Assembly: GCA_965242525.1 (NCBI GenBank)
Contig: OZ251459.1
Location: forward strand, 960,001-1,024,000
Length of the DNA: 64,000 bases
Origin: an uncultured Candidatus Binatia bacterium
GTDB taxonomy: Bacteria; Desulfobacterota; Binatia; UBA9968; JAJDTQ01
Direction: 5' to 3'
Shown here: positions 1 through 64,000 of the stretch, piece by piece
Position numbering within the stretch: the stretch's first letter is position 1
Layout: each line of letters starts with the position of its first letter
Position numbers and translations under genes: made by a program
Notes under the pieces: model-generated
Seen by the model: only the letters and a program-made list of their open reading frames with translations
Told to the model about the DNA's origin: nothing
Databases searched by the model: none

Positions 1-20
1 GTAAAGGAGAGAAGCTGTCC

Positions 21-2159
21 ATGAAACGTCCATCTTCGAAAGGGGAAGACGGACCACCCGTGTACCCCTCCCGGAATTTCCGGTCCGGACGCCTCCCCTT
101 GTTGTTGCTGCTGCTCGCGCTGTCCACGTTGTTCCTGTGCAACCTGGACAAGGGATACCTCTACCGTCCCGGCTTCCATGACTTCAACACCATGAAGATC
201 CTGACGCTGGCCGAGAACCTGTCGCCCGACCACAATTTCCGGTTGCTCCAGGGGTGGTACATGGAACCGGACGGCGCCCCCACGTACCATATGTACAGCC
301 GCTTTCCCGTGGGCGGATTCGCACTCATCAAGCTCGCCATCCTCCCCTTCGGAAACGACCTGTCCGCCAAGATCCTGGCCGCCCGAATGCTCATGTTGCT
401 CCTGTTCAGCGCCGCAGCGGTCCTGGCCTTCCACTCCCTCGTCCGCATCACCTCCCGGGGCTGGGTCGCCCTGGCCGCCACCCTTGCGGCGTTCTCCTCC
501 TACTACATGCTGTTCTATGGCGACGCGGTTTACAACGAGGTCAGCGTGGACCTGTTCGCGGTCCTGCTGGCCTTCCACGGCATGGTGGTGTTCGTGCAGG
601 AGGGACGGTTCCGGCAGTTGCTGGCCAAGACCTTGGTTGCGCTGCTGCTGGGGTGGCACGTGTACGCCTTCCTGTCGCCGTTCATCCTCCTGGGCCTGGG
701 GAGCGAGGCAGTCCGGGCGTGGAAGGAAGGAACCGCGGTGTGGCCGCGTGTGCGCTTCACCGGGGCGGCGGTGCTGCGCAGCCGCTACATGGCCCTTGGC
801 TTGGCCGCGCTGCTGTTCGGCGCTGCGGTCCTGGGCTTCAACTTCGCCAACGAGTACGCCGCGTTCGGAGGCGAGACCGCGGTGACCGAACTGCCGTTGT
901 TCCGGTCCATCCTCAGGCGCACCGGACTGGACCAGGACTCCGCCTCCGTCGGATGGTGGATGGGTTTCCTGCGAGGGCAGTTCTATCGTGTCCGCATGGC
1001 GTCGGTTCCCCTGGCGCTGACCGACTGGAGCGTCGGTTTGCGTGGGTGGTTCCCCTCGGTTCCCTATTCGGGGTCCGGCCTTTCGGGGCCGGAGTTGTCG
1101 CTTTACCTCCTGTTGTTGCTGCTGGCGGTGGCCGCCTCTGCGGTCGTGGTCCGGCTTGCGAGGCGGCTGTTGCCCCGGCGGCGCCAAATGCCGTTGGCCG
1201 TCCTTGGCCTGTCAGGGTTCTTCTGGGCCCTGCCCATGCGCCATAACGTCGCACCCCTCGCCCACGACCAAGAGGCAGTGTACTACGTGGGGGTCCCGCT
1301 GGTGTTGTACTCACTGCTCCTGCTGTACATCCACAAGCGCTGGGGGCATGGTCCGGTGGTCGGTCTCGCAGTTGCGGCGCTGCTCGCCTTCGTGGTCTCC
1401 GCGTTCCAGATGTACCAGCGGTGGATCCCTGACGCCCGGGCGGCGGAGATCCAGCGGACCGCCATGTCCGAACTCGGGGCCATCCGCGAAACCACCCGGG
1501 GAAAGGTGGTCCTGGTCCTCGAATCCGTCGAGCCGGGATGGCCCGCGCAGGTCACACAGCCGCGCCACGCATGGAGTTACTACCTCGCCGGAAGCATCCT
1601 GATATACTCCCGCGACGTGGAGGCGGGTGCCCGCGCCGCGGATTTCATCGTCACTCGCGACCGGGTGGAGAGCGGCGCCCTGCTCACCCCCGGGAACGAA
1701 CGGATGTTCCTGTATGGTCCCGCAGGTATCGACGACTTGGTGGAGTCGTACCGGGCGGCTTACCGGCAGGTGGTGTCCTCCGGGGCCCCAGCGGCGCGTT
1801 CCCACTTCGACGTCTATCTCGGCGACGAAGCGCTGACCTTCGTCAGGGAGCCTTGCGTCCGGAGGGATGTAAGACGCGAGATCCGCCTGAGGGCGGTTCC
1901 GGAAGACCTGAAGGACCTGCCCGGATGGCTCCGCATGCGATACGGCTCCGACCACATCCTCTTCGACTCCACCGCGTTGCCCATGCTGTTCGAGGAGAAG
2001 TGTATGGCTGTCCTTCCACTCCCCGATTACGCCGTATCCCGCATCAGGGTGAGACAGGCGCTACACCCATCCCGCATCAAGGTGGGACATGCGCTACACC
2101 CATCCCGTGACAAGTTGTATCGATATGGCTGGAAAGCGGAGGTACCGGCGAACCGGTAA
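21..2159 (+). CDS. Polytopic membrane protein, probable GT-C-fold (ArnT/PMT-like) glycosyltransferase with an uncharacterised C-terminal soluble domain
   Basis: 712 aa with many hydrophobic helices, a YSRFPVG motif in the first loop and a polar C-terminal domain (RSHFDVYL...REPC...DLP...C..LPLPDY). AGGAG upstream. Confidence 0.6.
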   Translation: MKRPSSKGEDGPPVYPSRNFRSGRLPLLLLLLALSTLFLCNLDKGYLYRPGFHDFNTMKILTLAENLSPDHNFRLLQGWYMEPDGAPTYHMYSRFPVGGFALIKLAILPFGNDLSAKILAARMLMLLLFSAAAVLAFHSLVRITSRGWVALAATLAAFSSYYMLFYGDAVYNEVSVDLFAVLLAFHGMVVFVQEGRFRQLLAKTLVALLLGWHVYAFLSPFILLGLGSEAVRAWKEGTAVWPRVRFTGAAVLRSRYMALGLAALLFGAAVLGFNFANEYAAFGGETAVTELPLFRSILRRTGLDQDSASVGWWMGFLRGQFYRVRMASVPLALTDWSVGLRGWFPSVPYSGSGLSGPELSLYLLLLLLAVAASAVVVRLARRLLPRRRQMPLAVLGLSGFFWALPMRHNVAPLAHDQEAVYYVGVPLVLYSLLLLYIHKRWGHGPVVGLAVAALLAFVVSAFQMYQRWIPDARAAEIQRTAMSELGAIRETTRGKVVLVLESVEPGWPAQVTQPRHAWSYYLAGSILIYSRDVEAGARAADFIVTRDRVESGALLTPGNERMFLYGPAGIDDLVESYRAAYRQVVSSGAPAARSHFDVYLGDEALTFVREPCVRRDVRREIRLRAVPEDLKDLPGWLRMRYGSDHILFDSTALPMLFEEKCMAVLPLPDYAVSRIRVRQALHPSRIKVGHALHPSRDKLYRYGWKAEVPANR
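2036..2107 (+). repeat. In-frame 33-bp tandem duplication inside the CDS 3' end
   Basis: atcccgcatcagggtgagacaggcgctacaccc / atcccgcatcaaggtgggacatgcgctacaccc / atcccg; encodes SRIRVRQALHP-SRIKVGHALHP-SR. Confidence 0.85.
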
Positions 2160-2230
2160 TCCTCCTCTCCCCGGCCGCGGTGGTCCCACGGACGGCAAAG
2201 GGGAAGCCGTCCATTGGACGATCCCGGAAA

Positions 2231-2259
2231 TTGACAACCGCGGACGGATGCGGTAGAAA
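2231..2259 (+). promoter_or_regulatory. Sigma70-like promoter of tRNA-Gly
   Basis: TTGACA(2231-2236)-17 bp-TAGAAA(2254-2259), 12 bp before the tRNA. Confidence 0.65.
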
Positions 2260-2271
2260 GATCTCCGGGAT

Positions 2272-2348
2272 GCGGGTGTAGCTCAGTTGGCTAGAGCGTA
2301 TGCTTGCCAAGCATAAGGTCGCCGGTTCGACCCCGGTCACCCGCTCCA
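2272..2348 (+). tRNA. tRNA-Gly(GCC)
   Basis: Cloverleaf: acceptor GCGGGTG/CACCCGC, D-arm AGCTCAGTTGGCTAGAGC, anticodon arm TATGC-TTGCCAA-GCATA, T-loop GGTTCGA, encoded 3' CCA. Confidence 0.97.
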
Positions 2349-2406
2349 ACCTCCCACGATCGGGCTTCCTTCCAGCCCCACCGTCAACCATCCGGTTCTC
2401 GACGCC

Positions 2407-2976
2407 GTGCACGGACCCCTGAAATTCGCCACATCCAACCGTCACAAGTTCAGCGAGGCCAGCGCCATCCTTGCGGACTACGGAATCGCCGTGGAGATGG
2501 CCGCCATGGAACTTCGGGAGATCCAGGCCGAGACGCTGGAGGAGATCGCCGCGGAGAAGGCCAGGGAGGCGTCCCGACGGCTGGACGGTCCGGCCATGGT
2601 GGAGGATACCGGCCTGTTCATCCACCGCTTGCGCGGATTTCCCGGACCCTACTCGGCCTACGTGTTCCGCACCCTTGGCAACGAAGGCGTCTTGCGGCTG
2701 TTGGAGGCCGCCGAAGACCGGGGGGCCACGTTCCGTTCCGTGTTCGCGTACTGCCGACCGGGCGCCTCTCCCGAGTGCTTCACCTCCGCAGTGCCCGGGG
2801 CCATCGCTCCGGCGTGCCGGGGAAGAGGGTGGGGCTACGACCCCATCTTCGTGGCCGAGGGAGCGTCGGGAAGGACCTACGGCGAGCTCGGCAGCGACAA
2901 GAACCGGTTGTCCCACCGCCGCCTGGCCCTGGAGAACCTTGCCCGCTGGATGCAGAGAGCCGGAAGCTTCCCCTGA
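2407..2976 (+). CDS. rdgB: Non-canonical purine NTP pyrophosphatase (Ham1/RdgB, XTP/dITP diphosphatase), archaeal-type sequence
   Basis: FATSNxHK, VEDTGL, GFPGPYS, WGYDPIF and KNRLSHR motifs; GTG start. Confidence 0.9.
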   Translation: MHGPLKFATSNRHKFSEASAILADYGIAVEMAAMELREIQAETLEEIAAEKAREASRRLDGPAMVEDTGLFIHRLRGFPGPYSAYVFRTLGNEGVLRLLEAAEDRGATFRSVFAYCRPGASPECFTSAVPGAIAPACRGRGWGYDPIFVAEGASGRTYGELGSDKNRLSHRRLALENLARWMQRAGSFP

Positions 2977-3018
2977 AAAGCCTTTTGCCTCGTCTGCGCC
3001 CGTGAGCGGGAGTTGCGC

Positions 3019-3780
3019 CTATTCCGGCAACGGGTCGAACATCCCTTCTCCGGAACGCGACCGGACCACACCGTCGAAATAGACGACGGTGGTTTCCCTG
3101 CCCGCCGCTGCGGCGTTCCGGGAGACGAAGGACCGGTACATGCCGTACTTGAAATAGACCTCGTCACAGGTCATGGTGGGTCCCTCGTAGGCGACCTTCC
3201 GGTCTCCGTTCACCCAGACCTCGAACCGACCGCGGTCCCCTTTCGTCCAGTGGGCATGGACGACGATGTCGTTCCACTTGCCCACGAACCCGGACGCTGG
3301 CAGGAGCGGGTAACGGCGGTCGAAGCCGGCGATCACCGGCTGGACGTTCAGGTGATACCCCCCTGCGTGCTCCTGGAACTGGAACGCGACCTTGCAGCCC
3401 TTCTGGTGGAACTGGCCGTAGGTCGATTTCACCGGGTAGAGGTTCACGTGACCCTCGGGAAGGAGGATCGACCAGCGATACCAGTACTCGTCCCCTTCGT
3501 ACTGCCTCGGAGGAACCTGGATCAATTCCGACCGCTCCCTGTCGTTGTCGCAGTCGCTCCACCCCCGGTTGGACGACGAACAATCCCCGGGCTTCACCTC
3601 GAACCGCTCCGAGTGCTTCCCGTAGCGCACCGGATGGTCGGGCGCCGAAACGGTCCGATGCCCGTGGCTCGTCGCTCCGATGGGAAGGGAGCGTGTGAAG
3701 CGCCAACCGGGACCGTCCGAAACGCAGCCCGCGGCCAGTTGGCCCAGCAGGACCGCGAGGCACAAGCAACGCCAAGTCAT
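3019..3780 (-). CDS. Polysaccharide lyase-like (heparin lyase I / Polysacc_lyase beta-jelly-roll family) lipoprotein
   Basis: Real gene is the C-terminal 253 aa of the 1143-aa ORF: lipobox LAAGC, RFEVKPGDC, RERSEL, YWYRWS, GQFHQ, YFKYGMYR, VVYFD. Confidence 0.7.
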   Translation of the reverse strand: MTWRCLCLAVLLGQLAAGCVSDGPGWRFTRSLPIGATSHGHRTVSAPDHPVRYGKHSERFEVKPGDCSSSNRGWSDCDNDRERSELIQVPPRQYEGDEYWYRWSILLPEGHVNLYPVKSTYGQFHQKGCKVAFQFQEHAGGYHLNVQPVIAGFDRRYPLLPASGFVGKWNDIVVHAHWTKGDRGRFEVWVNGDRKVAYEGPTMTCDEVYFKYGMYRSFVSRNAAAAGRETTVVYFDGVVRSRSGEGMFDPLPE

Positions 3781-3821
3781 GTGGGTCTTCGCGCCGGTCC
3801 CGTGCCGACTCGGGTCGAAGG

Positions 3822-5234
3822 TCAGGCCCCGTTGACCGCCCGGTAGTGGTCCTGCAGCACCCGGGCCACGCAGCCGGTGAGGTTCATGGCGGCCTCCAGG
3901 TGCAGGAACTCGTTGGGGCCGTGGGCGTTGGACCTGGGACCCAATACGCCGGTGATCATGAACTGGGCTTCCGGGAACTTCTCCGCCAGCATGCCCATGA
4001 AGGGGATGGCGCCGCCTTCGCCCGCGGCGCAGGCGTCCCGGCCGAAGAACTCCCGGGAGGCCCGGGCCAGCGAGTCTTCGAGCCACGGCTGGAAGGCCGG
4101 CGCGTTCCAGCCGCCGGCGCCCTGTCCCGCACGGAAGGTCACCTTGGCGCGGTACGGCGGTTCCCGGGTCAGGATGTCTTCGAGGCAAGCCACCGCGGCC
4201 TTGGGGTCCGCGGTGGGAGGCAGGCGCAGGGAGAGCTTGACCCGGGTCTCCGGGCGCAGCACGTTGCCGGCCTGTTCCAGGGTCGGCAGCCCCGCGGCGC
4301 CGATGACCTCCAACTGCGGTCGCCAAGTGCGGTTCAACAAGAGCTCCGCGGCGTCGCCGCGCACGGGCTCCGCCTGCGGCTGAAAGGGGTAGTCCCGGTG
4401 CACCCGGGCGCCGAGCACTTGCGCCGCGGCCTTGGCCTGGGCCATCCGGTCGGGGGGTATGTCCACATGCAGGTCCCGGGGCCGGATCTCTCCGGTGTCC
4501 TCGTCCTCGATGCGGCTCAACAGGCTCCGGAGGATCCGGAAGCTCGACGGCACGATGCCGCTGGCGGCGCCGGAATGCACCCCCTCGGTCAGGGTCGATA
4601 CCGAGAGCGTGGCGTTGACCACGCCCCGCAACGAGGTGGTGACCCACAGGCGTTCGTAGTCGCCGCACCCGGAGTCCAGGCACACCACCAGGTCCGGGGC
4701 GCCGATGCGGTCCGCCAGCGCGGTGACGTAGTGGGGCAGGTCGAAGCTGCCGCTCTCCTCGCAGGCCTCGATGAGGATCACGCAGCGTGCGCAGGGAACG
4801 GACTGGAGCTTCAGAGCCCGGACTGCGGTCAACGCCGCGAACAGGGCATAACCGTCGTCCGCGGCGCCGCGGCCGTAGAGCTTGCCGTCCTCCAGCACCG
4901 GCTTCCAGGGTCCCAGGCCCGAACGCCATCCTTCCATGGGCGGCTGCTTGTCCAGGTGGCCGTAGAGCAGCACCGTGCCGCGGCCGGACCCGGGGGCCTC
5001 CATGAACAGTAGCGGCGTCCGCCCCTCCGCCCGCTGCACCTCGATCTTCAGCCCCGGCACGTCCTGGGCCTTTGCCCAGCGGGTGAACAGTTCCACAGCC
5101 CGGTCCATGTGGCCGTGCTCCCGCCACCGCGCATCGAAGGCCGGAGACTCGTTGGGGATGGCGATGTACTCTTGCAGGGCAGGGATGACGCTGGTTCGCC
5201 AAGTCTCGCGTATGAACGATTGTATCCGGGTCAT
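3822..5234 (-). CDS. M20 family metallopeptidase (dipeptidase / ArgE-DapE-like)
   Basis: YGHLDKQP, LYGRGAADDG, EACEESGS, NAHGPNE motifs. Confidence 0.9.
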   Translation of the reverse strand: MTRIQSFIRETWRTSVIPALQEYIAIPNESPAFDARWREHGHMDRAVELFTRWAKAQDVPGLKIEVQRAEGRTPLLFMEAPGSGRGTVLLYGHLDKQPPMEGWRSGLGPWKPVLEDGKLYGRGAADDGYALFAALTAVRALKLQSVPCARCVILIEACEESGSFDLPHYVTALADRIGAPDLVVCLDSGCGDYERLWVTTSLRGVVNATLSVSTLTEGVHSGAASGIVPSSFRILRSLLSRIEDEDTGEIRPRDLHVDIPPDRMAQAKAAAQVLGARVHRDYPFQPQAEPVRGDAAELLLNRTWRPQLEVIGAAGLPTLEQAGNVLRPETRVKLSLRLPPTADPKAAVACLEDILTREPPYRAKVTFRAGQGAGGWNAPAFQPWLEDSLARASREFFGRDACAAGEGGAIPFMGMLAEKFPEAQFMITGVLGPRSNAHGPNEFLHLEAAMNLTGCVARVLQDHYRAVNGA

Positions 5235-5249
5235 GCCCGCGGTCTCCGG

Positions 5250-6440
5250 TCACGCCACCCGGCGGCGGCCCTCGTCCGGCTCCGGGAAATGGAAGCGTTG
5301 GACCTCGGCATGGTCCGCGCCCAGCCGGACCAGCTCCGGAAGGTCCAACGGCGCTTCCGCCTCCTGCACCCGCGGCAAGGTGGCGTTGACCGCGGGATGC
5401 CGCGGGACGAAGAGTTGGCAACAGTCCTGGTCGGGTTGCACCGACGTCTCGAACGTTCCCATGCGCATGGCCTGGTCGATGATCTCCTGCTTGTCCATGC
5501 CGATGAGCGGCCGCAGCACCGGGAGTTGCGCGGCCTCCTCGATGACCGCGAGGTTGGGCAGGGTCTGGGACGCCACCTGGGCCAGGCTCTCCCCGGTGAC
5601 CAGGGCCCGGGCGCGCTCCCGGGCGGCGATGACCGAGGCGATGCGGAGCATCATCCTGCGGTAGATCACGACCCGGAGCGGGCGCAGCACCGCGGCGACG
5701 ATGCGGCGCTGGACCTCGCCGAAGGGCGCCAGGTAGAGGCGCGAGACGAACTGGTAGCGGGTGAGCATGGCCACCAGCGCCTTGGCCTTCTCCTGCGACG
5801 ACCGGTCGAGGAACGGGCTGCTGTGGAAATGGACGAAGATGAGGCGGCAGCCGCGCTGCATCATGCGGTAGGAGGCCACCGGGGAGTCGATGCCGCCGGA
5901 GATGAGCGACACCGCCCGTCCGCTCGCCCCCACCGGAAGGCCGCCGGGTCCCGGCAGCCGTTGCAGGCTTACGAAGGCGTTGGCGGGATGTATCTCCACC
6001 GACACGGTGAGGTCGGGCCGGGTGAGGTCCACGCGCGCGCCCGAATGCGCCTGGACCAGGGCGCCCAGCTCCCGGTTCACGTCGTTGGAGGTCAGCGGGA
6101 ACCGCTTGTCCACCCGCCGGGTCTCGATGCGGAACGATCCGAAGGACTGTCCCCGCAGGGCTTCCAGCACCCGCGCCCCGAGCGCCGGCATGTGGTTGTC
6201 CGCGGGTTCCACCGGCGAGAAGTTGGCCACGCCGAAGACCCGGGCCAGCCGTTGGGTCAACTGGTCCGGGGGCACGTCCTGGTTGAAGTGCAGCAGCAGC
6301 CTGGAGGAGGCGTTGCGGATCTCCTTGAGCCCCAGTCCTCGCAACGCCGCGCCCAGGTTCTTCTTGAGGTGCTCCACGAAATAGCCGCGGTTGCCGCGCT
6401 TGAGGGCGATCTCGTGGTATCGTACCAAGGCCGAGCGCAT
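5250..6440 (-). CDS. thiI: tRNA 4-thiouridine synthase ThiI (short form, no rhodanese domain)
   Basis: RYHEIALKRGNR N-terminus, THUMP region, PP-loop SGGIDSPV, TGESLAQVASQT, LRPLIGMDK; start MRSALV at 6440. Confidence 0.93.
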   Translation of the reverse strand: MRSALVRYHEIALKRGNRGYFVEHLKKNLGAALRGLGLKEIRNASSRLLLHFNQDVPPDQLTQRLARVFGVANFSPVEPADNHMPALGARVLEALRGQSFGSFRIETRRVDKRFPLTSNDVNRELGALVQAHSGARVDLTRPDLTVSVEIHPANAFVSLQRLPGPGGLPVGASGRAVSLISGGIDSPVASYRMMQRGCRLIFVHFHSSPFLDRSSQEKAKALVAMLTRYQFVSRLYLAPFGEVQRRIVAAVLRPLRVVIYRRMMLRIASVIAARERARALVTGESLAQVASQTLPNLAVIEEAAQLPVLRPLIGMDKQEIIDQAMRMGTFETSVQPDQDCCQLFVPRHPAVNATLPRVQEAEAPLDLPELVRLGADHAEVQRFHFPEPDEGRRRVA

Positions 6441-6612
6441 GGGAGAGCAATAGCAGATCCGGGGAAATTTTGCATGGAAAGCCGCCTGTGGTACCATGCC
6501 CCGGTGTCCTGGAACGGAAGGGACCCCCTCACGGCGGCGGAACATTCCGTGAACGACGTCGAGCGGCGGTTCCGCCAAGCGTTCTTCCGGGCGAGCGAGC
6601 GATGAATCCCCG

Positions 6613-7866
6613 ATGAAGCCTGCCCTCCTCTCCCCGAACGGCCGGTTCCGCCGTGCGTTGCGCCTCATCGGCTGGAACGCGCTTCTGGTCTTCGTGGGCG
6701 TCGCGCTGGCGGCGTTGGCCGGAGAAGCCTGGTTTCGCCTGACCGTGCCGTTCATGACGCCGAGCCCCGCTCCCCTGGAATTCGTCCCGAACGTAGGCTA
6801 TCTCAGGCCCCCGAACACGGAGATACGCCATACCAACAGACTCGACTTCTGGAACGTCTCCCGCACCAACAGCCTGGGCTTCGTGGACCGTGAACCACCG
6901 AGCCCCGAACGCGCCAAGGCGACCTGCCATATATCCATCATCGGCGACTCCTTCGTGGAGGCGCTGGAGGTCCCCATCGACCGCAAGCTCCAGGTTCGCC
7001 TCGAAGAACTCGCCGCCGACCGGTTGCCCCGCCTGGACGTCACGACTTCGGCCTTCGGGTTGAGAAGCACCAGCCAGGTCCACCAACTGCCGTTCTACGA
7101 CCAATATGCCCGTCGGCTCCATCCCAAACTGCTCGTGCTGGTCTTCGTTGGCAATGATTTCATGGATAACACGCCGCTTCTGAGAGAGGCGCCGCTGGTA
7201 ATGTGGGGCGAGAAACATCGGTTGGAGCCCTTGGTGAGAAAGCGCTCGGACGGGGAGTTGGAATTGGCGTGGCGCCTCTCCCAAGATCCGCTTCCGTCCT
7301 TTTCTCCGACCCGGGAATCGTGGGCCGCCCGCGTCTGGGAGCAAGCGGTGCAGCTTTCCTGGCTTGCCATCTGGTTGCGCGCCAAGAAGGATGCCTTGTC
7401 GTATTTCCTGGGGTACGGGCACAGCAGGGACGTGGAGCCTTTGAGGCGGCAGCCCGGCTATGCTGCGATGTTCGAAGGATGGCGGCCCACCACCTGGAAC
7501 GACGTGCGTCGAGCCTTCGATCGGAGGGGCCTGCCTCCCTTTTTCGAGGACGCCCTGCAATACACCCGCTTCGCGCTGGAGCAGTTCAAGCAGCGCGCCG
7601 ACCGCGACGGCGCCGCGCTGGTCATCCTGGCGTCATACAAGTTGAAGCTCGACGGAAGAACCCACTCGTTCGAGAGAATGAGCGAAATGGCTGCAACCCT
7701 CGGCATTCCCGTCATCGACCAGGCCGACTACATCCTCCGCCAAGGCGCCGAGCTCAGGGACGCCCGATGGTTCCACGACTTCCACTGGAACCCCGCCGGC
7801 CACCAATGGGCCGCAGAGGCCCTGCTCGAATACATCGAGCAACGCCCGGAAATCTGCGACCGGTGA
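6613..7866 (+). CDS. Membrane-anchored SGNH/GDSL hydrolase-like protein (AlgX/AlgJ-like)
   Basis: N-terminal TM helix, TNSLGF, IIGDSFVE block I, FVGNDF block III, DFHWNPAGH block V. Confidence 0.75.
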   Translation: MKPALLSPNGRFRRALRLIGWNALLVFVGVALAALAGEAWFRLTVPFMTPSPAPLEFVPNVGYLRPPNTEIRHTNRLDFWNVSRTNSLGFVDREPPSPERAKATCHISIIGDSFVEALEVPIDRKLQVRLEELAADRLPRLDVTTSAFGLRSTSQVHQLPFYDQYARRLHPKLLVLVFVGNDFMDNTPLLREAPLVMWGEKHRLEPLVRKRSDGELELAWRLSQDPLPSFSPTRESWAARVWEQAVQLSWLAIWLRAKKDALSYFLGYGHSRDVEPLRRQPGYAAMFEGWRPTTWNDVRRAFDRRGLPPFFEDALQYTRFALEQFKQRADRDGAALVILASYKLKLDGRTHSFERMSEMAATLGIPVIDQADYILRQGAELRDARWFHDFHWNPAGHQWAAEALLEYIEQRPEICDR

Positions 7867-7876
7867 CCACCGACGT

Positions 7877-7920
7877 CCCCGTTCGTCCCGAGCGTAGCGC
7901 AGTGAAGTCGAAGGACGCGC
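7877..7920 (+). repeat. REP-like core copy between convergent genes
   Basis: ccccgttcgtcccgagcgtagcgcagtgaagtcgaaggacgcgc matches the core repeated more than 10 times in this window. Confidence 0.8.
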
Positions 7921-7965
7921 CTTCCCCTCCATCTCGAGGGAAGGGGAGACCGGATGGGGAACCCG

Positions 7966-9138
<1,173 letters not shown>

Positions 9139-9228
9139 TGCCTCTCTCCGGCGGAAGACCCGCGGCCGGCCGTCACCGCATGTTCGGGCTCGGGGGTGTC
9201 CGCCCAATGACTGAGTATTCAGCTTACC

Positions 9229-9257
9229 AATGTAGGTTATTGTCGGGACCGAGTCAA
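9229..9257 (-). promoter_or_regulatory. Putative sigma70 promoter of moeB
   Basis: Minus strand TTGACT-17 bp-TACATT in an AT-richer intergenic stretch. Confidence 0.45.
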
Positions 9258-9286
9258 GGTCACGGCCCGGCCCGGCTTCGATCTCC

Positions 9287-10348
9287 TCAGTTCAGCCGGT
9301 AGAAACGGTTGGCGTTCTCCGCCAGGATCTTCCGCTTGGACGTGTCCGAGACGTCTTCCCGCGCCGAGAACTCAGGGATATCCTTGAGGTATTCCTCTCG
9401 CGGGCGCTCATGGGGGTAGTCCGAGGCAAAGAAGATGTGGTCCTCGCCGAACAGCTCGATCACGAAGGGCAGGGTGCGTTCCTCGGACTCGATGGAGACA
9501 TAGACGCTGCCGCTCCTGATGTAGTGGCTGGGGTGGCGCTTCAGGCGGGGCGCCCACTTCTTGCCGCGGCGTTCGTAGCCCTCGTCCAGCCGGTCCATCA
9601 TGAACGGCACCCAGCCGCAACCCGCCTCCAGGTAGGCCACGCGGAGGTCCGGGAAGAGCTCGAACACCCCCTGGAAGACCATGTTGGTCAAATGGATCAG
9701 CAGGGGGATGGGATGCTCCAGGGCGTGGACCTCGGCGAAGGTGTCCAGGTAGTCGAACCCCAGGCCGCGGCTCGGGGCGCCGTGGATGGCCAGCGCCATG
9801 TCCAGGCGGCACGCTTCCTCGTAGAGCGGGAAGAAGCTCTCGTGGCCGTATCCCTTGCCCAGGGAGTTGACCGAGGGCAGCACCGCCGCGGGCATGCCCA
9901 GGTCCTGCCTGGCCCGGCGCATCTCCTTCACCGCGTCTTCGACGCTGTGCACCGGGACCAGCGCGGCGCCGATGATCCTCGGGGTCTGCTTCATGTAGTA
10001 GCCGTGGAGCCAGGTGTTGTAGGCGTGGGCGATGTTGACAGCATAGGCAGGGTCCTGGATCAGCCCGAACCCCAGCCCCGCGGTGGGATAGACGACGGTG
10101 CGGTCGATGCCGCAGTCGTCCAGGAAGGAGACCCACATGTCGCAGTCCGGGTAGTCCCTGAGCCCGGAGGAGCTCATGTTCGACAAACGGGTCCATCCGT
10201 CCAGGGACGGGAACAACGAGTACATGCGCGCCCACGCGGGCTGCCCGTCGCTGCCCACGTACTTCTCGCCCATGAACGGCATGATCTCGCTGGCGTTCTC
10301 CATGATGTGTCCGTCGCCGTCGATCACCGGAAAGCTGTTGGTGCGCAT
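9287..10348 (-). CDS. Amidohydrolase-2 family protein (ACMSD/LigW-like)
   Basis: IDGDGH, VVYPT, AYNTW, IHG, LEAGCGWVP, FASDYPH; start MRTNSF at 10348. Confidence 0.85.
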   Translation of the reverse strand: MRTNSFPVIDGDGHIMENASEIMPFMGEKYVGSDGQPAWARMYSLFPSLDGWTRLSNMSSSGLRDYPDCDMWVSFLDDCGIDRTVVYPTAGLGFGLIQDPAYAVNIAHAYNTWLHGYYMKQTPRIIGAALVPVHSVEDAVKEMRRARQDLGMPAAVLPSVNSLGKGYGHESFFPLYEEACRLDMALAIHGAPSRGLGFDYLDTFAEVHALEHPIPLLIHLTNMVFQGVFELFPDLRVAYLEAGCGWVPFMMDRLDEGYERRGKKWAPRLKRHPSHYIRSGSVYVSIESEERTLPFVIELFGEDHIFFASDYPHERPREEYLKDIPEFSAREDVSDTSKRKILAENANRFYRLN

Positions 10349-10416
10349 GGGGGTTCTCCTTTCGTTCCAATGCAGGCGCGGTTGACGGCAACGGCCGCCG
10401 GCCTTGCGGCCCCCGG

Positions 10417-11508
10417 TCAGAAGGCGTAGAGGCGCTGCGGGTTCTCGCACAGTATCTTGTCGGCGATCCGGGGCGACAGGTCCTCCCGGGACCGGATGGT
10501 ATGGGCCAGCTCCGGCTCGAACGACGGGTCCGTGTGGCCGTAGTCGGAGCCGATCACGAGGTTGTCCTCCCCCATGTAGCGGATCAGGTACGGGATGTCC
10601 TCGTCGGCCTCGCAGGCCACGAACAGGCGGTACTTGCGGAACAGCTCGACGCTGGAATCGAACCGGAACTGCTGCTTCAGCAGGCGCCGGAGGATGTGCA
10701 GCATGAACGGCACCCAACCGGCCGAAGCCTCGATGAACCCGAACCGCAGCTTCGGGAACAGCTCCGGGATGCGGTTGTGGATGATGTCCCGGAAGGCGAA
10801 GATGGGCAGCACCCTGCCGTGGGCGAAGGTGTGGTTGCGCTCCAGGTTGAACAGGTCGATGAGGGCGGGGCAGCCCGAGCCCGTGTGGATGCAGATGGGC
10901 AACTCCAGGGAGTTGGCCTCCTCATAGACCGGGAAGAACCAGGGGTCGTCCAGGGTCCTTTCGCCTTCCATGCCGCGGAAGAAGACCCCCACCGCGCCGT
11001 GCTCCCTGGCCAGCCGCATCTCCTTCACGGACTCGTCCACGGACCTCAGGGGCAGGACCGCGTTCCAGCGGAGCCTCTTCCGGCCCTTCTCCTCGACCTC
11101 CCACATGTAGCGGTTGTAGGCCTTGCACAAGGCTACGTCCAGGTCCACGTCGTCGGTGAGGTAGATGAGGAAGAGGGTGGGGTAGATCACCTGGGTGTCG
11201 ATGCCGAGCCGGTCCATGTCCTTGAGCCGCACCTCCACGTCGGTGATCTCCCGGCTGGCCACCAGGCTGTCGTCCCGTTCCGATTCCGAGCTCGCGGCCG
11301 CGGGCGTCACCAGCCGGAAGCCGCCCTTGCCCGAAGGCTTGGGGAAGATGTTGCCGTCGATGAGCCAGAACCGGTTGCGGGCGCCGTACAGGGTGTCGTC
11401 GGCAATGGACGTCAGCACCGGCCTGCGAGGGTACATGTCCCCGTCGAAGAACTTCCACATGGCCTCGGGCTCGGCAATGTGGGTATCCGCATCGATCACT
11501 CCTGCCAT
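10417..11508 (-). CDS. Amidohydrolase-2 family protein
   Basis: IDADTH, QVIYPT, AYNRY, IHTG, IEASAGWVP, IGSDYGH; AGGAG before ATG 11508. Confidence 0.85.
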   Translation of the reverse strand: MAGVIDADTHIAEPEAMWKFFDGDMYPRRPVLTSIADDTLYGARNRFWLIDGNIFPKPSGKGGFRLVTPAAASSESERDDSLVASREITDVEVRLKDMDRLGIDTQVIYPTLFLIYLTDDVDLDVALCKAYNRYMWEVEEKGRKRLRWNAVLPLRSVDESVKEMRLAREHGAVGVFFRGMEGERTLDDPWFFPVYEEANSLELPICIHTGSGCPALIDLFNLERNHTFAHGRVLPIFAFRDIIHNRIPELFPKLRFGFIEASAGWVPFMLHILRRLLKQQFRFDSSVELFRKYRLFVACEADEDIPYLIRYMGEDNLVIGSDYGHTDPSFEPELAHTIRSREDLSPRIADKILCENPQRLYAF

Positions 11509-11575
11509 GGTTGTCTCCTTGAAGGATCGGGGCCGCGCTCGACGCGAGCGCAGAGACGCGCGGCCCCCTCCATTG

Positions 11576-11604
11576 CTTGTACTTCCGCGGTCACCGGTTG
11601 TCAA
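11576..11604 (-). promoter_or_regulatory. Putative sigma70 promoter of the amidohydrolase pair
   Basis: Minus strand TTGACA-17 bp-TACAAG. Confidence 0.5.
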
Positions 11605-11794
11605 CGGGAAGGCGGACCCTTCCCCGGATTCCCTCGCCGCGGGTGCAGACGGCGTGATATGAAAGGCACACGGGAACGGAATCCAAACGGCCCCCTTGAC
11701 GCCGGGAGCCTGCTGTAACCAGCGTCCCCGCGTCGAGGGAGTCGGCCATTTCCACAAGCCTCGCGTCGTTCTGAACGGAGATTTCGACTCGTGT

Positions 11795-11896
11795 CGCTCG
11801 GGACGAGCGGGGACCGTTGTTCCAGGTTTCCTTTCGTGTCCTGCCCGGCGGTTCCATTCCTCAGCCTGGGGCGCACAGGCGGCCGAGGCCCGGGAT
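11795..11896. repeat. Left copy of 102-bp direct repeat flanking the R-M cassette
   Basis: Matches 14352-14453 with 6 mismatches counted by eye; ends at the REase stop codon. Confidence 0.92.
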
Positions 11897-12810
11897 CAAA
11901 ACCAGCCACGACCGAGAACGGCATCCTCATTCTCATCGCCATGGCTCAGCATGAGGTTGACGTGGAACAGGAAACGCTTGAAGGCGTCCGGGGAAAAGGG
12001 GTTCTCCATCAAGTGACGTTCGAAGGCGTCCCGTGCAGCAACTCGACCGGGCGCCGTTGCAAAACGACTGCGTATGTTTGCCGGCAGGCGTTTGGCCTTT
12101 CTCAGGACGATGACTTCCTCGATGGACGTTGCCGCCGTGCTGATGGGCGTCATGTCCAGCCATTCGCAAAGCAGGAAATAACGTGAATTCGGCAAGGCCA
12201 GCTTCAGGTCGTAAGCGGTTGCATTGGCCTCCTGGAACATCGTCTTGTCGAGGTTGGTCTTGATTTCGGCGGCCATATACGCAATGGAGGTTCGCGCTTC
12301 ATGGAAATCTCCGAAGTCCGGGCGATGGGAAGCCCTGAGAAACAGCGGGCGGGTGATGGCGAAATCCTGATCCTTGGAACGGATCATCATGCCGCGGTTG
12401 GCTTCCGCATCTCTCAAGTCCAAGTCGAAGTGCAGTTGAGCAAAACAGTTCGCGGGACCCAGGGTCACACCACGGTCATCGATGCGCTCGGAAAAAACCC
12501 GGCCCACCAACCACGGCATGAACTCCTCGATGATCGTGTTGTCGAGTTTGAGTTGCCCCTTCTGCCGATACAGGAAATCCTTCTTGCTATCGAAGACCAG
12601 ATCGAGATCGACGTATGCCTTGTAACGACTGAGAGAAGCGACCATGGGTTCGACCAAGTCATTACCCGTTTCTGCGAACCCGGCAATCTCGGCGATCCAC
12701 GAGTGGTACATCTTCTGCGTGCGGCGAACCGCGGACAGATCCCCCGCAGGCAACTTCCTGTTCCCAAGTAGCGCTCGCAGCTTGTCTCCGTGAGGAGTCG
12801 GGCAAGACAT
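11896..12810 (-). CDS. Bpu10I-family type II restriction endonuclease
   Basis: PHGDKL, LYRQKGQLKLDNTIIEEF, KDQDFAI, AAEIKTNLDKTMFQEA motifs typical of RE_Bpu10I (PD-(D/E)xK); visibly lower GC than neighbours. Confidence 0.8.
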   Translation of the reverse strand: MSCPTPHGDKLRALLGNRKLPAGDLSAVRRTQKMYHSWIAEIAGFAETGNDLVEPMVASLSRYKAYVDLDLVFDSKKDFLYRQKGQLKLDNTIIEEFMPWLVGRVFSERIDDRGVTLGPANCFAQLHFDLDLRDAEANRGMMIRSKDQDFAITRPLFLRASHRPDFGDFHEARTSIAYMAAEIKTNLDKTMFQEANATAYDLKLALPNSRYFLLCEWLDMTPISTAATSIEEVIVLRKAKRLPANIRSRFATAPGRVAARDAFERHLMENPFSPDAFKRFLFHVNLMLSHGDENEDAVLGRGWF

Positions 12811-12812
12811 CG

Positions 12813-14042
12813 TCAATGGCGCACGGCCCCGGGGTCGAGAATCGGGGAAGGCGAGACCTTGTGGAGACTCGCTATCGCGTCTGTGATTCCACTTCGAGAA
12901 ACGTCGCGACCCGCAGCAGAGAGCACCTGTTCCGCAATAACCCTGGCCATCCGCAGACTGGCGTCTTCATCGGGTAGAAGGGCGTTCTTGCGGAAATGGA
13001 GGATGTCCTCGTAGATGTCGTCGCCGTAGCGGTTCCTGAACACACGCTCCTGGCGTTTCTCGAACTCCAGTGCCGCTCCCTGTACCGCGAGCTCGGTGAC
13101 CAGCTCCCCGTTGAAGAAGGCAACGCCCAGCACCCGGGACACCCGCCCCAGAACGAGGATCAGGCGTCCTCCCGGTTTCGTGACGCGCGCCATCTCACGA
13201 AGAGCCAATACCATGTCGAGTGAATACTGGATCACCGTCAGGAAACGGTTGCCCCGGTTCTGGCGATTCGAACCGAGCTCGGACCGGGCCACAGCCAGGA
13301 CGTCCCAGGACAGGGCCTCCACGGAACGGCGGAATAGCTGATGGTAGTTCTGGACGTTGATGTAAGGGGGCGAGGTAAGGACCAGGTCCACCGACCCGGA
13401 AGCCAGAGGCAGGGATCGCGCGTCCGCCAGGCGGGCCTCGACGGGCTGGTCCGATTCGGGAAGAGTTCGGACGACCTGACTGATACGCCGCCACACGCCG
13501 TGGACCTTGTCGGCGTTGAGATCCTTGCGATAGAAGTCGCAAAGGACCACGAGAGCCGCGGCCAGTATCTTCTCGATGCCCGAGGACGACTCGCGCCACA
13601 GATCCACGAGCAGGGCCTCCATGGCGTCCTGATCCGCCGCTCGGAAGGGTTCAGAGAGAAACAGGGGTCCTTCGGGCAACCCGATCTTTTCGAAGAGTCG
13701 GGATCCCAACTCTTCGAGAACGGCTTTCTTCTCCGACGCGTCGAGGTTGGCCAGTCGATAGACTTGGGAGAGGGTCACGGCGGCAGGATTGACGTCATAA
13801 CCGCATGCCGCCAGATGAATCCGTGCCGTCTCCGCCAGCAGGGTGCCGCTCCCGACGAAAGGATCCAGGACCACACCGGAATCCGGACCATAGACTTCCA
13901 GGAGCGCTTCGACGAGTTGCGGTGAAAACTGCCCGGTCCACGAAAATGGATTGGTCCGCACCCGCTTGTCGATGTTCAGATGGCCTTGGGGCAGTGATTC
14001 CCTGTCCACCGGGGCGGCGGCGAATGTTTCGTGCAGGAGCAT
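12813..14042 (-). CDS. Amino-DNA methyltransferase (probably N4-cytosine, motif order I then IV)
   Basis: VLDPFVGSGT (motif I) precedes VLTSPPY (motif IV); lies 2 bp upstream of the REase start. Confidence 0.85.
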   Translation of the reverse strand: MLLHETFAAAPVDRESLPQGHLNIDKRVRTNPFSWTGQFSPQLVEALLEVYGPDSGVVLDPFVGSGTLLAETARIHLAACGYDVNPAAVTLSQVYRLANLDASEKKAVLEELGSRLFEKIGLPEGPLFLSEPFRAADQDAMEALLVDLWRESSSGIEKILAAALVVLCDFYRKDLNADKVHGVWRRISQVVRTLPESDQPVEARLADARSLPLASGSVDLVLTSPPYINVQNYHQLFRRSVEALSWDVLAVARSELGSNRQNRGNRFLTVIQYSLDMVLALREMARVTKPGGRLILVLGRVSRVLGVAFFNGELVTELAVQGAALEFEKRQERVFRNRYGDDIYEDILHFRKNALLPDEDASLRMARVIAEQVLSAAGRDVSRSGITDAIASLHKVSPSPILDPGAVRH

Positions 14043-14214
14043 GAATGGTGTTCTCCTCCGCGGTTCGGCTCGGTCACCGGTCCCGGGGTGGATTCCGGCA
14101 GGTTGACCGCGCTGTAGAAGGATATACCAGCAAACCAGGAATGTCATGCCAAGGTACTTCCCTGAGTCCACCCCCCTGATCGTTTGCCGGGGACGGTTGG
14201 CGGGGTCCGGCGCA

Positions 14215-14388
14215 GGAATTCCTGACCGTCACCGGCTCGAGTTCCCTCTCCCTGTGGGAAAGCGCATCCTTCGACTCCGCTTCGCTACGCTCAGGATGAA
14301 CGGAGGTCTTCGTTGCGTTACGCAGGACGAACGGAGGTCTTCGCTTCGCTACGCTCGGGACGAACGGGGATCGTTGTTCCGGGTTTCC
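14215..14388. mobile_element. MITE-like element with three tandem REP-like core units
   Basis: Degenerate ends ggaattcctgacc...gttgttccgggtttcc; three head-to-tail ~31-33-bp units of cgcttcgctacgctcaggacgaacggaggtctt. Confidence 0.7.
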
Positions 14389-14453
14389 TTTCGTGTCCTG
14401 TCGGGCGGTTCCGTTCCTCAGCCTGGGGCGCACAGGCGGCCGAGGCCCGGGAT
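14352..14453. repeat. Right copy of 102-bp direct repeat (MITE end plus last codons of the racemase-fold gene)
   Basis: Near-identical to 11795-11896. Confidence 0.92.
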
Positions 14454-15128
14454 GGACGGCGACCGGCCCATCCGGCGCAGGCAGGCCCACAGGACGGCCT
14501 GGTTGCTGGACACCACCGGGCGGGCGAGGCGGCGCTCCGCGGCTTCGATGACCTCGATCATGCGGGTGTTGGTGCAGCTCAGGAAGTAGCCGTCGGCCTC
14601 CGGCCGGCGGTTGGCCCAGGCGATTTCCATCCAGCGGTCCGGGGTGACCTCGATGTAGGCGTCGCTGCCCGGAAGCCCCAGCCCCAACTCATGCACCACC
14701 TCGAAGCCGGCTTCCTGCATGTAGCGCAACTCCAGCCGGTTGGTGGCCTCCACGTAGGGGCTGACGAGCACCAGCTTCCTGACGGCCAGGGCGGTCAACG
14801 CTTCGGTGACCGCCTGTCCGGTGGTCAGGGCCGGGCATCCGCCGGCCCCGCGGATCCATTCGACCACGCGCTCCTCGCCGGCGAGGCCCTCTTCCATGGA
14901 GCTCGCGGTGCAATGGAACACGATGACGTCCGGCCTGGTGTCGGACAGCGCGCCCGCGGCCTCCTCGACCGCGCCCCGGAGCTCGGCCAGCGGCCTGTGC
15001 CACTCCCCGGTCATGCGCAGCCGGGTCACGTGGACGCCCACGTCCCGCGGCGCGTACGCGTGGAACTGCGGCTCGGTGAGCCGGTTGCTGGAGGGGATGA
15101 TGAGGCCCATGCGCGCCTGGCTGTCCAT
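14418..15128 (-). CDS. Asp/Glu racemase-fold protein (maleate cis-trans isomerase/arylmalonate decarboxylase family)
   Basis: GLIIPSSN, VFHCTAS, SPY, FLSCTN, PVVSSNQA; both catalytic Cys present. Confidence 0.85.
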   Translation of the reverse strand: MDSQARMGLIIPSSNRLTEPQFHAYAPRDVGVHVTRLRMTGEWHRPLAELRGAVEEAAGALSDTRPDVIVFHCTASSMEEGLAGEERVVEWIRGAGGCPALTTGQAVTEALTALAVRKLVLVSPYVEATNRLELRYMQEAGFEVVHELGLGLPGSDAYIEVTPDRWMEIAWANRRPEADGYFLSCTNTRMIEVIEAAERRLARPVVSSNQAVLWACLRRMGRSPSIPGLGRLCAPG

Positions 15129-15201
15129 GACGTCCCTCACGATCGCTTTCCGCTCGTCCGAACGGATGCCTGGGCCGGCGCGTCTCCGCGGCGACCGTTG
15201 C

Positions 15202-16398
15202 CTACGCCGGCGCGCCCCGGTCGGGGCCGTCTTCCCACGTGCCCATGGCCTTTGCCAGGGCCCCGGGTTCCGGCAGGTCCTTCAGTTCGAAGAACGCCGC
15301 GGCGTTCCCGGAGAGCACCTGCTCCTTCCGGGCGAAGCTCAGGTCGCCGCCCGAGACCACGTCCCGGACGGAGTAGGGGAAGTGGCAGTCCCAGTGGCAG
15401 TAGTCCGAGGCGTAGAGCACGGTGGCTGGTCCCGACGCCTCCAGCACCCGGTCCAGTCCGGTCTCCTCGGACTCGCAGGACAGCACGACCTGGTCGCTCC
15501 GGATGATCTCGCTCGGCTTGCGCCCGAGTTCGGGCATCTGGGGCGCCAGCTTCTCCACGTGCTCGTCCAGACGCTCCATCCAGAAGGGCAGCCAACCGGC
15601 GCCGCCTTCCATGTATGCGACCTTGAGGCGGGGATGGCGGTCGAAAACGCCTTCCCCGATCATGTGCATCATGGCGATCATGAGCTCGAAGGGGAACGCG
15701 GTCATGTGCACATAGACGTACTTGTAGAAGCGCCGGCTTCCGGCGCCCATCACCCCCGACACTCCGGGGACCCCGTCGTGGCCGGTCTGGGGGTGGACGG
15801 ACAGCGGCATGCCCAGGTCCTGGGCCGCGGCGTAGATGGGGTCGAACACGGGGTCGCCCATGTTCCGGCCATAGACGTTGGTGGGCAGCATGGCGGTGGT
15901 TGCGCCGTGCTCGGCCAGGTAGCGGAGCTCCCGCACCGCCTCGGGCGGGTCCTGGCACGGGATGAGTCCCACCGCGCGGAGGCGCCGCGGGTCCGCGGAG
16001 CAGTATTCCAGCATCCATTCGTTGACCGCGTGGCAGATGGCCCCGGCGAGGCCCTTGTCCATGAGCCCGTTGACCGTCAGCGCGATCTGGGTGCCGAAGA
16101 TGACGGCCACGTCGATGCCTTCCAGGTCCATGTCCTCGAGGCGTTCCCCGGGGTCGGTCATGCCGGGGCGGCCCTTCCGCGCCTCCGCGGTCATGGGGCC
16201 CGACACCCCCGGACCCGGCCCCTCGTTGGCCGGCCAGATCCGGCCTTCCAGCAGCAGCCGGTTGCCGCCCCGGTTGTCCTTGAGCCGCACCGGCGCCAGC
16301 GCCTTGTACTTTTCGGGCAGCCAGGGCCTGAAGTCGATGTCGCCCTCGTTGACGTGGCCGTCGGCGTCTATCACGAGCGTGCGGGTGAAGTCGTCCAT
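15202..16398 (-). CDS. Amidohydrolase-2 family protein
   Basis: IDADGH, SVHP, MEGGAGWLP, YASDYCHWD. Confidence 0.85.
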   Translation of the reverse strand: MDDFTRTLVIDADGHVNEGDIDFRPWLPEKYKALAPVRLKDNRGGNRLLLEGRIWPANEGPGPGVSGPMTAEARKGRPGMTDPGERLEDMDLEGIDVAVIFGTQIALTVNGLMDKGLAGAICHAVNEWMLEYCSADPRRLRAVGLIPCQDPPEAVRELRYLAEHGATTAMLPTNVYGRNMGDPVFDPIYAAAQDLGMPLSVHPQTGHDGVPGVSGVMGAGSRRFYKYVYVHMTAFPFELMIAMMHMIGEGVFDRHPRLKVAYMEGGAGWLPFWMERLDEHVEKLAPQMPELGRKPSEIIRSDQVVLSCESEETGLDRVLEASGPATVLYASDYCHWDCHFPYSVRDVVSGGDLSFARKEQVLSGNAAAFFELKDLPEPGALAKAMGTWEDGPDRGAPA

Positions 16399-16530
16399 GA
16401 ACCGTGCTCCTTGTCGAGCGCCCCGGTCGTTACCGTTACTACTGCCGTCGTTTTTGTGTCAAGATGCCCGGCGGCCCGCGCCGCAAGCGGGAGGCGCGGG
16501 CCATCGGTTTGCGCAGGACCCTCCGTTCCC

Positions 16531-17559
16531 ATGGACATGGACACGAACCCTCCGGCCGTGCTCGAGGTCAAGGACCTGAGGACTTGGTTCTTCACCCGGT
16601 GGGGAACGGGCAAGGCGGTGGACGGGGTCTCGTTCACGTTGCGCGAGAGGGAATCGCTGGGGCTCCTGGGGGAGTCGGGCTGCGGCAAGAGCGTCACCAG
16701 CCTCTCCATCCTGCGGCTGGCGCCGAGACCCGCGGCGCGCATCGTCTCGGGCCAGGTGCTGTTCCAGGGCCGGGACCTGCTCCGGATCCCGGAGGAGGAG
16801 ATGCGCCGGGTCCGGGGCCGACAGATCGCCATGATCCTGCAGGACCCCCTGAGCACCCTGAACCCGGTCTTCTCCATCGGCAACCAAGTAGCGGAGCCCC
16901 TGCGCGTCCACCGGGCGGCGCCGCGTTCCGGCATCCGGGATCGGGTGGCGCAACTTCTGAGGCTCGTGCGCATACCCGCGCCGGAAACCCGCATGAAAGA
17001 CTATCCGCACCAGTTCAGCGGCGGCATGCGCCAGCGGGTGGTGGGCGCCGCGGCCATCTCGGCCGGGCCCAAGGTGCTGATCGCGGATGAGCCCACCACC
17101 TCCCTGGACGTCACCATCCAGTCCCAGTACCTGCGGTTGCTGAAGGAGCTGCAAAGGGAGTCGGGCCTGTCCATACTCTACATCACCCACGACCTGGGCG
17201 CCTTGGCCCGCATGTGCGACCGGGTGGCGGTGATGTACGCCGGCAAGATCGTGGAAGAGCTGACCGTGGAGGCGCTCTTCCACAGCCCCATGCACCCCTA
17301 CACCGAAGCGCTGTTGCAGTCCGTCCCGCGCATGGACCAGAAGGTCCATCGCTTCCCGTCCATCGAGGGAAGCCCGCCGGTGGTGTACGACCTGCCTCCC
17401 GGTTGCGCGTTTGCGCCGCGCTGTCCCAGGGCAAGGGACATCTGCCGGCAGGAGTTCCCGCCGGTGACCCGGCTGGACCCGGAGCACCGCGTGGCCTGTT
17501 GGCTGCACGTGGAGGACCGCCATGAGTCCGCCCCTGCTGGAAGTCCGGCGCGTCCGTAA
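16531..17559 (+). CDS. Peptide/nickel ABC transporter ATPase (OppD/DppD-like)
   Basis: GESGCGKS, YPHQFSGGMRQR, IADEPTT, C-terminal HPYT...GCAFAPRC oligo_HPY domain. Confidence 0.92.
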   Translation: MDMDTNPPAVLEVKDLRTWFFTRWGTGKAVDGVSFTLRERESLGLLGESGCGKSVTSLSILRLAPRPAARIVSGQVLFQGRDLLRIPEEEMRRVRGRQIAMILQDPLSTLNPVFSIGNQVAEPLRVHRAAPRSGIRDRVAQLLRLVRIPAPETRMKDYPHQFSGGMRQRVVGAAAISAGPKVLIADEPTTSLDVTIQSQYLRLLKELQRESGLSILYITHDLGALARMCDRVAVMYAGKIVEELTVEALFHSPMHPYTEALLQSVPRMDQKVHRFPSIEGSPPVVYDLPPGCAFAPRCPRARDICRQEFPPVTRLDPEHRVACWLHVEDRHESAPAGSPARP

Positions 17560-18490
17560 GTACTTCCCCGTGACCAGGGGGCTGGTCCTGGCCGGGAACG
17601 TGGGCCGGGTCCACGCGGTGGATGACGTGAGCTTCCACATCGACCGCGGCGAGACCTTGGGCCTGGTGGGCGAGTCGGGCTGCGGCAAGAGCACCACCGC
17701 TAGGCTCGTGCTGTTGCTGGAGCGGCCCACCGACGGCGAGATCCTCTACCAGGGGGTCAGCCTGCAACGGATGTCGCGCAGCGGCCTGCGGCATTACCGG
17801 AACACGGTGCAGGCGGTGTTCCAGGACCCCCAGAGCTCGCTCAACCCCAGGATGCGGGTGGGCGACATCGTGGGCGAGCCGCTGGAAGTGAGCCGGAGAC
17901 TGCCCCGGGACTCGGTGCGCGAGAGGGTTGCGGAGGTGCTGGAAGAGGTGAACCTGGACGCGGCCTTCGCCCGGCTCTACCCCCACGAGTTCAGCGGCGG
18001 ACAGCGGCAGCGCATCGCCCTGGCCCGGGCCCTGGCCACCCATTCCCGCTTGATCGTGCTGGACGAGCCGGTAGCGTCGCTCGACGCCTCCATCCGAAGC
18101 CAGATCATCAACCTGCTGAAGGATCTTCAGGAGCAGCACGGCCTCAGCTACCTGCTCATCACCCACGACTTGGCGGTGTCCCGTCACCTGAGCCACCGGG
18201 TGGCGGTCATGTACCTGGGCCGGATCGTCGAGGAGGGGGAGGCGGACGCGCTCTACGCCGAGCCCTTGCACCCGTACACCAGGGCGCTCCTGTCCGCGGC
18301 CCTGCCGGTCCGCGGCGCCGGGCCCCCGGACGAGGCGGAGGTGGCCGGCGAGGTCCCCGACCCCATGAACCCTCCCTCGGGCTGCCGTTTCCATCCACGC
18401 TGTCCCTGGGCCGTGCAGCGGTGCGCCGAAGCAGAGCCGGAGCTCCGGGAGTTGGCGCCGGGTCGGAAGGCGGCGTGCCACTTCGTGTAA
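17522..18490 (+). CDS. Peptide/nickel ABC transporter ATPase (OppF/DppF-like)
   Basis: GESGCGKST, YPHEFSGGQRQR, DEPVASLD, PPSGCRFHPRC. Confidence 0.92.
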   Translation: MSPPLLEVRRVRKYFPVTRGLVLAGNVGRVHAVDDVSFHIDRGETLGLVGESGCGKSTTARLVLLLERPTDGEILYQGVSLQRMSRSGLRHYRNTVQAVFQDPQSSLNPRMRVGDIVGEPLEVSRRLPRDSVRERVAEVLEEVNLDAAFARLYPHEFSGGQRQRIALARALATHSRLIVLDEPVASLDASIRSQIINLLKDLQEQHGLSYLLITHDLAVSRHLSHRVAVMYLGRIVEEGEADALYAEPLHPYTRALLSAALPVRGAGPPDEAEVAGEVPDPMNPPSGCRFHPRCPWAVQRCAEAEPELRELAPGRKAACHFV

Positions 18491-18503
18491 GGACGAGGAA
18501 TCG

Positions 18504-18631
18504 GGAACCCCGAATCGGGAAACGTCCCTCGGACGGGGGACCAGCGGGTCCTCATCCCCGTTCGTCCCGAGCGTAGCGAAGCGAAGTCGAAGGACGCGCC
18601 CATGCCCCCTGTCCGATGGACGGGAGGTTCC
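18504..18631. mobile_element. MITE-like element with REP-like core
   Basis: Core ccccgttcgtcccgagcgtagcgaagcgaagtcgaaggacgcgc; degenerate ends ggaacccc...gggaggttcc; between convergent genes. Confidence 0.65.
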
Positions 18632-18632
18632 C

Positions 18633-19349
18633 TCAGTGGTCCCGCAGCAGGCGGCCGTAGCCGTTGATGCGGTCGTTCACGCCGGAGCGGCGCAGGGTCT
18701 CCCACACGATGGCCTGTATGGCTGTGACCACGTTGACGCCGAGCTCCTGCTCCAGCGGCTCGATGATCTCGATGACGCCCCAGTGGGGGGCGGGGACGTA
18801 GAGGGTGTCGGCGTCGGGATGCTCCCGGTAGAGGGCCTCCGCGATCCCCTTCACCGTGTCCTGCGAGACGGTCGCCAAGTCCGCCACGGCCTTGCCGGCG
18901 CCCTTGAACCCCAGCAGCTCGAAGCCGTAGTGGGTCACGTATTCCGCGTGGAACCCCTCGGGGTCGGAGAAGGGGTGGACGAGTATGAGCTTTCCGGCTC
19001 CCAGGGCCCTCAGCGCGTTCACCTGCGCGGTGATGCTGGAGGTGACCGGAACGCCGATCTCGTCCTCGGTCTTGCGCATGGTTTCCTCGAGTCCGTCGTA
19101 GCCCAGCGACAGGTTCAGCGGAACGCCTCCGAACACCACGATATCGACCTTGGCTCGCCCCATCTCGCGGGCGGCCTCCAGCGTCATTTCGACGCTCCGG
19201 GCCACCTCCTTCTCGGTGAGCTGCCTGATCGCAAGGGTGGTGAGGACCAGCGTCACTCCTTCCGGGACCATCTTGTAGAACTCGTAGGGAAAGGTCTCCG
19301 TCAGGTAGGGCGGGGACGTATAGCCGATCCGGGCGCGGTAACCGTACAT
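18633..19349 (-). CDS. Asp/Glu racemase-fold (maleate isomerase/AMDase-like) protein lacking all cysteines
   Basis: ARIGYTSP, GVPVTSSITA, EQELGVNVVTA...WETLR...GYGRLL pattern; no Cys anywhere in 238 aa. Confidence 0.75.
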   Translation of the reverse strand: MYGYRARIGYTSPPYLTETFPYEFYKMVPEGVTLVLTTLAIRQLTEKEVARSVEMTLEAAREMGRAKVDIVVFGGVPLNLSLGYDGLEETMRKTEDEIGVPVTSSITAQVNALRALGAGKLILVHPFSDPEGFHAEYVTHYGFELLGFKGAGKAVADLATVSQDTVKGIAEALYREHPDADTLYVPAPHWGVIEIIEPLEQELGVNVVTAIQAIVWETLRRSGVNDRINGYGRLLRDH

Positions 19350-19414
19350 GTCGCAGCCTCCTCATGCGTGGCCGGCCGGCCACGGTTGTCGGACAAGCGA
19401 ATCGAGCGCCTCCC

Positions 19415-20308
19415 TCACGTGAGGTTCCTGGTCCTGGGGTCCAGGTAGTCCCGCAGCCAGTCACCCAGCAGGTTGATGGAGAGCACCACCAGGACCAGGG
19501 CCAAGCCGGGGAAGAACGACAGCCACCAAGCGGTGGTGACGTGGGAGCGTCCGTCCGCGATCATGGCGCCCCAGGAAGGGGTGGGCGGGGGGATCCCGGC
19601 CCCGAGGAAGCTCAACGAAGCCTCCACGATGATGACCCAACCCACCTGCAACGTGGCCAGCACCACCAGGGGGTTGACGATGTTGGGAAGAATGTGCCGC
19701 CGGAGTATGCGGAACGAGGAGCACCCGGCCACCCGGGCCAGGGCCACGAACTCGCGCTCCTTCCAGGCAAGCGCCTCGCCACGCACCAGACGGGCGAACC
19801 TCGCCCACAGGACCAGGCCCAGGACCAGGACGAGGTTCCCGAAGCTCGGGCCGAAGACCACCGCGAAGAGCAGCGCGATCAGTATGATGGGCAGCGACAG
19901 CATGGCGTCGGTGGCGCGCATGATGAGGGTATCGGTCCAGCGACCGTAATAGCCGGAGACGAGACCCAGGAGGGTGCCGATGACGCCTCCCACGGCCACG
20001 GCCGCAAGGCCCGCGGCAATGGAGACACGGGCGCCGTGGATGATCCGGCTGGCGATGTCCCGGCCCAGCCGGTCCGTGCCCAGGGGGTGGGCCAGGGAGC
20101 CGCCGTCCTGCCAGAACGGCGGCAACAGCCGGGACCGGAGGGAGATGGCGTTGGGCGGGTAAGGCGCCGCCAAGTCGGCCAGCGCTCCCAGGCCGCCGAA
20201 GGTCACGAGGACCAGCAGGGGGAACATCGGGAGCTTGCCGCGGGTACGGGCGCGCGAGGCTTCCGCAGGCGCGCCGGCAACGGGTCCCGGAAACACGATG
20301 CTACGCAT
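19415..20308 (-). CDS. ABC transporter permease (DppC/OppC-like)
   Basis: HPLGTDRLGRD, EFVALARVAG (EAA loop), EASLSFLG, PSWGAMI. Confidence 0.92.
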   Translation of the reverse strand: MRSIVFPGPVAGAPAEASRARTRGKLPMFPLLVLVTFGGLGALADLAAPYPPNAISLRSRLLPPFWQDGGSLAHPLGTDRLGRDIASRIIHGARVSIAAGLAAVAVGGVIGTLLGLVSGYYGRWTDTLIMRATDAMLSLPIILIALLFAVVFGPSFGNLVLVLGLVLWARFARLVRGEALAWKEREFVALARVAGCSSFRILRRHILPNIVNPLVVLATLQVGWVIIVEASLSFLGAGIPPPTPSWGAMIADGRSHVTTAWWLSFFPGLALVLVVLSINLLGDWLRDYLDPRTRNLT

Positions 20309-21224
20309 GGCGAATGCGGGGGTCGATGTAGGCGTAGAGGACGTCCACCAGCAGGTTGGCCGCCAGTATGACGGTGGACACCAGCAGCACCACCCCCTGG
20401 ATCACCGGATAGTCGCGCCACTGGACCGCCTCGAAGGCCAGCCGTCCGATGCCCGGCCAAGCGAACACGGTCTCCACCACCACGCTTCCCGCCATCAGTA
20501 TGCCGAAGTAGAAGCCCACGAAGGTCACCACCGGGATCAGCGCGTTCCGGAAGGCATGCTTCCAGGTCACCACGGGCTCGGCCAGCCCCTTGAGGCGCGC
20601 GAACTTGACGTACTCGCTGTCCAGCACGTCCAGCATGGATCCCCGCAGGAGCCGCACCACCCCCGCCAGCATGAAGCCGAAGAGGCCCAGGGTCACCGCG
20701 GGCAGGACGTAGGACGCAAGACCTTCCTTGCGGCCTGCGGGCAGGAGGTCCAGGTTCACGGCGAACACGGAGATCAGCACGATGCCGGCCCAGAACGTGG
20801 GCACGGACTGGCCCAAGAGGGCCGCGGTGCGCGCCCCCACGTCCCAGATCCCGCCCTTTCGGGTCGCTGCGACCACCCCCAGGGGCAGGGCCAGCAGCAG
20901 GGCCATGCCGGTGGAGAGGCACACCAGCTTGAGGGTGTTGGGGAGCCGCTGGCCGATGAGCCGGGCCACCGGCTTCCGGGTCCGTATGGACGTGCCCAGG
21001 TCCGCGGCCAACAGGCTCCGGACGAACCGGGCGTACTGGACGTACACGGGCCGGTCGAGTCCGAGCTCCCGGCTCATCTCGTTGCGGAGGTCGGCCGAAG
21101 CGTCGATGGGCAACATCACGTCCAGGGGGTTTCCCGTGAGCCGCGCCAGCGCGAACACCAGAAGGCTGATCACCAGGAGTGTGACGAGGCACTGGACCAG
21201 CCTGCCGGCAATGTAACACCGCAT
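20301..21224 (-). CDS. ABC transporter permease (DppB/OppB-like)
   Basis: LGLDRP..VQY, EYVKFARLKGL, HAFRNALIP, VVVETVFAWPGIG. Confidence 0.92.
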   Translation of the reverse strand: MRCYIAGRLVQCLVTLLVISLLVFALARLTGNPLDVMLPIDASADLRNEMSRELGLDRPVYVQYARFVRSLLAADLGTSIRTRKPVARLIGQRLPNTLKLVCLSTGMALLLALPLGVVAATRKGGIWDVGARTAALLGQSVPTFWAGIVLISVFAVNLDLLPAGRKEGLASYVLPAVTLGLFGFMLAGVVRLLRGSMLDVLDSEYVKFARLKGLAEPVVTWKHAFRNALIPVVTFVGFYFGILMAGSVVVETVFAWPGIGRLAFEAVQWRDYPVIQGVVLLVSTVILAANLLVDVLYAYIDPRIRHA

Positions 21225-21251
21225 GGAACGCCCGCGGGTGGGTGCGCGCGG

Positions 21252-22865
21252 CTACCTGGCTGGAACCGCGGTGACCAGGCTCGGCTCGATGTATCCCCTG
21301 TGCGGCCGCAACCGGATGTCGGCCACCCGGTTCCCATAAGCCCAGAGGATCCCCTTCACGTCGGCGATGGGCACGCCCCGGTAGTCTCGGTGGAGCACCT
21401 CGTAGGCCTTTGCCACCTGGGCGGCGATGCCGTCGATGGAGGCTTCCCCCGCAGCCGCTTTGGCGATTTCGTCCACGTTGTCCGCCAGCTTGATGATCTT
21501 GCCGCTCAAGCTCCACCATATGCGCAGGTCGTCGGAGCCGTTGAGGCGCCCGGTGGTGGCGAAGGTCCCGGCTTGGCCGATGATCCGGGGAGACTGGGGC
21601 GTAGCGATGTAGAGCGGACGGAACGCGCCGATGTCGGTGGGCACGATGCTCGTCTTCACGCCCACGGCCTCCCAGAACCCGGCCACCACCTCGGCCAGTT
21701 GCCGGTACTGGGTGAAGCCTCCGGTGGGCAGCGCGAACAGCTCGATGGAGAAGCCGTTGGGGTAACCGGCCTCGGCCAGCAGCTTCCGGGCTTGCGCCGG
21801 GTCGTACGGGTACGGCTCCAGGTCCGCGGGGAACCCGATGGAGATCGGAGACACGGGGAACACGGCCGCGGGCCTGGCCTTGCCGTGGAACAGGGTCTGC
21901 ACGATCTCCTCCCTGTCGATGGCCAAGTTCAACGCCCGGCGCACCCGGAGGTCCCCGGTGGGACCCGCTTCCTTGCGATAGGTGCCGTAGAGGTGGATGC
22001 GCACGGATGTGGGTTGGGGGTCCTCGGCGATCTCGAACCCCGCCTCGGTCATCTCCGGCACCTCGTCCAGGGAGACCCGCGTCACGTCCACTTGGCCGGT
22101 CTTCAACATGGCCACGCGGGTGGAGACCTCGGGCACCAGCAGGACCCTCAGGCGGTCGAACCGGGGCGACCCGCGCCAGTGGTCTTCGACGGCCTCGAAC
22201 TCGATGAAGTTGCCCACCTCGTGCTCCACGAACTTCCAGGCCCCGGAGCCCACGGGCTTCTGCGCGAACCCGTCCCAACCCGCCTTCTCGATGTAGGCTT
22301 TGGGCAGCACGATGCCCTCGATGCCGGGCTGGTTGGACACGTCGTAGGGGAAGGTCGGCCACGGGCGCGCGGTGACGACCTCGATCGTATGGCGGTCCAT
22401 GACCCGGACCTCCCGGATGCCCTTGCGGAACTGCCGCACCCGCGAGCTCTTGGCCTCGGGCCGGCGGAAGCCCTCCATGAGCGTGAACTGCGCGTCCTCC
22501 GCGGTCATCTCGCTGCCGTCGTGGAACTTGACCCCCGGCCTCAGCCGGAAGGTCCACGAAAGCCCGTCCGCAGCCGGCTCCCAGCTCAGGGCCAGACCCG
22601 GAGTGAGCTTGCCGTTGGCGTCCACCTCGGTGAGCCAGTCCCACAGGGGGCCCACGAGCCCCAGGGACGCGCTGATGGACGTGCGCGTGGGGTCCATGGA
22701 CTCCTCGCCGAAGTTGCCGGCGGCGTACCGCAGGGTGCTTTCGGCCGCATGGGCCCGCGGCCCCGCCAGCCAGGAGCCGGACGACGATTGCCATGACGCC
22801 GCCAGCAAGGCCAGCGGAAGAGCCGGAACCAGGAGTCGAAAGAGCCTCCTCGAAGCGTGCAACAT
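21252..22865 (-). CDS. ABC transporter substrate-binding protein, family 5
   Basis: Signal-like N-terminus, PGLALSW, FRLRPGVKFHDG, PVGSGAW, VRRALNLAIDR, YDPAQARKLLAEAGY; GGAGG upstream of ATG 22865. Confidence 0.9.
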   Translation of the reverse strand: MLHASRRLFRLLVPALPLALLAASWQSSSGSWLAGPRAHAAESTLRYAAGNFGEESMDPTRTSISASLGLVGPLWDWLTEVDANGKLTPGLALSWEPAADGLSWTFRLRPGVKFHDGSEMTAEDAQFTLMEGFRRPEAKSSRVRQFRKGIREVRVMDRHTIEVVTARPWPTFPYDVSNQPGIEGIVLPKAYIEKAGWDGFAQKPVGSGAWKFVEHEVGNFIEFEAVEDHWRGSPRFDRLRVLLVPEVSTRVAMLKTGQVDVTRVSLDEVPEMTEAGFEIAEDPQPTSVRIHLYGTYRKEAGPTGDLRVRRALNLAIDREEIVQTLFHGKARPAAVFPVSPISIGFPADLEPYPYDPAQARKLLAEAGYPNGFSIELFALPTGGFTQYRQLAEVVAGFWEAVGVKTSIVPTDIGAFRPLYIATPQSPRIIGQAGTFATTGRLNGSDDLRIWWSLSGKIIKLADNVDEIAKAAAGEASIDGIAAQVAKAYEVLHRDYRGVPIADVKGILWAYGNRVADIRLRPHRGYIEPSLVTAVPAR

Positions 22866-22977
22866 GGGTAGTCCCTCCCTGTACGGAGAGTTCGGACGAA
22901 CGGCCGCGTACAGCCGCGTCTTCTCGCCCAAGCTCGATACGCCGGCACTCTACTCCCGATGAAGTCGCCGGTGCAAC

Positions 22978-23160
22978 CTCCACGACGTCAACGCACGCGA
23001 CACCCTGGCGCTGGAGGCCGGCGCCTTCTATGTCATGGACCGGGCCTACCTGGATTTCCATCGCCTGCATGAGTTCACCGAAGCCCTGTCGTTCTCCATC
23101 GTCCGTGCCAAGTCCAAGCTCCAGTTCCGCCGCCTTTATGGGCGGCCTGTTCCGACTGGT
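22978..23160 (+). pseudogene. Internal fragment of an IS4-family DDE transposase
   Basis: LHDVNARDTLALEAGAFYVMDRAYLDFHRLHEFTEALSFSIVRAKSKLQFRRLYGRPV matches the HD..DRGY..F.TRAK segment of IS4-type transposases; no start or end, no IRs seen. Confidence 0.75.
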
Positions 23161-23333
23161 CGGAGTTCGTGCCGGCCATGCGCGACAAGGTGGTGGGCTT
23201 CGAGGTCGTGGACGAGGAGGAGTGGCAGCAGCGCCTGAACGCGATGCTGGCGGCGTAGCCTGGCGTCAGGAGGTCGGCCTGCCTCTAAGCGTCTTCGAGG
23301 CGCCAACGGACGGAGTTCGGTCTGCCTGTGGCT

Positions 23334-24215
23334 TCAGCCCCCCTCCCGTTCCGGACCCTGCAGGTTGGCCAGGATCTTCCGGGTGGAGAGGGAGCGGTTG
23401 AGGGTATAGAAGTGGATGCCCGGGGCGCCGCCCCGGAGCAGGGCCTGGCACTGCCGCGTGGCGTGTTCGATGCCGACCTCCACCACCGCCTCGGGGTCGT
23501 CGGCCGCGGCTTCGAGCTTCGCCAGCAGCGCCCCGGGGATGGCGGCGCCGCACATCCGGGTGAAGCGCTTGACCTGGGCGATGTTCGTCACCGGCATCAC
23601 CCCGGGGATGATGGGCGCGCGGATCCGCTCCTTGCGCGCGCGCGCCACGAAATCGAAGTAGTCGCGCTCGTCGAAGAAGAGCTGGGTGACCACGAAGTCG
23701 CAGCCCGCCTCGACCTTTCGCCTGAGGTTGCGCAGGTCTTCCTCCCGGCTGGGGGCCTCCGGGTGCACTTCGGGATAACCCGCTCCGCCGATGCAGAAGT
23801 CCTTCCTCCGTCGGATGAACGCGACTAGTTGGTCGGCGTGGGAGAAACCTTCGGCATGGGGGACGAAGGCTTCGTCTCCCCGGGGCGGGTCGCCTCGCAG
23901 GGCCATGACGTTCTCGATGCCGGCGTCCTCGTATTCGTCCAGGAGTTCGCGGAGCTCGTCCCGGCCGTGTCCCACGCAGGTGATGTGGGCCATGGCTTCG
24001 ATGCCGGTCTCCCGCTTGATCCTCCGGGTGATGGCGACGGTGTTCTTCCTGGTGCTGCCGCCCGCCCCGTAGGTCACCGACACGAAGGCCGGGTCCAGCT
24101 CCTTCAGGCGGGACACGGTGTCGAACAGGGCCTCGACGCCGGGGGCGTCCCTGGGCGGGAAGAACTCGAAGGAGAACAGCGGACGGGCGTCGCCGAACCG
24201 TTCCCGGATCTTCAT
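23334..24215 (-). CDS. metF: 5,10-methylenetetrahydrofolate reductase
   Basis: FSFEFFPP, SVTYGAGGST, AHITC, ALRGDPP, GYPEVHPE, TQLFF, HFYTLN; start overlaps the upstream stop (ATGA). Confidence 0.95.
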   Translation of the reverse strand: MKIRERFGDARPLFSFEFFPPRDAPGVEALFDTVSRLKELDPAFVSVTYGAGGSTRKNTVAITRRIKRETGIEAMAHITCVGHGRDELRELLDEYEDAGIENVMALRGDPPRGDEAFVPHAEGFSHADQLVAFIRRRKDFCIGGAGYPEVHPEAPSREEDLRNLRRKVEAGCDFVVTQLFFDERDYFDFVARARKERIRAPIIPGVMPVTNIAQVKRFTRMCGAAIPGALLAKLEAAADDPEAVVEVGIEHATRQCQALLRGGAPGIHFYTLNRSLSTRKILANLQGPEREGG

Positions 24216-26434
24216 GCGCCGCGCTCTCCTTCGGCGTCCCGCAGCGAGCGCCACACTCGCTCGGGGGTGAGGGGAAGGTCGCAGACCCGGACCCCGGTGG
24301 CCCGGGCCAGCGCGCCGGTAATGGCCGGCGCCACCGAGAAGATGCCGCCTTCCCCCATGCCCCGGCTGCCGTAGGGGCCCAGCCCGTCGCCGTTCTCCAC
24401 CAGCACCGTATGGAAGCCCCGAGGCATGTCCGAGAACGAGGGGATGCGGTAGTCCACCAGCGTCGAGTTGACGAGCTGCCCGCCTTCGTGGACCATCTGC
24501 TCGAACAGGGAGTGGCCGATGCCCATCATGGCGGCGCCTTCCTCCTGCCCCTCGCACTGGATGGGGTTGATGGCCTTGCCCACGTCGGCCACCGACAGGT
24601 AGTCGGCCACGGAGACGGCCCCGGTGTCGCGGTCGATGTCCAGCTCCACCGCGCCCATGCCCACCTCCCACACCACCGGCAGCACGTCCCCGATGATCTC
24701 CGGTCCCACCGTGCCCACGCCGATGAGCTCGCCCGCGGGGGCGCCGAAGCGTTTCTCCAGCGCCTCGGCGAACGACATCCTCGCTTCGCCGCAGACCAGC
24801 GCCCCGTCCATCAGCCGGACCTGGCCGGGACGCGCGCCGAAGACCCCGGCGCCGATCTTCCGTAGCTGGCGTTTCACGTCCCGGGCCGCGGCCTGCACCG
24901 CCCGGCCCATGAGCGTGGTGGAGCGGCTGGAGCCGGTGGAGCGGTCGTAGGGAGTGACCGCGGTGTCCGCCCCGGACGTGCGGATGCGCTCCGGCGGCAG
25001 TTGCAGCTCCTCCCCCACGAGCTGGGAGAGCACGGTGCGGACCCCCTGTCCCATCTCGGTGCTGCCGGCCATGACCGCGGCGGCCCCGTCCGCCTGGAGC
25101 CGCACCATGGCCACGGTGATGGGCTGGCCGCCGGCGTTGGTCATGCCGCAGGCCAGCCCCACCGGCGCGCCGGCCTCTCCCGAACGCTTCTTCCACCGGC
25201 TGGCTGTGACCAGGCGCCGCAACGTCCCGGCCAAGTCCACGTCCAGGGGCCGCAGCCCCGGACGAAGCACCTCGCCCCGCCCGAGCAGGTTCCCGAGACG
25301 GAGCTCCGCGGGGTCCATGCCGAGGCTCTCCGCGATCATGTTCATCTGGCTCTCGCCGGCGAATATGGACTGGGGCCCGCCGATGGAGCGGAAGGAGCCG
25401 GCTCCCCCGGTGTGGGTATGGACCGCATAGGCGTCCGTGCGGATGTGGGGGATGCGGTAGGGCCCGATGACCCGCGTGGCGGCCCGGGCCGCCACCTGGG
25501 GGCCGTTGTCCATGTAGGCGCCCGTGTCCAGATGGATCTCCGCCTCCCGCGCCATGATCGTCCCGTCCTGCCGGACGCCGGTCTTCAGGCGGATGCGGGC
25601 GCTGTGCCGCCGCACCGTGACCATGGCCTCCGGCACCGACAGGCACACGCGCACGGGGCGGCCCGCCTTGCGCGAGGCCGCCACTACCAGGGGCTCGATC
25701 TTGGCGTAGGACTTGCCGCCGAAGCCGCCGCCGAGGTAGGGGACTTCGAGGCTCACCTTGCTGGCGGGGAACCCGAAGATGCGCGCCAGGTCCGCCTGCA
25801 CCAGGAACGGATGCTGCGCGGACGACCACAGCCGGATGCCGTCGTTGCGGTAGTCGGCGATGACCCCGTGGGGCTCCATGGAGTAGTGGTAGATCATGGG
25901 GAAGGTGAAGCGGTGCTCGAACACGCGGTCCGATTGGGCGAAGCCCACCGCCACGTCGCCGCGCTCCACGCGCTCGTGGCCGCAGACGTTGCCGCTCCGG
26001 TCCGCGTGCACCCGCGGCGCGTCCGGGGCCAGCGCCTGCTCCAGGGTCACCGCCGCGGGCAACTCGCGATAGACCACGCTGACCGCGGACGCGGCCTGCT
26101 CCGCGGTGAGCGGGTCCTCGGCCGCTACCACCGCCACCGGTTCGCCCGCGTAACGGACCCGTTCCAGCGCGATGAGCGGACGACCGTTGAAATGGGGGTC
26201 CAGGTCGGCCACGTCCCGGCCGGTGAGCACGCCGGCGACTCCGGGCAGTTTCTCCGCGACCCCAGTATCCACCTCCTCGATGAGCGCGTGGGGGTGGTGG
26301 CTGCGCAGGACGTGGCCGTACAGCATGCCCGGGACCTCCAGGTCCCCGACGTATCGGGCCCTGCCCGTCACCTTGTCGAAGCCATCCACCCTGCGGGCGT
26401 TGGCGCCCACGAACTTGAGATCACGGTCTGCCAT
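24212..26434 (-). CDS. Xanthine dehydrogenase-family molybdopterin-binding large subunit
   Basis: DKVTGRARY, MEPH, GGGFGGK, EMGQG, DVGKAINP, DYRIP, GMGEGG; start MADRDL at 26434. Confidence 0.9.
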   Translation of the reverse strand: MADRDLKFVGANARRVDGFDKVTGRARYVGDLEVPGMLYGHVLRSHHPHALIEEVDTGVAEKLPGVAGVLTGRDVADLDPHFNGRPLIALERVRYAGEPVAVVAAEDPLTAEQAASAVSVVYRELPAAVTLEQALAPDAPRVHADRSGNVCGHERVERGDVAVGFAQSDRVFEHRFTFPMIYHYSMEPHGVIADYRNDGIRLWSSAQHPFLVQADLARIFGFPASKVSLEVPYLGGGFGGKSYAKIEPLVVAASRKAGRPVRVCLSVPEAMVTVRRHSARIRLKTGVRQDGTIMAREAEIHLDTGAYMDNGPQVAARAATRVIGPYRIPHIRTDAYAVHTHTGGAGSFRSIGGPQSIFAGESQMNMIAESLGMDPAELRLGNLLGRGEVLRPGLRPLDVDLAGTLRRLVTASRWKKRSGEAGAPVGLACGMTNAGGQPITVAMVRLQADGAAAVMAGSTEMGQGVRTVLSQLVGEELQLPPERIRTSGADTAVTPYDRSTGSSRSTTLMGRAVQAAARDVKRQLRKIGAGVFGARPGQVRLMDGALVCGEARMSFAEALEKRFGAPAGELIGVGTVGPEIIGDVLPVVWEVGMGAVELDIDRDTGAVSVADYLSVADVGKAINPIQCEGQEEGAAMMGIGHSLFEQMVHEGGQLVNSTLVDYRIPSFSDMPRGFHTVLVENGDGLGPYGSRGMGEGGIFSVAPAITGALARATGVRVCDLPLTPERVWRSLRDAEGERGA

Positions 26435-26550
26435 GATGATGCCTTTTCCACCGGGCCGCGGGGTCGGACCCAAGGCCGGCGGGCGGTTTGCGCGAGGCTG
26501 CCCGGGAGCGCAGCGGAGGGGAGGGGCCGGGACCCTCCGGCCTCGCGCCC

Positions 26551-27579
26551 TCAGAAGCCGTACAGGGCCCGGGGGTTGTCGTCCAGGATACGGGCCACCG
26601 AAGCGGGGCTCACCTTGCCGTCGTCCCTGAGCTTCTGCAGCGCCTCGATCTCGCTGGACGTGTCGTGGTGTCCGTAGTCCGTGCCGATGACGATGTTGTG
26701 GTCCCCCGTGTACTCCAGGACGTAGTCCAGGTCGTCGTCGGTCTGGCAGGCCACGAAGATGCGGCTGTCCTCGAGGAAGCTGCGGGACAGCTCGACGCCG
26801 CGCTTCTGCCGGAAGCGTTTGGCCAGGTCGTGGAACACGTAGGGGACCCACTGGGCGCTGACTTCGATGAAGCCGATGCGCAGCCTGGGGAACCGCTCCG
26901 GAACCCGCTCCCAGACCACCGAGTGGAAGGCGCCCACCACCGCGAGCTTGAACTTGTTGAAACCGGGCTCGCCGAAGAAGAGGTCGTGCTGCGTGAAGCT
27001 GCCGGTGGCCGAGTGCACGCACAGGGGCACGTCGGCGTCGCTCAGGGCTTCGTACAGCGGGGCGAAGTAGGGGTCGCTGAGACGCCGGTCGCCCACGAGC
27101 CCGGGGACGAACACGCCGCAGGCGCCGTACCCGAGCATCTCGTCCAGCTCCTTCAGCGCTTCGTCCATGCTCCGCAGCGGCAGCACCGCGGTCCACCGGA
27201 GGCGCTCCCGGCCCGCCTTCCAGATGTCGCACAACCAACGGTTGTAGCTCTTGAACAGGGCCATCTCCACCTCGGGCTTGTCCGTGACCGGGCGCAGGAA
27301 GATGGTGGGGTAGAGCACCTGCATGGACACGCCCATCTCGTCCATGTGGCGCAGGCGGGAGGCCACGTCGGACATCTCCCGGGACTCTTCCGGGGTGTCC
27401 CGGCCCACGTTGTCCGATTTGGCGTGGAGCCGGCCGTCCACCAGCCAGTACTCGCCCGTGCCCCCCGAGTCGGTATGGGAGGTCACGACCTGCGGACGGA
27501 GCGCCTTTTCCGCCCCCTCCATGTATTCCCAGGTCCGGTGGGTCTCCAGTACGTGTGCGTCTGCGTCGATGACCGCCAT
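26551..27579 (-). CDS. Amidohydrolase-2 family protein
   Basis: IDADAH, QVLYPT, SYNRW, CVHS, IEVSAQWVP, IGTDYGH; close paralog of 10417-11508. Confidence 0.85.
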   Translation of the reverse strand: MAVIDADAHVLETHRTWEYMEGAEKALRPQVVTSHTDSGGTGEYWLVDGRLHAKSDNVGRDTPEESREMSDVASRLRHMDEMGVSMQVLYPTIFLRPVTDKPEVEMALFKSYNRWLCDIWKAGRERLRWTAVLPLRSMDEALKELDEMLGYGACGVFVPGLVGDRRLSDPYFAPLYEALSDADVPLCVHSATGSFTQHDLFFGEPGFNKFKLAVVGAFHSVVWERVPERFPRLRIGFIEVSAQWVPYVFHDLAKRFRQKRGVELSRSFLEDSRIFVACQTDDDLDYVLEYTGDHNIVIGTDYGHHDTSSEIEALQKLRDDGKVSPASVARILDDNPRALYGF

Positions 27580-27599
27580 GATGAACCTCCAGCGTAACG

Positions 27600-28337
27600 T
27601 CAGGTCGTTTCCGGTACTTCCGACGGCCCCAGCAGCGCGGGGAGCTCGCCGAGTCGGTGGATGTGGATGACGCCGCCCCGGCGCTCGCCCCCGCGGCGCA
27701 ACAGCACGGGTCGGACCCCCGCCCGCAAGGCCCCTTCGACGTCGGTCTCCGGGCTGTCGCCCACGTGCATGGCCTCGTCCGGCGCGACGCCGTGCCGTTC
27801 CAGGGCCAGGCGGAAGATCCCCGGGGCCGGCTTGGCGAAACCCGCGCTGGCCGAGAGGAACACCGAGTCGAAACAGTCCGCGACGCCCAGCCCCCGGATG
27901 ATCCCCAGCACGCGCGAGTCGAAGTTGGAGATCATGGAGAGGATCAGCCCGCGGCGCTTGAGCGCGTCCAGGGTCGCCCGGGCGTCGTCGTAGAGCGCCC
28001 AGGAGTCGGTCCGGGCGAAGTAGGCGAAGATCTCGTCGAAGTAGTCGTCGAAGCGGGGGAAGGGTCCCGCGGGCTCGAACATGCGCCGCACCACCTCGCG
28101 CCACCAGCCCCGTTCCAGGGTCTCCAGCCGTTCGCCGCCGGGTCGGGGAAACGCCAGGGGCGGGGCGGTGGCGAAGCAGTGGCGGAAACGCCGGGAGACT
28201 TCCTCGAAGGACACGTCCTTGCCGTATCGTCGGGCCGTCTCCGCATAGGTGGCCGCAACGGGTCGGACGGACTCGAACAGGGTTCCCGCGGCGTCGAAGA
28301 ACACCGCCCTGGGCATGGCGACCGGACCGGGAGGCAT
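27600..28337 (-). CDS. HAD-superfamily hydrolase (HDHD3/REG-2-like)
   Basis: FFDAAGTL, ISNFDSR, KPAPGIF, HVGDS..DV.GA; alternative start 28316. Confidence 0.88.
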   Translation of the reverse strand: MPPGPVAMPRAVFFDAAGTLFESVRPVAATYAETARRYGKDVSFEEVSRRFRHCFATAPPLAFPRPGGERLETLERGWWREVVRRMFEPAGPFPRFDDYFDEIFAYFARTDSWALYDDARATLDALKRRGLILSMISNFDSRVLGIIRGLGVADCFDSVFLSASAGFAKPAPGIFRLALERHGVAPDEAMHVGDSPETDVEGALRAGVRPVLLRRGGERRGGVIHIHRLGELPALLGPSEVPETT

Positions 28338-28450
28338 GGGTTTTCGCGTCTTTCCCGAGTATTCGCTATAATCCCCGGGATGGTTCGAGCTCATTATGGA
28401 CCCATGGAGCGGATTTTGTCCAGCGGCCCGCGGTTCCGGGGACGGGGGCG

Positions 28451-29245
28451 TTGCGCGTCCCGGAGTTGACGGAGGAGTTGCGCGCGGCCGAGGGAGCGGC
28501 CCGGGAAGCGGGCGGCATCATCGCGCGGCTCTACCGGGGGCGCTACCAGGTGGAGCGGAAGTCCGACGGCGACCCGGTGACCACCGCGGACACGAGGGCC
28601 AACCGAGCCATCCGCGAGACCCTCGCGGCGCGCTTCCCGGAAGACGCGTGGCTTTCGGAGGAAGACGCGGACGACGCCGGGAGGCTGGAGCGGGAGCGCG
28701 TCTGGATCGTGGACCCGCTGGACGGCACCCGGGAGTTCATCGAGGGGGTCCCGGAGTTCTGCGTCTCCATCGGGCTCGCGCAGCGCGGCTCTCCCGTGTT
28801 GGGGGTGATCTACCATCCCCTCCTGGCGGAGCTCTTCAGCGCCGTCCGGGGCGGCGGCGCCCGGCTGAACGGCGAGCCGTTGCAGCCGCTCCCCGGCGGG
28901 GAGCGCGAGCGGCCGCGCCTGCTGGTCAGCCGCTCCGAACCGCGCCGACGGCTTGCGGACCTGGCCGGGGAGTTCGTCCTCCGGCCCATGGGCAGCATCG
29001 CGTACCGCATGGCCTCGGTGGCCGGAGGACGGGCGGACGCCACCGTGACGTTCCGCCGGGTCAGGGAATGGGACGTGTGCGCCGGCGTCGCCGTGGTCGA
29101 GGCCGCGGGCGGATGGGCCGCGGACGGGCGCGGGGAGCGGCCGGCCTTCAACCGGTCGAAGCCGGTGCTGGACCGGCTCGTGGCCGCAGGCAAGGGGCCG
29201 CGCGCGAAGGTCCGGGCGCTGCTGGACCGGTCGCCGGCGCCGTAG
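28451..29245 (+). CDS. cysQ: Inositol monophosphatase / CysQ-like 3'(2'),5'-bisphosphate nucleotidase
   Basis: DPVTTAD, WLSEE, WIVDPLDGTREF, VSRS, EWDVCAG. Confidence 0.8.
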   Translation: MRVPELTEELRAAEGAAREAGGIIARLYRGRYQVERKSDGDPVTTADTRANRAIRETLAARFPEDAWLSEEDADDAGRLERERVWIVDPLDGTREFIEGVPEFCVSIGLAQRGSPVLGVIYHPLLAELFSAVRGGGARLNGEPLQPLPGGERERPRLLVSRSEPRRRLADLAGEFVLRPMGSIAYRMASVAGGRADATVTFRRVREWDVCAGVAVVEAAGGWAADGRGERPAFNRSKPVLDRLVAAGKGPRAKVRALLDRSPAP

Positions 29246-29261
29246 GGTTTTTTTGGGGAAC

Positions 29262-29591
29262 ATGGCGCGCTGCATCTATTGCGGGGAAGGGGCCGGCCTG
29301 TGGGCCCGGAGTTGCCGGGACTGCCGGCGGCTGGAGGAGACGGCCCGGACCCATGCGGGCCAGGTGGGTTTCAGCGAGCTGCTGGACCGGCTGGAGGAGA
29401 CCGGGGTCCCGCCCGAGAAGATCATGCGCTTCCTCAAGGCCGACCCGGACGGCCGCGGCAGCGTGCGGGACCGTTTGACCGCGGACATGACCAACGAGCT
29501 GTTGAAGGTCATGGGAATCAACGAACGGCAGACCCCGGGAGACGTGGAACGCATCCGCAAGGGCGGCGAGAAAGCCTCGGGTCCCAAGTGA
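29262..29591 (+). CDS. Hypothetical protein with N-terminal CxxC-x9-CxxC zinc ribbon
   Basis: MARCIYCGEGAGLWARSCRDC; operonic position. Confidence 0.65.
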   Translation: MARCIYCGEGAGLWARSCRDCRRLEETARTHAGQVGFSELLDRLEETGVPPEKIMRFLKADPDGRGSVRDRLTADMTNELLKVMGINERQTPGDVERIRKGGEKASGPK

Positions 29592-29652
29592 CGCCCCCGA
29601 CCCGGGAGGCTTCCGGCGTTCCGCCGCGGCGCCCGCGGCCCCATTCCGCCCC

Positions 29653-30141
29653 ATGGAACTGACCCTCTACCTGTCCGTCCTGTTCCTGGGCGCGTACCTC
29701 GCGGCCCTGGCCGTGCGCAGGCTGCGTTTCCGGCGCGACCGCAGGCGCATGGAGCGGGATGCGCGTTCCGGCGGCAAGGTGGTCGCCGGAGTGGACGAGC
29801 TGCCTTCGGGCCAGGTGAAGAAGTTCTGGCTCATCTGCGGGAAGCACCGCATCGACTGTTTCGTGGTCAACCACCGCGGCCGGTTCCGGGCCTACGTCAA
29901 CAGTTGCCGCCATATGGTGACGCCGCTGGACTTCGTCCGCTACAGCTTCTTCAGCGAGGACGGCCGGCACTTGGCGTGCGCCACCCACGGCGCCCTCTAC
30001 GAGCCGGACACGGGCTTGTGCGTGGACGGTCCGTGCAAGGGCCTTTCGCTGCACCGGCTGCCCGTGGTTGTGGACCGGGGCGCGGTCGTTGTACGTTGCC
30101 CGGAAGGGGACCTGTCGTTCCTGAGGGAGATGGCGGACTGA
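29653..30141 (+). CDS. Rieske [2Fe-2S] protein with N-terminal membrane anchor
   Basis: TM helix; NSCRH...CATHGALY, CVDGPC. Confidence 0.85.
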   Translation: MELTLYLSVLFLGAYLAALAVRRLRFRRDRRRMERDARSGGKVVAGVDELPSGQVKKFWLICGKHRIDCFVVNHRGRFRAYVNSCRHMVTPLDFVRYSFFSEDGRHLACATHGALYEPDTGLCVDGPCKGLSLHRLPVVVDRGAVVVRCPEGDLSFLREMAD

Positions 30142-30203
30142 CCACGCGCTCCGGGACCGGATACGGAAACAGGGCCACTGGCGAAAGGAAACCGGACGAA
30201 CCC

Positions 30204-30587
30204 ATGCCGCGGCGTCCCACAGGCAGGAAGATCGGGCGCAGGGAGGACTTCCCCGACGGCAGCAGCCGGAAGTTCACGCTCCGTTGCCGCGGCGAAAGCC
30301 TGGAGGGGTTCGCCTTCGGCTTCCGGGGGCGGCTGTTCGCCTACGTGAACCGCTGCCGCCACGTGCCGCTGCCCATGGATTGGGTCGATAACCGGTTCTT
30401 CACCGAGGACCAACGCCACCTCGTGTGCGCCAACCACGGCGCCCTCTACGAGCCCGCCACCGGCGAGTGCCTCTGGGGGCCTTGCGCCGGGGCGTGGCTG
30501 CGGAAGATCCCCCTGCGGGTGGAGGCGGGCGCGGTGCGGGCGTTCTGTCCCGAAGACGACCGAGGGGAGGCAAGGGAAAGTGGCTGA
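30204..30587 (+). CDS. Soluble Rieske [2Fe-2S] ferredoxin
   Basis: NRCRH...CANHGALY, CLWGPC; start MPRRP at 30204. Confidence 0.85.
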   Translation: MPRRPTGRKIGRREDFPDGSSRKFTLRCRGESLEGFAFGFRGRLFAYVNRCRHVPLPMDWVDNRFFTEDQRHLVCANHGALYEPATGECLWGPCAGAWLRKIPLRVEAGAVRAFCPEDDRGEARESG

Positions 30588-30924
30588 CTGCCTGTTCTGC
30601 GGCATCGCAAGCGGGGAGGTCCCCGCGGACGTCGTCCATGACGACGAATGGGTGCTCGCCTTCCGGGACATCGACCCCAAGGCGCCGGTGCACCTGCTGA
30701 TCATCCCGCGAAAGCACATCGCCAGCGTCATGGAGCTGGAGCCGGAAGACGGCGAGGCCATGGGCCGCGCCATGCTGGCGGCCCGGCGGCTCGCCCGCGA
30801 GAACGGCCTGTCCGAACGGGGGTTCCGTATCGCGGTGAACTGCGGACCCGACGCCGGCCAGAGCGTCTCCCACGTCCATCTCCATCTCCTGGGGGGCAGG
30901 GCGCTGGGTTGGCCGCCCGGGTGA
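30580..30924 (+). CDS. hinT: Histidine triad nucleotide-binding protein (HINT)
   Basis: DCLFC, AFRDIDPKAPVH, GQSVSHVHLHLLGGR, WPPG. Confidence 0.92.
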   Translation: MADCLFCGIASGEVPADVVHDDEWVLAFRDIDPKAPVHLLIIPRKHIASVMELEPEDGEAMGRAMLAARRLARENGLSERGFRIAVNCGPDAGQSVSHVHLHLLGGRALGWPPG

Positions 30925-31031
30925 CGGGAGACCCAGTCCGCCGCCTGAGGCAAAGGGTTCGGACCGGAGCGCCCGGCCCGGCGCGGGCAAGGCCCCGGCC
31001 GGACGCTCCTCGAAAAAGGACGAGCGAAGAC

Positions 31032-31592
31032 ATGATCAACGCGACGCAGCTTCGGACCGGGATGGTCATCCTCTACGAGGGCGAGCCCTACCGGGTGACG
31101 GCCGTCAGGCACCTCACCCCCGGAAAGGGCCACGGCTTCATGCAGACCAAGCTCAAGAGCCTGCGCACCGGGGCGGGCGCCGAGCACAAGTTCCGCTCCG
31201 ACGACAGGGTCGATCGGGCAACGCTGGAAAGCCGCGAGATGCAGTACCTCTATGCGGAGGGCGACCTCCACACCTTCATGGACACCGAGAGCTACGAGCA
31301 GACCGAGCTCTCGTCCGAAGACGTGGGCGGCGTGCTGCCGTACCTGCTGCCCACCCACGTGGTGAACGTCGAGACGTTCGAGGGCAGTCCGGTGGGGGTG
31401 AGCTTCGCCTCGGCCGTGGAGCTGGAGGTGGTGGAGACGGAACCCTCCCTGAAAGGCGCCACCGCCTCGGCCTCCTACAAGCCCGCCAAGCTGGAGACCG
31501 GGGTGACCGTGCAGGTGCCGCCGTTCATCCAGGTGGGCGACCGGATTCGGGTGGATCCGTCGGAAGGAAAATATATCGAGCGGGCGAAATAG
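31032..31592 (+). CDS. efp: Elongation factor P
   Basis: HLTPGKG loop, YLY, KGATA, KPAKLETG..VQVPPFI..GD.I.VD...G.YIERA. Confidence 0.95.
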   Translation: MINATQLRTGMVILYEGEPYRVTAVRHLTPGKGHGFMQTKLKSLRTGAGAEHKFRSDDRVDRATLESREMQYLYAEGDLHTFMDTESYEQTELSSEDVGGVLPYLLPTHVVNVETFEGSPVGVSFASAVELEVVETEPSLKGATASASYKPAKLETGVTVQVPPFIQVGDRIRVDPSEGKYIERAK

Positions 31593-32178
31593 CCGCGACC
31601 GCTTCCCAGACTTTGGCCACGGCCTCCCGCAGGTCCGGGAGGGAGCCGTCGTTCTCGATGACGAAGTCGGCCAACCGCCGCTTCTCCGCCAGGGGCATCT
31701 GCGCTTCCAGGTGCCTTTGGATGTCGGCGTCCCCGAGACCGTCCCGCCGGCGCAGGCGCTGCTCCTGGGTCTTCCGGGCGCAGGCCACCAGTATGACCGG
31801 ACGGAGCCAGTGATGGATCTTCGCCTCGAACAGGAGCGGCGCGTCATAGACCACGAACTCGGAGTCCCGGGAGCGCTCGAGGATGCGCTCCCGGGCCAGA
31901 GCGCGGATCCTGGGATGGGTGACGGCTTCCAGGCGCTTGCGGCTGGCCGGGTCCCGGAAGACCATCCGGCGCAGGTGCGCCCGGTCCAGGGTCTCGTCCG
32001 GCCGGAGGACGCCGCGGCCGAACAGGGCGACGATCTCGCGCCAGGCGTCCCGGCCCGGCTCCACCACCTCCCGGGCCAGGCTGTCGGCATCGACCACCGC
32101 GGCCCGGTCGCCGAGCAGGGAGGAGACCGTGCTCTTGCCGGTGGCGATTCCCCCGGTCAGGCCGATTACCTTCGCCAT
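31525..32178 (-). CDS. coaE: Dephospho-CoA kinase
   Basis: IGLTGGIATGKST, DAD, LDR..L...VF, THP, DAPLLFE, ADFVIENDG. Confidence 0.95.
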   Translation of the reverse strand: MAKVIGLTGGIATGKSTVSSLLGDRAAVVDADSLAREVVEPGRDAWREIVALFGRGVLRPDETLDRAHLRRMVFRDPASRKRLEAVTHPRIRALARERILERSRDSEFVVYDAPLLFEAKIHHWLRPVILVACARKTQEQRLRRRDGLGDADIQRHLEAQMPLAEKRRLADFVIENDGSLPDLREAVAKVWEAVAAISPARYIFLPTDPPESGRPPG

Positions 32179-32363
32179 GTGGCTGCTCGCGGAGACGACG
32201 GGTCCGGGAAGCCGCTCGCGTCAACCCGGCCGGCAGGCTTGCAGTCCGAACACGGAGGGAATGGGATGAGACGCGCGAGCCGCGTGCCGGCGCGCCCGGA
32301 GGCCATGCATGGGTCTCCTCGTAGCAACTTTCCGTTTGGCCATCAACCGGGCCGGGGAGGCGG

Positions 32364-33485
32364 ATGAACCCCATGGAAGTGCCGTTGCTGGACCTGAAGC
32401 TCCAGTACGAAACCATCCGGGACGAGGTCCGGGAGGCGGTCCTGAGGGTGTGCGCGTCCCAGCGCTTCATCCTGGGTCCCGAGGTCGAGGAGCTGGAAGG
32501 GGCCGTCGCCGCCCATGCCGGGACGCGGTTCGCCGTCGGCGTCTCATCGGGCACCGACGCGCTACTGGCGACGCTGATGGCGCTGGAAGTGGGACCCGGC
32601 CACGAGGTGGTGGCGCCGGCGTATTCGTTCGTGGCCACCGCGGGCGTGGTGGCGCGGGTGGGGGCGCGCCCGGTCTTCGTCGATATCGAACCGGCGACGT
32701 TCCACATGGACCCCGAAGCCGCGGCCGCCCGCATGGGCCCCCGCACCCGCGCCGTCATCCCGGTCCATCTCTTCGGGCGCAGCATGGACCTGGACCCGGT
32801 GCTGGAGGCGGCCGGCCCGCGGGGGGCCGCGGTGGTGGAGGACGCCGCCCAGTCCTTCGGCGCCGCGGACTCCGGGGGCCGGAGCGCGGGCTCGGTGGGG
32901 GCCGCAGGCTGCTTTTCCTTCTATCCCAGCAAGAACCTGGGCGCCTTCGGCGACGGCGGGATGGTGGTCACCGACCATGAGGAGACGGCGCGGCGCCTCC
33001 GCATGGTGCGGGTGCACGGGGAAGCGCCCAAGTACCACCACCGGCTCATGGGGGGGAACTTCCGCCTGGACAGCCTCCAGGCCGCGGTCCTCCGGGTGAA
33101 GCTCAAGTACGTGCGGGAGTGGACCGAGGCCCGGCGCGAGAAGGCCCGGCGATACCGGGAGCTCCTCGCGCCGGCTGCGTCGGAGGACCGGCTCGTGCTG
33201 CCGGGGGACTGCCCGGGCCACGTGTACAACCAGTTCGTCATCCGCTCGCCCGAGCGGGACCGCCTGCGTTCCTTTCTGAAAGAGCACGGAGTGGCCACCG
33301 AGGTCTATTATCCGGCGCCCCTGCACCTGCAGGACTGCTTCCGGTATCTGGGCCACGGCCCGGGGGACTTCCCGCACGCGGAAGAGGCGGCCCGGAGCTC
33401 CCTGGCCCTGCCCATCTATCCCGAGCTGGCGCCCGCGCAACAGGAATACGTGTGCGACCGCATCCACCGGTTCCTCCGGCGCTGA
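32364..33485 (+). CDS. DegT/DnrJ/EryC1/StrS PLP-dependent sugar aminotransferase
   Basis: VSSGTDAL, PVHLFG, EDAAQ, SFYPSKNLGAFGDGG, NFRLDSLQAA. Confidence 0.93.
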   Translation: MNPMEVPLLDLKLQYETIRDEVREAVLRVCASQRFILGPEVEELEGAVAAHAGTRFAVGVSSGTDALLATLMALEVGPGHEVVAPAYSFVATAGVVARVGARPVFVDIEPATFHMDPEAAAARMGPRTRAVIPVHLFGRSMDLDPVLEAAGPRGAAVVEDAAQSFGAADSGGRSAGSVGAAGCFSFYPSKNLGAFGDGGMVVTDHEETARRLRMVRVHGEAPKYHHRLMGGNFRLDSLQAAVLRVKLKYVREWTEARREKARRYRELLAPAASEDRLVLPGDCPGHVYNQFVIRSPERDRLRSFLKEHGVATEVYYPAPLHLQDCFRYLGHGPGDFPHAEEAARSSLALPIYPELAPAQQEYVCDRIHRFLRR

Positions 33486-33568
33486 GTCCCCCCGGACCGT
33501 CGCCATCGCCCTGCCCACGCCGCAAGACCCTTACCCGCACGGAAACCGCAAGACCTCGTTTCCGCCAT

Positions 33569-33640
33569 GGAAACCCTGAATTCGACTCCGCTTGCGCTAC
33601 GCTCAGGACGAACGGAGACAGGGGTCAGGGTGAGGGGATC
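33569..33640. mobile_element. Truncated MITE-like element (one inverted end plus REP-like core)
   Basis: ggaaaccctgaa followed by ttcgactccgcttgcgctacgctcaggacgaacggag. Confidence 0.6.
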
Positions 33641-33707
33641 ATCACACCGGCAACCGGACCGGTGCAAGCTGTCGGGACGACCGCGCAAGGCCTACCCCGC
33701 GCAAGGC

Positions 33708-36700
33708 CTACCACCGGACGCGCAGGTTCAGGTTGACGCCGTGTTCGGGGCGGGCGGTGCGGCGCTCTCTGCGTTCGGCCTCCAGGTCCAGCGCCAGTGA
33801 TCCCTTCCCCTTCAGGCGGCTTCCCACCCGGTACTTCCGGCCTCCGTCGCCCCAAAGCCCCGCGCCTGCATACGGCGTCCACACCCCGCGGCCCGACAGC
33901 CCGATCCCGTAACCCATCTCCGTCTCCACGCGACCTCCGGGAACCCTGCTCCTGTCCGACCCGGCGTCCGCCAACCTTTCCTCCCACAGACGCCCCACGC
34001 CGCTCCCCGTCTCTCCCCACGAAGGCGCCACCTTCAGCAGCCAACCCAGCCCCTCGGTCCCGGACACCCACGACACCGATCCCCCGGCTCCCCACTCATG
34101 GACCTTGCCGCCGTGCCACGCCAACCCGCGCCAGTTGCCCTCCAACCTGAGGCCCGACCCCGGGAACGCATACGCCAAGGCGCCCCCCGACTCGATCCCC
34201 GCTCCCGTCTGTCCGTCCCCTCCGTCCCACCTGGCCCCGAACTCGCTCCGCAACTCCAGCGCCCCCCACCGCGTGGTCCCTTCCACCGCGGTCCGCAACC
34301 GGTACGTCTCCACCGTCACCCCGGCGATCAACTCCCCGTTGTCGTCCACCTTCAGTTGCGCGACCCGTCCTTCCCCCTTCATCTCCACTCGCGTGCGCCC
34401 GACCTCCAGCAACCCCATCCTCCCGCCCAGCGCCCCGCCCGCCAGACGACTGCCGCTCTTCTGCTCCCCGTACCGCCCCGCCAGTTCCTCGTCCACGATC
34501 CGCACCTCCCCCTCCCCATAGCCCACCGCCGTCCACACCGACCAACCCCCGTCCCCCGACAACCAACCCATGTACGGCTGCACGCTCACCATCCACCCCT
34601 CGTGCCGACCGGGAGCCGCGCCGGCCCCGTACTCCGCCCGGCTCTCGTACCAGGACCCCGACAACCCTCCCAGCAACCGGCCTCCCCACAACTCCTGCCC
34701 CCAGACCCCGTCCATCCCCACGTTCCCGCCGTACACCTCCCCTTCCCAATCCCCCACGTCCGTCCCCTTCACCAGCAGGCTCCGGTAGTCACCGCTCCCC
34801 CACAACCCCAGGTCCGAGACTCCGCCCGTTCCTCCGCCGCCTTCCGACAGCCCCAGCGAAAGCCACCGGCCCGACACCATCCTGTTCCAGTTCAGTTCGC
34901 CCTTCCTCGACGCTTCCTCATGCCCCTCCAGCATCTCCGCCACCCGGTCCAACCCTTCCCCTACGGTCCCGCCGCCAACCCCTTGCGCCATCTCCTCCAC
35001 GCGCCTCGCCACCGCTTCCATGGCCCCGCCCCACATGGCGCGCGACAACTCCGGCAGGATCGCTTCGTTGACCCTCTTCAACCGCGCCCGCGACAGCGTC
35101 TTCGCCGACAACACCTCGATGGTGAACTCCAACTCCGCAGTCTGTCCGTCCCGGTCCGTCGCCGTCCACCGGTAGGCCCTCCGGGGGAACTCCTCCGTGG
35201 GCGTCCCCGACAGGGTCCGCGACGCCGGGTCGAACCGCAGCCCCGGAGGCAACACCTGCGGCTGCGGCAGCAACGCGTGCTCCGTCCCGTCCCCGCCCGA
35301 GGCCGCCGGCAACACCACCCGCACGTCCCGCCCCAACGCGAACACCATCCGCGTCATGGTGAAGTCGGACGGGAACACCGGCCGCGTGTCCTCGTAACCC
35401 ACCGCAAAGAACGAGAAGGACGCGATGCCCGAAGCGCACACCCTCCCTCCGGACTCGCTCGAACCCTCCACTTCCGACCAGGTCTCCCCGTCGTAATGCA
35501 GCAGCAACAGGCGCCGCCCGCCCGCAGCGTCCCGCAGACCCTGCGGCACAGGCAGGCACAGCCGCACGCCCGCGGACGGGACCGTCCCCACCTGCACCGA
35601 CACGTCCACCACCGTCCGGGCCGCGGCCGGCCCCAGGTTGACCCCCTGGCCCGCCGGCGGGTCGGCCACCGGCGAGAAGGTCAGAGTCAGACGCTCGTTC
35701 TCGGTAGCCGGCTCCGGCAGGCTCGCCAGGTCCAGCTCGATCCCTGCCGGAACCCCCTCTTCCACCACCACCGTCACCGTGCGCCCCCTCACCGTATGCT
35801 CCGTCTCGCCCGCATCGCTGCCTACATCGATCAGGGTCTCGGGCCGCGGGGGAACCGGGGAAGGCGGAGGGGGCGGGTCCTCTGGCGTCCCGGTGGCCTC
35901 CGATGAGGGCTGGCTGTCCGGTTCGGTACTGTGGGTGGAGATGACCCGCACCGTGTAGGTCGTGCCCGTGTCCAGGCCGGTGATGACGTGGCTCGTGCCG
36001 GTGGTCACCTCCGCCTCCCGCTCCGCGGGGTCGTATTCCTCGCTCCCGGACTTCCATTGCACCTTGTAGCCGCTCGCGTCCGCCACCGCGCTCCAGGAAA
36101 CCGCGAGGCTGTCGGTGGGGCTGTCCGCCGCCGGCGCCACCGTCACTTGCGCCGGCGGCGGCAGCGTCGGCGTCCCGGTCGCTTCCGCAGAGGCCGCGCT
36201 GTCCGGGGCGTTCGTGTTGGTGGTGATGACCCGCACCGTATATTCCGTGCCCTGGGTCAGGCCGGTGATGACGTGGCTCGTGCCGGTAGCCGTCTCCTGC
36301 CGCGCGGAAGTGTCGTACACCTGGGCCCCGGACTTCCACTGCACCTTGTAGCCGCTCGCGCCGGTCACCGCGTCCCAGGAAACGGTGAGGCTGGTCAGCC
36401 CGGCCGGCGCCGCCCGCACGTTGCTCGGCACGCCCGGAGGCGGCTGCTGGGGTATCCCGGTCTCTTCCGAGGAGGCCGCGCTGTCCGGGGCGTTCGTGCG
36501 GGTGGAGATGACCCGTATCGTGTATTCCGTGCCCCCGGTCAGGCTGGTGATGGTGTAGCTCGTGCCGCTGCTCACCGTCGCCTGCCGGGTGGCGGCGTCG
36601 TACCCCTGGCTCCCGGACTTCCACTGCACCTTGTAGCCGTTCGCGTTGGTCCCGGCAGTCCAGGAGACCGCGAGGCTCTCCACCGCCGGCGTCGCCGTCA

Positions 36701-39224
36701 CCCCGCTCGGCGCCCCCGCGGCCGGCTGCTGGGGCGTCCCGCTCACTTCCCCGGAGGCCGCGCTGTCCGGGGCATTCATGTGGGTGGCGATGACCTGCAC
36801 GTCGTATTCCGTGCCCGCGGTCAGGCCGGTGATGGTGTGGCTCGTGCCGCTGGCCGTCGCCTGCCGGTCGGTGGTGTTGTACACTTGGCTCCCGGACTTC
36901 CACTGCACCTTGTACCCGCTCGCGCCGGTCACCGCGTTCCAGGAAACGATGAGGCTGGCCACCGCCGGCGTCACCGTCACCCCGCCCGGGGCGCCCGGCG
37001 GCGGCGACTGGGCCGTCCCGCTCGTGTCCGATGAGGCCGCGCTGTCCGGGGCGTTCGTGCGGGTGGAGATGACCCGCACGTCGTAGGACGTGCCCCCGGT
37101 CAGGCCGGTGATGGTGTGGCTCGTGCCGGTGGCCGTCGCCTGCCGGGTGGCGGCGTCGTACGACTGGCCCGGGCCCTTCCACTGCACCTTGTAGCCGCTC
37201 GCGTTGGTCGCAGCAGTCCAGGTAACCGTGAGGCTCTCCACCGCCGGCGTCACCGTCACTCCGCTCGGCACGCCCGGCGCCGCGTACTGGGCCGTCCCGG
37301 TCCTTTCCGAGGAGGCCGCGCTGTCCGGGGCGTTCGTGCGGGTGGCGATGACCCGCACCGTGTATTCCGTGCCCGCGGTCAGGCTGCTGATGGTGTGGCT
37401 CGTGCTGCTGGACGTCGCCTGCCGGTCGCCGGTGTTGTACACCTGCATCCCGGACTTCCACTGCACCTTGTAGCCGTTCGCGTTGGCCGCAGCGGTCCAG
37501 GAGACCACGAGGCTGCCCACCGCCGGCGTCACCGTCACCCCGCTCGGCACGCCCGCGGCCGGGTACCGGGCCGTCCCGGTCGCTTCCGAGGAGGCCGTGC
37601 CGTCCGGGGCGTTCGTGCGGGTGGCGATGACCCGCACGTCGTAGGACGTGCCCGCGGTCAGGCCGGTGATGGTGTAGCTCGTGCCGGTGGTGGTCGCCTG
37701 CCGGGTGGCGGCGTCGTACGCCTGGGCCCCGGACTTCCACTGCACCTTGTAGCCGTCCGCGTTGGCCGCGGCGGTCCAGGAGACCGTGAGGCTCTGCACC
37801 GCCGGCGCCACCGTCACGCTGCCCGGCACGCCCGCGGCCGGATACCGGGCTGTCCCGGTCGCTTCCGAGGAGGCCGCGCTGTCCGCGGCGTTCGTGCGAG
37901 TGGCGATGACCTGCACGTCGTAGGACGCGCCCCCGGTCAGGCCGGTGATGGTGTAACTCGTGCCGGTGGTCGTCGCCTGCCGCGTGGCGGCGTCGTACGC
38001 CTGGCCCCCGGTCTTCCACTGCACCTTGTAGCCGTCCGCGTTGGCCGCGGCGGTCCAGGAGACCGTGAGGCTCTGCACCGCCGGCGTCGCCGTCACGCTG
38101 CCCGGCACGCCCGCGGCCGGGTACTGGGCTATCCCGCTCGTTTCCGTGGAGGCCGCGCTGTCCGGGGCGTTCGCGCGGGTGGCGATGACCTGCACGTCGT
38201 AGGACGTGCCCGCGGTCAGGCCGGTGATGGTATGGCTCGTGCCGGTCACCGTCGCCTGCCGCGCGGAAGCGTCGTACGCCTGGCTCCCGGACTTCCACTG
38301 CACCTTGTAGCCGCTCGCGTTGGCCGAGGCGGTCCAGGAGACCACCAGGCTGCTCAACGCCGGCGTCACCGTCACCCCGCTCGGCACGCCCGCGGCCGGG
38401 TACTGCGGCGTCCCGGTCTCTTCCGAGGAGGCCGCGCTGTCCGAGGCGCCCGTGCGGGTGGAGATGACCCGCACCGTGTATTCCGTGCCCCCGGTCAGGC
38501 CGGTGATGGTGTGGCTCGTGCCGGTCACCGTCGCCTGCCGCGCGGAAGCGTCGTAGGCCTGGCTCCCGGACTTCCACTGCACCTTGTAGCCGTTCGCGTT
38601 GGTCCCGGCGGTCCAGGACACCACGAGGCTCTGCACCCCCGGCGTCACCGTTACCCCGCTCGGCGCGCCCGGCGGCGGCGCGTTGGTCGTGGTGGTCACG
38701 GTCGCCCAACCGGTACGGTCGGCCCCGCTATTCTCCAGCCTTACGCGCGTCTCGTAACTCGTGCCGGGACTCAGCCCGGTCCTCGTATATGTGATAGTCG
38801 CTGCCGAGGTAGCGTTGAGACGAGTAATAAAAAGAGTGTCATTCGGGGCGCCGGGTTTGGGCCTGCCAACTCTGTATCGAACCGCACCGCTGGCGCACGA
38901 CGGCCGACCCCAAGAGTATGAGATCGAGGTCTGGGTCTTCGACGTGACCTGGAAGTTCGATACCATTTCCGACTCCAAGCACACCGCCTCGGCGGTGCGT
39001 GGGACGGCGGCGAACGCCGCGGCGGCGAAGACGGTCAGAGCCAGCAGGCTGACGATGCGACGGGACCTCATTGCCTTGCCCTCCCGCGGGGCGCCATTGC
39101 CGCCTCTCCCGGACCTGGGGGGGGGGGGGGGGGGGGGCAAGTTGCGGGAAGGCGCTCCGCGAACGCCTCGTCCCCGGTCGAGACAACCGGCTGTGAGCAA
39201 CGGGTCGGAAGTGGCAAGCATCAT
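33708..39224 (-). CDS. Fibronectin type III-repeat autotransporter adhesin (alternative start 39071)
   Basis: Signal peptide MRSRRIVSLLALTVFAAAAFAA...AEA, 1 divergent plus 10 near-identical FN3 repeats, Pro-rich linker, Ig-like (LPPGLRFDP...LSGTPT) domain and C-terminal beta-barrel ending LNLRVRW. AGGAGG 5 nt before ATG 39224; GGAGG 8 nt before ATG 39071. Confidence 0.88.
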   Translation of the reverse strand: MMLATSDPLLTAGCLDRGRGVRGAPSRNLPPPPPPPRSGRGGNGAPREGKAMRSRRIVSLLALTVFAAAAFAAVPRTAEAVCLESEMVSNFQVTSKTQTSISYSWGRPSCASGAVRYRVGRPKPGAPNDTLFITRLNATSAATITYTRTGLSPGTSYETRVRLENSGADRTGWATVTTTTNAPPPGAPSGVTVTPGVQSLVVSWTAGTNANGYKVQWKSGSQAYDASARQATVTGTSHTITGLTGGTEYTVRVISTRTGASDSAASSEETGTPQYPAAGVPSGVTVTPALSSLVVSWTASANASGYKVQWKSGSQAYDASARQATVTGTSHTITGLTAGTSYDVQVIATRANAPDSAASTETSGIAQYPAAGVPGSVTATPAVQSLTVSWTAAANADGYKVQWKTGGQAYDAATRQATTTGTSYTITGLTGGASYDVQVIATRTNAADSAASSEATGTARYPAAGVPGSVTVAPAVQSLTVSWTAAANADGYKVQWKSGAQAYDAATRQATTTGTSYTITGLTAGTSYDVRVIATRTNAPDGTASSEATGTARYPAAGVPSGVTVTPAVGSLVVSWTAAANANGYKVQWKSGMQVYNTGDRQATSSSTSHTISSLTAGTEYTVRVIATRTNAPDSAASSERTGTAQYAAPGVPSGVTVTPAVESLTVTWTAATNASGYKVQWKGPGQSYDAATRQATATGTSHTITGLTGGTSYDVRVISTRTNAPDSAASSDTSGTAQSPPPGAPGGVTVTPAVASLIVSWNAVTGASGYKVQWKSGSQVYNTTDRQATASGTSHTITGLTAGTEYDVQVIATHMNAPDSAASGEVSGTPQQPAAGAPSGVTATPAVESLAVSWTAGTNANGYKVQWKSGSQGYDAATRQATVSSGTSYTITSLTGGTEYTIRVISTRTNAPDSAASSEETGIPQQPPPGVPSNVRAAPAGLTSLTVSWDAVTGASGYKVQWKSGAQVYDTSARQETATGTSHVITGLTQGTEYTVRVITTNTNAPDSAASAEATGTPTLPPPAQVTVAPAADSPTDSLAVSWSAVADASGYKVQWKSGSEEYDPAEREAEVTTGTSHVITGLDTGTTYTVRVISTHSTEPDSQPSSEATGTPEDPPPPPSPVPPRPETLIDVGSDAGETEHTVRGRTVTVVVEEGVPAGIELDLASLPEPATENERLTLTFSPVADPPAGQGVNLGPAAARTVVDVSVQVGTVPSAGVRLCLPVPQGLRDAAGGRRLLLLHYDGETWSEVEGSSESGGRVCASGIASFSFFAVGYEDTRPVFPSDFTMTRMVFALGRDVRVVLPAASGGDGTEHALLPQPQVLPPGLRFDPASRTLSGTPTEEFPRRAYRWTATDRDGQTAELEFTIEVLSAKTLSRARLKRVNEAILPELSRAMWGGAMEAVARRVEEMAQGVGGGTVGEGLDRVAEMLEGHEEASRKGELNWNRMVSGRWLSLGLSEGGGGTGGVSDLGLWGSGDYRSLLVKGTDVGDWEGEVYGGNVGMDGVWGQELWGGRLLGGLSGSWYESRAEYGAGAAPGRHEGWMVSVQPYMGWLSGDGGWSVWTAVGYGEGEVRIVDEELAGRYGEQKSGSRLAGGALGGRMGLLEVGRTRVEMKGEGRVAQLKVDDNGELIAGVTVETYRLRTAVEGTTRWGALELRSEFGARWDGGDGQTGAGIESGGALAYAFPGSGLRLEGNWRGLAWHGGKVHEWGAGGSVSWVSGTEGLGWLLKVAPSWGETGSGVGRLWEERLADAGSDRSRVPGGRVETEMGYGIGLSGRGVWTPYAGAGLWGDGGRKYRVGSRLKGKGSLALDLEAERRERRTARPEHGVNLNLRVRW
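35890..38670 (-). repeat. Ten tandem ~279-bp (93-aa) FN3 coding repeats
   Basis: GYKVQWK occurs 10 times; the caccttgta motif recurs at ~279-bp spacing between ~36060 and ~38580. Confidence 0.92.
39117..39137. repeat. G21 homopolymer (C21 on coding strand), candidate phase-variation tract
   Basis: 21 consecutive G on the plus strand, encoding 7 Pro in the leader of the autotransporter ORF. Confidence 0.85.
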
Positions 39225-39292
39225 TGGTTCCTCCTGGTCGTCCGCACGCGCCCCCACGCGAGCACGTCGGAATTTGGCGCTTCAGGATTCGT

Positions 39293-39401
39293 GGAAACTC
39301 TGAACGATTACCCCGTTCGTCCCGAACGTAGCGAAGCGAAGTCGAAGGACGCGCTTTCCCACAGGGAGAGGGGGTTCAAACCGGAATTGTTCAGGGTTTC
39401 C
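39293..39401. mobile_element. MITE-like element with REP-like core
   Basis: Inverted ends ggaaactctgaacgat / attgttcagggtttcc enclosing the core. Confidence 0.8.
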
Positions 39402-39460
39402 TTTCTATTGTACCTGCCTACACCCGAAATTTCCACTTCAAGAATTGTCCAATGGCAAGT

Positions 39461-39709
39461 GGCGCTTCAGGAATTCGTGTGGGTTGCGACACTCCCTATC
39501 CCGTCATTCCCGCGAAAGCGGGAATCCAGACCTTGCGAGCAAACCCCATGGAGCCCTGTATGAGAGGTTTGTACAACGAGAGCGAGGAAAGTGGATGGAT
39601 TCCCGCTTTCGCGGGAATGACGGGGGTGGGCGTTTGCGGAGCAATGACGGCCTGACCTCTGTCCTTCCCCTTTCCCTCCTGCCTTTCCCACACGAATTCC
39701 TGAAGAGCC
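39461..39709. mobile_element. Second MITE-like element (23-bp TIRs) carrying two inverted ATTCCC-N8-GGGAAT (dRS3-like) palindromes
   Basis: ggcgcttcaggaattcgtgtggg (39461-39483) vs cccacacgaattcctgaagagcc (39687-39709), 22/23 match; internal gtcattcccgcgaaagcgggaatcca and its reverse copy. Confidence 0.75.
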
Positions 39710-39863
39710 TGGTAAGTGAGCATGGAGGGGAGGGAAGAATCCAACGGTAAGCGAGCACGAGCAGGCCCGGGATGGCGCAGACTGGGGGAATGGGACGGCG
39801 CCGAGATGAGGAAGGCTGAACGGAGCCGGCTCCCCCTCGGGAAGGCGCTCCTTCTGTCGGGTC

Positions 39864-39921
39864 ATTTCTCCTTCTGAAAAGGAGAAATTTCTGCTATATT
39901 CTCCTTCTCGCAAGGAGAATA
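39864..39921. promoter_or_regulatory. Two tandem operator-like palindromes overlapping an extended -10 and the RBS
   Basis: ATTTCTCCTT-N5-AAGGAGAAAT (39864-39888) and TATTCTCCTT-N5-AAGGAGAATA (39897-39921); TGCTATATT at 39892-39900. Confidence 0.7.
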
Positions 39922-39928
39922 CAGGATA

Positions 39929-41272
39929 TTGGAAGCAGTCCCGACAACCTTCCGGCAAGTGCTGGCCGAACAGATCGCCGGATCCATGCAAGCGCCGCCT
40001 CCCTCCCATACCCCCCGCCGCGTGCACGGGCTTACGCGGTTCCCGGGCAAGGCCACTGCGGTGGTGGGCATGCGCCGGGCCGGCAAGACTACCTTCCTGC
40101 ACCAGTTGCGGCAGGAGTTCCTGGCGTCGGGCGCGGACCCGTCCCGGGCGCCCTGCGTTTCGTTCGAGGACGAGCGGCTCACCGGACTGGAGGGCCGCCA
40201 TCTGGACTTGCTCCTCGACGAGCACCAGCGCCTTTCGACCGCGGAACCGGGCGCTTCGCCGGTCATGTGGTGCTTCGACGAGATCCAGTTGGCGCCCGGC
40301 TGGGAGCGTTTCGTGCGGCGGTTGCTGGACACCGAGGCCGTGCAGGTGTTCGTCACCGGTTCCTCCGCGGCGCTGCTGTCCCGCGAGATCGCCACCTCGT
40401 TGCGCGGCCGGGCGTGGCAGGTGCTCATGCACCCGTTCGGGTTCGACGAGGCGCTGCGCCATCGCGGCGTGGAGGTCCCGGAACGGACGGACGTCCTGCC
40501 CCGCAAGGAGCGCGTGCGCCTTGAACGGGAGTTCGCGGCGTGGCTGGTTGCCGGCGGGTTTCCGGAAGCCCAGGGGCTGGACGACGCGGCCCGGCATCGA
40601 TTGCTGCGCGATTACGTGGACGTGGCCGTGCTCCGCGACGTGGTGGAACGCCACGGGGTCGGCAACGTTACCGGCCTCCGGTGGCTCGTGCGCCAGTTGC
40701 TCGGGAACGCGGGCGGGTCGTTCAGCGTCGAGAAGTTCCACGCGGCGCTCAGGTCCCAGGGCATCGCCATCGCCAGGGATACGGTGCACCAACTCCTCGG
40801 CTACCTCGAAGACTGCTTCCTCGTGCGCGTGGTCTGGATGGAGTCGCACTCCGAGCGCCAACGCATGGTCAACCCGCGCAAGGCGTATCCGGTGGATGCG
40901 GGCCTGACCCCCGTGTTCGACCGCACGGGCCGCGCCAACGTCGGGCACGCGCTGGAGACCGCGGTGTTCATCGAGCTGGAGCGGCGGCGGCTCGACGTGA
41001 GCTACGTGCGCACTAGGCAGGGATACGAGGTGGACTTCCTGGCCCGCCGGGCGGACGGGCGCCGGGAGTTGATCCAGGTCTGCGCCGACGCGTCGGACCG
41101 GGACGCCGCGGAACGCGAGCTCCGCGCCCTGACCGCGGCCGGGGAGCAGTTCCCCGACGCCGGAATGCGCCTGCTGACCCTCACCCGCGACGGTATTCCC
41201 GACCCGCTGCCGGACGGCGTCGCGGCGCAGCCGGCCTGGGCCTGGATGCTCGATACCGGCGACCGCGGTTGA
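39929..41272 (+). CDS. AAA+ ATPase (AAA_14) with C-terminal DUF4143 / PD-(D/E)xK-like domain
   Basis: GMRRAGKT, FDEIQ, VTGSS, LRGR, GGFPE, RKAYPVDAG, LETAV..EL, EVDF...LIQV; start uncertain (TTG). Confidence 0.85.
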   Translation: MEAVPTTFRQVLAEQIAGSMQAPPPSHTPRRVHGLTRFPGKATAVVGMRRAGKTTFLHQLRQEFLASGADPSRAPCVSFEDERLTGLEGRHLDLLLDEHQRLSTAEPGASPVMWCFDEIQLAPGWERFVRRLLDTEAVQVFVTGSSAALLSREIATSLRGRAWQVLMHPFGFDEALRHRGVEVPERTDVLPRKERVRLEREFAAWLVAGGFPEAQGLDDAARHRLLRDYVDVAVLRDVVERHGVGNVTGLRWLVRQLLGNAGGSFSVEKFHAALRSQGIAIARDTVHQLLGYLEDCFLVRVVWMESHSERQRMVNPRKAYPVDAGLTPVFDRTGRANVGHALETAVFIELERRRLDVSYVRTRQGYEVDFLARRADGRRELIQVCADASDRDAAERELRALTAAGEQFPDAGMRLLTLTRDGIPDPLPDGVAAQPAWAWMLDTGDRG

Positions 41273-41285
41273 CCTGCGTCTTTCA

Positions 41286-41412
41286 GGAGACCCTGAACCA
41301 TCGGGACAGGGGAGGGCATGAGCGCGTCCTTCGACTTCGCTTCGCTACGCTCAGGACGAACGGAGGAATTCGCTTCGCTCGGGACGAACGGGGATAATCG
41401 TCCAGAGTTTGC
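41286..41412. mobile_element. MITE-like element with duplicated REP-like core
   Basis: Ends ggagaccctgaaccat / atcgtccagagtttgc. Confidence 0.75.
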
Positions 41413-41418
41413 TATAAT
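41410..41418 (+). promoter_or_regulatory. Extended -10 promoter (TGnTATAAT), probably giving a leaderless mRNA
   Basis: TGCTATAAT 6 nt before ATG 41425; no SD sequence in between. Confidence 0.65.
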
Positions 41419-41424
41419 GCTTCC

Positions 41425-43233
41425 ATGACTTACCGAAGCCTCGCCGACCTGTTCCTGTCCCAGGCGGACGCAAGGAAGGACCGCATCCTGTACCGTTTCT
41501 GGCGGGACGGGGCGTGGCGCAGCCAGACCTGGGCGGAAGCGGCCGCGGAGGTCGAGAGCATGGCCCTGGGACTGGTCGCCGCGGGAGTAGGGAAGGGCGA
41601 CCGCGTGGCCCTGTACGCCGCCAACCGGGTGGAGTGGTGCCTGCTGGACTGGGCGAACGTCTGCATCGGCGCCCTGACCGTCCCCCTCTATGCTTCCAGC
41701 ACCCCGGCCCAGGTCTCCTACGTGGTGGAGCATTCGGGGGCGTCGGTCCTGGTGGTGGACTCCCGGGCGAACCTGGAGAAGCTCCATGCGTCCGCGGCGG
41801 TCCCGGCCTCGGTGAAGACCACGGTGCTGCTGGACCCGGAGGCCGAGCCCCCGGGCTCCGACCGGGAGCGGCGCGTGTTCTCCCTGGAACGGTTGCAGGA
41901 GATGGGGCGGGACTACGGCCGGGAGCGCCCCGGCGTCTTCCGCGAGTTGGCCGGGGCGTTGACGCCGGAGGACGACCTCACCATCATCTACACCTCGGGC
42001 ACCACCGGGGAGCCCAAGGGCGTCCTCACCACCCACGGACACTACCTGTTCACCATCGCGTCGTCCCTGGCCGCCATGCCCGTCAGCGAGGACGACGTGG
42101 CCTTGCAGTTCCTGCCCCTGGCCCACTCCTTCGGGCGGCTGGAGCATTTCGTCGTGGTGGCGAGGGGCTACGTCTGCGCCTTCGCGCGGTCGGTGGAGAC
42201 CCTGTCCGCGGACCTGCAGGCGGTGCGGCCCACGCTGCTGTTCTCGGTGCCGCGGGTGTACGAGAACGCCCACCGGCGCATCCTCGGGCGGGTCGAGGGC
42301 AGCAGTCCCCTCAAGCAACGGCTCTTCCGATGGGCCCTCTCCGTGGGCAAACGGTACAACGACGCCGCCCGGAAGGGCTCGAGGCTCGGCCGATGGTTGC
42401 GGCTCCGCCACGGACTGGCGGACGCCCTGGTCCTCTCCAAAGTCAGGGCGGGCCTGGGCGGGCGGCTGCGGCTGGCCATATCGGGGGGCGCGCCGCTTTC
42501 GGCCCCCATCGCGGACTTCTTCCAGGCCCTGGGGGTCTGGATCGTGGAGGGCTACGGGCTTACCGAGACCTCGACAGTGACCCACGTGAACCGGCTGGAC
42601 CGCTACCGCATCGGCACGGTGGGGCTGCCCCTGGACGGGGTGGAGTGCCGCATCGCCGACGACGGGGAGATCCTCATCCGGGGCGCCAACGTGATGAAAG
42701 GCTACTTCAGGGAACCGGACGCCACGCGCGAGCAGGTCGGGGAGGACGGCTGGCTCCACACCGGGGACGTGGGCTCCGTCGAGGACGGGGGGTTCCTGCG
42801 CATCACCGACCGGAAGAAGGACCTCATCGTCACCTCCGGCGGCAAGAACGTCGCGCCGCAGATGGTCGAGAACCACCTGCGCCAGGAGCCGCTCATCAGC
42901 CAAGCCATGGTGTGGGGCGACCGGAGCAGCCATCTGGTGGCCCTGCTCACCCTGGACCCCGACGAGGCGCGTCGTTGGGCCGAGAAGGAAGGGGTCCGGT
43001 GGGAGCGGCCCGAGGAAGCGTCGTCCGACCCCCGCCTGGCCGCGCACCTCAGGCAACGGGTCCGCGAACGGAACCGGGAGCTGGCGGCTTTCGAGGCCGT
43101 CCGCGACTTCCGCATACTGCCGGAGGACTTCTCCACCCGCACCGGAGAGTTGACCCCCAGCCTGAAGCTGAAACGCCGGATCGTGAGGGAGCGCTACGGG
43201 GAGCTGCTCGACGAGATGCTGAAGCAGCGCTGA
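41425..43233 (+). CDS. fadD: Long-chain acyl-CoA synthetase (AMP-dependent)
   Basis: IIYTSGTTGEPKG, FLPLAH, EGYGLTET, WLHTGDVG, ITDRKKDLIVTSGGKNVAP, ELTPSLKLKR. Confidence 0.9.
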   Translation: MTYRSLADLFLSQADARKDRILYRFWRDGAWRSQTWAEAAAEVESMALGLVAAGVGKGDRVALYAANRVEWCLLDWANVCIGALTVPLYASSTPAQVSYVVEHSGASVLVVDSRANLEKLHASAAVPASVKTTVLLDPEAEPPGSDRERRVFSLERLQEMGRDYGRERPGVFRELAGALTPEDDLTIIYTSGTTGEPKGVLTTHGHYLFTIASSLAAMPVSEDDVALQFLPLAHSFGRLEHFVVVARGYVCAFARSVETLSADLQAVRPTLLFSVPRVYENAHRRILGRVEGSSPLKQRLFRWALSVGKRYNDAARKGSRLGRWLRLRHGLADALVLSKVRAGLGGRLRLAISGGAPLSAPIADFFQALGVWIVEGYGLTETSTVTHVNRLDRYRIGTVGLPLDGVECRIADDGEILIRGANVMKGYFREPDATREQVGEDGWLHTGDVGSVEDGGFLRITDRKKDLIVTSGGKNVAPQMVENHLRQEPLISQAMVWGDRSSHLVALLTLDPDEARRWAEKEGVRWERPEEASSDPRLAAHLRQRVRERNRELAAFEAVRDFRILPEDFSTRTGELTPSLKLKRRIVRERYGELLDEMLKQR

Positions 43234-43248
43234 ACGCGGAAAGTCCGA

Positions 43249-43324
43249 TGGAGGCGGCGGGCGGATTCGAACCGCCGCATGGAGGTTTTGCAGACCTCTC
43301 CCTTAACCACTTGGGTACGCCGCC
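43249..43324 (-). tRNA. tRNA-Cys(GCA)
   Basis: Minus strand GGCGGCGTACCCAAGTGGTTAAGGGAGAGGTCTGCAAAACCTCCATGCGGCGGTTCGAATCCGCCCGCCGCCTCCA; anticodon arm GAGGT-CTGCAAA-ACCTC. Confidence 0.97.
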
Positions 43325-43411
43325 GGACAGGGGAACGTGTAACACGGGCAGGGGAGGCTTTCAAGCGCCGGGAGGTTGAACAAACCCGGAAAATTGCCTA
43401 TTTTACCTTTC

Positions 43412-43559
43412 GGAAACCCTGAACGATTCAGGTGGCGTGAGCGCGTCCTTCGACTCCGCTTCGCTACGCTCAGGACGAACGGAGGTCTCCGCTTCGCTGG
43501 ACCGGGACGTGCTTTCCCACAGGGAGACGGAGTTCAAGCCGGGATTGTTCAGGGTTTCC
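43412..43559. mobile_element. MITE-like element with REP-like core
   Basis: Near-perfect ends ggaaaccctgaacgat / attgttcagggtttcc; both flanks ctttc (possible target duplication). Confidence 0.85.
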
Positions 43560-43570
43560 CTTTCAGGGCA

Positions 43571-43709
43571 GAAACCTTTGAACAATCGAGACATCCGGGA
43601 TGGATTCCCAATTCCTTCACCCTGACCTCTATCCCCGTTCGTCCTGAGCGTAGCGAAGCGGAGTCGAAGGACGCGCTCATGCCGCCTGTCCCGATTGTTC
43701 AGAGGTTCC
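43571..43709. mobile_element. MITE-like element with REP-like core (adjacent, opposite orientation)
   Basis: Ends gaaacctttgaacaatcg / cgattgttcagaggttcc; flanks ggca/ggta. Confidence 0.8.
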
Positions 43710-43783
43710 GGTAGTCGATTCCGGCCGCAAGGGCGCTCCTTGCGCGGTTGCGGCCGGTGGAACGGGTTGAGGAGCTTTCTTCC

Positions 43784-45163
43784 ATGGCGACGATGATAAC
43801 CAGCGAGTGCATCAATTGCGGCGCTTGCGAACCGGAGTGTCCCAACGAAGCCATCACCCAGAACGATGATATCTACGTCATCGATCCGGTGCTGTGCACG
43901 GAATGCGTCGGTTTCCACGACTATGAAGCGTGCGCCGCGGTCTGTCCGGTGGACTGCTGCGTGACCGACCCCAACAACGTCGAGCCGGAGGAAGCGCTCA
44001 TCGACCGGGCGCGGGTGCTGCACGAGGACGTGGACTTCGGCGACGACTTCGAGTCCCGCTTCCGTACCGGGGAGACCGCTGCCGCGGCGCCCGCCGAGGC
44101 CCCCGCGGCAGCGCCTCCGGACGCGGGCAACGGAGCCGCGGCCCAGGCGCCAATCCCGGCCGCGGCGCCTGCACCCGCAGCCGCGCCGGTCCCGGCCGCG
44201 GCGCCTCCTCCCGCGGCCGCGGTCCCCGCTCCCGCGGAAGAGCCGGAGGAAGAGCCCGAGCCCGCGCCCCGGGCGCCCAAGGTCTTTCCCGACCAGTTGC
44301 CCATGGGGTTCGAGGAGTTGGCGCAGAAGGTCCAGGCCAGCGAATCGCGCTTGGCGCGGCTGTCGCTGTTCCTGCTGCAACCCCTGCTGGGCGCCTTGCC
44401 TGCGGCTTCCCGGGACGCCCTGGCGGAGTTGGCCGGCCGCCCCTACTTCGTGGCGGGGGCCGCGGTCTCCCTCAACATGATCCTCGACATGATCCTCTAT
44501 CCGGTGGCGTTCGTGGCCGCGGGGCTTGCGCTCGAAGGCATGAGCCTCGCCTTCGACAAGGGCGTGAACCTGTACATACTCGCGGGCTTCGTGGCCGCCC
44601 TGGCGGAAGTGCTGTACCGCCTGCGCGAGAGCGTGTTCCGGGCCGTGCCCGCGGAGACCGTCACCCTGGGACCGGCCTTCTACGGCGTCCCGTTGGCGCT
44701 CCTGCTGCAACCCTTCCTGTCCGGCCGGGCAGAGTTGCTGCGCCGGGTCCCGGTGCCGGTGGAGGGTTTCTACGACTCCCGGTTCGTGGAGAAACTGGAG
44801 CGCGAGAGGCGCTACGGCCATGCCTACACGGTGGAGGACCTGGGCAAGGCCTACCACCTGAGGCTGGAGTTCCCCACGCAAGTGCCGCGGCTGGGCATCG
44901 CCATGGCGCCGAGACTGCCCGAGAGGATGCCGGACTACGATTACGACCTGCTGTTGAAGGAAGGCCAACTCATCGTCAAGGGCAAGCTGCCGGACTCCCG
45001 CATCCGGAAGATATCCTCGAGCATCGGCGCCTTCCCGCCCGAGTTCACCACGGTCATCCCGCTCCAGGAGCGGGTCTATGGTTTCTCGCACCACCTGGGC
45101 AGCAAGGTCCTGGACGTGCTCCTGCTCAAGGAGAGCGCGGCGAGGCTGGGGTGGATCACCTAG
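43784..45163 (+). CDS. YfhL-type 2[4Fe-4S] ferredoxin fused to Ala/Pro linker, membrane segment and Hsp20-like C-terminal domain
   Basis: CINCGACEPECP...CTECVGF....CAAVCPVDCC; PAAAP linker; hydrophobic helices; beta-rich C-terminus. GAGGAG RBS before ATG 43784. Confidence 0.8.
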   Translation: MATMITSECINCGACEPECPNEAITQNDDIYVIDPVLCTECVGFHDYEACAAVCPVDCCVTDPNNVEPEEALIDRARVLHEDVDFGDDFESRFRTGETAAAAPAEAPAAAPPDAGNGAAAQAPIPAAAPAPAAAPVPAAAPPPAAAVPAPAEEPEEEPEPAPRAPKVFPDQLPMGFEELAQKVQASESRLARLSLFLLQPLLGALPAASRDALAELAGRPYFVAGAAVSLNMILDMILYPVAFVAAGLALEGMSLAFDKGVNLYILAGFVAALAEVLYRLRESVFRAVPAETVTLGPAFYGVPLALLLQPFLSGRAELLRRVPVPVEGFYDSRFVEKLERERRYGHAYTVEDLGKAYHLRLEFPTQVPRLGIAMAPRLPERMPDYDYDLLLKEGQLIVKGKLPDSRIRKISSSIGAFPPEFTTVIPLQERVYGFSHHLGSKVLDVLLLKESAARLGWIT

Positions 45164-45189
45164 CGGTCCCCAGGCCGCCGGAGCCGCCC

Positions 45190-45678
45190 ATGTCCACACC
45201 GGCCGGCGAGGGTTGGCGCTTTCGGGGCATGACCGTGGCCGACATCGACGAGGTCATGGCCATCGAAAGGGCTTCGTTCGCCAGTCCCTGGAGCCGCCAG
45301 TTCTTCCTGGACGAGTTGTGCGCGGACCGCGCCAACTCCGTGTTGTGCCAGGTCGAAGGCAAGCCCGTGGGCTACGTCATCTACTGGGAGCTGCCCGAGG
45401 AGATGGACATCCACAACGTCGCGGTCCACCCGCAACACCGGCGGCGGGGAGTCGGCCGCGCCATGCTCGGCCACGTCATGGACCAGGGCGCGAGGAAGGG
45501 CCTCCGTCGGATGACCCTCGAGGTCCGAAGGTCCAACGACGCCGCCCAGTCCCTCTACCGTTCCCTGGGATTCCAGGTCTGCGGCCTGCGCAAGGGATAC
45601 TATTCCGACAACGCAGAGGACGCCTGGGTCATGGAGCGACGGCTTCGGGAGCCGCGTCCCGAACTTTTCCGAAGCTGA
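45190..45678 (+). CDS. rimI: Ribosomal protein S18-alanine N-acetyltransferase
   Basis: IERASF.SPWS, IHNVAVHP..RRRGVG, TLEVRRSN..AQSLY, RKGYY...EDA.VM. Confidence 0.92.
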   Translation: MSTPAGEGWRFRGMTVADIDEVMAIERASFASPWSRQFFLDELCADRANSVLCQVEGKPVGYVIYWELPEEMDIHNVAVHPQHRRRGVGRAMLGHVMDQGARKGLRRMTLEVRRSNDAAQSLYRSLGFQVCGLRKGYYSDNAEDAWVMERRLREPRPELFRS

Positions 45679-45680
45679 CC

Positions 45681-45766
45681 CAATACATTGAATCAAAGGA
45701 CTCAATCCTATTGAATCGTTAGGGTTTATTTCCCTTGACGGCTTCCCCCTGCTACTGTATCATAAT
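45681..45766 (+). promoter_or_regulatory. carD promoter region: two upstream repeat boxes plus sigma70 promoter
   Basis: caatacattgaatc (45681) and caatcctattgaatc (45703); TTGACG(45735)-17 bp-TATCAT(45758). Confidence 0.55.
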
Positions 45767-45917
45767 GGGGAGCCGCTGATGGTGAAAGAGAACCCTCGTT
45801 GACATACCCACTTCCAATCCCGGCCTCTCCCGCCCTGACCGCCTTCCTCCGGATCCACCGGTTGGCCGCTTCCCATGGCGTTTCGATACACGGGGTCTGA
45901 TTTTCAAGGAGAACGGA

Positions 45918-46403
45918 ATGTTCAAGGTCGGAGAGAAGGTTGTCTATCCTGCGCATGGAGTCGGCGAGATCGAAGCGGTGCGAATCCAGGTGATATCCGG
46001 GACCGAGAGAAAGTTCTACATGCTGCGCATCCTCGACACCGACATGAAGATCATGGTGCCGGTGGACAACGCCATGGCCGTGGGCCTGAGGAAGATCATC
46101 GACAAGACCACGGTGACGCGCGTGTACCGGATCCTGCGCGAGAAGAAGAAGCCTCCCATGGACCAGCAGACCTGGAACCGCCGGTACCGCGAATACACCG
46201 AGAAGATCAAGACCGGCTCGGTCATCGAGATCGCCGCCGTGCTCAGGGACCTGTTCCTGTTGCGGAACGACAAGGAGCTTTCCTTCGGCGAACGGAAGGT
46301 GCTGGACACGGCAAGGAACCTGCTCGTGAAGGAGCTGTCCATCGCGCGGTCCCACACCGAGGAAAAGATCATGGAGGACCTGAGCCACATCTTTACCCAG
46401 TAG
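45918..46403 (+). CDS. carD: CarD/CdnL family RNA polymerase-binding regulator
   Basis: MFKVGEKVVYPAHGVG, VGLR, TWNRRYRE, LSFGERK. Confidence 0.95.
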   Translation: MFKVGEKVVYPAHGVGEIEAVRIQVISGTERKFYMLRILDTDMKIMVPVDNAMAVGLRKIIDKTTVTRVYRILREKKKPPMDQQTWNRRYREYTEKIKTGSVIEIAAVLRDLFLLRNDKELSFGERKVLDTARNLLVKELSIARSHTEEKIMEDLSHIFTQ

Positions 46404-46426
46404 CGTGTGGTCTCCCGGTCCGTTGG

Positions 46427-46460
46427 AAGAGCCGAGGGAACCCCCTTCGGCTCTTTTTTT
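46427..46460 (+). terminator. Intrinsic terminator after carD
   Basis: aagagccgaggg...cccttcggctc hairpin followed by T7. Confidence 0.75.
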
Positions 46461-46479
46461 GCCGCAAGGAGGGCCCCTG

Positions 46480-47169
46480 GTGAGAGTCAACGCCGTCATC
46501 GTGGCCGCGGGGAGAGGGACCAGGGTCGGAGGCGGTGAGTCCAAGGTGCTCCTGCCGGTGGCCGGACAGCCGCTGCTCCTCCACGCTCTCCACCGATTTC
46601 GGCGCTCCCGGGAGGTCCGCAAGGCCGTGGTGGTGGCGCCCCGCGCAGACCTGGGGCGGTACGAAGACCTGGTACGGACGGCGCCGCTGGAGCCCCTGGA
46701 GACGGTGGTGCGGCCGGGCGGGTCCCGCCGCCAGGACTCCGTCCGGGCAGGCCTCGACGCCCTCGACCCGGACTGCGAGTTCGTCCTGGTCCACGACGGA
46801 GCCAGGCCCTTTCCCGCCCCCGACCTCATCGACCGCTGCGCTAGGGAGTCCTGCCGCAACCGTTCGGTCACCGCCGCGGTGCCGGTGCGGTACACCATCA
46901 AGACCGTGGTTCGCGGACGAGTGGAGCAGACCCTGCCCCGGAGCGAGCTGTGGGAGATCCAGACCCCGCAGGCGTTTCCCGTGGGTCTGCTGCGGGACGC
47001 GTATGCGCGGGCGGCCGCGGAAGGCGTGACCGCCACCGATGACGCCATGCTGGTGGAGCGGCTGGGGGCGCCGGTCCGGGTGGTGGAGGGGAGCGCCACG
47101 AACCTGAAGGTCACCTACCCCGAGGACCTGCTCTTCGCGGAGGTCCTCGCGGCCCGGGGGCTGGCGTGA
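46480..47169 (+). CDS. ispD: 2-C-methyl-D-erythritol 4-phosphate cytidylyltransferase
   Basis: IVAAGRGTR, GGSRRQDSV, VHDGARP, IQTPQAF, TDDA, NLKVT.PEDL; GTG start with AGGAGG. Confidence 0.93.
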   Translation: MRVNAVIVAAGRGTRVGGGESKVLLPVAGQPLLLHALHRFRRSREVRKAVVVAPRADLGRYEDLVRTAPLEPLETVVRPGGSRRQDSVRAGLDALDPDCEFVLVHDGARPFPAPDLIDRCARESCRNRSVTAAVPVRYTIKTVVRGRVEQTLPRSELWEIQTPQAFPVGLLRDAYARAAAEGVTATDDAMLVERLGAPVRVVEGSATNLKVTYPEDLLFAEVLAARGLA

Positions 47170-47185
47170 AGACCCCGCGCGGGTC

Positions 47186-48100
<915 letters not shown>

Positions 48101-48138
48101 GGGGTTGCGGGGCGCGCCGGAGCAGGGCGGGAAGCCCC

Positions 48139-49254
48139 TCAGACTCCGGCGCCGCCCGGGGCCCGTTCCAGCCGGTACGGCAGTACGGACATGCCGGCAT
48201 ACGCCTTGGCCGCGGTTCGAGCGCCCCGTTGGACCACCACCTTGAAGTAGCTGATGCCCTGGCGGACCACGTAGATCGCTCCTTCTCCGAGCAGCCGTTC
48301 GACGCCCGGCCAGCGCCGCAGCCCGTCGGCTTTCCCGGGAACGCACCAGCCCTGCTCCGTGACCCGGTCTATGAAGGGGTTCCACCCCATGGGGTCGGCG
48401 TCGAACCATCTCACGGGGCGGTACAGCTCCAGGCCGAGCCGCGGCCCGATCCCCTGCGCGGTGACTTCCAGGCCGACGGCGACGTAGGCGGTCAGGTCCT
48501 CCATGGCGGAGAGCACGGCCGCCGCCGCGTCCGTCGACCCGGGCCACTCCAAGCGTTCCAGCAGGGGGGGGACTTCCTCCTGCGCGGCGCCCCAGACGAG
48601 GATGCGGAACGCCTTGGGGGAGCGCCCCGGGAGGGCTCCCGCCTGGAACACGAAAGCCCTTTCCGGCAGGGCCGCGACGATGCGGTCCACCGTTGGCAGC
48701 ATCTCCCGGTGGCCGCTCCAGCCTGCGGTCAGGGCCAGCGCCTCGAGCAGGGCGGCAGGGTCCCGATGCTCGGTAAAGCCCTCCCGGGACCCGGGGGCGG
48801 AGGCCCGGGGCGGGAAGAAGATGCCCGGGGGCGGCGCCGGCCGGTGCGGCGCGAGCCCCGCCAAGTCGTACTCCAGCATCATCGCGCGCACTCCTCGGGC
48901 CAGGTACGAGTCCGTATCCGCGGCCTGTTGCTCGAGTCCGGCCGCGAGAGCGGCCGCCGGCGACCCGGGTTCGGCGCGCTTTCCCTCGCTGACGTAGTGC
49001 CGCGCCAAGTCCGATCCCGGTACCGCCATCACCACGAGGTCGGCGTCCGCGCTCGGCTCCGCGAGATGGAACTCGAAGCCGAAGTGGGTGTCGGCAACGG
49101 AACGGGGCAGCGGCTCCGCCCCCCGCATGACTCGCTCCCAGCCCCCGGCGTCGAGCAGCGCGGGCGGAAAAAGGGAACGGCATCCCCGGAGGACCGTGGC
49201 AAAGGAGCCGCGCGCGGCTCCTGCCGATGGGTCGTCTCCCGTGCCCACTTCCAT
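48139..49254 (-). CDS. Uncharacterised RiPP-associated enzyme, candidate ABBA-fold peptide prenyltransferase
   Basis: 371 aa directly downstream of an NHLP precursor; alternating helix/strand motifs HFGFEFHL..ADADL, MLEYDL, PPGIFF, FQAG, GPRLGLELY, ISYFKVV..AKAY. Function is inferred. Confidence 0.55.
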   Translation of the reverse strand: MEVGTGDDPSAGAARGSFATVLRGCRSLFPPALLDAGGWERVMRGAEPLPRSVADTHFGFEFHLAEPSADADLVVMAVPGSDLARHYVSEGKRAEPGSPAAALAAGLEQQAADTDSYLARGVRAMMLEYDLAGLAPHRPAPPPGIFFPPRASAPGSREGFTEHRDPAALLEALALTAGWSGHREMLPTVDRIVAALPERAFVFQAGALPGRSPKAFRILVWGAAQEEVPPLLERLEWPGSTDAAAAVLSAMEDLTAYVAVGLEVTAQGIGPRLGLELYRPVRWFDADPMGWNPFIDRVTEQGWCVPGKADGLRRWPGVERLLGEGAIYVVRQGISYFKVVVQRGARTAAKAYAGMSVLPYRLERAPGGAGV

Positions 49255-49318
49255 GCCTCGCGCCCCGACCGGCGGTCTTGCCGCAGGACGGCAGACCCTG
49301 CCCCGCGTCAGCGGAACC

Positions 49319-49594
49319 CTACCGCCACCCCACCTCGCCCCAATCGATGCCTCCGGCCACATGCACCAGGTCGGCTTCCCCGAGATTGGCGGAGGGCGGA
49401 AGGACCAGGTGGCTGGTGTCCGCGGTTTCCTCGTGGACCTCGATGTTGAACCCGGAGGGCACGGTCACGCCGGTTTCCGCCTTGATCGCGGCCTTGGGGT
49501 CCGCCATCAATTGGCTGCGGAACTCGCTGTCCACGGTCGACTTTTCGATCAGGTGCTCGCGCAGCTCACTGATGGTCATCGTTTTCTCGTCCAT
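49319..49594 (-). CDS. NHLP (nitrile hydratase-like leader) RiPP precursor; core IDWGEVGWR after a double-glycine site
   Basis: LIEKSTVDSEFRSQLMADPKAAI...P.GFNIEVHEET.DT.HLVLPP...L.EADL..VAGG; AAGGAG RBS 6 nt before ATG 49594; 91 aa. Confidence 0.92.
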   Translation of the reverse strand: MDEKTMTISELREHLIEKSTVDSEFRSQLMADPKAAIKAETGVTVPSGFNIEVHEETADTSHLVLPPSANLGEADLVHVAGGIDWGEVGWR

Positions 49595-49680
49595 GTCCCT
49601 CTCCTTCGGCAGCCTGCACGCGGCCGCGCAAGCGAAATTCGGACGCGCTGCGCTTCGGGTGCGCAGCACGCCGTTCATGG

Positions 49681-49824
49681 AGAGTACGATACGGCCGACC
49701 CGATGTCAAGGTTTCGCACTCACGGAAATGCCTTATCCGGTATTTCCGTGGTCAGTGCGGCGGCGGGTTCCGGCGGCGCCTCGCAACCCTCCGCCTTGAC
49801 ACCGGTGGTGGGCAAATCAATAAT
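49681..49824. promoter_or_regulatory. Divergent sigma70 promoters with a central palindrome
   Basis: Minus: TTGACA(49709-49704)-17-TACTCT; plus: TTGACA(49796)-17-AATAAT; palindrome CACGGAAATGCC-N6-GGTATTTCCGTG at 49721-49750. Confidence 0.6.
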
Positions 49825-49852
49825 GGGGGCAGTACAGGGTGAAGGAGAGCGC

Positions 49853-50293
49853 ATGGCGGAGGAAACAGACACGCAGAAGGGGTTCAAGGTCCACGACAAA
49901 CGCCGGTTCACCGACGAAGGCGAGGCCCGGGAGCAGCAGCCCGCGGGGGAGCCGGCCCCCTCGGAAGAGCAGCAGCCCGCGGAGCCCGGCGCGGAGACGC
50001 GCGCCGTTCCCGTCGGCGATCCCGGGGACCGCCGGGACGAGCTGCCGTCCATCGACTTCTCCACGTTCATCATCAGCTTGAGCACCCAGGCCCTCATGCA
50101 CCTGGGGGAGATGAACGACCCGGTCACGGGCAAGGTGGAGAAGGACGTGGCGGTGGCCAAGCAGACCATCGACATCATCGGCATGTTGAGCGAGAAGAGC
50201 AGGGGCAACCTGGACGAGGCCGAGGAACAGCTCGTGAAGGAAGTGCTGTACAACCTCAGGATGAGGTACGTGGAGGCCGTTCGCACCCCATGA
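49853..50293 (+). CDS. DUF1844 domain protein
   Basis: FKVHDKRRF N-terminus; IDFSTFIISL.TQALMHLG..DPVTG...AKQTID.I.ML.EK.RGNL...E...L...LY.LRM.YV. Confidence 0.85.
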   Translation: MAEETDTQKGFKVHDKRRFTDEGEAREQQPAGEPAPSEEQQPAEPGAETRAVPVGDPGDRRDELPSIDFSTFIISLSTQALMHLGEMNDPVTGKVEKDVAVAKQTIDIIGMLSEKSRGNLDEAEEQLVKEVLYNLRMRYVEAVRTP

Positions 50294-51711
50294 CGCGCGT
50301 GCCGCCGCCACGGACGCCCGGGCGCCGGCGGACGCTCCTGTCCGCCGGCGCGGCCGCGGTCCTGCTGCTCCTGGGGACGCCCCCTGCGGCCGCGGGCCGG
50401 GGCATGGACCTACCCGACTTCGTGGCCCTGTCGAAGCAGGTGCGTCCGCTGGTGGTGCACATCTCTTCCACCCCTTCCACGGAAACGGCGCCAGGTCCGG
50501 ACCCCTTTCGGGAAGGGGATCCTTTCGGCGATTTCTGGCGGCGCTTCTTCGGCGAGGGGTTTCCGCGCCATCCGGGAAGCGGGCAGTCCCGCAGCGTCGG
50601 TTCGGGGTTCATCGTGGACGCCAACGGCTACATCCTCACCAACGACCACGTGGTGGAGGAGGGGCGCGAGCTCACGGTCAAGCTCTCGGACGGGGCCGAG
50701 CATCGGGCCAGGGTGGCCGGCAGGGATCCCCAGACCGACATCGCCCTGGTCAAGATCGACGTGGACCGCAAGCTGCCGGTGGCCACCCTGGGCGACTCCG
50801 CGGCCCTGGAAGTGGGGGAGTGGGTGCTGGCCGTCGGCAACCCCTTCGGCCTGGAGCACACGGTGACCGCGGGCATCGTCAGCGCCAAGGGCCGCCGCAT
50901 CGGCGCAGGCCCCTACGACAACTTCATCCAGACCGACGCCTCCATCAACCCCGGAAACTCGGGCGGTCCGCTGGTCAACCTCGAGGGTCAGGTGGTGGGG
51001 GTCAACACCGCGATCTTCAGCCGGGGCGGGGGCAACGTCGGCATCGGCTTCGCCATCCCCATCAACCTGGTGAAGGGACTCGTGTCGCAACTCAAGGACG
51101 AGGGCAGGGTGACCCGGGGATGGCTGGGGGTGGTGATCCAGGACGTGGACGACGAGACGGCCAAAGCCCTGGACCTGGGCGCGTCCGGGGGAGTCCTGGT
51201 GGCCAACGTGACCCGGGGAAGCCCCGCGGAAGCCGCGGGGGTCCGGGTGGGGGACGTCATCGTGGCGTTCGACGGCGCCGCGGTCCGGAAGTCCGGCGAG
51301 CTCCCGATGGTGGTGGCCCGGACCCCGGTGGGGAAGGCCGTCCGCGTGGAGATGGTGCGGGACGGGCAGCCGCTTTCCGTCACGGTGCGGGTCGGGGAGC
51401 TGCGCGGGGACGGGGCCCCGGCGGGGGACGAGCACGGTCTCGGCCTGACCCTCCGGGAGACCCCCCGACGGCCCGGCGGACGTCCGGGAGCGCAGGAAGG
51501 CGTGGTGGTCACGGGGGTGACTCCGGACGGCCCCGCGGACCGTGCGGGCATCCGCGCCGGAGACGTGATCCTGGAAATCGACCGTGAACGGGTCCGCGGG
51601 CTGCAGGACTTCCGGCAGGCGGCCCGGAAACTGGAGAAAGGCAGCGGCGTGCTCTTCCTGGTGCGGCGCGAGGACACGACCATCTTCCTCGCGCTGCGCC
51701 TTCCGCGTTAG
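50290..51711 (+). CDS. htrA: HtrA/DegP-family serine protease with two PDZ domains
   Basis: GSGFI, LTNDHVV, TDIAL, FIQTDASINPGNSGGPL, two PDZ regions. Confidence 0.93.
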   Translation: MTRVPPPRTPGRRRTLLSAGAAAVLLLLGTPPAAAGRGMDLPDFVALSKQVRPLVVHISSTPSTETAPGPDPFREGDPFGDFWRRFFGEGFPRHPGSGQSRSVGSGFIVDANGYILTNDHVVEEGRELTVKLSDGAEHRARVAGRDPQTDIALVKIDVDRKLPVATLGDSAALEVGEWVLAVGNPFGLEHTVTAGIVSAKGRRIGAGPYDNFIQTDASINPGNSGGPLVNLEGQVVGVNTAIFSRGGGNVGIGFAIPINLVKGLVSQLKDEGRVTRGWLGVVIQDVDDETAKALDLGASGGVLVANVTRGSPAEAAGVRVGDVIVAFDGAAVRKSGELPMVVARTPVGKAVRVEMVRDGQPLSVTVRVGELRGDGAPAGDEHGLGLTLRETPRRPGGRPGAQEGVVVTGVTPDGPADRAGIRAGDVILEIDRERVRGLQDFRQAARKLEKGSGVLFLVRREDTTIFLALRLPR

Positions 51712-51734
51712 CCGGGGTCTGCCGGGACCGAGCC

Positions 51735-53996
51735 ATGGGAGCCACGTTCAAGCGCCTCTTCATGCGACTGCTCAAGGTCTGCGCAACCCTGTGCCTGCTG
51801 GCGGTCCTGGCGGCCGCGGGATGGACGGGCTGGTACGTGTGGCAAGCCAGCGGCGTGGTGAAGGCCAAGTTCGAGGGGCGCAAGTGGGAGTTCCCCTCGA
51901 AGATCTACGCCGACAGCATGATCGTCTATCCGGGGCTGAAGGTTCCGGCGGACCGACTGCGGGAGAAGCTGCGCCGTCTGGGCTATCGACCGTCCCGGAA
52001 CCGGCCCGCGGCGAAAGGGGAGTACCGCATCCGCGCCAAGGCATCGGTGGTGGAGGTCTTCCTGCACGACTTCCGTTATCCCCTGCGGGACTTCCGGGGC
52101 TTCCCCGTGCGCATCTCCCTCCGGTCGGGGACCATCCGGCGCATACAGCGGCTCGACGACGGCGAGGTCCTTCCGTCCCTGGAGTTGGAGCCCGAGGTGG
52201 TCACGGGTTTCTACGACCGGGTGCGGGAACAGCGGCGGGTCGTGCGGCTGGAAGAGGTGCCGCCCATGGTGAAGAAGACGGTGCTGGCGGTGGAGGACGA
52301 GCGGTTCTACTACCATCGCGGCGTCGACCCGGTGGCGGTGATGCGGGCCTTCGTGGCCAACCTGTTGCGGGGAGGAGTGGTGCAGGGGGGCAGCACCCTG
52401 ACCCAGCAGCTCATGAAGAACTTCTTCCTGGAGAGCGAGCGCACCCTCGAGCGCAAGGTCAAGGAAGCGCTCATGGCCATGGTCACCGAATGGATGTACT
52501 CCAAGGAAGAGATCTTCGAGAACTACCTCAACGAGATCTACCTGGGCCAGAACGGCTCCCAGGGGATCTTCGGCATCTGGGAAGGCGCGCGCTTCTACTT
52601 CGTGAAGGAGCCCGAGCAACTGACGGTGGGCGAGGTCGCCATGCTGGCCGGGCTGATCCGCGCGCCGAACCGCTACTCCCCCTACCGGAACCTGGAGCGG
52701 GCCGTCCGGCGGCGCAACGTGGTGCTGGCCAAGCTGGTGAGGGACGGCCTAGTCACGCGGCCCGCGTACGAACGCGCGAGGCGGGAAGTCTTCGAGAAGC
52801 GGGAGCCGGTACGGGCCAGGAACCATGCCCCTTACTTCACCGACTACGTGAAGAAGGAGCTGGCCGAGCATTACAGCCACGACGCGTTGACCGCGGAAGG
52901 GCTGCGCATCTTCACGAGCCTCGACCTGGAGTTGCAACGGTCCGCGGCGCGGACCCTGTCCCGGGGCCTCGCCAAGCTGGAGAAGGACCACCGGCACCTG
53001 CGGCGCAGGTCCAGGACCGACGACCTGGAGGGCGCGCTGGTGGTCATCCAGCCGCAGACGGGCGAGATCAAGGCCATGGTCGGCGGACGGGACTACGGCA
53101 AGTCCCAGTTCAACCGCGTGGTCCAGGCCAGGAGGCAACCCGGCTCCGTGTTCAAGCCCTTCGTCTATCTGGCCGCCCTGACCCACGGCTCGTCCGAGAG
53201 CCGCGAGCCCTACCACAGCACCACCTACGTGGAGGACTCGCCGTTCACCTGGAGCTTCGGCCGCCAGGTGTGGGCGCCGGAGAACTACAACGACCGCTAT
53301 TTCGGCCAGGTCACCCTGCGCGAGGCCATGGAAAGGTCCCTGAACGCCGCCACCGCGCGCATCGCCCAGGACGTGGGCATCGGGAAGGTGCGCGAGATGG
53401 CTTATCGAATGGGCATCCAGAGCCGCCTTCCGCTGCTGCCTTCCCTGTCCCTGGGCGCGGTGGAAGTGACGCCCCTCGAAATGGCGGGGGCCTTCTCCGC
53501 CCTGGCCAACAACGGCGTCCGCACCCATCTCCTGTCCATCAAGAACGTGGTGGACCGCAACGGGACCGTGCTGGAGAAGGGGAACATCCGGGTGCAGCGC
53601 GTCATCTCCCCCGAAGTCGCCTTCGACATGAACAACATGTTGCGGGGCGTCATCGACCGGGGCACCGCGCGGAGCGTGCGCGAGGGGGGGTTCACCCGCC
53701 CCGCGGCAGGCAAGACGGGCACCACCAACGACACCCGGGACGCATGGTTCGCGGGTTATACCCCGGACCTCCTGGCCCTGGTATGGGTGGGCTTCGACCG
53801 TCAGTCGGAGTTGGGACTCCCCGGGTCCCGGGCGGCCCTGCCCATCTGGACGGACTTCATGAAACAGGCCACCGGCAGGCTGCCGGTCACCGACTTCGTC
53901 CCGCCGCCGGGGGTGTCGCCCCCCGAACGCGAAGCGCGCCGGCGCGCCGGGAGTCAACGGAGGGGACCTCTGAACCATTCCCCCCGTTCGTCCTGA
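51735..53996 (+). CDS. mrcB: Class A penicillin-binding protein (PBP1B-like)
   Basis: TM anchor, UB2H-like segment, EDERFYYHRG, GGSTLTQQL, RKVKEA, PGSVFKP, SLN, KTGT; last codons and stop lie inside a MITE. Confidence 0.88.
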   Translation: MGATFKRLFMRLLKVCATLCLLAVLAAAGWTGWYVWQASGVVKAKFEGRKWEFPSKIYADSMIVYPGLKVPADRLREKLRRLGYRPSRNRPAAKGEYRIRAKASVVEVFLHDFRYPLRDFRGFPVRISLRSGTIRRIQRLDDGEVLPSLELEPEVVTGFYDRVREQRRVVRLEEVPPMVKKTVLAVEDERFYYHRGVDPVAVMRAFVANLLRGGVVQGGSTLTQQLMKNFFLESERTLERKVKEALMAMVTEWMYSKEEIFENYLNEIYLGQNGSQGIFGIWEGARFYFVKEPEQLTVGEVAMLAGLIRAPNRYSPYRNLERAVRRRNVVLAKLVRDGLVTRPAYERARREVFEKREPVRARNHAPYFTDYVKKELAEHYSHDALTAEGLRIFTSLDLELQRSAARTLSRGLAKLEKDHRHLRRRSRTDDLEGALVVIQPQTGEIKAMVGGRDYGKSQFNRVVQARRQPGSVFKPFVYLAALTHGSSESREPYHSTTYVEDSPFTWSFGRQVWAPENYNDRYFGQVTLREAMERSLNAATARIAQDVGIGKVREMAYRMGIQSRLPLLPSLSLGAVEVTPLEMAGAFSALANNGVRTHLLSIKNVVDRNGTVLEKGNIRVQRVISPEVAFDMNNMLRGVIDRGTARSVREGGFTRPAAGKTGTTNDTRDAWFAGYTPDLLALVWVGFDRQSELGLPGSRAALPIWTDFMKQATGRLPVTDFVPPPGVSPPEREARRRAGSQRRGPLNHSPRSS

Positions 53997-54067
53997 GCGT
54001 AGCGAAGTCGAAGGACGCGCTTTCCCATGGGAGAGCGCGCCTCGAGCCAGAATCGTTCCGAGGTTCC
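53963..54067. mobile_element. MITE-like element with REP-like core and GGAG target-site duplication
   Basis: Ends gggacctctgaaccatt / aatcgttccgaggttcc; GGAG on both flanks. Confidence 0.8.
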
Positions 54068-54078
54068 GGAGGTGGGTC

Positions 54079-55068
54079 ATGATCGTGTTGGGGATCGAGA
54101 CGTCGTGCGACGATACCGCGGCCGCGGTGGTGGAGGACGGCAGGTCCGTGCGGGCCAACCTGGTGTCGTCCCAGGACGCGGTGCACGCGCCCTACGGCGG
54201 CATCGTGCCCGAGATGGCTTCGCGCCAGCACGTCCGCGCCATCCAGCCCATGGTGGACCGGGCGCTGGACCGGGCCGGCGTCGCCGCCGGGGACCTGGAC
54301 GGGTTGGCGGTCACCTACGGCCCCGGGTTGACCGGGTCGCTGCTGGTGGGCCTCTCGTTCGTGAAGGCGTGGTCCTTCCGTTCGGGCATCCCCTACGCAG
54401 GGGTCAACCACCTGGAAGCCCACGTGCTGTCCATCTTCCTGGAGCAGGAGGTGGAGTTCCCCTACGTGGCCCTGGTGGCCTCGGGAGGACACACTCTGCT
54501 CTACGTGGTCCGGTCCTTCGGCGAGTACCAGCACCTGGGCGGCACCCTCGACGACGCCGCGGGGGAAGCCTACGACAAGGTGGCCAAGATGATGGGGCTG
54601 GGTTTCCCGGGCGGGCGCGTCATCGACGAACTGGCCAGGAAAGGGGACCCGGGCGCGGTGGCCTTTCCCCGGGCCCGTCTGCGCAACCCCTACGACTTCA
54701 GCTTCAGCGGGGTGAAGACCTCAGTCTGGCGCTACCTCGGCCGGGACGACCGGTGGCGGGACCGGATGGCCGACGTTGCGGCGAGCTTCCAGGAGGCGGT
54801 GGTGGACATGTTGATGGCGCCCACGCTGCGGGCCGCGGCCGACCTGGGCATCGAACGCATCGTCCTGGGGGGAGGGGTCTCCGCCAACAGCCGTCTGCGC
54901 GGGAAGCTGGGCGAGAAGGCCGCGGAGGCGGGCGCGGAGCTCTACTACCCGTCTCTGGCCTTCTGCACCGACAACGGCGCCATGGTGGCGCTGGTGGGAA
55001 GCCACCGGCTGGAGCAGGGCCGCGGCAGCGGTCCGCGGCTGAACGCCGACCCCGGCCTGATCCTCTGA
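54079..55068 (+). CDS. tsaD: tRNA N6-adenosine threonylcarbamoyltransferase
   Basis: LGIETSCDDT, GGIVPEMASRQH, NHLEAH, ASGGHT, DDAAGEAYDK, FSFSG.KT, CTDNGAM. Confidence 0.96.
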   Translation: MIVLGIETSCDDTAAAVVEDGRSVRANLVSSQDAVHAPYGGIVPEMASRQHVRAIQPMVDRALDRAGVAAGDLDGLAVTYGPGLTGSLLVGLSFVKAWSFRSGIPYAGVNHLEAHVLSIFLEQEVEFPYVALVASGGHTLLYVVRSFGEYQHLGGTLDDAAGEAYDKVAKMMGLGFPGGRVIDELARKGDPGAVAFPRARLRNPYDFSFSGVKTSVWRYLGRDDRWRDRMADVAASFQEAVVDMLMAPTLRAAADLGIERIVLGGGVSANSRLRGKLGEKAAEAGAELYYPSLAFCTDNGAMVALVGSHRLEQGRGSGPRLNADPGLIL

Positions 55069-55103
55069 CCGGCGCACCCGCGGGCGGGCGCGGCCGCTTG
55101 CCA

Positions 55104-55955
55104 ATGGCGACCCTTCATCAGGAGGCGAGGACGGCCTGGCGGGTATTGGGCCTCAGGCCGAGCAGGGCCCGGGGCCAGAACTTCCTCGTCCACCAGCGCG
55201 TCATCGACTCCATCCTCCGGCTCCTGGAGCTCGGCGAGGACGACCGTATCCTGGAAGTGGGACCGGGACTGGGCTTCGTCACCCGTTGCCTGGTGGGGGA
55301 GGACCGGGAGGTCTGGGGAATCGAGGTGGACCCCCTGCTGGCCAAGTGGCTGCGCGACGATCCCCTCGGGTCGCACAGGGGGTTCCACCTGGTGCACGAG
55401 GACGTGCTGGACACGGACTTCGACCGCCTCCTGCCCGGAGGCAGGGTCAAGGTGGTGGGGAACCTTCCCTACAGCGTCGCCGGCCCGGTGCTGCTGCGCC
55501 TCTTCGAGGAGGGGCGGCACTTCTCCCGGCTCGTGGTGATGCTCCAGAAGGAGGTGGCCCAAAGGCTCGCGGCCGAGCCCGGCGCCCGCTCCTACGGCGC
55601 CCTGTCCGTGTGGACCCGGCTGTACGGTCGGGTGACCCGAAAGGCGCCGGTGGCGCCGGAAGCCTTCACCCCGCGTCCCAAGGTCCACTCGACGCTGTTG
55701 CGGATGGATCTGTACGAGCAGCCGCTGGTCCCCGCAGAAGAGATCCCGCGGCTGCGCGCGGTGGTGCGGGCGGGGTTCGCCCAAAGGCGCAAGATGCTGG
55801 GCAACGCTCTGGCGCCGCTCTTCGACCGTGAGGCCGAGGCCATATTCGGGAACGCCGGCATCGATCCCCGACGGCGGGCCGAGACCCTGGACCTGCACGA
55901 GTTCGGCCGGCTGGCCAGAGCCTTCGGGGACGCCGCCCGCGAGCCCGGCCGCTAA
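55104..55955 (+). CDS. rsmA: 16S rRNA m6(2)A dimethyltransferase
   Basis: GQNFL, EVGPGLG, GNLPYS, MLQKEVAQR, YGALSV, F.QRRKML, RRAETL. Confidence 0.95.
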   Translation: MATLHQEARTAWRVLGLRPSRARGQNFLVHQRVIDSILRLLELGEDDRILEVGPGLGFVTRCLVGEDREVWGIEVDPLLAKWLRDDPLGSHRGFHLVHEDVLDTDFDRLLPGGRVKVVGNLPYSVAGPVLLRLFEEGRHFSRLVVMLQKEVAQRLAAEPGARSYGALSVWTRLYGRVTRKAPVAPEAFTPRPKVHSTLLRMDLYEQPLVPAEEIPRLRAVVRAGFAQRRKMLGNALAPLFDREAEAIFGNAGIDPRRRAETLDLHEFGRLARAFGDAAREPGR

Positions 55956-55988
55956 GACCCGAAACCGGCGCCCGAAAGGACCCTCCCC

Positions 55989-56810
55989 ATGCCCGAACTG
56001 CCCGAGGTCGAGACCGTATGCCGCACGCTCCATCGGCGGCTCCGCGGTGTGAAGATCCTCCGGGTCCGCGTGGTGGAAAGCCGCTTGCGGCAACCGGTGG
56101 CCGCGGACTTCGCCGCCCGGCTCCGGGGCAGGACCGTGGCATCGGTGACCCGGCGCGGGAAGTACGTCCTGGCCGCGCTGGACCGCGGCTGGACCTGGGT
56201 CTCGCACCTGGGCATGTCCGGCAAGCTCACCCTCCGGGCGCCCGGGGCGCCCCTGGACAGGCACGACCACATCGTGTTCCGGCTGGCGGACGGCGGGGAG
56301 CTGCGCTACCACGACCCGCGCCGGTTCGGGTTGTGCGTGGTCCTGCCGGACTCGGAGGTGGAGGCTTGGCCGCCCCTGGCCCGGCTCGGGCCGGACCCGC
56401 TGGACCCGCGGTTCACCGGGGACTACCTCTATCCGTTCCTGCACCGCTCCCGCCGGAACGTCCGGGACCTGCTGCTGGACCAGCAGGTGGTCGCGGGCCT
56501 CGGCAACATCTACGTGAACGAGGCGCTGTTCCGCATCGGGGTCCGTCCCACCCGCCGGGGCTTGCGGATCTCCAGGGCGCTCACCGGGGAGCTGGTGGGC
56601 GAGGTCACCGCGCTGCTGCGCGAGGCCATCCGATGGCGCGGCTCTTCGGTGTCGGACTACCGCGACGGCAACGACCACCGGGGGGGCTTCCAACTGCGCC
56701 TGCGGGTGTATGGCCGGGAGGGGGAGCCCTGCCGTAGCTGCGGCGCGCTCGTCAAGCGCATGGGGCTGGGGAACCGCGGGGCCTTCTACTGTCCCCGGTG
56801 CCAGGCGTAG
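55989..56810 (+). CDS. mutM: Formamidopyrimidine-DNA glycosylase
   Basis: MPELPEVET, RRGKY, HLGMSG, DPRRFG, GLGNIY, zinc finger CRSC...YCPRCQ. Confidence 0.96.
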   Translation: MPELPEVETVCRTLHRRLRGVKILRVRVVESRLRQPVAADFAARLRGRTVASVTRRGKYVLAALDRGWTWVSHLGMSGKLTLRAPGAPLDRHDHIVFRLADGGELRYHDPRRFGLCVVLPDSEVEAWPPLARLGPDPLDPRFTGDYLYPFLHRSRRNVRDLLLDQQVVAGLGNIYVNEALFRIGVRPTRRGLRISRALTGELVGEVTALLREAIRWRGSSVSDYRDGNDHRGGFQLRLRVYGREGEPCRSCGALVKRMGLGNRGAFYCPRCQA

Positions 56811-56823
56811 CGCCGCCGGCGCC

Positions 56824-57351
56824 TCATCCCACCACCTCGTAGTCGCCGCCCAGGTAGCTCCTGCACAGCCCGCGGTAGGTGGAGGATCCCATCTGGATCC
56901 AGTTGAGGGCTTCGCCGCCGATCTCCTTCTTGACCTTCGCCGGGCTGCCCGCGGCCAGGCATCGGGGGGGGATTCGGGTGTGGGGCACCACCACGCTGCC
57001 CGCGGCGATGAGCGACTCCTCGCCGACCTCGGTGTCCTCCAGCAGGGTGGCGTTCATGCCGATGATGGCGGAACGCCGGATGGTGCAGCCTTCCATGACC
57101 GCGGCGTGGCCGACGGTCACGTCTTCCTCGATGACCACCGCCCCTTCGCCGGAATGGAGCACGCAGTTGTCCTGGATGCTGGTCCTCGCCCCGATGACGA
57201 TGGGGTTCCGGTTCTCGTCGGAGCGGAGCACCGCGCCGAACCAGATGCTCGCTTCGGGGCCGACCGTGACGTCGCCGATGAGCACCGCGGTGGGGGCCAC
57301 GAAGGCCTGGGGGGAGACGTTGGGGCGGCGCCCCTTGTACCGGATGAGCAT
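56824..57351 (-). CDS. Gamma-carbonic anhydrase-like hexapeptide repeat protein
   Basis: AFVAPTA.LIGDV.VG, IQDNCVLH, VTVGH, AGSPAKV. Confidence 0.88.
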   Translation of the reverse strand: MLIRYKGRRPNVSPQAFVAPTAVLIGDVTVGPEASIWFGAVLRSDENRNPIVIGARTSIQDNCVLHSGEGAVVIEEDVTVGHAAVMEGCTIRRSAIIGMNATLLEDTEVGEESLIAAGSVVVPHTRIPPRCLAAGSPAKVKKEIGGEALNWIQMGSSTYRGLCRSYLGGDYEVVG

Positions 57352-57388
57352 TCACGGCCTCCTTCGGCCCGACGGCCGACGGTCTCGG

Positions 57389-57518
57389 GGAGCCTCCGAG
57401 CGATCGGAGGCGCATGGGCGCGTCCTTCGACCTGGCTCCGCTGCGCTCAGGACCAACGGGGACGGGGACGTCAGGGTGGGGGAATCCATCCCGGACGTCT
57501 CGATGGTCCAGAGGCTCC
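57389..57518. mobile_element. Degenerate MITE-like element with REP-like core
   Basis: Ends ggagcctccgagcgatcg / cgatggtccagaggctcc; abuts the lhgO stop. Confidence 0.7.
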
Positions 57519-58754
57519 TCATGTGGTTTCGAGGGCGCGCGCCGCGCTCCGGCAGACCTCGTCGGCGATCCCCAGGGACGAGGTGGCGCCCGGAGACGGG
57601 GCGTTGAGGACGTGGACCGCGCCTTCGGACTCGGCGATGACGAAGTCGTCCACGAGCTTGCCGCTGGCCGACACCGCCTGGGCGCGCACGCCGGCGCCGC
57701 GGTACACCAGGTCTTCCGACCGGACCTCCGGGACCAGACGCTGGAGCTCCCGGACGAAGGCGCGCTTGTCGAAGGAGCGGCGGAGCTCCGGCAGCGAGGT
57801 CTTCCAGTGCTTTCGCGCCATGGCCCAGAACCCGCGGTAGGAGAAGATCTCGTACAGGTCCCGGAGGTTCAAGTCGGTTTGGCGGTAGCCTTGCCGCGCG
57901 AACGCCAGGACGGCGTTGGGACCCACCTCCACGCGGCCGTGGACCGTCGGGGTGAAGTGCACTCCCAGGAACGGGAACCGGGGGTCGGGCACGGGATAGA
58001 CGAGTCCCTTGACCAGGGACTTCCGGTCCTCCGTGAGGCGGTGGTACTCGCCCCGGAACGGGACGATCCGGACAGGTTCGTCCACGCCGTTCCGGACGCC
58101 GGAGGCGAACCCCGGGGTCATGTCCGCCACCCGGTCCACGAACAGTCCGGCGCAGTTGACGAGCGTGCGGGTCTCCACTGGGTCCAGGGAGGTCTCCAGC
58201 ACGAACCCCCGGGACGACCGGGCGACGCCGGTCAGCTCGCAGGACGTCCGGATGACGCCTCCGCGGGCGCGGAACTGCCGCGCGTACGCACGGGCCACCT
58301 CCCCGAAGTCGATGATCCCGGTGAACGGGGCGTGGAGGGCGCGCAGTCCGGCGCAGTGGGGCTCGATCTCCCGCAGCTCCCCGGGTCCGATCATGCGGAC
58401 GCCTTCGACGCCGTTGGCCCCGGCCCGGCGGTGCAACTCCTCCAGGCGCGGGACCTCCTCCGGGCGGGTGGCGACGATGACCTTGCCGCAGAGGTCGTAG
58501 CGGATGCCGTGCTCGTCGCAGAACTCCAGCAGCGCCTTCTTCCCGGCCACGCACGTCTGCGCCTTCACCGACCCCGGCCGGTAGTAGATGCCGGAGTGGA
58601 GCACGCCGCTGTTATGGCCGGTCTGGTGCGCGCCGAGCTCCGGCTCCTTCTCCAGCAGGGCGCACCGCAGCCCGGGATGCTCCTGGCCCAGGCGCATGGC
58701 CGTGGCCAACCCGACGATGCCGCCGCCGATGACCGTCAGATCGAACGTTTCCAT
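57519..58754 (-). CDS. lhgO: L-2-hydroxyglutarate oxidase
   Basis: IGGGIVGLA, HQTGHNSGVLHSGIYY.PGS, FRGEY, YPVPDPRFPFLGVH, GVRAQA, NAPSPGATSS. Confidence 0.92.
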   Translation of the reverse strand: METFDLTVIGGGIVGLATAMRLGQEHPGLRCALLEKEPELGAHQTGHNSGVLHSGIYYRPGSVKAQTCVAGKKALLEFCDEHGIRYDLCGKVIVATRPEEVPRLEELHRRAGANGVEGVRMIGPGELREIEPHCAGLRALHAPFTGIIDFGEVARAYARQFRARGGVIRTSCELTGVARSSRGFVLETSLDPVETRTLVNCAGLFVDRVADMTPGFASGVRNGVDEPVRIVPFRGEYHRLTEDRKSLVKGLVYPVPDPRFPFLGVHFTPTVHGRVEVGPNAVLAFARQGYRQTDLNLRDLYEIFSYRGFWAMARKHWKTSLPELRRSFDKRAFVRELQRLVPEVRSEDLVYRGAGVRAQAVSASGKLVDDFVIAESEGAVHVLNAPSPGATSSLGIADEVCRSAARALETT

Positions 58755-58759
58755 GGAAA

Positions 58760-58899
58760 GGAACCCCTGAACGATCAGGCAGAGGGCATGAGCGCGTCCT
58801 TCGACTTCGCTTCGCTACGCTCAGGACGAACGGAAACGGGGGCGTCAGGGTGAGGGAATCGGGAATCCATCCTGGATTTCTTGATCGTTCAGAGGTTCC
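58760..58899. mobile_element. MITE-like element with REP-like core and GAAA target-site duplication
   Basis: Ends ggaacccctgaacgatca / tgatcgttcagaggttcc; GAAA on both flanks; 5 bp upstream of the lhgO ATG. Confidence 0.85.
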
Positions 58900-59065
58900 G
58901 AAAGACCGGGGAGGGGCCGCGGGCGTCCCTGGTCCCGCGGGGACACTAGCAGCTTCTTCCTGTCCGTGTCCAGCGAGAGGATTTCCCCTGTGCCGGGGCT
59001 GCCGGGCCGGACAGGATGACATCCGAACGAAATCCCCCGTTCGTCCCGAGTCCGTCGGTGCGGGC

Positions 59066-59125
59066 GCCCACGCCGTCATTCCCGCGAAAGCCCACGCCGT
59101 CATTCCCGCGAAAGCGGGAATCCAG
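59066..59125. repeat. 24-bp tandem duplication ending in a dRS3-like palindrome
   Basis: gcccacgccgtcattcccgcgaaa x2, then gcgggaatccag. Confidence 0.85.
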
Positions 59126-59297
59126 AGATCCCACTCGAAAGCCTGAAGCGCCCTAAAGTTCGACGCCGACCCGTCGATCTACTCTCCTATGGAACCTGAA
59201 ACGACCACTCCTTCCTTCCTGCCGCCGGGGCGCTCCGCCTTTGCTTCGGCATCGGGTGGTTTTGCACATCCGCGTCTCCCGATGGTATCTCTTGGAC

Positions 59298-61325
59298 ATG
59301 CTCAAGGAGAGGAAGGAGGGGCGGTTTCGCCTGGTGGCGGACTTCGAGCCGCGGGGGGACCAGCCCGGAGCCATCGAGCGGCTGGCGGAGGGACTGGAGC
59401 AGGGGCTGCCCCACCAAGTGCTGCTGGGAGTGACCGGCTCGGGCAAGACCTTTACCATGGCCAACGTCATCAGCCGGATCAACCGTCCGACCCTGGTGAT
59501 CGCCCCCAACAAGACCTTGGCGGCCCAGCTCTACAACGAGTTCCGGCTGCTCCTGCCCGACAACGCGGTCCGTTACTTCATCAGCTACTACGACTACTAC
59601 CAACCCGAGGCCTACGTTCCCGCCACCGACACCTACATCGCCAAGGACGCTTCCATCAACGACGAGATCGACAAGCTGCGCCACGCCGCCACCATGGCCC
59701 TGCTGGAGCGCCGGGACGTGGTGATCGTCGCCAGCGTCTCCTGCATCTACGGCCTGGGCTCGCCCGAAGCCTACTTCGACCTGATGGTCTATCTCGAAGA
59801 AGGCATGCGCATCGACCGCGACCGGATGCTGCGGAAGCTGGTGGACATCCAGTACGAGCGCGTGGACTACGACTTCCATCGCGGGACGTTCCGGGTGAGG
59901 GGGGACACGGTGGAGGTGTTCCCGGCCTACGAGGACAAGTCGGCCTTGCGCATCGAGTTCTTCGACGACGTGGTGGAGTCGTTGCTGGAGGTGGACCCCC
60001 TGCGCGGCCGGGTGCGCCGCCGCGTGGACAAGGCCACGGTCTATCCCGCAAGCCACTACGTCACCACCTCGGAGCGCATGAAGGCGGCGGTGGCCGCCAT
60101 CCGCGAAGAGCTCGCCGAGCGGCTCGCAGAGCTCAAGCGGGAGGACAAGCTGCTGGAAGCCCAGCGCCTCCGGCAGAGGACCCTCTACGACTTGGAGCTG
60201 CTGGAGGAGATGGGCTCCTGCCCGGGCCTGGAGAACTATTCCCGGCACCTGACCGGAAGGCGTCCCGGAGAGCCTCCGCCCACGCTGTTGAGCTATTTCC
60301 CGGAGGACTACGTGCTGTTCGTGGACGAGAGCCACGTGACCGTGTCGCAGATCGGAGGCATGTACCGCGGGGACCGCTCCCGCAAGGAGACCCTGGTGGA
60401 GTTCGGGTTCCGGCTGCCGTCGGCCCTGGACAACCGCCCGCTCAACTTCGAGGAGTTCGAGTCCAACGTGAAACAGACCGTCTATGTCTCCGCGACCCCT
60501 GCCGAATACGAGATACGGAAGAGCCGCAACGTCCGGGTGGAGCAGTTGATCCGGCCCACCGGGCTCACCGACCCGGAGATCCGGGTGCGCCCCGCGGCCG
60601 CCCAAGTGGACGACCTGCTGGAGGAGATCCGCAAGCGCACCGCGGTCAACGCCCGGGTGCTGGTGACGACCCTTACCAAGCGCATGGCCGAGGACCTCAC
60701 CGACTACTACCAGGACCTCGACGTCAAGGTCCGCTACCTGCACTCGGACATCGACGCCATCGAACGGGTGGAGATCATCCGCGACCTGCGCAAGGGGGTC
60801 TTCGACGTACTGGTGGGCATCAACCTGCTGCGGGAAGGGCTGGACCTGCCGGAGGTCTCCCTGGTGGCCATACTCGACGCGGACAAGGAGGGCTTCCTGC
60901 GTTCGGAGCGGTCCCTGATCCAGACCATCGGCCGGGCCGCGCGCAACGTGGACGGCACGGTGATCCTGTATGCCGACGTCATGACCGATTCCATGAAGCA
61001 GGCCATCGGCGAGACCGAACGGCGGCGGCGGGTGCAGCAGGCGTTCAACCGGGAGCATGGCATCGTTCCCCGGAGCGTGGTCAAGCAGATCGACGAGCCG
61101 CTGATACAGGTTTACGACGCCGACTACGTGGACGTCCCGCTGGTGGCCGACCATGCGCCGCCCCCGGGCGAGATCCCCCGCATGGTGCAGAAGCTCAGGA
61201 AGGAGATGAAGCAGGCGTCGGACCGACTGGAGTTCGAGAAGGCGGCCGAGCTCCGGGACCGCATCCGGGCGCTGCAAGAACAGGAGTTGTCCGGTCCGTA
61301 CCTGTCCAGGGGCCTGTCCGGGTAG
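59298..61325 (+). CDS. uvrB: Excinuclease ABC subunit B
   Basis: [60 protein letters not shown]-terminal UVR domain. Confidence 0.97.
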
Positions 61326-61375
61326 GCGGGCGCGGCCGTCCCACGTGCGCCCGGACGGCTTCCCGGATTCCAGCC

Positions 61376-63229
61376 ATGAAGATCGCGGAGCTCAGGGACA
61401 AACTCGACACGCTTCCGGCCGGGCCGGGGGTCTATCTGATGCGCGACGCGGCCGGCAAGGTGGTCTATGTGGGCAAGGCCAAGGACCTGCGGTCCCGGGT
61501 CAGGGCGTACCTGAGGGGCGGCGACGGCCGCCCCCACGTGGTGTTCCTCATGCGCCAGGCGGACGACATCGAGACCCTGGTGACCGGCAACGAGAAGGAA
61601 GCCCTGATCCTGGAGAACAACCTGATCAAGCAGTACAAGCCCCGCTACAACATCCGCCTGAAGGACGACAAGAGCTACCTGAGCATCAAGGTCACGGCCG
61701 GGGCCTGGCCCCGGGTGCTGGCCACCCGGAGCATCGTCAGGGACGGCAGCCGCTACTTCGGCCCCTACGCTTCCGCGGTGGCCGTGCGCGACACCCTGGA
61801 AGTCATCGAGAAACACTTCCTCCTGCGGAACTGCACCGACTACAATTTCCGCAACCGGGATCGGCCGTGCCTCCAGTTCCAGATCAAGCGCTGTCCGGCC
61901 CCGTGCGTCCTGCCGGTGGATCCGGAGGAATACGCGGGCAACCTGCGGCAGGCGGTCCTCTTCATCGAAGGCAGGAGCGCGGACCTGCTGCGGCAGTTGC
62001 AGAGCCGCATGCGGGCCCGGGCGGACGCCCTGGAGTTCGAGCAGGCCGCCCGGCTCCGGGACCGCATCCGGGCGGTGGAGAAGACCCTGGAGAAGCAGCG
62101 CATGGTGTCCCACTGGGGCGCCGACCAGGACGTCTTCGGACTGTACCGGGAAGGGGGGTTCATCGAGGTCCAGGTCCTGTTCGTGCGGCAGGGAAAGCTC
62201 ACCGGCAACCAGGCCTATTCCTTCGAGGACCACCGTTTCGACGACCACGAGGTGGTGGCCGCGCTGCTGGCCCAGTTCTACCAGGGCAGCCGCTTCGTCC
62301 CCGACGAGGTCCTGGCGCCGGTGGAGTTGGAGGACCGGGCCGTGCGCGAGGAATACCTGGCCGAGCGGAAGGGCCGGAAGGTGGCCCTGCACCGGCCCCG
62401 CCGCGGGGTGAAGCACAAGCTGCTGGAAATGGCCATGGACAACGCCCGCCAGGGCTTCAGCGAGCGCCACGACCAGGAGCGGGAGCGCGAGAGGATGCTG
62501 CGGGAGCTGCAACGGAAGCTCCGGTTGCGCCGCTATCCCCAGCGCATCGAGTGCTACGACATCTCCATGATCCAGGGGACCCATGCGGTGGGATCCCGGG
62601 TCTCGTTCTTCGACGGCCAACCCGACAAGCGGAACTACCGGCGCTACCGTGTCCGCACCGTGGGGCCGGAGACCCGCGGAGACGACTTCGCCATGATGTA
62701 CGAGGTGGTCAAGCGGCGTTTCCGGCGCGGCCTGCAGGAAATGGACGTGCCGGACCTCATGGTGGTGGACGGCGGCAAGGGGCAGTTGCAGGTGGCCCTC
62801 GCCGCGTTGGCGGACCTCGGGGTGAAGGACGTGGATGTGGTGGCCCTGGCCAAGACGAGGGTCACGGCCTCGCCGCGTCAAGCCGAGGTGGAACGGTCGG
62901 AAGAACGGGTCTTCCTGCCCGCGCGCAGCAACCCGGTGGTGCTCCGGCGCAACTCCAACGCCCTCTTCCTGCTGCAACGCCTGCGGGACGAAGCCCACCG
63001 GTTCGCCGTCGCCTACCACCGGACGCTCCGCACCCGGGGGACCTTGCGCTCCGGGCTGGACCACGTTCCCGGAGTGGGACCCGCCCGCAGACGCGCCTTG
63101 CTGCGGCGCTTCGGCAGCCTGAAACGGCTGCGGGAAGCGTCCCTGGACGAGCTGCTGGAGGTGCCGTCCATCACCCGGCCCCTGGCCCGTCGCATCGTCG
63201 ATGGCCTCCGGCCAGCGGGCCGGGCGTGA
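61376..63229 (+). CDS. uvrC: Excinuclease ABC subunit C
   Basis: PGVYLM, YVGKAKDL, YFGPY, RIECYDIS, DGGKGQL, RDEAHRFA, HhH. Confidence 0.96.
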   Translation: MKIAELRDKLDTLPAGPGVYLMRDAAGKVVYVGKAKDLRSRVRAYLRGGDGRPHVVFLMRQADDIETLVTGNEKEALILENNLIKQYKPRYNIRLKDDKSYLSIKVTAGAWPRVLATRSIVRDGSRYFGPYASAVAVRDTLEVIEKHFLLRNCTDYNFRNRDRPCLQFQIKRCPAPCVLPVDPEEYAGNLRQAVLFIEGRSADLLRQLQSRMRARADALEFEQAARLRDRIRAVEKTLEKQRMVSHWGADQDVFGLYREGGFIEVQVLFVRQGKLTGNQAYSFEDHRFDDHEVVAALLAQFYQGSRFVPDEVLAPVELEDRAVREEYLAERKGRKVALHRPRRGVKHKLLEMAMDNARQGFSERHDQERERERMLRELQRKLRLRRYPQRIECYDISMIQGTHAVGSRVSFFDGQPDKRNYRRYRVRTVGPETRGDDFAMMYEVVKRRFRRGLQEMDVPDLMVVDGGKGQLQVALAALADLGVKDVDVVALAKTRVTASPRQAEVERSEERVFLPARSNPVVLRRNSNALFLLQRLRDEAHRFAVAYHRTLRTRGTLRSGLDHVPGVGPARRRALLRRFGSLKRLREASLDELLEVPSITRPLARRIVDGLRPAGRA

Positions 63230-63238
63230 GCCGTTGCC

Positions 63239-64000
63239 GTGGGCCTGGTCGTCCTTCCGCTCCTCTCCCTGCTCACCGGGCAGGCCGCGGCGGGCCTCGT
63301 GGACCGGGTCGACCCGTTCTGGTTGGCTGCGGCGCTGCTGGCGGCGGGGGCGTTGCCCGGCCTCGTGAAACTCCGCTGGGGGCTGCTGGGGACCGCGTGC
63401 GGGCTGGCCTTCCTCTGGGGGTTCACCGCCCATCAGCGGCTGCTCCAGCCGCACTTCCCCCCTGACCACGTCCATCATCTGGCGGAGCGGCAGGGGCCGG
63501 TGCTGGTCGAGGGGCGGCTCTACCGCGAGCCGGAAGGGCAGGGCGCGCGGAGCCGGTGGCATCTCGCCGCGGAGAGGTCCTGGACGCCCAACGGGGCCGT
63601 CCCCGCGGAGGGAAACGTGCGGGTGACCCTGCGGAACGCCTACCGGCCCTGGCGTTACGGCGACTTGGTGCGGATGCCCCTGCGCCTCCGGGCGCCGCGC
63701 AACCGGGGCGAGGGCTTCGACTACGCGGCGTTCCTCGCTCGCCGGGGGATCTACCACGTAGCCTACCTGCACGACGACCGGGAGGTGGAGCTGGTGGGCC
63801 GCGGGCGCGGCTGGCGCGGCCGGATCGAGACCCTGAGGCGGCGCATACGCCGCTTTACCGAACGCCACTTCCAACCGGAGACGGGCGGGCTCCTCAAGGC
63901 GCTGACCCTGGGCGACCGGGGCGGCCTCTCCGCGGAAACGCGGAGCGACTTCGCCGCGGTGGGCATGTCCCACGTCCTGTCCATATCGGGGCTGCACGTG
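63239..64000 (+). CDS. comEC: ComEC/Rec2 competence protein (5' part, truncated by window end)
   Basis: Not in the ORF track because it has no stop in the window: TM helices, OB-like domain with PRN...FDY..FL...GI, LGDR, GMSHVLSISGLHV; GTG start uncertain. Confidence 0.88.
   Translation, partial: MGLVVLPLLSLLTGQAAAGLVDRVDPFWLAAALLAAGALPGLVKLRWGLLGTACGLAFLWGFTAHQRLLQPHFPPDHVHHLAERQGPVLVEGRLYREPEGQGARSRWHLAAERSWTPNGAVPAEGNVRVTLRNAYRPWRYGDLVRMPLRLRAPRNRGEGFDYAAFLARRGIYHVAYLHDDREVELVGRGRGWRGRIETLRRRIRRFTERHFQPETGGLLKALTLGDRGGLSAETRSDFAAVGMSHVLSISGLHV

Follow-up and report, generated by a model that had tools for sequence, protein, structure and literature searches.

Attachment of an isoprenoid alters the membrane affinity and bioactivity of peptides, and site-selective enzymes for linear peptides are wanted as tools. 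Natural products of the tryptophan-prenylated peptide kind considered here were first reported in 2023-2025. In Paenibacillus alvei, PalQ and PalX are described as a compact cassette that joins an NHLP-type precursor to a single prenyltransferase, and the C-terminal Trp is prenylated (PMC10853753). NctPC (Hubrich et al., Chem 2024) is presented in a review as an ABBA-barrel prenyltransferase that puts an isoprenoid onto a Trp of a ribosomal peptide and has low similarity to the cyanobactin enzymes (PMC13290415). According to its published account, MppC, of the MppC/MppE system of Moorena producens, is a soluble alpha-beta-beta-alpha prenyltransferase of strict leader dependence; the core of its substrate has two Trp, of which it prenylates Trp82 at indole C5 with GPP (PMC12715784). 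The cyanobactin enzymes PagF, KgpF and LimF are ABBA-type peptide prenyltransferases as well, some of them Trp-specific; by the same accounts they are leader-free and act on excised, mostly macrocyclic cores (PMC13290415; PMC12715784).

The locus compared here is a cassette of two genes in the window, as we call the whole stretch of 64,000 nucleotides that was analysed, and it most likely makes a tryptophan-prenylated peptide in the simplest form. It shows its enzyme family in the barest setting: a single precursor, a single enzyme and a core of nine residues with no other modifiable residue. Activity, donor length and the rules of Trp site choice would be easy to test on so bare a cassette. 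NctPC, whose substrate is reportedly a proteusin (NHLP-type) precursor, is described as a terpene-cyclase fusion that transfers a C20 unit which is then cyclised, whereas the window enzyme is a stand-alone protein in a cassette that has no cyclase; its family does include, as a parallel to NctPC, a protein with fused cyclase-like domains, P0273. The long, structured, Nif11-type leader described for the substrate of MppC is akin to the NHLP leader (PMC12715784). In contrast, MppC is reported to prefer a lanthionine-cyclised core made by LanM and is placed in the cyanobactin prenyltransferase family (PMC12715784), whereas the window core, IDWGEVGWR, has no Cys, Ser or Thr, no other maturase is present, and the window enzyme matches no Pfam family. 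With PalQ the locus shares a conserved C-terminal Trp in the precursor and a single modifying enzyme, but a histidine kinase is described as accompanying PalQ (PMC10853753) and no kinase lies in the window cassette. PalQ is also described as having an all-helical isoprenoid-synthase fold, whereas the model of the window enzyme is a beta-barrel and has no Pfam polyprenyl_synt match. No partner maturase, be it a LanM as for MppC or a fused terpene cyclase as for NctPC, was found in the two-gene cassette. The comparison with MppC and NctPC is made from their published descriptions. By analogy with these systems, the class to which the locus would belong is not new, since leader-dependent Trp prenylation of NHLP/Nif11 peptides has been published for PalQ (2023), NctPC (2024) and MppC (2025). 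An earlier, sequence-only reading of this DNA rightly saw a self-contained RiPP unit of a precursor plus one enzyme; its proposal of a new RiPP type gives way to these three precedents.

The precursor gene and the predicted fold of its neighbour

The precursor gene occupies 49319..49594 on the minus strand and encodes 91 amino acids, with the ATG at 49594-49592 and a TAG stop at 49321-49319 as read from the sequence. The ribosome-binding site AAGGAGAGGG (49597..49606, minus strand), also read directly from the sequence, has GGAG at 49604-49601, 6 nt before the ATG. The NHLP leader recognized in the sequence-only reading is borne out by the TIGR03793 profile, which scores 66.8 bits (cut-off 50.9, E 1.1e-18) and aligns residues 9-82 with profile positions 3-77; the only Pfam hit to the precursor was NHase_alpha, below threshold. 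The leader comprises residues 1-82 and ends in VHVAGG, and the translation runs on from AGG directly into the core IDWGEVGWR, encoded by 49322-49348. Thus, the coordinates, the ribosome-binding site, the double-Gly site and the core had all been called correctly, as had the co-oriented 371-aa ORF (48139..49254, minus strand), which starts 64 bp beyond the precursor stop. The true start of this ORF may be the GTG at 49248, because GAGG lies 7 nt upstream of it and the homolog P0004 starts at the corresponding residue.

This ORF is the predicted gene of an ABBA-fold peptide tryptophan prenyltransferase, an assignment based on a structure model and its fold matches. In Pfam and NCBIfam the window enzyme has no match at E<=1. 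None of the prenyltransferase families of Pfam (Trp_DMAT PF11991, PTase_Orf2 PF11468 and PF19156) matches any of 101 family members at E<=0.1, six longer members (403-498 aa) gave no Pfam match, and a profile search of the PDB with the enzyme family returned a single irrelevant match (E 0.21). The family counts 1453 cluster representatives at E<=0.001 and has no database model. The AlphaFold (AF2) model (pLDDT 92.8, pTM 0.90), a predicted and not a solved structure, forms a complete ABBA (PT-barrel) barrel in which strand pairs alternate with helix pairs. Foldseek against the PDB gave 88 matches at E<=0.001, of which the best 49 are all aromatic prenyltransferases, led by the Trp/indole enzymes PriB (E 2.4e-6), IptA and CymD. 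VIA-align placed 131 of 1000 chains at Z>=8, and the best 50 are all prenyltransferases, with MpnD as the best match (Z 17.6, 297 residues aligned, rmsd 4.4). The nearest named clusters of the ESM-Atlas, an independent lead, are Trp_DMAT (0.90), PF19156 (0.89) and PTase_Orf2 (0.89). The whole barrel superposes on the DMATS-type enzymes MpnD, 6-DMATS, CymD, PriB and FgaPT2 (Z 16.4-17.6 over 288-304 residues), but identity is 9-13%, the window enzyme has no Trp_DMAT Pfam match, and the PDB titles of these enzymes name free Trp or small indoles and not leader-bearing peptides. PagF, KgpF and LimF are not among the fold matches listed, and this does not by itself exclude kinship.

Conservation in the family falls largely on the strands of the model. 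While strands hold 94 of the 371 residues of the enzyme, they account for 22 of the 38 positions with >=80% conservation, including E61, D72, E128, R217, K338, K350 and Y352, often with i/i+2 spacing. In ABBA prenyltransferases, basic and Tyr residues along the barrel hold the diphosphate and an acidic residue serves the acceptor; candidates for such roles in the window's family, mostly on strands, are the invariant E61, K338 and Y352 together with D72, E128, D130, R211, R217 and K350, each conserved at >=90%. The model suggests that the 371-aa enzyme is most likely a relative of the ABBA-fold aromatic prenyltransferases, nearest to those acting on indole or tryptophan. It had been called an unknown enzyme, for which the modelled fold now indicates kin, and a passing suggestion that the product could be a lipopeptide looks like a good guess in view of the predicted prenyltransferase fold.

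Linkage to precursors and the probable reaction

In the neighbourhoods of enzyme homologs, an NHLP precursor was found in 11/11 external loci. For 11 of 18 complete enzyme genes, a complete co-oriented precursor ends 50-192 bp upstream; for the other 7 there is one within about 2 kb, and several loci carry tandem precursor-enzyme cassettes. The gene pair has moved as a unit into unrelated surroundings in three genomes, those of the window, L011 and L012. No cross-phylum transfer is claimed, because the MAG records for L011-L021 carry conflicting phylum labels at NCBI and at least one of these genomes has match coordinates identical to those of a genome from the same genus as the window. A distant homolog occurs in a genome with no NHLP hit (G143), so that association with NHLP precursors does not hold throughout the family.

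The cores are rich in tryptophan. Among 25 distinct cores, 48 of 519 residues are Trp (9.2% against a background of 1.46%), whereas the leaders of the same set hold 2 Trp in 2122 residues. Every one of the 25 has Trp, which is also the sole invariant core column in an alignment of 24 precursors (A3; 24/24); it had been singled out as the key residue from the window core alone. This column corresponds to W90 of the window precursor, at core position 8, and the second Trp, W85, is at core position 3; in the same alignment, conservation of G82 is >=90%. The enzymes fall into two deep clades, one with the window enzyme (clade I) and the other with its paralog in the same genome (clade II). In the neighbour cores of clade I, Trp is followed by Asp or Gly, whereas those of clade II carry Asp-Trp, mostly at the C-terminus.

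Cores of this kind would also suit a barrel enzyme with other Trp chemistry, e.g., one that cyclises the core through a Trp-Trp or Trp-carboxylate cross-link. Indeed, 19/25 cores have at least two Trp, typically one near each end, and 29 of the 48 core Trp precede Asp/Glu or the free C-terminus; the cassette lacks an isoprenoid gene, and the enzyme lacks a sequence match to any prenyltransferase family. However, all structural neighbours among the matches listed are prenyltransferases, P0273 is fused to cyclase-like domains, and to our knowledge no chemistry other than prenyl transfer has been found on the ABBA fold, so that we regard this explanation as very unlikely. A Trp-Trp link cannot be the common reaction of the family because 6/25 cores have a single Trp; a Trp-Trp cross-linking enzyme was the initial idea, and it was set aside on the fold result and these single-Trp cores. 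It is more improbable still that the substrate of the enzyme is free tryptophan or another small molecule and that its adjacency to the precursor is functionally meaningless. The nearest solved structures do use free Trp or small indoles, and the distant homolog in G143 has no NHLP gene in its genome. Against this stand the adjacency in all external loci, the tandem repeats, the constant presence of Trp in the cores and the joint movement of the pair in the window, L011 and L012. The predicted complex of precursor and enzyme points weakly in the same direction: its score of 0.53 (best of three controls, 0.00) is in the weak band, since the mark was passed by 58/80 solved complexes and 2/110 mismatched pairs, and a score of 0.60 or less was seen for only 7 of those 80 complexes and for both passing mismatches. 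Contact agreement between the runs was at least 73%, and the pLDDT of the partner was at least 75.

We therefore return to tryptophan prenylation as the probable function. Judged from the model together with the linkage, the cassette would encode a leader-dependent peptide tryptophan prenyltransferase and its NHLP precursor. The 371-aa enzyme would bind the 91-aa precursor through the leader and transfer an isoprenoid, of whatever chain length the donor has, from a prenyl diphosphate to the indole of a core Trp. W90, the Trp that is invariant in the family and lies at or near the C-terminus, would be the likeliest site, and W85 is possibly modified too. Cleavage after Gly-Gly and export by a C39-peptidase ABC transporter encoded elsewhere in the genome would then yield a prenylated nonapeptide IDWGEVGWR.

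Insertion site, putative promoter and probable export in trans

On one side of the cassette lies the gene of a CysK-type PLP enzyme (PALP; 47186..48100, minus strand; PF00291, E 1.6e-79), and on the other are the genes of a DUF1844 protein (49853-50293) and HtrA (50290-51711), both on the plus strand; Pfam agrees with the flanks named in the sequence-only reading. The cassette is a recent insertion between cysK and DUF1844-htrA. In 11/11 congeners cysK adjoins DUF1844, and the enzyme and precursor genes are absent between them; blastn homology to these congeners ends at 48079-48103 and restarts at 49778-49843. Together with the gene order, this puts the inserted segment at approximately 48101..49700, about 1.6 kb, with junctions placed to within tens of bases. 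Such a clean insertion between two conserved housekeeping genes gives a dated example of the spread and expression of a cassette within a genus.

The site of insertion bears on expression. The precursor had been credited with its own promoter, and the promoter-like TTGACA-17-TACTCT is indeed present at 49681..49709 on the minus strand (-35 at 49709-49704, 17 nt spacer, -10 at 49686-49681). The -10 matches TATAAT at only 3/6 positions, and a promoter scan did not report the site. Its ownership is doubtful, as its -35 and spacer resemble the native cysK promoter of congeners. Over this part, 15/18 positions agree with that promoter in L035 and L037, a level which 1 and 2 of 200 shuffles reach, and on alignment the window TTGACA coincides with the native -35 in 6/11 congeners. 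On this suggestive evidence, the site was probably once the promoter of cysK and would now drive the precursor gene, the enzyme gene and perhaps cysK as well. The cysK gene follows 38 nt downstream of the enzyme gene in the same orientation, no terminator-like site was found between 48139 and 48100, and cysK is possibly now co-transcribed with the cassette.

A newly acquired copy may also be silent or decaying, with a second cluster in the genome doing the work, an explanation that we consider quite unlikely for this cassette. It would agree with the absence of the insertion from this site in all congeners, with a dN/dS of 0.39-0.45 against orthologs, which indicates moderate constraint, and with broken copies in relatives, where the enzyme gene is split over two frames (L014) or the precursor is truncated (L016). 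It would also agree with a Tyr at position 336 of the window enzyme, a position at which His is present in 97% of the family; however, the same Tyr occurs in an intact ortholog of 85% identity (P0006). Both window frames are intact with a good ribosome-binding site, the L011 core is identical to that of the window despite a dS of 0.20, and the promoter-like site before the cassette is in the position of a housekeeping promoter.

No radical SAM, LanM, YcaO or transporter gene lies within the cassette, as the sequence-only reading had noted in placing processing and export in trans. Throughout the genome there is just one C39 peptidase domain (C1:1614536-1614922), in a PCAT (C1:1614482-1616695) accompanied by HlyD and a second ABC protein, 0.6 Mb from the cassette. 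Both cleavage and export must be supplied in trans, presumably by this PCAT. The PCAT cluster also holds a 39%-identical paralog of the enzyme and four NHLP precursors. The genome has eight such precursors in all, three of them orphans, and the majority carry both Trp motifs, the Trp-Asp/Gly type and Asp-Trp. The genus might carry a combinatorial system of peptide lipidation made of plug-in cassettes, with site-specific clades, a shared exporter and promoter capture, a wider picture that we offer as rather doubtful. Clades I and II may act in trans on all eight precursors, the resulting mono- and bis-prenylated linear peptides would share one exporter, and new cassettes could be expressed simply by landing behind a housekeeping promoter, as at cysK.

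An isoprenoid connection can be followed within the family. P0273, the one fused form, was found by profile search and not by single-protein search; this protein of 1022 aa matches the family profile (E 1.8e-56), with the family domain at about residues 345-684 by BLASTP. Its flanking domains have 28% identity (E 2e-6) to a 358-aa protein of the paralog cluster (L025:891-1967), and cyclase-like and JmjC genes occur only in this distant cluster. The leads connecting the 358-aa protein to squalene-hopene cyclases are weak: SQHop_cyclase_C appears in 3/4 homologs with a best E of 0.0076, below the cut-off, and ESM-Atlas neighbours concur as leads. A PDB sequence search with it gave no match, and its AF2 model, from a four-sequence alignment, has a pLDDT of 42 and is unusable for placement. 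No prenyl-diphosphate synthase gene lies near the window cassette, and the two PF00348 genes of the genome are elsewhere. The IspD gene at 46405-47169, two genes from the cassette, was considered as an isoprenoid linkage and dropped, as the IspD-CysK order is conserved in congeners.

Near the cassette ends, a 14-nt inverted repeat (48102-48115 and 49776-49789, 13/14 matching) is probably due to chance; the 1.8 kb of GC-rich DNA in which it lies contains 84 inverted pairs in all, this one included, and its right arm falls in DNA common to congeners. GC content shows no striking departure across the cassette region, and Rfam on 40000-56000 found tRNA only. Among the sequencing runs listed as sharing the sequence, all of them DNA and none RNA, two runs of one organism have a share of 0.85, and runs labelled as sponge metagenome have 0.36-0.49.

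The gene pair and the predicted fold of its enzyme

The gene for the 91-aa precursor runs on the minus strand from an ATG at 49594 to a stop codon at 49319-49321, with GGAG 6 nt before the start. The gene of the 371-aa enzyme, P0002, begins with an ATG at 49254, 64 bp past the precursor on the same strand; its alternative start, GTG at 49248, has a better-spaced GAGG and agrees with the N-terminus of the homolog P0004. The pair is flanked by genes for a CysK-type PLP enzyme (47186-48100, minus strand) and, on the plus strand, DUF1844 (49853-50293) and HtrA (50290-51711). The anatomy described in the sequence-only reading (48139-49709, minus strand), with both ORFs, leader, core and flanks, was confirmed. 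The leader, called NHLP in that reading, scored 66.8 bits with the NCBIfam profile TIGR03793 against a cut-off of 50.9, and Pfam gave only sub-threshold matches to nitrile-hydratase-alpha and related leader families. It terminates in VHVAGG, followed by the core IDWGEVGWR.

P0002 had been called an unknown enzyme, a description that no longer holds in view of its relatives and its predicted aromatic-prenyltransferase fold. It has no Pfam or NCBIfam match at E<=1. A word-indexed search, in which 8000 candidates were scored, gave 182 relatives at E<=0.001, and no precomputed Pfam domain was found on the 120 relatives among the matches listed. By exhaustive search, 1453 cluster representatives were obtained at E<=0.001; at E<=1e-10 the number is 501, and at E<=1e-30 it is 88. 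From the best 150 of the 1453, 101 near-full-length sequences were chosen for the family alignment A1; at E<=0.1 none of the 101 has a match to any Pfam family of prenyltransferases, and the A1 profile found no relevant match among PDB sequences.

The AlphaFold2 model of P0002 made with A1 (pLDDT 92.8, pTM 0.90) has helix pairs alternating with strand pairs. In a Foldseek search of the PDB it gave 88 matches at E<=0.001; the matches listed are all aromatic prenyltransferases, with PriB (E 2.4e-6, TM 0.55/0.57), IptA and CymD, which are tryptophan/indole enzymes, at their head. The VIA comparison placed MpnD at Z 17.6 (297 residues aligned, rmsd 4.4) and 6-DMATS, FgaPT2, CymD and PriB at Z 16.4-16.5; Z>=8 was reached by 131 of 1000 chains, and the best 50 of these 131 are all prenyltransferases. 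The nearest named ESM-Atlas clusters, which serve as a lead only, are Trp_DMAT, PF19156 and PTase_Orf2. Among the family positions conserved at 80% or more, 22 of 38 lie on strands, though strands make up 94 of the 371 residues, so that conservation points to the barrel. E61, K338 and Y352 are invariant and D72, E128, R217 and K350 nearly so; on the model, we infer that conserved barrel residues may form a diphosphate site. Position 336 is His in 97% of the family, and Tyr in P0002 and its 85%-identical ortholog P0006.

Precursor linkage and core tryptophans

Scanning genome contigs with P0002 yielded 11 loci, and all 11 contain NHLP precursors, which bears out the coupling proposed from the sequence. 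Complete enzyme genes number 18, in 13 loci. For 11 of them a complete precursor gene ends 50-192 bp upstream on the same strand, and for the remaining 7 one lies no more than about 2 kb away; several loci carry tandem precursor-enzyme arrays. The closest orthologs of P0002, at the external loci L011 (85%) and L012 (78%), likewise belong to two-gene units with nothing else attached; the surroundings are unrelated, and the nearest 6 kb contain no gene for a JmjC, cyclase-like or transporter protein. Damaged copies also occur. The enzyme gene is split over two frames in L014 (9139-10163), the precursor in L016 (5090-5956) lacks the Gly-Gly region and some of the core, and short inserts interrupt the profile match of the enzyme genes in L017 (339-1526) and L018 (6031-7179).

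The 28 precursors gave 25 distinct cores, in which 48 of 519 residues (9.2%) are Trp; these counts are not independent, since the sequences are related. The background is 1.46% in long ORFs of the genome, and the leaders hold 2 Trp in 2122 residues. Every one of the 25 related cores contains Trp; the last one is the C-terminal residue in 13 and lies at most two residues from the end in 17. Asp follows Trp in 13 of 48 cases and precedes it in 13, and the chain ends after it in 13. When 24 precursors were aligned, the sole invariant core column was Trp, W90 of the window precursor. The tree of the 18 complete enzymes has two clades, each with 100/100 support, and both are present in several genomes. 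P0002 groups tightly with the L011 and L012 enzymes in clade I, whose adjacent cores have Asp or Gly after Trp (IDWGEVGWR, FSWDNVGW and FWDD cores). Cores adjacent to clade II enzymes carry Asp-Trp, mostly C-terminal. As a hypothesis from these few, related data points, the clades may differ in Trp site preference.

A putative prenylation unit and its counterparts

Clade II includes a paralog of P0002 (39% identical; 1620865-1621893) encoded on the window's contig, C1, in a second cluster at 1611890-1624985. This larger cluster, L025, holds the paralog among four genes for NHLP precursors, all with Trp in their cores, together with genes for HlyD, a C39-ABC transporter, another ABC protein, a JmjC oxygenase, a cyclase-like protein of 358 aa and an ISL3 transposase. 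Of the 11 external loci, 8 have a JmjC homolog in the company of the enzyme and 3 have a homolog of the 358-aa protein. A genome search for C39 transporters (PCAT) and further precursors, suggested in the sequence-only reading, found a single C39 domain in the whole genome, that of the L025 transporter, and eight NHLP matches above the cut-off plus two below. Three precursors have no enzyme gene nearby and are presumably modified in trans: TSLWEAIKQTARDW is the core at C1:1559566-1559787 (plus strand), SVTMVDDGSGVWKFFFPSTW at C1:2928404-2928628 and TDFWEYMRIFYPEYWRHDPEGRF at C1:721491-721718 (both minus strand). The two sub-threshold matches (42.3 and 33.1 bits; C1:790054-790452, plus strand) fall inside one 338-aa open frame, which may be a true nitrile-hydratase-type protein instead of a precursor.

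The gene pair would act as a leader-dependent tryptophan prenylation unit, and its product would then be cleaved at Gly-Gly and exported via the single PCAT of the genome. Beyond the fold, isoprenoid chemistry is supported by P0273, a 1022-aa metagenome protein matching the family profile at E 1.8e-56, in which the barrel domain (about 345-684 by BLASTP) follows a cyclase-like domain and precedes a second flanking domain that matches squalene-hopene cyclase weakly. No other fused form was found, and the flanking domains of P0273 resemble the 358-aa L025 protein (28% identity, E 2e-6). That protein and its homologs gave weak squalene-hopene-cyclase leads, and its structure model has pLDDT 42. 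Two polyprenyl synthases are encoded in the genome, both away from the cassette. The predicted complex of P0002 with the precursor, scoring 0.53 against 0.00 for the best of three controls, lends weak support. Among solved complexes 58 of 80 reach this mark, and among mismatched pairs 2 of 110; scores from it up to 0.60 came from only 7 of the 80 and from both of these mismatches. At least 73% of contacts recur between runs, with partner pLDDT of at least 75.

Counted against prenylation are that no known prenyltransferase family is linked to P0002 by sequence, that its structure is a prediction, that Tyr replaces His336 and that selective constraint is only moderate. Against the NHLP linkage stands a distant homolog (profile E 5.3e-39) in L041 (G143:C10:87000-103000; region 7478-10237, minus strand), in a genome, G143, without an NHLP match. 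At L041, an ORF of about 170 aa, unassigned by family, precedes the homolog on the same strand; a 406-aa ORF further upstream has a GGGPAG motif, a FAD-dependent enzyme being a guess from sequence, and a kinase-like 1172-aa ORF lies on the other side.

The substrate of NctPC (Hubrich et al. 2024) is reportedly a proteusin. NctPC is described as a prenyltransferase of the ABBA-barrel type that has little similarity to the cyanobactin enzymes, carries a terpene cyclase as fusion partner and places geranylgeranyl onto tryptophan, and ComQ, PalQ and ChrPC are helical trans-IDS-like Trp prenyltransferases (PMC13290415); the strictly leader-dependent, ABBA-type MppC attaches geranyl to one of the two Trp residues of a lanthipeptide with a Nif11 leader (PMC12715784); and PalX is an NHLP precursor whose conserved C-terminal Trp is prenylated by the helical PalQ (PMC10853753). 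Given the precedents of NctPC, MppC and PalX/PalQ, the window pair would work like these systems. It differs from them in its linear 9-residue core, a stand-alone barrel enzyme and no second maturase. Unlike NctPC, P0002 has no fused cyclase. The earlier view of a two-gene system in which one enzyme modifies Trp is partly supported.

The cassette at the cysK-DUF1844 site

DUF1844 is present in 21 of 21 relatives. The order IspD, CysK, DUF1844, HtrA was found in all 11 congeners with loci returned; CysK directly adjoins DUF1844, and none of the 11 has the enzyme or the precursor gene between them. DNA homology to these congeners ends at 48079-48103 and resumes at 49778-49843. From this break and the absence of the genes, the stretch of about 1.6 kb that carries exactly two genes is, at this position, an insertion specific to the window's genome. 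Within the genus the enzyme family is common (18 of 28 genomes), and in the phylum it is rare (2 of 401 in an even sample), the window's genome included in both counts. Against orthologs, dN/dS is 0.39-0.45 (enzyme) and 0.43-0.64 (precursor), a moderate constraint on the cassette as estimated from sequence.

The congener cysK promoter is TTGACA/T-17-TATCAT or has a similar -10 hexamer. The window TTGACA plus spacer agrees with it at 15 of 18 positions in the congener loci L035 and L037, which 1 and 2 of 200 shuffles equalled, and in 6 of 11 congeners the TTGACA site has its best local alignment at the native -35. The TTGACA-17-TACTCT promoter proposed earlier is present as sequence at 49709-49681, but its -10 fits the consensus at 3 of 6 positions and the promoter scan did not list it. 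cysK lies 38 nt downstream of the enzyme gene, with no terminator-like site between them in the scan. The comparison suggests, short of proof, that the cassette was inserted into the 5' untranslated region of cysK; its transcription would now start at the former promoter of cysK, which lies downstream.

Near both insert ends, 48102-48115 and 49776-49789 form a 14-nt inverted repeat (13/14 complementary), which may be chance in GC-rich DNA; its right arm lies within sequence common to the congeners. The cysK-DUF1844 intergenic region is longer in congeners L031 (about 870 bp, containing GGGAGAGGG-type palindromic repeats) and L036, and insertions may be favoured here. On the plus strand, a strong promoter-like TTGACA-17-AATAAT (49796-49824) precedes the DUF1844 start by 29 nt; this block is conserved in 10 of 11 congener intergenic regions and absent from L039. 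Elsewhere in the window, a tRNA gene (43252-43324, minus strand) lies beside a 471-aa ORF (43748-45163, plus strand) with an N-terminal Cys-rich motif resembling a 4Fe-4S ferredoxin, followed by a long Ala/Pro-rich stretch.
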